From the NCBI GenBank assembly GCA_048941265.1, contig JBHLNT010000093.1:1-15888 (forward strand): a stretch of 15,888 nucleotides of DNA, in the 5' to 3' direction. Positions within the stretch are counted from its first letter, which is position 1. Each line of letters starts with the position of its first letter. The position numbers and the translations under genes are program-made. Shown one piece after another: positions 1-15,888 of this stretch. Source of the stretch: Promethearchaeota archaeon (GTDB lineage: Archaea; Asgardarchaeota; Lokiarchaeia; Sigyniarchaeales; SOKP01). A model generated the notes under the pieces. That model ran no database searches, was not told the DNA's origin, and was given only the letters and a program-made list of their open reading frames with translations.

Positions 1-921
1 CAAGAAATTGACAAATTAATAAATGAAAAGGATGAATCATGGAATAAACAAAAAAATTATCAAAAAATTATTACTGACTTAAAATCGGATCTTTCGATGG
101 AAAACTCTAAAAAGAATAATTATGAATCAAAAAAAATAATTTGTGCTGATCAAATAGAAACCTTATATGAAAGATCTAAAGATTATGGGACATTACCCCC
201 TATTACTGAAGATTTATCGGAAGAAGGATTACAATCTGATATTGCTCTTGCCAATAATAAGAAGAGAGCCTTAGAACCTGTGAACTTAAAAGCAATTGAA
301 CAATATGATACGGTAAAAGAGAGGTTTGATGAAATAGATATGCGTAGACAGACAATCCAACGCGAGAGAAAATCAATTTTAGATGCAATAGATAAGATAG
401 AACTAGAAAAGACAAGGACCTTCATGACTGCGTACCATGAGATTAACAGAGTTTTTAGTGCGGTGTTCCAGAAACTCTCTCCAGGGGGGTCAGCTAAAAT
501 GATTCTTGATAGACCTGATAAGCCGTTCGAAGGGGGTGTAAGTATCGAAGCACGTCCACGCGGTAAAAAGATCTCCTCGCTTGAGATTCTTAGTGGAGGT
601 GAAAAAACTCTAGTTGCGTTGTCATTTATTTTTGCCGTTCAAGAATTTTACCCAGCACCTTTTTATATAATGGATGAGATTGATGCAGCGCTCGATGGGC
701 CGAATGTTCATCGTGTGAGTACAGTTATCCAAGATTTCTCACATCAAGCACAATTTCTTGTAATAAGTCATAGAGAAGAGAATATTGTGAATGCTGACCG
801 CATTTATGGAGTTTCTATGCAGCAATCAGGCATTACAGATATTTTTAGTGTAGATCTAGAAGAAGAAGCAAAAAGACTTTTAGAATTAGAAGACATTCCA
901 CCCCAAGTGGAAGATAATTAA
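1..921 (+). CDS. smc: Chromosome segregation protein SMC, C-terminal part (5'-truncated by the window edge)
   Basis: Frame +1 is open from base 1 (QEIDKLINEKDESW...), so the ATG at 97 is internal. The protein has a coiled coil followed by the SMC head motifs: VNLKAIEQY, ARPRGKK, ABC signature LSGGEK, Walker B/D-loop YIMDEIDAALD and H-loop VISHR. It lies directly upstream of scpA and scpB. Confidence 0.97.
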   Translation, partial: QEIDKLINEKDESWNKQKNYQKIITDLKSDLSMENSKKNNYESKKIICADQIETLYERSKDYGTLPPITEDLSEEGLQSDIALANNKKRALEPVNLKAIEQYDTVKERFDEIDMRRQTIQRERKSILDAIDKIELEKTRTFMTAYHEINRVFSAVFQKLSPGGSAKMILDRPDKPFEGGVSIEARPRGKKISSLEILSGGEKTLVALSFIFAVQEFYPAPFYIMDEIDAALDGPNVHRVSTVIQDFSHQAQFLVISHREENIVNADRIYGVSMQQSGITDIFSVDLEEEAKRLLELEDIPPQVEDN

Positions 922-937
922 ATAAATTTCGAATAAT

Positions 938-943
938 GGTGAG
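938..943 (+). promoter_or_regulatory. Putative Shine-Dalgarno GGTGAG upstream of an ATT codon (949) in the scpA frame
   Basis: The GGTGA core typical of archaeal ribosome-binding sites ends 5 nt before ATT at 949, near the start of the open frame that begins after TGA 940-942. Confidence 0.5.
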
Positions 944-948
944 ATAGT

Positions 949-1947
949 ATTTCTGATAAAGAAGAACCAAATCAAGAAACAGATTTTAACAAATGGACAG
1001 TCAAAGATTTAAGAGAATTTTGTAATAAGAATAATATTAAAATTCCATCAAAAGCTAAAAAGAAAGATATAGTTGAGCTATTAAAAAGCGTAGTATCTAG
1101 TTCAGACTTCATAGATAGAACCAAAGAAGAAGAATTAGAAGAAGAATTAATTGCGGGTTTTGAGGAAGAGGAAGAGGAATCACCTCTTATGCATAGGGAA
1201 AAATCTGAAATAAAATTTTGGCAAAAACCGAAATATCGAGTATTATTAGATCTTGACCTCGCGAAAGATTCACAAGTTGCATTTTATGATTTATCAGCAT
1301 TAGTAGATAGGTTTTTTGATCATATGCTTCAAGAAGAGCTTATAAATTACAAAATCTCTGGAATAGCACTTAGGACAGCTGCAAATTTGCACCATTTCAA
1401 AATTTCTAGCATAATTCGTGAAGAAGAACAAATACAAAAGATGGAAGAACTCGAAAAATTAAGACAACGTCATTCAAGAGCAATTCCTAGAACTCTCCCT
1501 CAACCAATCAGTCCTAAAATGCAAATAGCAACAAAGGATGAATTATTTGAAGCTATGAGAGCTGCGATCATAGAAACGATGCAAAAAAAAGAAAAATTGA
1601 GAAGGAGAAGATTACGACAAGAAGAAGAAAAACATAAACGCCTACAAAGATTATCTCAAGCGAAATTGCCTAAAGAATTATTAAAACATATAAGTGGGAA
1701 GGAACAAACTGTTGAAGAATTACATGATAGTTGGTTTAATCGAATAAAGGCTACGATTAATATAAATAATAAAGATTCTAGTTTTTTTGATCTTTTAAAT
1801 ATTATAAAAGATGAGGAAGAAAGTTCTATTGGAAGAAAATTTGCGTTAGTTCGAATGTTTTTAGCTTTAATGTTCTTAAGCACAGGAAATAGATTAACGC
1901 TAGTCCAAGATGATGAATTTAAAGATATTTTAATAAATTTGAGATGA
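949..1947 (+). CDS. scpA: Kleisin ScpA with an N-terminal HeH/SAP-like extension (start uncertain; ORF track start is 1189)
   Basis: The N-terminal kleisin region (YDLSALVDRFFDHM...INYKISGIALRTAANLHHFK), middle motif (IATKDELFEAMRAAI) and C-terminal winged helix (LVRMFLALMFL...LTLVQDDEFKDILI) match archaeal ScpA, and the gene lies between smc and scpB. The frame is stop-free from 943 with protein-like content, but has no ATG/GTG/TTG before 1189. Confidence 0.88.
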   Translation: MSDKEEPNQETDFNKWTVKDLREFCNKNNIKIPSKAKKKDIVELLKSVVSSSDFIDRTKEEELEEELIAGFEEEEEESPLMHREKSEIKFWQKPKYRVLLDLDLAKDSQVAFYDLSALVDRFFDHMLQEELINYKISGIALRTAANLHHFKISSIIREEEQIQKMEELEKLRQRHSRAIPRTLPQPISPKMQIATKDELFEAMRAAIIETMQKKEKLRRRRLRQEEEKHKRLQRLSQAKLPKELLKHISGKEQTVEELHDSWFNRIKATININNKDSSFFDLLNIIKDEEESSIGRKFALVRMFLALMFLSTGNRLTLVQDDEFKDILINLR

Positions 1948-1971
1948 AAAATAATTAATATTAAAGTTTAT

Positions 1972-1975
1972 GGAG
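1972..1975 (+). promoter_or_regulatory. Putative Shine-Dalgarno GGAG for scpB
   Basis: GGAG lies 7 nt upstream of ATG 1983 in an otherwise AT-rich 35-nt spacer. Confidence 0.5.
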
Positions 1976-1982
1976 ATAAAAT

Positions 1983-2741
1983 ATGGATAATTCTAATGAG
2001 GAAATTAACGATCATTCTGAAAAAGAAGATAATGGAATAGTAGATGATAATAATTTTAATGAAGAACAAAAAGATGATTCTGAAGTAAATATTGAAAATA
2101 CAACTGATATGCCAGATAATATAGAAAACAATGCGATTGCTATTCCAGAAGGTGATGAAACAGATGAGGAACTAATAATAAGACAAATGCGAGATTATCA
2201 TAAAAATTTAATTGAAGCCTCTCTTTATGTTGCCGGAAGTTCATTGAGCATAGAAGAATTAAATACAAAATTGGAAATCTCTAAGAAAGAAGTTGAAGAA
2301 TTAATTAATGAACTTGCCTTCGATTATTTAGAACGCTCAACAGCTCTTGTAATTAATAGAGTTGGAGATGAGAGCTATCAGATGAGTCTTAAGACAGAAT
2401 TTATCGAAAAAGTCTCAAAATTTGCGAAAGGAGGGGCAATTGCTGAAAGATATTTAAGAACATTGACGGTTATCGCATTAAAACAGCCAATTCTTAAATC
2501 TTTAGTTATAAAATTAAGAGGCGCTGGAGCTTATGAGCATGTTAAATATCTTCTTGACAATGAATTAATTTCTGCCGTTAAAAAAGGAAGATCTCAAGAA
2601 TTAACGACTACTGATAAATATGCAGAAATGTTTGGCTTACCAAAAAATAAAGAAGAAATGAAAAGACTTATGGTTTCCCAATTAGGGCTTGATAATATAT
2701 CTGATGATGATAATAAAGAAAATAATGAAAACAGCGAATAA
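1983..2741 (+). CDS. scpB: SMC-Scp complex subunit ScpB (kite) with acidic N- and C-terminal tails
   Basis: Typical ScpB motifs are present: IEASLYVAG, YQM, LRTLTVIALKQPI...IKLRG...HVKYLL and GRS...TTDKYAEMFGL. It is the third gene of the smc-scpA-scpB cluster. Confidence 0.95.
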   Translation: MDNSNEEINDHSEKEDNGIVDDNNFNEEQKDDSEVNIENTTDMPDNIENNAIAIPEGDETDEELIIRQMRDYHKNLIEASLYVAGSSLSIEELNTKLEISKKEVEELINELAFDYLERSTALVINRVGDESYQMSLKTEFIEKVSKFAKGGAIAERYLRTLTVIALKQPILKSLVIKLRGAGAYEHVKYLLDNELISAVKKGRSQELTTTDKYAEMFGLPKNKEEMKRLMVSQLGLDNISDDDNKENNENSE

Positions 2742-2754
2742 TTAATTCCAAAAT

Positions 2755-5511
2755 TTAAGATTTAAGAACATTTATCTGTTCTTCAATTGTTTTTTTCTTA
2801 TTCTGCAATTCCTTTAGATTTTCTTCTTCTAATTTCACTAATTCTGGTGGAGCTCGCGTAGAAAATGGTCCATCTAGTTTTTTTTCAACGTTTTGAATTT
2901 GTTCTATTAGTTTTGAAAGTTGCTCTAATAATCTCTCTCTTTCTATCTTGATATTGATAATCTCTACTAATGGAAGATATACAACAACCTCCTGATGTAT
3001 AATTCTAGCTGAATTTTTCGGTATATTAGATTCATTAAATTTTAATTTATTAGGATCAATATGAGATAATAACGTTATTGCTGGAGAAGCTTTTTTAATT
3101 AAATCTTTTTTATTTCCCGTTTGAATAATCAGTGGAATTTTTAATCCTGGTTTGATATTAAAATCTTTTCTCACGCGCCTTATATCATGGATTATGTTTT
3201 TAATTAACTCAAAATCTTGTTCGATTTCCTCATCGATAAAAGAATCGTTCACTTCTGGCCAATTAGCTACAATTAAAGCTGGACCTTTCTTAATTGAATC
3301 TGGCAAACTTTGCCACAATGCTTCAGTGAGGAAAGGTATTATTGGATGTAAAAGACGCAAACAATTTTCTAAAATATATAACAAAATAGCGATAGGTGTG
3401 TTTTTATCCTGTTCTTTATCATCGTATATCCTAATTTTTGAAACCTCAATATACCAATCACAAAAATCATCCCAGATAAATGAGCGAAGTGATCTTGCAG
3501 CGTTAAGATAATCATATTCTTCATAGAATCTATTAACATTCTTCAATACTTTAGTAAAAATTGAAACAATCCATTTATCCGATATCCCTAATTTATTTTT
3601 TGGATAATCAACTGAAAAGGGAATTATTTTCTGAGCTTTGTCAAGATTTCCTAAAATATAATTTGTAGACTGCCATATCTTATTACAAAAATTTTTAGAT
3701 GCTTTAAGAGCTCCCGGACTAAGATTTAAATCTTTACTAGGAATAATATTTGAAATAAAAGTGAATCTTAGCGGATCAGCCCCGTATTGAGCAATAATAT
3801 TTAGAGGGTCATATTGATCAATATTTTCCATAGATTTACTTATTTTTTGACCGTGTTCATCTCTAATAATTCCATGAAAATATACTTTATTATAAGGTGT
3901 TCTTTTGGTTAATTCAATTCCAAGCATCATTTCTCTAGCGACCCAAAAGAAAAGAATATCATATGCAGTTTCCCTTATATCATTAGGATAGTACCTTATG
4001 TAATCTTTATTCTCTAAATTTGGCCAACCTAAGGTAGCAAAAGGCCATAATCCGGAAGAAAACCAAGTATCTAACACATCCTCATCTTGCCTTAATTTAT
4101 TATCATTACATATTGGACAGATTTTTGGTGCTTCAAATTCACAAATTTGATGGCCATTTGAACAATACCATACTGGAATTTGATGCCCCCACCATAATTG
4201 ACGACTAATACACCAGTCACGAATATCCCCCATCCACTGAAAGAATCTCAATTCTTCACGTTCAGGTATCATCATTGTTAATCCGCTTTTAACAGCATCC
4301 ATAGCTTCTCTAGCTAAGTTTCTCGTTCTTACAAACCATTGAGTGGAAATTCTAGGTTCAATAATTGTATTACATCTCTGACAATGAGCTATAGCATGTA
4401 AATATGGTTCGATCTTAGAAAGAAGTCCTTCTTTTTTTAAATCTTTAACAATCTCCTCTCTACATTCAAATCTATCCATATTTGCATATTTCCCTGAATA
4501 CTTCGGTATCATTTTACCCGTTTTATCTATGACTGTGATAAACTCTAAACTATTTTTCAAGCCTATTTCATAATCATTTGGGTCATGAGCAGGTGTAATT
4601 TTTAGGGCTCCAGTACCGAATTCAGGATCTACATATGAATCTTCAAACACAGGAATTTCTCGCCCTAAAACGGGTAAAACAGCCATGTTCCCCTTATATT
4701 TTGAATATTTAGGATGTTTTGGAGCAATAGCTACTCCCGTGTCCCCTAATAATGTTTCTGGCCTAGTAGTTGCCAATTCTATAAATTCTTTTGCTCCTTC
4801 TGCCCATTTGCCAGAAGCCCATTCTGCTTTTGGTCCTTTCCAATCTTTACTTTTTATGGGATATTTTAGATACCATAGATGACTTTCATGCTCTTCAGTT
4901 TCAGCCTCTAAATTAGAAATAGCTGATTCACACCGTCCTGGGCACCAATTTACCATATATTTTCCTCTATAAATCAAATCTTTTTTGTATAGCTGTACAA
5001 AAGCGGTTCTTACTGCTAGACTGTAATCTTCATCCATCGTAAACCTTTCTCGTGTCCAATCACATGAAGATCCCATGCCTTTTGATTGCTCTCTAATAGT
5101 TGCTTGACAACGATCTTTCCAATTCCACACTTCTTCTATAAATTTTTTTCTCCCTATCTTTTTCCTATCTATCCCTTTCTTAGCTAATTCCCTCTCCACT
5201 ACATTTTGTGTAGCTATCCCTGCATGATCAGTTCCTGGAAGGAATAATGTTTCTTTTTGTTTCATACGCTCATATCGAGTCATAAGATCCTCGATTGTTA
5301 ATACAATTGCGTGACCAAAATGAAGAACTCCTGTTACATTTGGAGGAGGAAGTGTAATACAAAAACGTGGACTATTTTCATCCACTAATCCCAATTCTAA
5401 TTGTTTTTCAGGACGGAAATAACCTTGAGATTCCCACCATGTATATATTTTTTTTTCAATTTTTTTAGGATCATGTATAGGTGGTAAATTCTTAAAGTCT
5501 ATCATATTCAA
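2755..5511 (-). CDS. valS: Valine--tRNA ligase (bacterial/eukaryotic-type architecture)
   Basis: Motifs: PPPNVTGVLHFGH (HIGH motif, 5311-5322), GTDHAGIATQ, editing domain ATTRPET and FGTGALKITPAHD, DWCISRQLWWGHQIP, DVLDTWFSS, KISKS (KMSKS motif, 3832-3846), and a C-terminal coiled-coil arm. The ORF-track start is TTG 5511; ATG 5505 is an equally plausible start. Confidence 0.98.
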   Translation of the reverse strand: MNMIDFKNLPPIHDPKKIEKKIYTWWESQGYFRPEKQLELGLVDENSPRFCITLPPPNVTGVLHFGHAIVLTIEDLMTRYERMKQKETLFLPGTDHAGIATQNVVERELAKKGIDRKKIGRKKFIEEVWNWKDRCQATIREQSKGMGSSCDWTRERFTMDEDYSLAVRTAFVQLYKKDLIYRGKYMVNWCPGRCESAISNLEAETEEHESHLWYLKYPIKSKDWKGPKAEWASGKWAEGAKEFIELATTRPETLLGDTGVAIAPKHPKYSKYKGNMAVLPVLGREIPVFEDSYVDPEFGTGALKITPAHDPNDYEIGLKNSLEFITVIDKTGKMIPKYSGKYANMDRFECREEIVKDLKKEGLLSKIEPYLHAIAHCQRCNTIIEPRISTQWFVRTRNLAREAMDAVKSGLTMMIPEREELRFFQWMGDIRDWCISRQLWWGHQIPVWYCSNGHQICEFEAPKICPICNDNKLRQDEDVLDTWFSSGLWPFATLGWPNLENKDYIRYYPNDIRETAYDILFFWVAREMMLGIELTKRTPYNKVYFHGIIRDEHGQKISKSMENIDQYDPLNIIAQYGADPLRFTFISNIIPSKDLNLSPGALKASKNFCNKIWQSTNYILGNLDKAQKIIPFSVDYPKNKLGISDKWIVSIFTKVLKNVNRFYEEYDYLNAARSLRSFIWDDFCDWYIEVSKIRIYDDKEQDKNTPIAILLYILENCLRLLHPIIPFLTEALWQSLPDSIKKGPALIVANWPEVNDSFIDEEIEQDFELIKNIIHDIRRVRKDFNIKPGLKIPLIIQTGNKKDLIKKASPAITLLSHIDPNKLKFNESNIPKNSARIIHQEVVVYLPLVEIINIKIERERLLEQLSKLIEQIQNVEKKLDGPFSTRAPPELVKLEEENLKELQNKKKTIEEQINVLKS

Positions 5512-5623
5512 CCATAGTTAATGAAGCATATCTTTTAGATTTTATTTAATTAAATATAATAATCTTGTTCAAAATGATTCCAAAATTATTCTCATCTTTC
5601 AAATACCTAAAATACTATTAAAA

Positions 5624-5725
5624 TGGACCTGGCGGGAATTGAACCCGCGGCCTCTTGAATGCGAGTCAAGCTTAAGATTGATTTATGAGGCAGAAATCAA
5701 TGATCTTCCACTGATCTACAGGCCC
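5624..5725 (-). tRNA. tRNA-Ala(CGC) with a 30-nt intron (5672-5701) at position 25/26; CCA not encoded
   Basis: The minus strand reads GGGCCTG TA GATC AGTGGAA GATC [intron] G CTTGA CTCGCAT TCAAG AGGCC GCGGG TTCAATT CCCGC CAGGTCC A. All four stems pair. G3:U70 and A73 are the Ala identity elements, the anticodon CGC is at 5663-5661, and the mature length is 72 nt. Confidence 0.95.
5672..5701 (-). other. Archaeal tRNA intron with bulge-helix-bulge splice motif
   Basis: Intron sequence ATTGATTTCTGCCTCATAAATCAATCTTAA. The central 4-bp helix AAGA/UCUU is flanked by 3-nt bulges UC^A and AA^G, with an inner helix UUGAUUU/AAAUCAA. Cutting after the second nucleotide of each bulge restores a correct cloverleaf. 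Confidence 0.9.
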
Positions 5726-5845
5726 TTTTTTAAAAAGTATATTGGTAAGGGGATCGTATCTAATTTTTTTTTTTAATTTTTTAACTATGTGAAGTAAAAT
5801 CAAAAATTAAACTTTATTAAATTAATTAAAAAATACTAAAAATAA

Positions 5846-8224
5846 TTAATAACAAGTTCTGGCAATAATTTCATCTTGGGCTGTTTTAGAGAGTTCAGTA
5901 AAGAGAACAGTATATCCTGCAATTCTTACAACTAGGCCTCGATATGCATCTGGATTTTTCTGAGCTTCGTATAATGTATCTTTACCAATTACATTAAATT
6001 GTATATGAAATCCCCCATCTGCTTGAAAAAAGGTTCGAATTAGAGAAGGAAAAATTTCTAATTTTAATGTATTTGGATGAAATGCCAAAATTAGTGAATC
6101 TCCATTGGTAATTAATCCATGATCGAGTTTTTTAACTGAATTAAGAATTGCAGTTGGACCATTTTTATCCATACCATTGGTAGGACCAACTCCGTTAGAT
6201 AATTGGACTTTAGATTTTCTTCCATCAGCTGATGCACCAGTAAAAATACCGAATGCTAAATGAAATGCTGTTGATAAGATTCCTGGATTAAATTTCCCGC
6301 CTCTATAATTTTCATGTTTTAAGATTTCATCGCAATAAAAGTTTACAACATCAACAGCAATTTGATCAACATAATCATTATCATTTCCATATTTTGGAAC
6401 TTTATTTATGAAAATTTCTCTCCATTCGCTACCTTTTCTCCCTCGATACGAGCCCCTATAATTTTTCATAAGCATTTCGACCAATTCTTCTAATGAAAGG
6501 AGCTTATCTTCAAATACAATCTTTTTTATTACAGCGAGACTATCTGCCACTGTTGCTAAACCTATTAATTGAGCGCCTGTAAAATTATAAAGAGCTCCTC
6601 CCTGAGTTACATCAAGTCCCCTCTCTAAACAATTTTCTGTAGTTGCAGACAAGAATGGTTGAGGATTTAGTTCAGCAATAGCGGCATCCAGAACATCCAT
6701 AGTCAAAACCATATTTTCAATAAAATATCTTGTTTGATCTTTAAATGCATCCCAAAGATCTTCATATGAAGTAATTTTTTTATTGCTTTTAACTCCATAA
6801 TCTACCCTTGTTACCATATCAATTCCGTTCGTTAATGCTAACTCTAAACATTTTACAATATTGATTTGATTTGCATTAGTTGACCCAAAAGATTTATATG
6901 GATGTTGGGGTTCAACACACCCAATTGGTGCATATTCTCGAGCATCTTCAAGGGTAAATCCAATTTTTACCATACTTTTAACCATTATATCATCGTTGAA
7001 TAAAGCAACACTGGCTCCTGATTTTATGGATTCACCAACTTTATATAAAAAATCATCGGGAGTCATACTATGAATTCGAATAGAAAAAGTCGGTTGGACT
7101 GTCTTCAAGTGAGTATAAGCATCTAACATAATATATGATAATTCATTTGTTGCATCTTTTCCATTGCGATCAACACCACCTATTGTTAAATTTTCCGTAA
7201 TAGGAGGTCCCTCAGCAGCAACAATTCCTTTACTAAGAACATAATTCCATAATGTCGTGAGTTTAATATAAAAACATTCAACAAGGAATTGAGCTTCCTC
7301 TTCTGAAATTTTTCCCTCATTTCTATCTTTTAAGAAATATGGATATAAAACTTGATCTAAACGTCCAACGCTTACAGCAAAACCGCCATCTTCTAAACCA
7401 CATATTAATTGATTAAAATAAACCAGCTGTAATGCTTCTTTAAATGATTTTGGTGGGTTTTCAGAAATGTTGCCGCAAATTTCAGCAATTTCATGAAGCT
7501 CTAATTGACGTTTAGAATTTACTTCGATTTCTGCTTTATCCTTAGCTAATTGTGCAAATCTTTGGATAAATTTCTTTACCGCATTACAAATAATAATAAC
7601 AGATTGTAAAAATGTACTTTTTGAAATGTCATCAGAAAATTCAATAATCTTCCTTTCTGCTTTTTTTATTAACCCATTTATTCCATATTTTAAAAGAGGT
7701 TCATGACCCGGAAGAAAATGGCCAATACCATTAGTTAATTCTGTATCAACAAGAAATACTACTTTTTCCATAAGATCCCTTAAATCCGATCCTAATTTTT
7801 TCTGAAATCTCTCTTGAACCGTATCTTCTTCAAGTTTCCAGTAGGGAATAAGGTCTTCTGCAATATATGTTTTATCCTCGTTAGACAAAAAAAGTCGTTG
7901 AACTAAGCGACTATCATAAGTGTTATAATCTTGTTCGATTGTATCAATACGAACTTCAGGATATAAAGGCGTCCCGACCAACTTCGTGGTACGATTGCCA
8001 ATAATAAATTCGTCATCCCAAATTTTAATTGTCATATTTGTTAGCAAATATTCCATCGCTTTAGCAAATCGGATAATTGGAGGGTCTCCTTTTGATGCTT
8101 TATAGGATTCCATAAATAACTTTGCTCTTTCGATGCATATTTCATGTGATTGATTGACCACTCTTTCTTTCATCTTTGAAGTGCGTTCTTTATAGTTTGA
8201 ATATGAGATGCGTTCTAATTGCAT
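5846..8224 (-). CDS. Glycyl radical enzyme (PFL2/PflD/dehydratase-like superfamily), substrate unknown
   Basis: Cys loop IGCVEP (GCVEP at 6908-6922), Gly loop VRIAGY (RIAGY at 5912-5926), plus ICIERA, GRLDQVLYPY, NLTIGG, PKYGND, ASADGR, GPTAILNS and HIQFNV. It has a single-Cys loop, so it is not a canonical CC-type PFL. Confidence 0.93.
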   Translation of the reverse strand: MQLERISYSNYKERTSKMKERVVNQSHEICIERAKLFMESYKASKGDPPIIRFAKAMEYLLTNMTIKIWDDEFIIGNRTTKLVGTPLYPEVRIDTIEQDYNTYDSRLVQRLFLSNEDKTYIAEDLIPYWKLEEDTVQERFQKKLGSDLRDLMEKVVFLVDTELTNGIGHFLPGHEPLLKYGINGLIKKAERKIIEFSDDISKSTFLQSVIIICNAVKKFIQRFAQLAKDKAEIEVNSKRQLELHEIAEICGNISENPPKSFKEALQLVYFNQLICGLEDGGFAVSVGRLDQVLYPYFLKDRNEGKISEEEAQFLVECFYIKLTTLWNYVLSKGIVAAEGPPITENLTIGGVDRNGKDATNELSYIMLDAYTHLKTVQPTFSIRIHSMTPDDFLYKVGESIKSGASVALFNDDIMVKSMVKIGFTLEDAREYAPIGCVEPQHPYKSFGSTNANQINIVKCLELALTNGIDMVTRVDYGVKSNKKITSYEDLWDAFKDQTRYFIENMVLTMDVLDAAIAELNPQPFLSATTENCLERGLDVTQGGALYNFTGAQLIGLATVADSLAVIKKIVFEDKLLSLEELVEMLMKNYRGSYRGRKGSEWREIFINKVPKYGNDNDYVDQIAVDVVNFYCDEILKHENYRGGKFNPGILSTAFHLAFGIFTGASADGRKSKVQLSNGVGPTNGMDKNGPTAILNSVKKLDHGLITNGDSLILAFHPNTLKLEIFPSLIRTFFQADGGFHIQFNVIGKDTLYEAQKNPDAYRGLVVRIAGYTVLFTELSKTAQDEIIARTCY

Positions 8225-8395
8225 ATAAATCCCTATTAAAAATTTAATTTCTATAGAATTATAATCTGGAAATTTAAATAAAAATTTTCCATCAAAATTT
8301 ATATAAAAACTTCTTAATTTTTTTATTATTTAAATCAAACTTTATTGAGTTTATAAAATCACTGGTTATATTGACCTAAATTCTTTTGATATGAA

Positions 8396-9238
8396 TTAAT
8401 TCAATACCAAAACTTCTTTAATAGTACCTCTTTTAGTCGAATCGCTATTTATTGCTCTCTTAGCATTTAACAAAACAACTTTATAATCCTTATATAAATC
8501 TAAGATAAAATTTGAGTATGAATTACTCAACAAAATCTTACATCCATGCTCATCAAGAATTTTAAACGTATTATACAGCTTTATTTGGTCATCCTTCCCA
8601 AAATTATCTTTAGTATAGCTGGTAAAATTAGCAGAGTCAGAGATAGGAACATAAGGAGGATCAAAATAAATAAAATCATCTTTCTCCGCAAAATTTAAGC
8701 ATAATTCAAATGTACCTTCTAATATATTAACATTTTTCAAAACACTGCTGATTGCTTCGAGATTTTCTTCATCACAAAATCTAGGATTTTTATATCTGCC
8801 AAATGGCACATTAAATTGCCCTTTACTATTTACTCTATATAAACCATTATAGCAACATCTATTTAAATAAATAGTTCTAGAAGCTTTTTCAACATCAGAT
8901 AATTTGTTATATGATTTGGGAGTTCTATCTAATGCTCGAATTTGATAATAGTAATTTTTTTCATTTTTATGATTTTTTAGTAATTGTATCAATTCTTTTA
9001 CATTATTTTTTATAACTTTATAACAATTTACTAATTCACTATTAATATCAATTAAAATTGCTTTTTCAGGCAATATATAGAAAAATAAAGCTCCTCCTCC
9101 TACAAAAGGTTCGATATACATGTTATAATTCTTAGGTAAATACTTTATCATCTGTGAAATTAATTGCCTCTTCCCTCCAGCCCATTTTACAAAAGGATGG
9201 GGTCTGAGATGCTGGGAATTGAAGCTCTTTTCAGCCAT
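8396..9238 (-). CDS. dam: DNA adenine methyltransferase, Dam/DpnM (D12) family, probably GATC-specific
   Basis: Motifs: FVKWAGGKRQL, YIEPFVGGGA (SAM binding), DIN, YNGLYRVNSKGQFNVPFGRY (target recognition), YFDPPY (catalytic) and LSNS. Confidence 0.93.
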   Translation of the reverse strand: MAEKSFNSQHLRPHPFVKWAGGKRQLISQMIKYLPKNYNMYIEPFVGGGALFFYILPEKAILIDINSELVNCYKVIKNNVKELIQLLKNHKNEKNYYYQIRALDRTPKSYNKLSDVEKASRTIYLNRCCYNGLYRVNSKGQFNVPFGRYKNPRFCDEENLEAISSVLKNVNILEGTFELCLNFAEKDDFIYFDPPYVPISDSANFTSYTKDNFGKDDQIKLYNTFKILDEHGCKILLSNSYSNFILDLYKDYKVVLLNAKRAINSDSTKRGTIKEVLVLN

Positions 9239-9472
9239 ATGAAAAAAATTCCTTATAAAATCAATTTATTTAACTATAATATTATTCTTCCTTAAAATAT
9301 AATTTTGGTTACAACTTGCTATTTTTAAAAGAAATCAAATTCTCAGAAGCGAGTTTTTATTTTTGTCTAAAAAAAGTTAGAGCTTTTTAATAAAAAAAGG
9401 TGATAAAAGTTGTATTTTATATCATATCCTTTAAAATTTAAGTTTAAAAGAATTTAAGTAATATTTAATTCT

Positions 9473-9484
9473 AAAACTTAAAGT
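9473..9484 (+). promoter_or_regulatory. Possible BRE/TATA element for a leaderless moxR transcript
   Basis: AAAACTTAAAGT lies about 25-36 nt upstream of ATG 9509, and there is no SD before that ATG. The region is very AT-rich, so support is weak. Confidence 0.3.
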
Positions 9485-9508
9485 AAATATTAAATTCACT
9501 TAAGAAAA

Positions 9509-10471
9509 ATGGAAGATATCACGAGTAAAAGCTCTAGCGACCAAAAATTTAGAGAATTATTTAATAAACAATTGATTAAAGACGCTACGGAAGAAGAAAT
9601 TAAAATTGTTTTATCAGGACAATATGGCAAAGCTCTAGAATTATTGAGAGATGCTGAGGCAACAGGCTTATTTCCTGCTCTTGTAGGTCCACCAGGAGTT
9701 GGAAAGACAATTCTTTGCCGTTATTTTGCCAGTTTAAGAGCAAAAGAGAATAAAAATGCGAGTTTTTATTGGTTAACTATGGATGAATCAATTAGACCGG
9801 CAAATTTCATGGGTTCGTTTGACCCTGCTCTTACATTAAAGTATGGGTTCATATTGGAAGCATTTAGCCCTGGTCCATTGCTGAGAGCAATGTTAGAGGG
9901 TGGTACATTTTTAGCTAACGAGATTAATAGGGCAACAGAATATTCTCAAAACACATTATTAGAACCTTTAGAGGAGGCATCCATTGGTATACCCCATCTT
10001 GGAAGGATAAAAGCAGATCAAGAATTCTTTTTTATTTGTGCAATGAATCCGGAGGAATTATCGGGTACACACCGCTTATCTGAAGCATTAAAAGATAGAA
10101 TCAAGGTATGGATTAAATTAACATATCCTGAAAAATCAACTGAGTTGGATATAATCCGTATTAATCTACCGGAGCATTTCATGGTTGAAGAATCTGAACT
10201 TGAACTAATATATTCAATTATTAATGAAACAAGAAAAAATAAAATTGATATAGAAGTACCAGCATCAATTAGAGCTGGTATAGCAATTGCTAAACTTTTA
10301 GGTAGGAAAAGGTTTCTTGAAGAAAAGGGAGATATTAAGGACAAAAAAACCGTATATGAGTACTTATCTGATATATCTAAACATGTTTTATTAGGTAGTA
10401 TAAAACCTAAACCTGGTGTCAAAGTCGAGCACATTATCGACAATATTATCAATAAAACTTTAGGAGGATAG
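9509..10471 (+). CDS. MoxR-family AAA+ ATPase
   Basis: Walker A GPPGVGKT, the F.PGPL motif, Walker B variant FLANEINRA, QNTLLEPLEE, sensor I AMNP, LSEALKDR (arginine finger) and lid motif ASIR. It is followed directly by a VWA gene. Confidence 0.92.
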   Translation: MEDITSKSSSDQKFRELFNKQLIKDATEEEIKIVLSGQYGKALELLRDAEATGLFPALVGPPGVGKTILCRYFASLRAKENKNASFYWLTMDESIRPANFMGSFDPALTLKYGFILEAFSPGPLLRAMLEGGTFLANEINRATEYSQNTLLEPLEEASIGIPHLGRIKADQEFFFICAMNPEELSGTHRLSEALKDRIKVWIKLTYPEKSTELDIIRINLPEHFMVEESELELIYSIINETRKNKIDIEVPASIRAGIAIAKLLGRKRFLEEKGDIKDKKTVYEYLSDISKHVLLGSIKPKPGVKVEHIIDNIINKTLGG

Positions 10472-10495
10472 TCTTTTCGGAGGAAATATCTTATC

Positions 10496-12991
10496 ATGGG
10501 GGTATTCCCAGAAAATCCGTGTGAATATAGTGTAGAATTTATAAGAAGGATGAGAAATCATCCAGATATTGTTCAAATTCCCTCATCGCGGCAAGTTATG
10601 TCAATTCCCCGCTTAATAGTAGCTCGATACTATCGGAAGGGGGCAATAACTCCAAATGATTTCATAGAAGTTAGCACTGTAACATCTTATCCTGGAAATC
10701 AAGACATTGCCAAAAAAATAGCCTTTGAAATATTATTTCCTAATTACAAAAAAGATTTAGTTAAATCATTCTTTCAAGAAGATTTTAATACCGATAATAT
10801 TTTAGATGATGACTTTTTAACCCCCGAAGAAAAATCTTCCTTAGACGAATTTCAAGAATTAATAGATGAAATTGAAATGTCTAAATCCATAGATACGGAT
10901 TTTCTTCAGAAAATTGAGCAATTTATGGAAGAATTGAATCAAAAAAGGGAAGAAGAACCATTTAATTCAGCTTTAAATTTTTTTTCTGATGATGCGGAAT
11001 TATATAAAGAAAAAATATCATCTTTAGAGGAGTTACTTAACGAGGCTAAAAAGAGATTAGAACAAAAAATTAATTCTTTAGATCCTGATGACTTAAAAGC
11101 TGCTGAATCATTGAATTTAAACGATTTAATTCAAGAACAATCGAAGCGGGCATGGGAACAAATTACTAGTAAGGCGCTTAATAATCAAGACATTACACAG
11201 GATTTAAAAGAATTAATGAACTCAAATAATTTTGAAGATTTAATCCAAACATTAAAATATTTAAATGACACCAATGCAATTTCTAAAGATCAAATGCAGC
11301 AAATGAAAGATGAGCTACAAAATCAAATAAGTAACCTTGATCAATTATTTCAAGCTGCAAAAAATTTAGGAGAAACACCAAAATTCGATCCAGAAAAAGT
11401 ATTAAAACAATCCCTAGAACAATCTTCATTTGATCATAATTTTAATCTTTCAAATTCATTAGATCAATATTTTGGCACCAATTTAAGAGCTCAACTACTC
11501 GATAAATATGATCAACTCTCTCAAAATTCTCCTATGAATCTTTCACTCGAAAATTTGACTAAAAACGCGCTTGCTAATAAATCATGGAATAACTTAATAA
11601 ATAAGGCACTTGAAAACGCGATTAAAGACGCGATGAGCAAAAAAAGAAAATTTGAAGAATTTAAATCTTTAGCTCATCAATTACAGCAATTGGCAAATTC
11701 TTGTGCCAATATGCATTGCAGCCAAAAATTAGAACAAAATCTTCCCGATATAATTAAAAAATCCTTAGAATCATGTGAAAATGCAAATGAATTGAAAAAT
11801 ACTGTGGAATTTTTAAGAAACATTGGTTTAAATCCAGATAAAGAAGATATAAATCAAGTAGGAAAAAACATAGGAATGAGTGATGAAGAAATCTTTGAAT
11901 TAATAGAACCAGATTATCAATTATTAAAAAAATTGATAGATAAAAATCTCGGTGATTTTGAACGACTTAATAATTTAATGAATCAAATAAAGGACCAAAT
12001 CAATAAAGATCGAATGAAAGAATTGATCTCTAGCGCTTTGGCTTCTGAAAATCGGGACGCTTTAGGAGCTCTTGGTCATTTTAATTTGGAAGATGCCCTA
12101 AAAAGTGCTCAATTCATCGGAGGAGAAGAGGGCCAAAATAAATTAATACAATGCCTTGGGGCCGGTAGTGGTGAAAATTTACTGAAACAGTGGTTTACGC
12201 ACAGAAATAATTTATCTCCTACTGCAAAGGAAAAAGTGAAAGAACTTGCTAAAAAAATGCTTATTGACTTAGGGATTTATTATTCGCGAGCCCGGCTTGG
12301 AACAACAATTTCAGGACCAATCCCCATAAATGTTGTGCGACCATTTGCAATAGGGGATGATTTTGAAAATGTTGACCTCGAAGAGACAATAAATAACATT
12401 TTAGAAAAAGGAAAGAAAGTAGATCATATAAATTATGATGATTTTTTTGTATTTGAAACAGCTAAGGGACAGAGAAGTGCATGCTTTGAGCTCGACATTT
12501 CAGGAAGCATGACGGGAGATAAATTAGCATCAATGGCAATTTCTACAACAATGTTAGCGTATGGTTTACAGAAAGATGAACTTGGAATAACCTTCTTTGA
12601 ATCGGATACTCATGTATTAAAAGAATTAGGTGATGATAAAGATTTAGAAGAATTAGCTGATGAACTCTTGTCTGTGACTGCCAGAGGAGGTACGAGAGTT
12701 CAAAAAGCGCTCGAATGGGCAAGACGTCAGTTTAAAGAAAAATCAAGTGCTCGTGAAAAATTAAATGTACTTTTTACTGATGCTGAAATTTACGATCTCA
12801 AACAAGCAATGGAAGAATTAAGAATTTTTCGTTCCATGGGAGTTGATTTTGTTTTAGTTGTGCCGGAAACATCTTTTAATATTGAAGATGCAAAAAAAAT
12901 TGTAAAAATTGTCGGAGGACAGCTTCTCACTTTAAAAAACTGGGAAGAATTCCCTGATTTAATTTCTGAAATAATTAATTCAAAGTTTTAA
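10496..12991 (+). CDS. Large VWA-domain protein (MoxR partner): N-terminal AAA-lid-like domain, long helical middle, C-terminal VWA
   Basis: MIDAS motif DISGS (12494-12508), later GGT and LFTDAE, and a pre-VWA motif VRPFAIGDDFENVDLEET typical of MoxR-associated VWA proteins. It is 24 nt downstream of the ATPase, with GGAGG at 10479-10483. Confidence 0.9.
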   Translation: MGVFPENPCEYSVEFIRRMRNHPDIVQIPSSRQVMSIPRLIVARYYRKGAITPNDFIEVSTVTSYPGNQDIAKKIAFEILFPNYKKDLVKSFFQEDFNTDNILDDDFLTPEEKSSLDEFQELIDEIEMSKSIDTDFLQKIEQFMEELNQKREEEPFNSALNFFSDDAELYKEKISSLEELLNEAKKRLEQKINSLDPDDLKAAESLNLNDLIQEQSKRAWEQITSKALNNQDITQDLKELMNSNNFEDLIQTLKYLNDTNAISKDQMQQMKDELQNQISNLDQLFQAAKNLGETPKFDPEKVLKQSLEQSSFDHNFNLSNSLDQYFGTNLRAQLLDKYDQLSQNSPMNLSLENLTKNALANKSWNNLINKALENAIKDAMSKKRKFEEFKSLAHQLQQLANSCANMHCSQKLEQNLPDIIKKSLESCENANELKNTVEFLRNIGLNPDKEDINQVGKNIGMSDEEIFELIEPDYQLLKKLIDKNLGDFERLNNLMNQIKDQINKDRMKELISSALASENRDALGALGHFNLEDALKSAQFIGGEEGQNKLIQCLGAGSGENLLKQWFTHRNNLSPTAKEKVKELAKKMLIDLGIYYSRARLGTTISGPIPINVVRPFAIGDDFENVDLEETINNILEKGKKVDHINYDDFFVFETAKGQRSACFELDISGSMTGDKLASMAISTTMLAYGLQKDELGITFFESDTHVLKELGDDKDLEELADELLSVTARGGTRVQKALEWARRQFKEKSSAREKLNVLFTDAEIYDLKQAMEELRIFRSMGVDFVLVVPETSFNIEDAKKIVKIVGGQLLTLKNWEEFPDLISEIINSKF

Positions 12992-13227
12992 TTTTTTGGA
13001 TATAAAAGAGTGGAATAAATTGGTACTCTAAATATTTCATATTCATTATTATTATATTGAAGGTGTTTGTATCTTTTCATTAATTATATGTGCCAATAAT
13101 CCTTGGACTTATTGATCTTCAACAAAAAATTTATTTTTTTAAAAATTTTCTTAAATAACAGTATAAAACTCTGAATAATTTTTTAAACAAATTTCAAATT
13201 AAATTAATTCGAGATTTTAAAGATAAT

Positions 13228-15591
13228 ATGATTAAAATTTCTCTATCAGATGTACTTATAGAAAAATTTGGCGAAAAACTCTATTTAAAATCAAAAAGTT
13301 TTCCAAATAATAAAATAAATATTATTTGTCTAAAGGAAAATCCAATTAAGATCAATTCCATTATCTTAGACAATGATCGCGAATTCCATCTGATAATAGA
13401 TGAGAAAAAGGGTGAAATCTTCCACGATTGCCCTAATTTTTTAATTCATTCTGAAAGAGAAAAAAAAATTTGTATTCATTTCGTTAAGCTCTTACTCTTA
13501 ATTAAAAATCATATAGCGTTAGAAATAGCAAAGGATTTTGAAAGTTATTCACTAACTTCGGAAGATTTCGGGTCTAAAAAGAAAAGTAAAAACTTTTTGC
13601 TGTTAGCAAATAATTGTTTTGATACAAATAACTGCGTTGAGGGTTTAAGTTATCTTAATAAAGCTATAATAAATCAATATGAATGTGAGAACATTATTGA
13701 AAATTATTTAAATAGAGCAATAGAAAATAATCTCTATCTCGAATTTTTTGAATTTTTAAGGTCTGGGTTTGAAAATGATTTAAATGATTATATTTTACAA
13801 TTTGATCATTATATCGAAAAAGGTTTTAAGAATTTTCTTAATTCAATTAACGATTATTCCTTTTTTAACATACTAAGTGTAATCGAGGCTTTAGATTTTA
13901 TTTCTGAATATTATGACTTCACGTTTATTAATAAATTCTTTAAAAAATTTAAAAAATTAATTAATAGTTTAAACTTTAATGAAAAATATTTTTCGATTTA
14001 TTTTATTAAAAAGAATATGGAAAAATTCTCTGAGTTAAATCCATTATTTAAAGAGCTAATCCTACCAGAATCTCTCGAATCCGCTAAAGCTGAATTTTTA
14101 CGATATTTTCTTGATGAAATTGAAAATTTAGCGGTAATTGATAAATTAAAAATAATGAAGAAGCAATTTGAAACCATAAATATACCTAAAGAAAAATTCT
14201 ATAATGAATATAAAAAATACAAGGAAGAAATTAAAGAATTAGAGAAAAAGGTATATTTAAAAAAATTCTCCTTCCTGAAACTTTTAATGGAAAAATATAA
14301 TATTATAACCTCCCGAGGAGAATTTAGGAAAAAGAGAAATACTTATATTGTAAGACATGATGAAGAGAATCTTAATAATCCTGTTTATTCATATATTATT
14401 AAATCAATTGGATTTTATGGAATAAATGAATCTACTATAAAATCTACAGATATTGGAATTAATTACTTTATTATTAAACATTTATTTTCCGATGATCTTA
14501 GTTCACATCCAGATATATTTTACTACAAAAAACAATTTTGGGGCGAACTTGAAGATTATGAGATTAATCCGATAGATGGATTCTCTCTTTTGAGAGAAAA
14601 TATTAATTATAACTATGATATTGATCAACACTACTCAAATATTAATGATGTTATTATAATAGAATGGGATTTAGCAAACAAACCAAGACAAGGGAGTATA
14701 GTGAATGCTTATGGTTCTCAAATTTCAATCCCAGACCAACATAATCCATTATTTCACGATTTAAAACCTTTTGATTTATGTTACTGCCAGAAATCTCCAG
14801 TGAAAATCGAAGGGAACATAATAAAAACTGTCAATGTGATTACTAAATGTTCTTTTAAAGATGCCATAAATAGTGTTTCAAAAGGCATGAGTTTTGTTGA
14901 GGGATACTATCCTTTATCCCTTGTAAAGGCTGTATTAAATAAGGATATAAGCCCATTTAAAGCAAATGAAATCGCGGTTAATAATCCAAATAAGACTTTT
15001 ATTCCAAACTATAAACAATTTATTAAAAATTTTAGAGAATTTCTCTTTAATTTTATAAAAAAAGAAAAAGATTATATTTTTGAAGAATTAAAATCTGATC
15101 CTAAAAATAAAATAAATCAAATTTTAATGTTACTTAATTTACAAAATGAAACTCTGGGACTAGAACTATCATACTCAGAAATATTGGAAAAATTATTGGT
15201 TCAAAAAGTAAATCTAAATGTATTCAAATCAAAATTTTTAACTGAATTACATAAATATATAAAAGAAATCCTAAAAGAAAAAAAAATTGGCAGTACCAAA
15301 ATATTTGATTTGAAGCAACTCCGAAATACTCAATTTTTTAAATATTCTAATGAAATTATTAAAATTCGAACTGATGAATTTGAATCCACTGAAATTCTAC
15401 GTTCAAGAAATAATAAAAATGTAAGATATGATTTTTCAGAAATAATTAAAACATATTATGGTGGAAAGTTTTCAAATATCTTAAATATAGAAAATCCATT
15501 AAATGTAAAACAAGAAAAATTCACTAAATTTGCTGAATTGGCTTCACAATTAAAATTAAAATTGAATATTAAAGACTTAGAAATGTCTTAA
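13228..15591 (+). CDS. Hypothetical 787-aa protein with an N-terminal SWIM-like zinc finger
   Basis: Long ORF with HDCPNF...KKICIHFVKLL (HxC-x13-CxH, 13423-13479), preceded by beta-strand-like segments and followed by a hydrophobic helix as in SWIM domains. The remainder is not recognised. Confidence 0.7.
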   Translation: MIKISLSDVLIEKFGEKLYLKSKSFPNNKINIICLKENPIKINSIILDNDREFHLIIDEKKGEIFHDCPNFLIHSEREKKICIHFVKLLLLIKNHIALEIAKDFESYSLTSEDFGSKKKSKNFLLLANNCFDTNNCVEGLSYLNKAIINQYECENIIENYLNRAIENNLYLEFFEFLRSGFENDLNDYILQFDHYIEKGFKNFLNSINDYSFFNILSVIEALDFISEYYDFTFINKFFKKFKKLINSLNFNEKYFSIYFIKKNMEKFSELNPLFKELILPESLESAKAEFLRYFLDEIENLAVIDKLKIMKKQFETINIPKEKFYNEYKKYKEEIKELEKKVYLKKFSFLKLLMEKYNIITSRGEFRKKRNTYIVRHDEENLNNPVYSYIIKSIGFYGINESTIKSTDIGINYFIIKHLFSDDLSSHPDIFYYKKQFWGELEDYEINPIDGFSLLRENINYNYDIDQHYSNINDVIIIEWDLANKPRQGSIVNAYGSQISIPDQHNPLFHDLKPFDLCYCQKSPVKIEGNIIKTVNVITKCSFKDAINSVSKGMSFVEGYYPLSLVKAVLNKDISPFKANEIAVNNPNKTFIPNYKQFIKNFREFLFNFIKKEKDYIFEELKSDPKNKINQILMLLNLQNETLGLELSYSEILEKLLVQKVNLNVFKSKFLTELHKYIKEILKEKKIGSTKIFDLKQLRNTQFFKYSNEIIKIRTDEFESTEILRSRNNKNVRYDFSEIIKTYYGGKFSNILNIENPLNVKQEKFTKFAELASQLKLKLNIKDLEMS

Positions 15592-15888
15592 TTCACTATT
15601 ATTTTTAAGTTCTAATTTTCCATATACTCCATCATATCCAGGGATAATGGAATAGTTTTTATTCCTTATTTTATCAATTGCTTGGAAAATCTTAATGGGA
15701 ATCCCTTGTAAATTTTCAGCTCCATTCCAAACATTAAATTCACCATTATTCAATCCTACAATTTTTTGATAAATCGCTATATTATCTTTATCATATTCAG
15801 TACCGCCACATACTTTTGATATTAAATGTAATAATGGAACTATATATTGCACTTTGTCAGTTAATATAGGTTTTTGGTCTTTTAACTC
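15577..15888 (-). CDS. Endonuclease Q / PHP-family protein, C-terminal part (truncated by the window edge)
   Basis: The frame is open to the window end (ELKDQKPILTDKVQYIVPL...), so the GTG at 15852 is internal. The pattern YIVPLLHLI...GEFNVW...AIDKIR...IIPGYDGVYG matches the C-terminus of EndoQ-like proteins. It overlaps the convergent gene by 15 nt. Confidence 0.75.
   Translation of the reverse strand, partial: ELKDQKPILTDKVQYIVPLLHLISKVCGGTEYDKDNIAIYQKIVGLNNGEFNVWNGAENLQGIPIKIFQAIDKIRNKNYSIIPGYDGVYGKLELKNNSELRHF

Follow-up and report, generated by a model that had tools for sequence, protein, structure and literature searches.

The smc-scpA-scpB locus

The window analyzed here is a 15,888-nt stretch (positions 1 to 15,888, forward strand) of contig JBHLNT010000093.1 from the Promethearchaeota archaeon assembly GCA_048941265.1. 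It opens within the 3' end of an smc gene, which is followed on the same strand by scpA and scpB (Table 1). Frame 1 is free of stops from position 943 to the stop codon at 1945-1947, a run of 334 codons with a TGA directly upstream at 940-942. Because no ATG, GTG or TTG occurs in this frame between 943 and 1188, an ORF listing with canonical starts gives 1189..1947 alone (252 aa), and the window protein is likewise deposited at 252 aa (P0011). The initial annotation had described the apparent gap between smc and scpA as stop-free in the scpA frame and had predicted that gene callers would truncate the gene; both points hold, and the peptide that it quoted (982-1086) and the acidic stretch running from there to ATG 1189 lie where it placed them. 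With an expected stop frequency of 0.081 per codon for the base composition of the window, 82 open codons have a probability of ~0.001, and runs of at least 82 stop-free, start-free codons before the first canonical start were found in 11 of the 2,918 ORFs of the whole genome.

The smc gene, the extension and scpA all lie in frame 1 of the window. Read-through from smc, or fusion to it, is ruled out as the source of the extension because three stops intervene and because smc and scpA occupy different frames in the related locus L002, as read from its sequence. Neither an alternative genetic code nor a frameshift is needed, as the frame is open and ATG-bearing relatives are colinear with it. 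Four of the contigs matching within 700-2100 bear on the assembly alone, and speak against an error in it around the start site: X1 and X2, possibly the source sample themselves, match 700-1309 and 700-1341 with no differences; X3, from another study, spans 880-1028 with one difference (position not given); and X4, a variant strain, has 13 differences over 805-1133, of which none of those listed falls between 832 and 1028.

Table 1. Coordinates of the features of the smc-scpA-scpB locus, with the evidence for each.
Feature	Position	Strand	Evidence or remarks
smc 3' end (C-terminal half of the ATPase head)	1..921	+	Translation; Pfam SMC_N, 4.9e-31; stop TAA at 919-921
GGTGA Shine-Dalgarno-like site	938..942	+	The TGA within it is in frame and bounds the scpA reading frame on its 5' side
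ATT, proposed scpA initiation codon	949..951	+	Comparison with relatives; GGTGA 6 nt upstream; genome-wide pattern
scpA (kleisin) at full length, 332 codons and a stop	949..1947	+	Open frame; full-length relatives; profile A1 matching N- and C-domains of solved ScpA
HeH/SAP-like domain	985..1095	+	Helix 18-27, extended loop, helix 38-49 (numbered from ATT 949)
Acidic linker, predicted to be disordered	1096..1188	+	Net charge -12 over residues 51-80; pLDDT <50 at residues 63-85
ATG picked by gene callers	1189..1191	+	Start not conserved; Ile in L002, Leu or Ile in most relatives at this column
Kleisin N-terminal helical domain	1210..1476	+	A1 vs 6ivh_A (ScpA), E 2.5e-17; AF2 helices 94-176
Kleisin C-terminal winged-helix domain	1711..1944	+	A1 vs 4i99_C, 4e-9, and 5xns_C, 1.1e-7; Foldseek 4i99_C
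scpB (kite subunit)	1983..2741	+	Pfam SMC_ScpB, 2e-30; TIGR00281, 94.6 bits (cut-off 89.2)

The gene between smc and scpB encodes a true kleisin (ScpA), as indicated by the homology of its N- and C-terminal domains together with its smc and scpB neighbours. In the solved ScpA proteins the N-domain binds the SMC neck and the C-terminal winged helix binds the SMC head. When searched singly, the window protein did not match Pfam SMC_ScpA at E <= 1 and gave no matches at E <= 10 among the PDB sequences; SMC_ScpA was matched by 12 of the 34 sequences in alignment A1, of which the window protein is the first. Profile A1 also matched Scc1 chains at 2.2e-4 to 3.7e-4 (1w1w_E, 3.7e-4), over the C-terminal domain. 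A Foldseek search with the whole AF2 model returned no matches at E <= 0.001, its best matches being ScpA C-domains, with 4i99_C aligned at a TM-score of 0.84 on the target (E 1.6e-3, rmsd 2.3). The window protein thus shares its N- and C-domains, by profile and fold, and its smc-scpA-scpB gene order with archaeal and bacterial ScpA (6ivh_A; 4i99_C, 5xns_C, 5h66_C), but differs from the solved proteins in ~80 extra N-terminal residues, comprising the HeH/SAP-like domain and the acidic linker.

The N-terminal domain and its distribution

The SAP, HeH, LEM, Rho_N and Ish1 families belong to one Pfam clan, and the extension carries a basic, predicted helix-loop-helix of ~40 residues of the HeH/SAP/Rho_N type, as judged from profile matches, the AF2 model and structural neighbours. 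The domain type proposed in the initial annotation is thereby supported, the profile scoring above its cut-off being that of Ish1 (PF10281), with 29.9 bits for the whole protein (P0001) and 27.8 for the extension alone against a cut-off of 26.6, over residues 13-47 (985-1089). Scores for HeH (PF12949; 23.7 and 25.9 bits, cut-off 28.9), Rho_N (18.3 and 20.4, cut-off 24.9) and SAP (PF02037; 13.8 and 18.6, cut-off 23.9, with profile positions 1-20 matched only) fell below theirs. Among the members of alignment A1, Ish1 was matched by 13, Rho_N by 11, HeH by 8 (E <= 0.01) and SAP by 5. The two helices are predicted by AF2 with pLDDT values of 88-91 over residues 11-50, and the domain modelled alone reached 81.2.

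The nearest VIA neighbours of the domain model were 1zrj (SAP, Z 5.9), 1v66 (5.6), 2do1 (5.3), the SAP-like domain of CDNF/MANF (9i5y_B, 5.2), 7bu5_B (5.1), 1a62 (Rho-N, 4.9), 1h1j (Tho1, 4.8, rmsd 1.9 over 43 residues) and the emerin LEM domain (7ndy_G, 4.4), all with Z-scores below 8, which by the tool's own warning may reflect a common arrangement. Foldseek gave 29 rows for the same model, every one at E >1, the tightest superposition being on 9i5y_B (CDNF C-domain with BiP; rmsd 1.5 over 38). On an absolute scale these structural scores are all weak. The A2 profile did not match SAP proteins significantly among the PDB sequences (Ku70 0.088, Tho1 0.4, Rho 0.82); its top match there, R2D2 at 0.0018, is probably spurious. 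In the A2 alignment L21 and K38 are invariant, and the domain carries a net charge of +4. Members of the SAP/HeH/LEM/Rho_N/Ish1 group (1zrj, 1v66, 2do1, 1h1j, 1jjr, 1a62, 7ndy_G) are of similar length, consist of two helices and an extended loop, as is predicted for the window domain, and share with it the conserved leucine of helix 1 and the basic loop or start of helix 2. Known members are found on nuclear-envelope, scaffold-attachment or termination factors, whereas the window domain is carried by a prokaryotic kleisin which, unlike Heh1/Src1/MAN1 with their familiar architecture, has no transmembrane segment.

A search of 8,000 scored candidates yielded 362 relatives at E <= 0.001, and most of the 120 listed are about 310-350 aa long with 93-100% query coverage. 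All same-family genomes searched contained a match (24/24, and 25/25 in a second sample), and the extension forms an in-frame fusion with the kleisin at 40 distinct loci of relatives. In other Asgard families, all 36 matching genomes align only from query residue 74-91 onward, and the kleisins sampled there have open frames of 225-308 aa and lack the extension, consistent with the expectation that ordinary kleisins start without such a domain. Among the genomes sampled, the HeH/SAP-like kleisin fusion is found in one Lokiarchaeia-type family only, which marks it as lineage-specific. Kleisins of genus g8 carry a Cys-Cys-His-Cys zinc-finger-like motif in place of the domain, order-level relatives carry long Lys-rich tails at its position, and 4 of the 120 relatives listed have a tandem double copy.

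The description of the domain as hidden is right only in part. The window protein is deposited in truncated form, but the database entries of most orthologues are ~310-350 aa long. Among the 120 relatives listed, 11 have called proteins of 283-285 aa, those read beginning past the domain, and 34 already carry a precomputed Ish1, HeH or Rho_N Pfam match. The literature search found no paper on an HeH/SAP domain attached to an archaeal kleisin, although many orthologues have been deposited at full length. The text of a preprint on SMC evolution (10.1101/2024.01.07.573240) does not mention ScpA, LEM, Ish1 or N-terminal.

The same domain occurs on RadA/Rad51 (N-terminal) and Topo VI-B (C-terminal) in this genome, which accounts for three of the five ORFs that hold it. 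The structural neighbours, taken with this company, suggest that the domain probably binds DNA. Related domains have other partners: that of Rho forms part of an RNA-binding unit, the LEM domain of emerin binds the protein BAF, and the SAP-like domain of CDNF/MANF binds the BiP ATPase domain. An alternative, considered unlikely, accepts the translation and the fusion but makes the domain a protein-protein or regulatory module, which could for instance dock on the SMC head, on ScpB or on a chromatin protein, or act in autoinhibition together with the acidic linker. The close superpositions on the BiP-binding 9i5y_B and the BAF-binding 7ndy_G are consistent with such a role, as are the modest net charge of the domain and the presence, within the conserved acidic linker, of a conserved short hydrophobic motif (A1 columns 150-170) resembling an interaction element. 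Binding to DNA is favoured over this role by the other hosts of the domain, which are DNA enzymes, by the typical nucleic-acid binders found at the same position in sister kleisins, and by the top structural neighbours, which are mostly DNA-binding SAP domains.

The probable start of scpA and putative near-cognate starts across the genome

The 3' end of the 16S rRNA of this genome (contig C222), ...GGATCACCTCCT, is complementary to GGAGGTGA and pairs with the GGTGA preceding scpA. ATT 949 is the sole near-cognate codon in the 17 codons from the upstream stop to the domain. In loci L012 and L027 an ATG is aligned to the ATT of L001, with an identical GGTGA, 6-nt spacing and following Ser codon. 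A survey of 40 distinct HeH-kleisin loci found GGTG 4-7 nt before the candidate start in 33, and the remaining seven have an ATG. In 18 of the 40, the interval from the upstream stop to the domain contains no in-frame ATG, GTG or TTG, and in every one of these 18 an ATT, ATA or ATC stands 4-7 nt after GGTG. GTG is the sole canonical start in six loci, where it falls within GGTG itself, and ATG is present in 16. Well-supported branches of the protein tree force at least five changes of the state in which a canonical start is lacking. In L059 and L008 a stop between GGTG and the ATC or ATA makes the latter the earliest possible codon. The pattern at this locus, with the canonical start absent, a codon at Shine-Dalgarno distance and ATG in relatives, is that of a near-cognate start, and on these comparisons translation of scpA most likely begins at ATT 949, with GGTGA 6 nt upstream as the Shine-Dalgarno sequence. 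The domain was missed by gene callers here because scpA seems to start at ATT rather than ATG; this probable cause of the hiding, a start at ATT, ATA or ATC conserved downstream of a Shine-Dalgarno sequence, had been overlooked in the initial annotation.

The same arrangement recurs elsewhere in the genome. GGTGA followed by 6 nt, a codon and at least 120 open codons was found with ATT in 20 cases, ATA in 15, ATG in 16, TTG in 7, GTG in 2 and ATC in 2. Of 22 ATT/ATA/ATC cases scanned (taken from 37), 16 had a Pfam match, and in 10 of these 16 the Pfam domain starts ahead of the first canonical start codon. ATT and ATA starts therefore appear to be common in this genome, apparently affecting dozens of genes. 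For a putatively ATT-started Ras-like GTPase (contig C301), the best matches in relatives are paralogues within frames of 300-600 aa. With GGTG 4-9 nt upstream of just 86 of 2,422 first-ATG starts, initiation led by a Shine-Dalgarno sequence is the minority mode in this genome; ATG is enriched genome-wide after GAGG at 7-13 nt. Known ATT-start genes likewise have the ATT at a proper distance from the ribosome-binding site and annotations truncated under an ATG/GTG/TTG-only rule. In contrast to such 'rare' starts, ATT, ATA or ATC is conserved here across several genera for one gene and is apparently used by dozens of genes. No paper on genome-wide ATT/ATA starts in Asgard archaea was found in the literature search.

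Initiation elsewhere than at ATT 949, by re-initiation after the smc stop without a defined codon or by another mechanism, would also yield the domain. The end of smc lies just 27 nt upstream, and scpA follows smc closely in most loci of the ATT/ATA/ATC type, as re-initiation would lead one to expect. The distance between GGTG and ATT/ATA/ATC is fixed, however, while the frame and the distance to the smc stop vary; the stops after GGTG in L059 and L008 leave ATC or ATA as the earliest usable codon; and GGTGA-N6-ATT/ATA also precedes unrelated genes genome-wide. These observations make a start other than ATT 949 improbable.

Slightly less probable again is that this organism makes mainly the 252-aa kleisin started at ATG 1189, with the long form as a minor isoform. 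Where its strength has been measured, ATT initiates weakly, which counts in favour of this possibility, and ATG 1189 has a GAGG 11 nt upstream, within the spacing at which GAGG is enriched before ATG. Against it, ATG 1189 is not conserved, being replaced by Ile in L002, a locus that has no canonical start before codon 127, already within the kleisin N-domain. Pairwise comparison of L001, L002 and L003, the three closest loci that lack a canonical start, gives dN/dS values of 0.128, 0.094 and 0.119 for the extension and 0.055-0.080 for the kleisin body; purifying selection on the extension is rated as strong as that on the body in exactly these genomes. A short isoform from ATG 1189 may be made in this genome in addition to the product of ATT 949.

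These substitution rates, read with the 40 conserved loci, indicate that the extension is translated and held by purifying selection. That it is an untranslated chance open frame or decaying 5' remnant, as the lack of a canonical start codon might suggest, is extremely improbable, being already contradicted by the dN/dS values (0.09-0.13) and the conservation in 40 loci, and opposed as well by the low chance of the open frame (P ~0.001) and the Pfam match above its cut-off.

A proposed tethered nucleic-acid contact on an archaeal kleisin

The reading favoured here, a kleisin of 332 codons started at ATT 949 with a SAP/HeH-type domain as a tethered nucleic-acid contact, is judged moderately probable as a whole. 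The complex is the condensin-like SMC-ScpAB of a Lokiarchaeia-type Asgard archaeon, and its kleisin gene would have 332 rather than 252 codons. ATT 949 would be decoded as Met by the initiator tRNA, its position set by the GGTGA 6 nt upstream. The protein consists, in order, of the basic 40-residue domain, an acidic flexible linker of ~30 residues, the kleisin N-domain and the C-terminal winged helix. The small domain would act as a tethered contact to nucleic acid, most likely dsDNA, giving the kleisin its own hold on the chromosome, and the acidic linker would possibly mask it until the complex is engaged.

The usual view of a prokaryotic kleisin is of a bridge that joins the SMC neck to the head and recruits kite subunits. 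In eukaryotes, kleisin loops contact DNA jointly with HEAT-repeat partners, as in the Brn1-Ycg1 'safety belt' of condensin and in Scc1-Scc3 of cohesin. The idea of a kleisin adding a DNA anchor besides the SMC heads is common to these systems and the present one, and no homology is implied; unlike the HAWK-partnered kleisin loops, the window kleisin would carry its anchor as a small domain of its own, in a complex of the kite (ScpB) type. The initial annotation had suggested that such an anchor would be relevant to the origin of eukaryotic SMC complexes. This link is unsupported, as the fusion was found in one family and sister lineages of the same order carry other N-terminal modules; because the fusion is lineage-specific, it has no bearing on the origin of cohesin or condensin.

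A broader, joint reading is offered tentatively, as possible though rather doubtful: the Lokiarchaeia-type kleisin would be a DNA-binding subunit with an interchangeable N-terminal anchor, and AUU and AUA would be regular Shine-Dalgarno-led starts. In its anchor part, an HeH/SAP-like, zinc-finger or Lys-rich module on an acidic leash may anchor SMC-ScpAB, and the HeH domain may belong to a small 'tag' system shared with RadA and Topo VI-B. If true, this arrangement would be a functional prokaryotic forerunner of kleisin-borne DNA anchors and of the chromatin tethers with SAP, LEM or HeH domains known from eukaryotes.

If ATT and ATA are routine behind GGTGA, gene callers restricted to ATG, GTG and TTG would clip N termini. 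Examples in this genome are two Ras-family GTPases, whose Ras domains would be shortened by their first 25-28 residues, where the P-loop is located, and one short-chain dehydrogenase, which would lose the beginning of its NAD-binding fold. Domain catalogues, predicted structures and expression constructs would all be affected, for the archaea that figure most in reasoning about eukaryote origins. For the SMC complex itself, a kleisin with a tethered, predicted nucleic-acid module that is under selection and is replaced by other basic modules in sister lineages would provide a testable handle on how archaeal SMC complexes hold DNA.

Open frame and kleisin identity of scpA

As the initial annotation proposed, the gap between smc and scpA is stop-free in the scpA frame, here from 943 onward, and translation gave the peptide at 982-1086 and the acidic stretch exactly as it had described them. 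An open stretch of 82 codons is expected with P ~0.001 at the window's composition, and stretches of at least 82 codons before the first canonical start (ATG, GTG or TTG) occur in only 11 of 2918 comparable ORFs of the host genome, G000 (5.0 Mb, 361 contigs, G+C ~30%; the window is its contig C34). Because ATG 1189 is the earliest canonical codon in frame 1, the mechanical ORF call begins there (Table). The public collection likewise holds the kleisin as a 252-aa protein (P0011), so the predicted truncation by gene callers is real here.

The extension (943-1188) is translated and fused to the kleisin. The relatives of G000 are public MAGs labelled Promethearchaeota or Promethearchaeia, i.e., Lokiarchaeia-type Asgard archaea. 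With 8000 candidates scored, 362 proteins matched at E <= 0.001. Among the matches listed (120 of 362), most have a length of 310-350 aa and align over 93-100% of the query (334 residues); for 34 of these 120 (manual count) an Ish1, HeH or Rho_N match had been precomputed, and four are 400-410 aa (P0019, P0024, P0096, P0106), with the domain in tandem duplicate in the N termini of the two inspected, P0019 and P0024. The window locus (L001) and relatives L002 and L003 all lack a canonical start ahead of the extension; among them dN/dS was 0.128, 0.094 and 0.119 for the extension and 0.055-0.080 for pairs of kleisin bodies. ATG 1189 is not conserved: L002 has Ile there and offers no canonical start before codon 127, which lies within the kleisin N-domain.

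The scpA product is a kleisin. When the 252-aa part was scanned by itself, none of the kleisin models in Pfam matched, even with the E threshold relaxed to 1. A profile of the window protein and 33 relatives (A1; identity down to 19% for some) matched the solved ScpA N-domain 6ivh_A (E 2.5e-17) and the SMC-head-bound ScpA C-domains 4i99_C (4e-9) and 5xns_C (1.1e-7), and also found Scc1 C-domains; Pfam SMC_ScpA matches 12 of the 34 members and Rad21_Rec8 two. The AF2 model of the full protein (mean pLDDT 79.6) superposes at its C terminus on 4i99_C with a TM of 0.84 on the target. With the adjoining ScpB-type kite, the kleisin marks an archaeal SMC operon related to condensin/cohesin, as that class is used in the available text of preprint 10.1101/2024.01.07.573240. 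The genes downstream of scpB (2755-15591) are ordinary. A second, broken kleisin fragment on contig C338, 87% identical to residues 85-211 and interrupted by one TGA and two TAA, could be a pseudogene, strain variant or binning artefact.

Table. Coordinates of features in the window and elsewhere in G000, with sister-lineage loci
Feature	Position	Strand	Remarks
smc 3' end	stop TAA 919-921	+	
Stops closing frame 1 upstream of scpA	TAA 934-936, TGA 940-942		
scpA open frame	943 to stop 1945-1947	+	frame 1
Mechanical scpA ORF	1189..1947	+	252 aa, from first frame-1 ATG/GTG/TTG
scpB	1983-2741	+	ScpB-type kite, adjoins scpA
Valyl-tRNA synthetase	2755-5511	-	
PFL-like glycyl-radical enzyme	5846-8224	-	
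D12-class N6-adenine DNA methyltransferase	8396-9238	-	
MoxR-like AAA ATPase	9509-10471	+	
VWA protein	10496-12991	+	follows MoxR-like ATPase gene
787-aa protein	13228-15591	+	no Pfam match
Broken kleisin fragment	G000:C338:4035-4415	-	
RadA/Rad51 recombinase	G000:C334:50232-51542	-	Rad51 1.2e-93, HHH_5; N-terminal HeH/Rho_N-like copy, then acidic linker
Topo VI subunit B-like	G000:C98:5208-8522	-	1105-aa frame; Topo-VIb_trans 6.1e-29, GHKL ATPase; HeH-like copy near C terminus
401-aa protein, no assigned family	G000:C175:1611-2813	+	C-terminal copy; Rho_N 27.6 bits, above cut-off
328-aa protein, no assigned family	G000:C99:2926-3909	-	N-terminal copy
Example genes with putative ATT/ATA/ATC start (G000)	C301:81139-81681	-	
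	C355:13010-13690	-	
	C286:11090-12409	+	
	C274:9945-11009	-	
	C189:14070-14471	+	
Ras	residues 10-173		next canonical start codon 38
Ras	residues 2-163		next canonical start codon 26
adh_short	residues 7-198		next canonical start codon 30
Polyprenyl synthetase	residues 38-300		next canonical start codon 120
Roadblock	residues 24-104		next canonical start codon 65
Sister-lineage kleisin loci with other N-terminal modules	L063-L065, L101; L067, L096, L097, L099, L100		

Fold of the N-terminal domain

The HeH/LEM/SAP-like assignment of the extension is probably right. Pfam Ish1 scored 29.9 bits, over its cut-off of 26.6; HeH (23.7-25.9), Rho_N (18.3-20.4) and SAP (13.8-18.6 bits) fell below theirs. 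The suggested AlphaFold modelling agreed with the call, since AF2, whether run on the entire protein or on 60 isolated residues (35-row alignment A2 of the domain), placed an extended loop between two helices, 18-27 and 38-49, with pLDDT ~90. The acidic linker behind the domain is disordered in AF2 (residues 63-85, pLDDT <50). Foldseek returned only E-values >1, as expected for a domain spanning 45 residues, with the CDNF/MANF SAP-like domain, Rho N-domain and SAP domains in the top rows. The Foldseek-independent VIA search of 48,161 chains ranked SAP domains first (1zrj, Z 5.9; 1v66, 5.6; 2do1, 5.3; SLX4 SAP, 7bu5_B, 5.1), followed by Rho-N (4.9), Tho1 (4.8; rmsd 1.9 over 43) and the emerin LEM domain (4.4). 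Because these Z values are modest, the modelled SAP/HeH-type fold is graded likely, not proven.

The acidic linker (window 1096-1188) contains a short hydrophobic motif (A1 columns 150-170) of the type Glu-Leu/Ile-Ile/Val-Ala-Gly/Glu-Phe, kept even in distant kleisins without the HeH domain, which may be a docking element.

Distribution and possible role of the domain

In a phylum-wide sample, the query matched all 25 genomes of the window's family, f1: 19 carry the full HeH-kleisin, two (G131, G136) a kleisin cut by contig ends, and three, all of genus g8 (L063-L065), a Cys-Cys-His-Cys zinc-finger-like motif in the domain's place, and one (G141) matches solely through the domain on another protein. 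In the 36 matching genomes of other families in the phylum, alignment begins only at query residue 74-91, in frames of 225-308 aa. Order-level relatives have Lys/Ser/Thr-rich basic tails of 80-200 residues, in some cases a Lys-rich tail combined with a zinc-finger-like motif; these N-terminal modules, and that of genus g8, precede an acidic segment and then the kleisin. The 87 of 151 genomes without a match to the query are uninformative on kleisin absence. By these sequence comparisons the fusion is restricted to a single family, f1, which leaves the proposed bearing on eukaryotic SMC origins unsupported. We found no description in print of a HeH/SAP domain on an archaeal kleisin, and the architecture is apparently undescribed.

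The small domain has a net charge of +4 and the acidic leash -12, with a standard kleisin behind. An HMM built from A2 found the domain in five ORFs of G000: the kleisin, RadA/Rad51, Topo VI-B and the 401- and 328-aa proteins. Domain-bearing frames of RadA-like (420-444 aa) and Topo VI-B-like (1100-1156 aa) length recur in relatives. SAP-like folds can have protein partners, as in CDNF-BiP and LEM-BAF, and the kleisin domain can be read as a protein binder. Nucleic-acid binding is nonetheless the role we infer, because of the SAP-type fold family, the zinc-finger-like or Lys-rich modules that replace the domain in sister kleisins, its tandem duplication in some relatives, and the presence of RadA/Rad51 and Topo VI-B among its other hosts.

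Start codons of scpA and of the host genome

GGTGA at 938-942 directly precedes the open frame, and the 3' end of the G000 16S rRNA (...GGATCACCTCCT) pairs with GGAGGTGA. ATT 949 follows GGTGA by six bases and is the sole near-cognate codon in the 17 codons between stop and domain. Among 40 distinct HeH-kleisin loci (de-duplicated on 150 nt), 18 lack an in-frame canonical codon anywhere from the upstream stop to the domain, and all 18 show GGTG followed after 4-7 nt by ATT, ATA or ATC. Six have only a GTG, itself belonging to the GGTG motif, and ATG is present in 16, including L005 and L006, where it lies ten codons downstream of ATT and is accompanied by an in-frame GTG. The ATG of L012 and L027 occupies the exact place of the window ATT (GGTGA + 6 nt, next codon Ser, then Asp/Glu); in L008 and L059 a stop codon lies between GGTG and ATA/ATC. 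A maximum-likelihood tree sets an ATG-only group (8 rows) apart from a 32-row group by a weakly supported split; in the latter ATT/ATA/ATC predominate and ATG reappears, and well-supported branches force at least five start-state changes. The pattern looks like that of interchangeable, functional start codons, and such a non-canonical start behind GGTG is probably why the domain is hidden from gene callers. The contig of locus L028 (DATKTW010000114.1) bears the label of a Nanopelagicaceae (Actinomycetota) MAG, but its HeH-kleisin is of the Lokiarchaeia type and falls within the Promethearchaeota rows of the tree, probably because the contig was mis-binned.

Across G000, the codons found 6 nt after GGTGA with 120 or more open codons behind them were ATT (20), ATA (15), ATG (16), TTG (7), GTG (2) and ATC (2); at this spacing the TGA of GGTGA is in frame, and the upstream sequence therefore cannot be coding. 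ATT and ATA numbered 23 and 21 of 119 at GGTG + 7 nt, and were at background level at the other same-frame spacings (9 and 10 of 114 at + 4 nt; 3 and 0 of 82 at + 10 nt). A Pfam scan took 22 of the 37 ATT/ATA/ATC cases, leaving out scpA, a case on contig C306 and 13 others with a canonical start <=19 codons downstream. Sixteen of the 22 matched; in ten of these the domain begins ahead of the first canonical start and would thus be clipped from there (five are detailed in the Table), the other six being uninformative. One paralogue pair has an ATT start in one copy and TTG at the same residue in the other. In a cruder count that took in every ORF of 150 codons or more, 2.35% of the pre-start ATT codons and 2.18% of the ATA codons had GGTG 4-9 nt upstream, vs 0.5-1.4% for other common AT-rich codons, an excess by our own arithmetic of roughly 45-50 sites; first starts with the same motif were 86 ATG, 28 TTG and 12 GTG. 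From these counts, G000 appears to use ATT and ATA, and rarely ATC, as regular start codons where they stand 6 nt behind GGTGA. The available text of PMC13394414 describes an Asgard tubulin with a "likely ... rare ATT start codon"; we found no other published remark on ATT/ATA starts in Asgard archaea. Canonical-start calling would strip 25-28 N-terminal residues, the P-loop region, from the Ras domain of two Ras-family GTPases, and the start-codon finding, which explains the hidden domain, may outweigh the kleisin architecture in consequence.

Follow-up and report, generated by a model that had tools for sequence, protein, structure and literature searches.

We found that the VWA adaptor protein P0002 of a Promethearchaeota archaeon opens with a domain that is, judged from its sequence profile, a diverged MoxR-type AAA+ lid standing without a P-loop core and keeping the sensor-II arginine. 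The window, a 15,888-nucleotide stretch of contig JBHLNT010000093.1, carries the gene for this 831-aa protein at 10496..12991 (+ strand), behind that for a MoxR-type AAA+ ATPase, P0001 (9509..10471, + strand, 320 aa; Pfam AAA_5 7e-17, AAA_3 2e-12), and ahead of a third gene, P0003 (13228..15591, + strand, 787 aa). The lid-like N-domain was delimited by conservation, its AF2 model and its lid homology to residues 1-93 (10496..10774, + strand). It would be an ancient copy of the small helical lid of the MoxR family, from which the P-loop core has gone and in which the sensor-II arginine, R32, has been retained. With moderate confidence we read it as the anchor by which the adaptor most likely docks on the large subdomain of the ATPase; after it come a long linker of low conservation and, at the C-terminus, a VWA domain with a MIDAS motif.

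When 1.84 billion representatives were searched with a profile of the N-domain, 118 were found to bear it at E<=1e-3. These proteins are mostly 820-900 aa long, or fragments. The domain is N-terminal in 118 of 118, with the match starting within the first 47 residues, and no P-loop core lies upstream of it in P0002 or in any of the 118 representatives; since it begins at residue 1 of P0002 and holds the N-terminal position throughout the family, it appears to be lid-derived yet outside any AAA+ module. Fifty-two columns of the N-domain are invariant among 29 Loki orthologues, and among 47 diverse sequences the sole invariant column is R32 (codon 10589-10591, + strand), S30 being retained in at least 90% of them. 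Mean column conservation of the N-domain (0.48-0.59) is on par with that of the VWA core and far above that of the middle region; along P0002 the means are 0.21-0.39 for residues 91-540 and 0.49-0.63 for residues 601-750. VWA families alone were matched by Pfam in P0002. There is a divergent 'PSLRT' subgroup within the N-domain family, and PF27098 is a precomputed assignment on some homologues.

The partner ATPase has a Walker A motif GPPGVGKT (9686-9709, + strand) and a Walker B that reads N137-E138 rather than D-E (9917-9922, + strand). All 13 aligned members of the ATPase family have this NE form, and DE occurs in two MoxR-proper sequences. Its own lid, the region matched by hhalign below, spans residues 228-302 (10190..10414, + strand) and includes the sensor-II Arg R255 (codon 10271-10273, + strand); the segment P251-G257 (PASIRAG) is invariant among 25 orthologues. 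The best PDB sequence matches of P0001 are midasin (3e-12) and 2r44, the former being, at the sequence level, generic AAA_5 similarity.

Evidence that the N-domain is a lid homologue comes foremost from profile comparison. The initial annotation had set the stretch 10520-10687, which corresponds to residues 9-64 of the ORF at 10496-12991, by eye against an ATPase stretch that corresponds to residues 234-264 of the ORF at 9509-10471. When a 116-sequence N-domain profile was aligned with the ATPase family profile by hhalign, the same register was returned (score 27.9, P=7.4e-4): residues 6-88 of the N-domain fall on 228-302 of the ATPase, S30 being paired with S253 and R32 with the sensor-II Arg R255. 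Column shuffling gave no score as high in 120 trials (mean 12.2, sd 2.0, max 19.0), and the reversed profile scored 9.3. Against the MoxR-proper paralogues of relatives the register is unchanged, with R32 on the Arg of GPR, at marginal support (P=0.028; 3 of 120 shuffles as high).

The match is reciprocal. In each of 10 divergent Asgard loci the N-domain HMM picks out the lid of the neighbouring ATPase (12.2-30.0 bits). Conversely, an HMM made from the lids of 13 ATPases recovers all 118 N-domain pieces at E<=10, and 99 of them at E<=0.01 (database size 118); its highest score is 36.1 bits. When the N-domain HMM was run against the 9328 six-frame ORFs of this genome, the three highest-ranking matches other than to itself fell in lids: that of the neighbouring ATPase (E 0.068), AAA_lid_3 in a Vps4-like ATPase (E 0.3), and that of a second MoxR paralogue (E 0.56). 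The language-model features of residues 1-95 point towards AAA_lid_8, AAA_lid_2, AAA_5 and CbbQ_C clusters, at values (0.83-0.88) that serve at lead level only. The claims of the initial annotation that the domain is a stand-alone lid homologue without a P-loop domain and that its SxR motif would be kept in homologues are thus borne out, by the HMM matches reaching 30 bits in one direction and 36 in the other, by the lack of an upstream core, and by the conservation of R32 and S30.

These signals depend on the breadth of the alignment, and both the hhalign and the AF2 results for the N-domain improved only once a diverse alignment was used. With the 29 near-identical Loki sequences only, hhalign gave a probability of 0.4% and hit the wrong region of the ATPase profile. 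The lid was not found in single-sequence Pfam and PDB searches with residues 1-105, nor in a search of PDB sequences with the diverse N-domain profile, and Pfam lid models run one by one against 47 N-domain members gave nothing significant. A match to MDN1_4th in one of the 47 (E 0.18) was treated as noise. We also considered that the N-domain might mimic the lid of its own partner in a co-evolving manner. Scores against the own-partner lid (diagonal mean 28.9) are not above those against the lids of other systems (off-diagonal mean 32.6; permutation p=0.96), a comparison that is rough because aligned lengths differ; the domain is no closer to its own partner's lid, so there is no sign of such mimicry, and the idea was rejected.

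AF2 modelled the N-domain confidently from the diverse alignment (pLDDT 84.8) as helices 8-21, 32-48, 53-63 and 66-80 plus a short fifth, with R32 opening the second long helix, 32-48. An unbiased structural search of 48,161 chains with this model placed AAA+ proteins in 18 of the top 50 rows, and in the compact alignments to AAA+ chains the matched range is the lid. The second-best structural neighbour is BchI (1g8p, residues 268-350: Z 6.7, rmsd 3.1, 68 aligned); CbbQ2 (6l1q, residues 197-272) gave Z 6.0, rmsd 2.9 and 71 aligned, the NorQ lids Z 5.3-5.7, rmsd 2.9-3.0 and 71-72 aligned (9qh4: Z 5.3, 3.0, 71), and dynein (4ai6) Z 7.0, rmsd 4.7 and 89 aligned. Across the BchI, CbbQ2, NorQ, MCM and dynein lids Z runs from 4.7 to 7.0, and no structural match attains Z 8. 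Cyclin and TFIIB folds fill another 18 of the same 50 rows at Z 4.7-5.9, and the Doc toxin has Z 6.5, which ties them with the lids. With modest Z and such ties, the likeness of the modelled fold to lids is not decisive. Foldseek with the pLDDT 84.8 model found nothing at E<=1e-3, its top rows being bromodomains and histones at TM ~0.3, and with the model made from the 29 Loki sequences (pLDDT 59) it came back empty.

These ties are what a chance likeness would lead one to expect, namely an ordinary four-helix bundle that agrees with the lid in its amphipathic pattern by accident, and so is the failure of Pfam to match a lid. We regard this explanation as extremely improbable, given that the reciprocal HMM matches are in the right register, that the three best non-self matches in the genome are all AAA+ lids, and that neither the shuffles nor the reversed profile attain the real hhalign score.

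The initial annotation had also expected a contact between the domain and the ATPase, and one is predicted. A 1:1 complex of the ATPase and the N-domain reached ipSAE 0.70 in three runs, the best control reaching 0.41; the mark applied is one that 58 of 80 solved complexes attain, as do 2 of 110 mismatched pairs. The three runs share at least 97% of their contacts, and the pLDDT of the partners is at least 79. In this model the N-domain packs next to the Walker A loop on the large subdomain of the ATPase rather than on the ATPase's own lid. The interface comprises ATPase residues 45, 47-48, 51-52, 54, 59, 181, 195-196 and 199-203 and N-domain residues 27, 30, 32-33, 36, 39-40, 43-44, 47, 59, 62-66 and 69. 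The anchor would thereby touch helix alpha0, strand beta1 by the Walker A loop, the edge of beta5 and the residue following the sensor-1 Asn, presenting to the ATPase a face made of S30, R32, Q33 and the T63-Q69 loop. The passing score may reflect what the predictor has learnt about the packing of lids on AAA+ cores.

The domain might also, though lid-derived, be anchored in the manner of NorD and CobT on the outer face of the small (lid) subdomain, at the periphery of the ring, and the predicted large-subdomain interface would then be an artefact of its being treated as a lid by the predictor. We consider this somewhat unlikely. In the cryo-EM structures of NorQD and CobST it is the small subdomain that carries the adaptor N-domain, according to the available parts of the reports (PMC13036017, 10.64898/2026.10.09.757910, 10.64898/2026.07.21.739949), and the CobT contact is there described as held by a conserved Arg in helix alpha2 (10.64898/2026.10.09.757910, 10.64898/2026.07.21.739949). 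Furthermore, R255 is invariant, and a sensor-II Arg intact in every ATPase protomer implies that a closed ring, probably a hexamer, would have no vacant lid site; and with an unrelated protein in place of the ATPase the control prediction still gave 0.41. Against small-subdomain anchoring, the 1:1 model has zero confident contacts within ATPase residues 205-320, the N-domains of NorD and CobT are described as unrelated and variable in the accessible text of PMC9976466, and profile, PDB and Pfam searches gave no sequence link between them and the lid-like domain.

Docking on the large subdomain, the reading that we prefer, raises the matter of which protomer would be bound. In clade-7 AAA+ rings the same face would usually lie under the lid of the neighbouring protomer, so the lid copy could bind only an uncovered pocket, either on a free protomer or at the seam of an open spiral. 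The predicted site would then be the trans-lid site, with a possible role for R32 at the nucleotide, and sensor 2 is said to act in trans in clade 7 AAA+ in the available portion of PMC6987120. The initial annotation's picture of the N-domain as a trans "pseudo-subunit" lid may be carried further, such that the lid copy would fill the nucleotide pocket of the seam or free protomer, R32 would serve as its trans sensor-II residue, and the adaptor would read or set the nucleotide state; in this full form we hold it to be unlikely. Were it true, the nucleotide state of one protomer would be coupled through a long tether to the MIDAS domain, and the docking would be unlike the small-subdomain anchoring of NorQD and CobST and might relate to the N-E Walker B.

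Alternatively, the domain may be the vestige of a degenerate AAA+ module like that of BchD/ChlD, now used for client binding or linker folding and making no ATPase contact. The order of an AAA-derived N-terminus, an acidic linker start and a C-terminal MIDAS VWA does parallel subunit D, some homologues bear the label 'Mg-chelatase subunit ChlD' in some sources, and adaptor N-domains have been proposed as the source of target specificity (PMC9976466, in its available part). We nevertheless judge this very unlikely. The predicted interface with the ATPase takes in the conserved polar residues S30, R32, Q33, T63, S64 and Q69, and an invariant sensor-II Arg is hard to account for if the domain has no role at the nucleotide site or the ATPase.

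Behind the N-domain, the middle region of P0002 (residues 94 to ~624, 10775..12367, + strand), the putative helical arm of the initial annotation, is poorly conserved, acidic at 91-180 and overall rich in L, N, E, K, D, S and Q; Pfam gave no credible match there. The C-terminal VWA domain (12368..12988, + strand) matches VWA_2 (7e-10, residues 666-763) and VWA_CoxE (8e-6). Its MIDAS motif was read from the sequence for the D-x-S-x-S part only, as DISGS at residues 667-671 (12494-12508, + strand).

The ATPase and VWA ORFs are separated by 24 nt (10472..10495, + strand) that include a GGAGG-like ribosome-binding site. Here the two share a frame with a single TAG between them, the VWA gene starting at an ATG of its own downstream of the GGAGG; across loci they are in frame in 22 of 25 and out of frame in 3 of 25, some with a second in-frame stop. 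Because of the three out-of-frame loci and the extra stops a conserved fusion of the two by read-through or frameshift is unlikely, and together with the separate ATG these observations led us to rule it out.

Wherever a locus has flanking sequence the ATPase gene precedes the VWA gene, as it does in 10 of 10 divergent loci, and an ORF of 784-811 aa follows the VWA gene in all loci with enough flank. The initial annotation had suggested a two-gene machine and a survey of Asgard genomes; the conserved cassette has three genes (ATPase, VWA and the 787-aa protein) rather than two, and it was found in 139 of 301 Asgard genomes sampled. P0003 itself has no Pfam or NCBIfam match. It has 263 homologues; among the 120 matches listed none has a Pfam domain, and those that are named are called 'hypothetical protein' and come from Asgard MAGs. 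The whole machine may perform ATP-driven remodelling of a client, perhaps the P0003 product. Asgard archaea are the closest known prokaryotic relatives of eukaryotes, and since the cassette is common among them it also offers a route into an uncharacterised housekeeping machine.

Several known systems share parts of this plan. BchI/BchD (ChlI/ChlD) resembles it in having an adaptor with an AAA+-derived N-terminus, an acidic linker and a MIDAS VWA domain. Subunit D of Mg-chelatase keeps an entire, degenerate AAA+ module, with the alpha/beta core, whereas the P0002 family has the lid alone, the 118 representatives being without an upstream P-loop core. Midasin/Rea1 likewise combines an ATPase of the AAA_5 type with a MIDAS domain at the C-terminal end of a long tether that is acidic or poorly ordered, but as one chain with six tandem AAA modules, as against separate genes and one AAA module here. 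Torsin, with LAP1 or LULL1, is a case in which a catalytically dead AAA+-derived partner, itself not one of the ring subunits, completes or regulates the active site of an ATPase. The likeness is conceptual only, since LAP1 and LULL1 still have the alpha/beta core and contribute an arginine finger, and P0002 retains just a lid with a sensor-II-type Arg. In the MoxR-vWA ternary conflict systems the vWA domain is followed by variable C-terminal effectors, and the third component is of VMAP, iSTAND or beta-propeller type; P0002 has its VWA domain at the C-terminus with no effector after it, P0003 is without a Pfam match, and the conflict systems are set apart by their description in the available part of PMC7159879.

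Of the known systems, NorQ-NorD and CobS-CobT come closest. P0002, NorD, CobT and CbbO have in common the overall plan of N-domain, linker and C-terminal MIDAS VWA, and in the portions of the reports available the VWA domain of NorQ-NorD and CobS-CobT is described as a plug of the ring pore (PMC13036017, PMC9976466, 10.64898/2026.10.09.757910, 10.64898/2026.07.21.739949). NorQ-NorD, which inserts iron into cNOR (PDB 9qh4, 9qh6, 9qh8), has as here a MoxR-type ATPase followed by a VWA adaptor, whose linker, long and flexible in NorD, separates the VWA domain from an N-domain that contacts the ATPase. The NorD N-domain, as far as the available sources go, is of ~220-240 aa and sits on the ATPase small subdomain, whereas the 93-aa lid copy of P0002 is predicted on the large subdomain; in those parts of PMC13036017 and PMC9976466 it has no lid-like description. 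CobS-CobT, in the accessible parts of its reports, similarly pairs a clade-7 AAA+ ATPase with a VWA adaptor, the CobT N-domain being held on a disordered linker, and the ATPase contact of that N-domain depends on a conserved Arg in one of its early helices (10.64898/2026.10.09.757910, 10.64898/2026.07.21.739949), to be compared with R32. CobT_N however contains beta strands (the 'M48C domain') and binds helices of the CobS small subdomain, according to the available parts of the same two reports, and the P0002 N-domain is modelled as helical; a third subunit like CobN of cobaltochelatase is absent here.

How VWA adaptors engage clade-7 AAA+ rings was visualised only recently, for NorQD and CobST in 2026. 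Their adaptor N-domains are unrelated to the motor, and a lid copy with an invariant Arg suggests another docking logic, which may be subunit mimicry at the nucleotide pocket. In the literature, supplements aside, we found no account of the Asgard MoxR-VWA cassette or of a lid-bearing VWA adaptor. The pairing of a MoxR ATPase with a VWA adaptor is known; what is new here is an adaptor that starts with a copied lid of the motor.

The lid-like N-domain (residues 1-93 of the VWA protein, 10496-10774) is housed in a three-gene cassette of the window, all on the same strand. P0001 (9509-10471, +) encodes a MoxR-type AAA+ ATPase of 320 aa (Pfam AAA_5, 7e-17; AAA_3, 2e-12); P0002 (10496-12991, +) encodes the VWA protein of 831 aa, with a C-terminal VWA_2 domain (7e-10, residues 666-763) in which the MIDAS motif DISGS is read at residues 667-671; and P0003 (13228-15591, +), the third gene, encodes 787 aa that matched no Pfam or NCBIfam family. 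By eye, P0003 residues ~66-85 (H-D-C ... C-I-H) resemble a SWIM-type zinc finger, on which Pfam is silent at E<=5. The order ATPase, VWA gene, ~785-aa gene was found at every related locus with sufficient flank. By record title, 28 related loci belong to MAGs of Asgard archaea (Promethearchaeota and allied), with one of the 28 labelled as a Nanopelagicaceae bacterium MAG. Window positions 1-9238 hold the SMC C-terminus, ScpB, a class I aminoacyl-tRNA synthetase (Val/Leu/Ile type), a pyruvate formate-lyase-like glycyl-radical enzyme and a D12 N6-adenine methyltransferase; these are housekeeping genes unrelated to the cassette. Many related loci have a ~280-aa ORF upstream of the cassette, at the position of the D12 methyltransferase.

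At 10469-10495 the ATPase and VWA ORFs lie in one frame, split by a single TAG and 8 sense codons, and the ATPase stop overlaps a TAGGAGG-like ribosome-binding site. These ORFs are in frame at 22/25 loci and out of frame at 3/25, with a second stop in some. The ~230 nt between the VWA stop and P0003 (12992-13227) are AT-rich; this stretch is missing in the related locus L001 (93% identical; gap ~7 nt) and in the other loci (gap 4-9 nt). The ATPase Walker B motif (9917-9922, N137-E138) reads h-h-h-h-N-E, not D-E. N-E is shared by 12/12 other aligned family members, divergent ones included, unlike two paralogues from the second MoxR family of relatives (MoxR-proper), which have D-E; the substitution may change how Mg or ATP is handled.

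The initial annotation had proposed that the VWA protein starts, at 10520-10687, with a stand-alone AAA+ lid like that of the upstream ATPase; its coordinates and both quoted peptides, from the VWA N-terminus and the ATPase lid, were correct. Among close orthologues (29 sequences) the N-domain is the best-conserved part of the VWA protein, with 52 invariant columns. When 1.84 billion representative proteins were searched at E<=1e-3, its profile matched 118 proteins, mostly of 820-900 aa or fragments thereof, with the match starting within the first 47 residues in 118/118; no ATPase-internal match was found. In a diverse alignment (47 sequences) the sensor-II-type arginine R32 is the sole invariant column, and at least 90% of the sequences retain S30, P29, F11, F15, R20, D55, Q69, A72 and A76. 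The SxR motif is thus conserved in homologues, and an argument against the lid from its variation fails. The middle of P0002 (residues 94-~600) is poorly conserved, is acidic at 91-180 and gave no credible family match. Precomputed Pfam annotation assigns PF27098 to some homologues and PF25045 to one; PF27098 might already cover part of the VWA protein.

A low-diversity N-domain profile gave no lid signal. A 116-sequence profile placed residues 6-88 on ATPase residues 228-302, its own lid (P=7.4e-4, score 27.9), reproducing exactly the register earlier drawn by eye, with S30 on S253 and R32 on R255. This score was out of reach for the column shuffles (0/120; maximum 19.0) as well as for the reversed profile (9.3). 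The register was the same against MoxR-proper paralogues of relatives, at only P=0.028 and with 3/120 shuffles as high. When the N-domain HMM was run, in an unbiased search, against the 9328 six-frame ORFs of the genome, its top three non-self matches fell on the lid of the adjacent ATPase (E 0.068), on the AAA_lid_3 region in a Vps4-like ATPase (E 0.3) and on that of a second MoxR paralogue, again the lid (E 0.56). This HMM also matched the upstream ATPase's lid in 10/10 divergent Asgard loci (12.2-30.0 bits). In the opposite direction, an HMM of the lids of 13 ATPases matched 118/118 N-domain pieces at E<=10 and 99/118 at E<=0.01 (best 36.1 bits), E values here referring to a database of those 118 pieces; across the genome, the VWA ORF was its fifth-ranked hit (E 0.79). 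Pfam's own lid models had no significant match in any N-domain member. The top of a language-model feature search with residues 1-95 held only AAA_lid_8, AAA_lid_2, AAA_5 and CbbQ_C clusters (0.83-0.88, lead level). Taken together, homology of the N-domain to MoxR-type lids is well supported. The N-domain corresponds to the part of a lid that starts at the helix preceding sensor II, and it lacks the P-loop core.

The AF2 model of the N-domain (diverse alignment) is confident (pLDDT 84.8) and has helices at 8-21, 32-48, 53-63 and 66-80. Foldseek returned nothing at E<=1e-3. When the model was aligned against all 48,161 representative chains, AAA+ proteins made up 18 of the top 50 rows, the lid being the matched range in the compact alignments: dynein 4ai6 (Z 7.0, rmsd 4.7, 89 aligned), BchI 1g8p (268-350; Z 6.7, rmsd 3.1, 68 aligned), CbbQ2 6l1q (197-272; Z 6.0, rmsd 2.9, 71 aligned), Rea1 5jcs (Z 5.7, rmsd 4.9, 83 aligned), NorQ 9qh4 (Z 5.3, rmsd 3.0, 71 aligned), seven MCM entries (Z 4.7-5.5) and ORC1 (Z 4.7). 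The modelled fold is compatible with a lid but not decisive, because 18 other rows of the top 50 are cyclin or TFIIB folds (Z 4.7-5.9), the Doc toxin reached Z 6.5 in a second structural look, no single row stands out, and Z < 8 is commonplace among helical bundles, as the search tool warns.

The similarity of an N-domain to the lid of its own partner does not exceed that to lids from other systems (permutation p=0.96), which fits a single old duplication rather than recurrent conversion or mimicry. Of the sampled genomes of the phylum, 139/301 had matches to the N-domain profile, as did 52/90 high-quality ones; the matches are concentrated in two families (59/68 and 57/76 genomes). Some Asgard genomes hold two or three paralogous ATPase/lid-VWA systems. 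At one such locus, L100 (G006:C32), a gene resembling P0003 (6.7e-34) comes after the paralogous system; several divergent loci have a third gene unlike P0003.

As had been anticipated, an interaction with the ATPase is predicted. Modelled 1:1, one ATPase (25-row alignment) and P0002 residues 1-100 (47-row alignment) gave ipSAE 0.70 in three runs, with controls at 0.00, 0.00 and 0.41, the last being an unrelated chain 1 with the N-domain; the mark was attained by 58/80 solved complexes vs 2/110 mismatched pairs. Runs shared at least 97% of contacts, with partner pLDDT at least 79. Confident contacts on the ATPase (45, 47-48, 51-52, 54, 59, 181, 195-196, 199-203) fall on the helix preceding beta1, on beta1 just short of the Walker A loop (60-67), on the residue that follows the sensor-1 Asn and along the edge of beta5; the ATPase's own lid has none. 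Those on the N-domain are 27, 30, 32-33, 36, 39-40, 43-44, 47, 59, 62-66 and 69, and include the conserved polar residues S30, R32, Q33, T63, S64 and Q69. AAA+ cores with lids are abundant in solved structures, so this pass may reflect only the predictor treating the N-domain as a lid. The main rival reading is that the N-domain anchors on the ATPase small subdomain, as the available text on NorD and CobT describes for their N-domains (PMC13036017, PMC9976466, CobST preprints). Those N-domains are not described there as lid-like, whereas that of P0002 is lid-like and is predicted on the large subdomain.

In clade-7 AAA+ ATPases the lid covers the neighbour's nucleotide and sensor 2 thus acts in trans (PMC6987120). 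From AAA+ topology we infer that the predicted large-subdomain site would be that of the neighbour's lid. The PASIRAG motif is invariant, every ATPase protomer retaining its own sensor-II Arg, so a closed ring would have no vacant lid site; therefore the lid copy could dock only on a free protomer or at the seam of an open spiral. RavA, NorQ and CobS are documented to form such seamed spirals (PMC6987120 and the NorQD and CobST papers).

BchD/ChlD identity was rejected because P0002 has no AAA core. Midasin identity was also rejected, as was, by comparison with its published description (PMC7159879), a VMAP-type ternary conflict system. In searches of the literature (main texts), no VWA adaptor was found described with an N-domain that consists of a lid only. 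In NorD and CobT, an ATPase-anchored N-domain leads into a long linker, itself unresolved, and then a VWA domain that reaches into the pore with a finger or shaft (PMC13036017, PMC9976466, 10.64898/2026.10.09.757910, 10.64898/2026.07.21.739949). The remainder of P0002 shares this layout, and its N-domain would likewise be anchored on the ATPase, ahead of a long linker and the VWA domain. By analogy, the cassette is to be placed with the MoxR-VWA adaptor pairs and would work like them. That plan is already known; the lid-like N-domain of the VWA protein is a real feature, and the lid-only N-domain on an adaptor is what the cassette adds to it.

Follow-up and report, generated by a model that had tools for sequence, protein, structure and literature searches.

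A lid-like N-terminal domain without a nucleotide-binding core on the VWA partner of a MoxR-type ATPase in an Asgard archaeon

In the stretch of Asgard DNA analysed here (the window, 15,888 nucleotides of contig JBHLNT010000093.1), the VWA/MIDAS protein encoded directly downstream of a MoxR-type AAA+ ATPase begins with a domain that, as its sequence supports, is a stand-alone homologue of the clade-7 AAA+ lid, in which the SxR arginine is conserved and a P-loop core is absent. The interpretation that we consider probable is that this VWA protein corresponds to a subunit of the ChlD/BchD type reduced to a lid, an acidic linker and a VWA domain, and that the orphan lid, devoid of the nucleotide-binding core, would dock on the oligomer of the ATPase. 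The features on which the argument is built are collected in Table 1.

Table 1. Coordinates of the features of the locus within the window.
Feature	Position (nt)	Strand	Basis
MoxR-type (AAA_5/AAA_3) AAA+ ATPase, 320 aa	9509..10471	+	Pfam
Lid of the ATPase itself (small helical subdomain), residues 226-290	10184..10378	+	hhalign, invariant columns
GGAGG ribosome-binding site of the VWA gene	10479..10483	+	read from sequence; 12 nt 5′ of ATG
VWA/MIDAS protein, 831 aa	10496-12991	+	ORF
Orphan lid-like N-domain, VWA protein residues 1-83	10496..10744	+	AF2 model, hhalign, conservation
Disordered linker, VWA protein residues 84-105	10745..10810	+	pLDDT, composition, conservation
All-alpha middle region, VWA protein residues ~110-600	10823..12295	+	whole-protein model, block conservation
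VWA/MIDAS unit with NorD/midasin-type N-terminal extension, residues ~584-831	12245..12988	+	Pfam, VIA-align
Third gene, 787-aa protein without known family	13228..15591	+	no Pfam or PADLOC match

The ATPase gene ends with the stop codon TAG at 10469-10471. It and the VWA gene are adjacent and co-oriented, as in other MoxR/VWA pairs, and the pairing is strict: in 45 of 46 loci the VWA gene has an ATPase reading frame directly upstream, as it does in a Bathyarchaeota locus, where the two overlap by 11 nt. The description of the locus as a two-gene machine, given in the first-pass annotation, has to be widened, since 35 of 45 related loci have, beside the ATPase/VWA pair, a homologue of the third gene, making this usually a three-gene module; examples of loci where the pair is present and no third gene was found are L034, L036, L042 and the Bathyarchaeota locus. 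The third-gene product has no match in Pfam or PADLOC; a SWIM-like HxC...CxH motif can be made out by eye near residues 66-84, and SWIM-named structures appear among its Atlas neighbours at TM <0.5, which is a lead only. A general linkage with SMC-ScpAB was considered and set aside, as it shows up in only two of 20 upstream regions, which come from close relatives, and in one Bathyarchaeota locus. A role in defence, as a "ternary conflict system", was likewise rejected, firstly, because PADLOC matches neither the VWA protein nor the third-gene product and gives for the ATPase only marginal matches (E 1e-3 to 3e-3), and secondly, because the proteins are unusually conserved and do not look diversifying.

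The ATPase belongs to the MoxR type by its Pfam matches (AAA_5, 7.2e-17; AAA_3, 1.9e-12) and has a Walker A motif that reads GPPGVGKT, a Walker B that reads N137-E138, where N137 falls on the Walker B Asp when aligned with a midasin AAA domain, and an arginine finger, R197, which aligns with R170 of RavA, the residue to which this role is assigned in PMC6987120. In its own lid, R242 and the motif P251-A-S253-I-R255 are invariant in 27 sequences; by motif and position, R255 (codon 10271-10273) is a putative sensor 2, and no alignment with R251 of RavA or with another solved sensor 2 was obtained for it. A phmmer search of the PDB with the lid (123 aa) gave no match at E<=10. The whole ATPase profile finds its best PDB sequence matches in midasin AAA domains (E 1.2e-57, the sum over four stretches), a score that marks no special relationship, because the MoxR chain 2r44 reaches 82 bits in a single stretch.

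That the VWA protein should begin with a stand-alone AAA+ lid had been proposed from an alignment made by eye, between the peptides SVEFIRR...NDFIEV, which are residues 12-59 of the VWA protein (nt 10529-10672), and IYSIINETRKNKIDIEVPASIRAGIAIAKLL, which are residues 233-263 of the ATPase (nt 10205-10297). Both peptides lie where they were said to lie, and hhalign reproduces the alignment at 92-94% probability (E 1e-7 to 5e-7). With profiles of 147 N-domain sequences and 42 ATPase sequences as input, positions 4-60 of the N-domain fall on 226-290 of the ATPase (94.1-94.4%, E 1.2e-7), in a register that sets S30 and R32 on S253 and R255, and R20 on R242; with other alignments of the two the values are 92.4% and E 5e-7. 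When the columns were shuffled, none of 200 trials came up to the 49.9 of the real alignment (mean 13.0, sd 2.6, maximum 22.1). An earlier run, in which the gap columns were kept, gave one outlier in 150, at 135.6; the block shuffles of that same run never reached the real score (0 of 150, maximum 36.8), and the reversed profile scored 9.7.

The homology extends to other lids. Against a second MoxR lid, from a paralogous family that the same genome encodes, the N-domain aligns at 82.3% (E 1e-5) with the SxR in the same register, and against the lid of Asgard proteins in which an AAA+ module, its lid, an acidic linker and a VWA domain are fused in one chain, at 95.4% (E 1.7e-8, 74 columns, 27% identity). 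The fusion set consists of three proteins of 644-650 aa with an intact P-loop, reading GAPGTSKT in two and PPGCSKS in the third. At the other end of the molecule, residues 578-831 of the VWA protein match the VWA of these fusions at 99.5% (E 4.5e-23). Both ends of the VWA protein are therefore accounted for in the same order, and the VWA protein is colinear with these ChlD-like fusions minus their nucleotide-binding core. The analogy with chelatase I/D subunits, which had been offered as a loose one, thus comes out stronger than first claimed.

Within the family, the domain is the most conserved part of the VWA protein, with a per-block identity of 0.72-0.86. Conservation of the SxR motif in homologues, which the first-pass annotation had named as a test of its proposal, holds throughout: among 147 sequences, R32 (codon 10589-10591) is kept in 146, with one gap, R20 (10553-10555) and D55 in 144 each, and S30 in 134, with T in eight. 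A regular-expression search finds no Walker A motif anywhere in the 831-aa protein, in keeping with the absence of a P-loop domain noted at the outset. In a clade-7 protein the lid ordinarily comes after the P-loop alpha-beta-alpha core of its own chain, which this one does not; what it shares with bona fide AAA+ lids is sequence homology, to three lid families in one register. In a phmmer search of 1.84 billion representatives, the domain lies within the first 48 residues in 104 of 104 matches. Since there is no Walker A, since the domain starts at about residue 8, and since it occupies the extreme N-terminus in every one of these matches, it is an orphan lid and not an AAA+ module.

The predicted structure agrees with this reading. 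The AF2 model of residues 1-100 (pLDDT 87.5, pTM 0.75) is a compact bundle of four helices, as expected of a lid, at 8-20, 31-48, 53-63 and 66-80, which return in the model of the whole protein; a second delimitation of the helices gives 8-21, 33-48, 53-62 and 66-80. In a VIA-align search against 48,161 chains, 15 of the 50 matches listed are clade-7 AAA+ proteins, and in 12 of these 15 the match falls on a lid-sized stretch, including six MCM chains and three dynein chains. The scores are Z 6.7 (rmsd 3.0) with BchI 268-350, 5.9 with CbbQ2 197-272, 5.2 with NorQ 195-269, 4.9-5.7 with MCM lids and up to 7.9 with dynein; a second search adds only the Doc toxin, MCM lids and bromodomains (Z 4-6.7). 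Structure alone is not decisive, because all Z values are below 8 and unrelated helical folds score alike (Doc toxin 6.2-6.7, cyclins and TFIIB 5-6, bromodomains 4-5).

It might accordingly be supposed that the resemblance is convergent, a generic four-helix bundle that happens to contain an SxR. Such a supposition would draw on these equal scores of unrelated folds and on the silence of other searches: the N-terminal 100 aa match no Pfam family at E<=10, lid families included; the N-domain HMM finds no AAA+ chain among PDB sequences at E<=10, its sole match being apolipophorin-III at 0.032; single-sequence profile tests against RavA, YehL, ViaA, YehP and YehM of E. coli all stay below 1%; and Foldseek returns nothing for the model at E<=0.001. 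We nevertheless hold it to be highly improbable, as three independent lid profiles agree in one register at probabilities of 82-95%, no column shuffle attains the real score, and the identity to the fusion lid is accompanied by colinearity with the linker and VWA of the fusions.

Behind the N-domain comes the linker, with pLDDT <50 and the lowest conservation of the VWA protein (0.44), in an acidic stretch that counts 34 D/E against 14 K/R over residues 81-200. The middle region that follows had been pictured as a helical arm of some 550 residues joining the lid to the VWA. Helical it is, but the picture needs correcting: after about 22 disordered acidic residues come about 33 short helices, modelled with confidence (pLDDT mostly 85-93), and conserved (0.61-0.79 per block) as well as the end domains. 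From the model, the region looks like a folded all-alpha domain, and nothing points to an extended arm. It contains no Pfam family at or above cut-off; Foldseek gave long alignments with Ro60, which are weak (TM 0.25-0.35), and the best score in the ESM Atlas, 0.77, is uninformative.

The VWA unit is recognized by Pfam (VWA_2, 6.8e-10) and its MIDAS is intact: D667-x-S669-x-S671 (nt 12494-12508), T733 and D762, of which, in sets of 32 and 75 sequences, T733 is conserved to at least 90% and the other four do not vary. By VIA-align the unit, N-terminal extension included, has the fold of the NorD VWA (Z 18.1, 231 aligned, model 584-831) and of the MIDAS domains of MDN1 (Z 15.1, 202 aligned, 576-831) and Rea1 (Z 14.4), so the likeness to midasin drawn in the first-pass annotation is well founded for the fold. 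A special midasin relationship at the level of sequence was rejected, as the midasin MIDAS is not among the sequences that a profile built on the VWA protein finds. VWA_CoxE falls short of its cut-off (25.8 against 26.4 bits) and is matched in four of 16 shorter members of the family (387-476 aa); tblastn with a short-form member found nothing in plasmids, and a homologue search restricted to proteins of 689-2000 aa returned the same family. Some homologues are annotated with PF27098, which in one partial protein of 726 aa is the sole family.

How such a protein could work may be considered from what is known of clade 7, where the ATP sites are completed by the lid of the neighbouring subunit with a sensor 2 acting in trans, a premise of the first-pass annotation that is stated in PMC6987120, and of ChlI, where density seen at the semi-rings' open ends is consistent with the N-terminal AAA+-like domain of ChlD (bioRxiv 10.64898/2026.03.06.710059). 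In the reading that we prefer, the steps would be: (i) the alpha-beta-alpha core would have been lost from an ancestor with the ChlD/BchD-like plan of AAA+ module, acidic linker and VWA; (ii) in Asgard genomes, a conserved all-alpha region of ~400-490 aa would have been added between linker and VWA; (iii) the orphan lid would anchor one partner molecule to the ATPase oligomer, taking the place of a neighbouring protomer's lid on the large subdomain, most plausibly at an open end or at the seam of a spiral; (iv) so placed, the invariant R32, and R20 with it, would point in trans at the bound nucleotide; (v) the NorD/midasin-like VWA unit would engage the face or the pore of the ring; (vi) and finally, a client, possibly the third-gene product, would be held by one of its acidic residues in the intact MIDAS.

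Other placements of the lid have precedents. NorD's N-terminal domain binds the small subdomain of the ATPase at the periphery of the ring while a finger of its VWA enters the pore (PMC13036017), and CobT's N-terminal domain likewise sits on the small subdomain with its VWA finger in the pore (10.64898/2026.10.09.757910, 10.64898/2026.07.21.739949). These known partners thus tether peripherally to the lid, and with unrelated N-terminal domains, and in that mode no contact with the nucleotide would be needed, which counts against the reading preferred here. By analogy, the N-domain, although derived from a lid, could be only a peripheral tether on the small subdomain of the ATPase, R20 and R32 serving the stability of the fold or protein contacts; in the same sense, the lid of the ATPase is itself complete and has both arginines, so that a second one is not obviously needed. 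A tether of this kind seems to us rather unlikely, because the two arginines, kept in 144 and 146 of 147 sequences in the register of three lid families, go beyond what a generic tether needs, and because CobT_N is reported in the work on CobST to have a different, M48C-like fold, a beta-sheet plus helices.

It could also be that the N-domain is a relic of a ChlD-like ancestor that has left the ATPase altogether and now binds a client, for which the third gene present in most of the loci offers a candidate, or folds back, as an autoinhibitory module, on the middle domain or on the acidic linker of its own chain, the linker that directly follows being able to pair with the conserved arginines. 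We think this improbable: a relic would hardly be the best conserved part of its protein, and the N-domain occurs together with the ATPase even at loci in which no third gene was found. Docking on the ATPase oligomer remains for us the better account of the orphan lid.

If that docking is accepted, a stronger version can be entertained, namely, that two genes together make up one AAA+ active site: the orphan lid would bring R32, as a trans sensor 2, into the nucleotide site of the terminal (seam) protomer of the MoxR spiral, and a single partner per ring, setting its own number at 1:6, would gate hydrolysis there. This is possible but doubtful; if true, the minimal pseudo-subunit would be cut down to that piece of a clade-7 protomer which alone has a trans action. 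A corollary, bolder and less likely, is that the Asgard module of ring, acidic linker and MIDAS could be closely related to the form from which eukaryotic midasin arose.

Machines of the MoxR-VWA type, which serve in maturation and remodelling, are widespread. The placement of the adaptor on the ring has only recently been seen, for NorQD and CobST, and the VWA protein suggests a variation on this theme, and on that of chelatase I/D, in which the partner plugs in through an orphan lid. A partner with the lid of its motor, both arginines included, and without the core would couple to it in a different and very economical way, and would form a natural link between adaptors of the free VWA kind and AAA+-VWA subunits of the ChlD type. 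Among the best 120 database matches of each, from Lokiarchaeia-like genomes, identity is 83-96% for the ATPase and 67-94% for the VWA protein; this strong conservation points to a housekeeping role, which would lie in the closest prokaryotic relatives of eukaryotes.

Among known systems, in the YehL-YehM-YehP-YehQ cluster of E. coli a SWIM-type protein likewise keeps company with a MoxR ATPase and a VWA protein. Kinship with it was rejected, as the similarity is that of AAA and VWA domains in general, the N-domain stays below 1% against YehL, YehM and YehP, and the third-gene product has no match in YehQ. A separate YehP-like gene is present elsewhere in the same genome. Midasin/Rea1 has in common with the VWA protein a D/E-rich segment ahead of the MIDAS domain and a VWA extension that aligns in MDN1 and Rea1, but is a single polypeptide with six AAA modules; the passages of the Asgard literature available to us contain only a passing mention of midasin. 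Nor do the available passages of the literature on MoxR, VWA and AAA+ lids describe an orphan lid on a VWA partner. The closest in words are the CoxE-type vWA proteins, for which a "4-helical N-terminal domain" is reported on a MoxR-partnered vWA protein (Kaur et al. 2020, PMC7159879); the passages in question do not relate that domain to the AAA+ lid.

NorQ/NorD and CobS/CobT share with this locus the adjacent gene pair and an N-terminal domain that a flexible linker connects to the VWA; the VWA of NorD also has an N-terminal extension, and the lid of NorQ is among the matches to the N-domain fold. The N-terminal domains themselves differ, that of NorD being of ~240 residues (PMC13036017), and that of CobT being larger and of another fold, whereas that of the VWA protein is a copy of the lid of its motor. 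The nearest likeness is with Mg-chelatase ChlI/ChlD (BchI/BchD), where a separate clade-7 ATPase works with a subunit that combines sequence of the lid type with an acidic linker and a VWA/MIDAS at the C-terminus, and where the lid of BchI is one of the best fold matches of the N-domain. Unlike ChlD/BchD, the VWA protein has only the lid, without the alpha-beta-alpha core, and has some 490 all-alpha residues between linker and VWA; and unlike the setting of Mg-chelatase, the host is, to judge from the names that its homologues bear, a non-photosynthetic archaeon and no gene within the window matches a Pfam chelatase family (ChlH/CobN-like). It is the plan of the chelatase partner, from lid through acidic linker to VWA, that the two systems have in common.

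The ATPase and VWA genes are separated by a 24-nt spacer in which a GGAGG site can be read, and 45 of 46 loci have an ATPase ORF, shortened in three of them, as the immediate upstream neighbour of the VWA gene; the remaining locus is cut short where its contig stops. The pairing of the two genes is strict. The first-pass annotation had proposed a two-gene machine, and the pairing stands, but in 35 of 45 related loci the pair is joined by a homologue of a third gene, which as a rule follows the VWA gene and in three cases precedes the ATPase gene; the 787-aa product could be a client or a third subunit. Within the VWA protein, Pfam places VWA_2 at 666–763, with VWA_CoxE just below its cut-off (25.8 bits), and no Walker A motif occurs in the 831 residues, as expected from the earlier remark that a P-loop domain is missing. 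The peptides then aligned by eye are residues 12–59 of this protein and 233–263 of the ATPase, and positions 10520–10687, proposed as a lid, fall within its N-domain (residues ~8–80).

Coordinates of the genes and sites discussed (window, unless a related locus is named)
Feature	Location	Strand	Remarks
SMC (C-terminal part), ScpA-like ORF, ScpB	1-2741		upstream of the pair
Glycyl-radical enzyme, PFL2/glycerol-dehydratase subfamily	5846-8224	-	TIGR01774, 731 bits
D12-class (Dam-type) adenine methyltransferase	8396-9238	-	divergent, adjoins ATPase gene
ATPase	9509-10471	+	320 aa; Pfam AAA_5/AAA_3, MoxR-type AAA+
ATPase Walker B	9917-9922		N137-E138
VWA protein	10496-12991	+	831 aa; Pfam VWA families at C-terminus only
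Cys/His cluster of VWA protein	11702-11719		C403, H407, C408
Third gene	13228-15591	+	787 aa; no Pfam family matched
AAA+-lid-acidic linker-VWA fusion	L085 622-2559	-	644-650 aa, P-loop intact
AAA+-lid-acidic linker-VWA fusion	L086 614-2566	-	644-650 aa, P-loop intact
AAA+-lid-acidic linker-VWA fusion	L087 487-2421	+	644-650 aa, P-loop intact
SMC/ScpA-like/ScpB, Bathyarchaeota MAG	L088 38-2633		directly upstream of the pair
Second MoxR/VWA pair, same genome (G000:C113)	L002 464-2448		289 aa and 353 aa
YehP-like VWA_CoxE protein, same genome (G000:C53)	L050 646-2175		509 aa

The by-eye alignment of the N-domain with the ATPase lid was reproduced when profiles were compared: the N-domain (147 sequences) matched the cognate ATPases (42 sequences) with a probability of 94.1% (E 1.2e-7), residues 4–60 falling on ATPase 226–290, and hhalign with alignments built differently gave 92.4% (E 5e-7). 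R20 stands opposite R242, and S30/R32 opposite S253/R255; all 27 ATPase sequences aligned share R242, P251, S253 and R255, the last being, by its motif and position, the putative sensor 2. The real score of 49.9 was reached by none of 200 column shuffles (mean 13.0, sd 2.6, maximum 22.1); in an earlier run, in which gap columns were kept, one of 150 shuffles was an outlier, none of 150 block shuffles came up to the real score, and the reversed profile scored 9.7. The same register was found on the lid of the paralogous 289-aa MoxR of this genome (29 sequences; 82.3%, E 1e-5) and on the lids of three Asgard AAA+-lid-acidic linker-VWA fusions (95.4%, E 1.7e-8, 74 columns, 27% identity). The comparison with lid profiles suggested earlier was thus positive at the profile-profile level (82–95%, three lid families), whereas HMM-to-sequence searches gave nothing: zero Pfam families at E ≤ 10 on residues 1–100, and no AAA+ chain in the PDB matched by a 25-sequence N-domain profile.

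For the fold, AF2 on residues 1–100 (62-row alignment; pLDDT 87.5, pTM 0.75) predicts helices at 8–20, 31–48, 53–63 and 66–80. Foldseek returned no match to this model at E ≤ 0.001; VIA-align, run against 48,161 chains, has 15 clade-7 AAA+ proteins among the 50 rows listed. Twelve of these are matched over a stretch the size of a lid: BchI 268–350 (Z 6.7, rmsd 3.0, 68 aligned), CbbQ2 197–272 (Z 5.9), NorQ 195–269 (Z 5.2), MCM (six chains, Z 4.9–5.5) and dynein (three chains, Z up to 7.9). As every Z is below 8 and unrelated helical folds (Doc toxin, cyclins/TFIIB, HAD caps, bromodomains) score alike, the modelled fold appears consistent with a lid, and enriched for it, without being decisive alone; what carries the case for the lid is the profile comparisons together with colinearity. 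The latter comes from the fusions: their lid corresponds to the N-domain, and their VWA to the C-terminal residues 578–831 (profile, 99.5%), so the VWA protein reads as colinear with a ChlD-like subunit, the alpha-beta-alpha core excepted, which strengthens the loose analogy with chelatase I/D drawn earlier. Judged from sequence, then, the N-domain is a homologue of an AAA+ lid that has lost the core and kept the lid arginines. The fusions constitute a ChlD-like architecture in non-photosynthetic archaea, and the families they come from are ones in which the search for the N-domain came up empty, which we give as an observation only.

A phmmer search with residues 1–100 against 1.84 billion representatives gave 104 proteins; in every one the matching stretch falls in the N-terminal 48 residues, never behind a P-loop core. 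Long forms (~660–1000 aa) carry C-terminal VWA families in 34 of 37 scanned; the shorter sequences (372–503 aa), some perhaps partial, carry VWA_CoxE in 4 of 16. A long form named from Lokiarchaeum ossiferum is 30% identical. In Bathyarchaeota, a 433-aa short form consists of lid, Q/E-rich linker and VWA, its gene directly following that of the orthologous ATPase with an 11-nt overlap, and a Methanolliviera MAG is the source name of one short-form cluster member. The proposed survey of Asgard genomes, made on a 201-genome phylum sample (E ≤ 1e-5), found the N-domain in 82, mostly in two families (33/40 and 34/43 genomes), and did not find it in many others.

The whole-protein AF2 model (75 rows; pLDDT 85.3, pTM 0.48) keeps the four-helix N-domain and a VWA domain. 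Of the ~550-aa helical arm supposed to join them, the helices remain, some 33 short ones from 110 to 600 (pLDDT mostly 85–93), but they follow a disordered segment (84–105) that belongs to an acidic region (residues 81–200, with 34 D/E), and are as conserved as the ends (0.61–0.79 per 30-residue block, 33 sequences). The middle thus looks like a folded all-alpha domain rather than a flexible spacer; its long alignments are Ro60-like and weak. This region also has a conserved Cys/His cluster, in which close homologues share N401, S402 and N405 without exception; it may form a small metal site. The VWA unit is of NorD/midasin type: its best full-length alignment, N-terminal extension included, is the NorD VWA (Z 18.1, 231 residues, model 584–831), followed by the MIDAS domains of MDN1 and Rea1 (Z 15.1 and 14.4), which likewise align through the extension; alignments with generic VWAs start only at about residue 656. 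The MIDAS is intact, with D667, S669, S671 and D762 invariant and T733 nearly so.

In the ATPase, Walker A is intact and Walker B reads N137-E138 in 27/27 sequences, with Asn in place of the usual Walker B Asp; the Asp of a midasin AAA module aligns with N137, the paralogous MoxR has NE too, and this Asn may mean slow or partner-dependent hydrolysis. The RavA R-finger R170 aligns with R197. Against PDB sequences the family profile finds midasin best (E 1.2e-57 over four stretches), then MoxR 2r44 (4.3e-22), CbbQ, NorQ and CobS. Identity to the 120 best database matches is 83–96% for the ATPase and 67–94% for the VWA protein.

With regard to the surroundings, no PADLOC model matches the VWA or 787-aa proteins, and the ATPase has marginal matches only. 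The 787-aa protein shows by eye a SWIM-like HxC...CxH motif near residues 66–84, and SWIM-named clusters are among its Atlas structure neighbours (TM <0.5, poor model). SMC-ScpAB linkage occurs in 2 of 20 upstream regions from other genomes, both close relatives; in the Bathyarchaeota MAG 365 nt separate the end of scpB from the ATPase gene. The methyltransferase has a homologue in the same position in at least 8 of 45 related loci, whose flanks are short, and none of the ORFs of ≥80 aa in the window could be recognised as an activase for the glycyl-radical enzyme. The 353-aa VWA protein of the second pair lacks the lid-like N-domain.

MoxR-VWA pairs and ChlD-type AAA+-VWA subunits are already known, PF27098, a new Pfam family assigned to some of the homologues, may cover part of the VWA protein already, and CoxE-type vWA proteins have a described "4-helical N-terminal domain" (PMC7159879). 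In the passages and searches covered, no text was found that identifies the CoxE-type domain with an orphan AAA+ lid keeping its lid arginines, nor one that describes the Asgard lid-VWA family.

Clade-7 ATP sites form where the large subdomain of one protomer meets the lid of the next, and sensor 2 acts in trans (PMC6987120). The orphan lid would anchor a single VWA partner to each ATPase oligomer by taking up the position of a neighbour's lid, plausibly that at the seam, and R32 would face the nucleotide; the VWA unit would engage a client as well as the ring. On the main rival reading the orphan lid would be a purely peripheral lid-to-lid tether, and in NorQD and CobST the partner N-terminal domain does bind the small subdomain, the VWA finger entering the pore (PMC13036017; 10.64898/2026.10.09.757910; 10.64898/2026.07.21.739949). 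Placement at a neighbour-lid position, which we prefer, is to be read beside the ChlI semi-rings, whose open ends hold density consistent with the AAA+-like N-terminal domain of ChlD (10.64898/2026.03.06.710059); ChlD, however, has an AAA+-like core, and the VWA protein does not.
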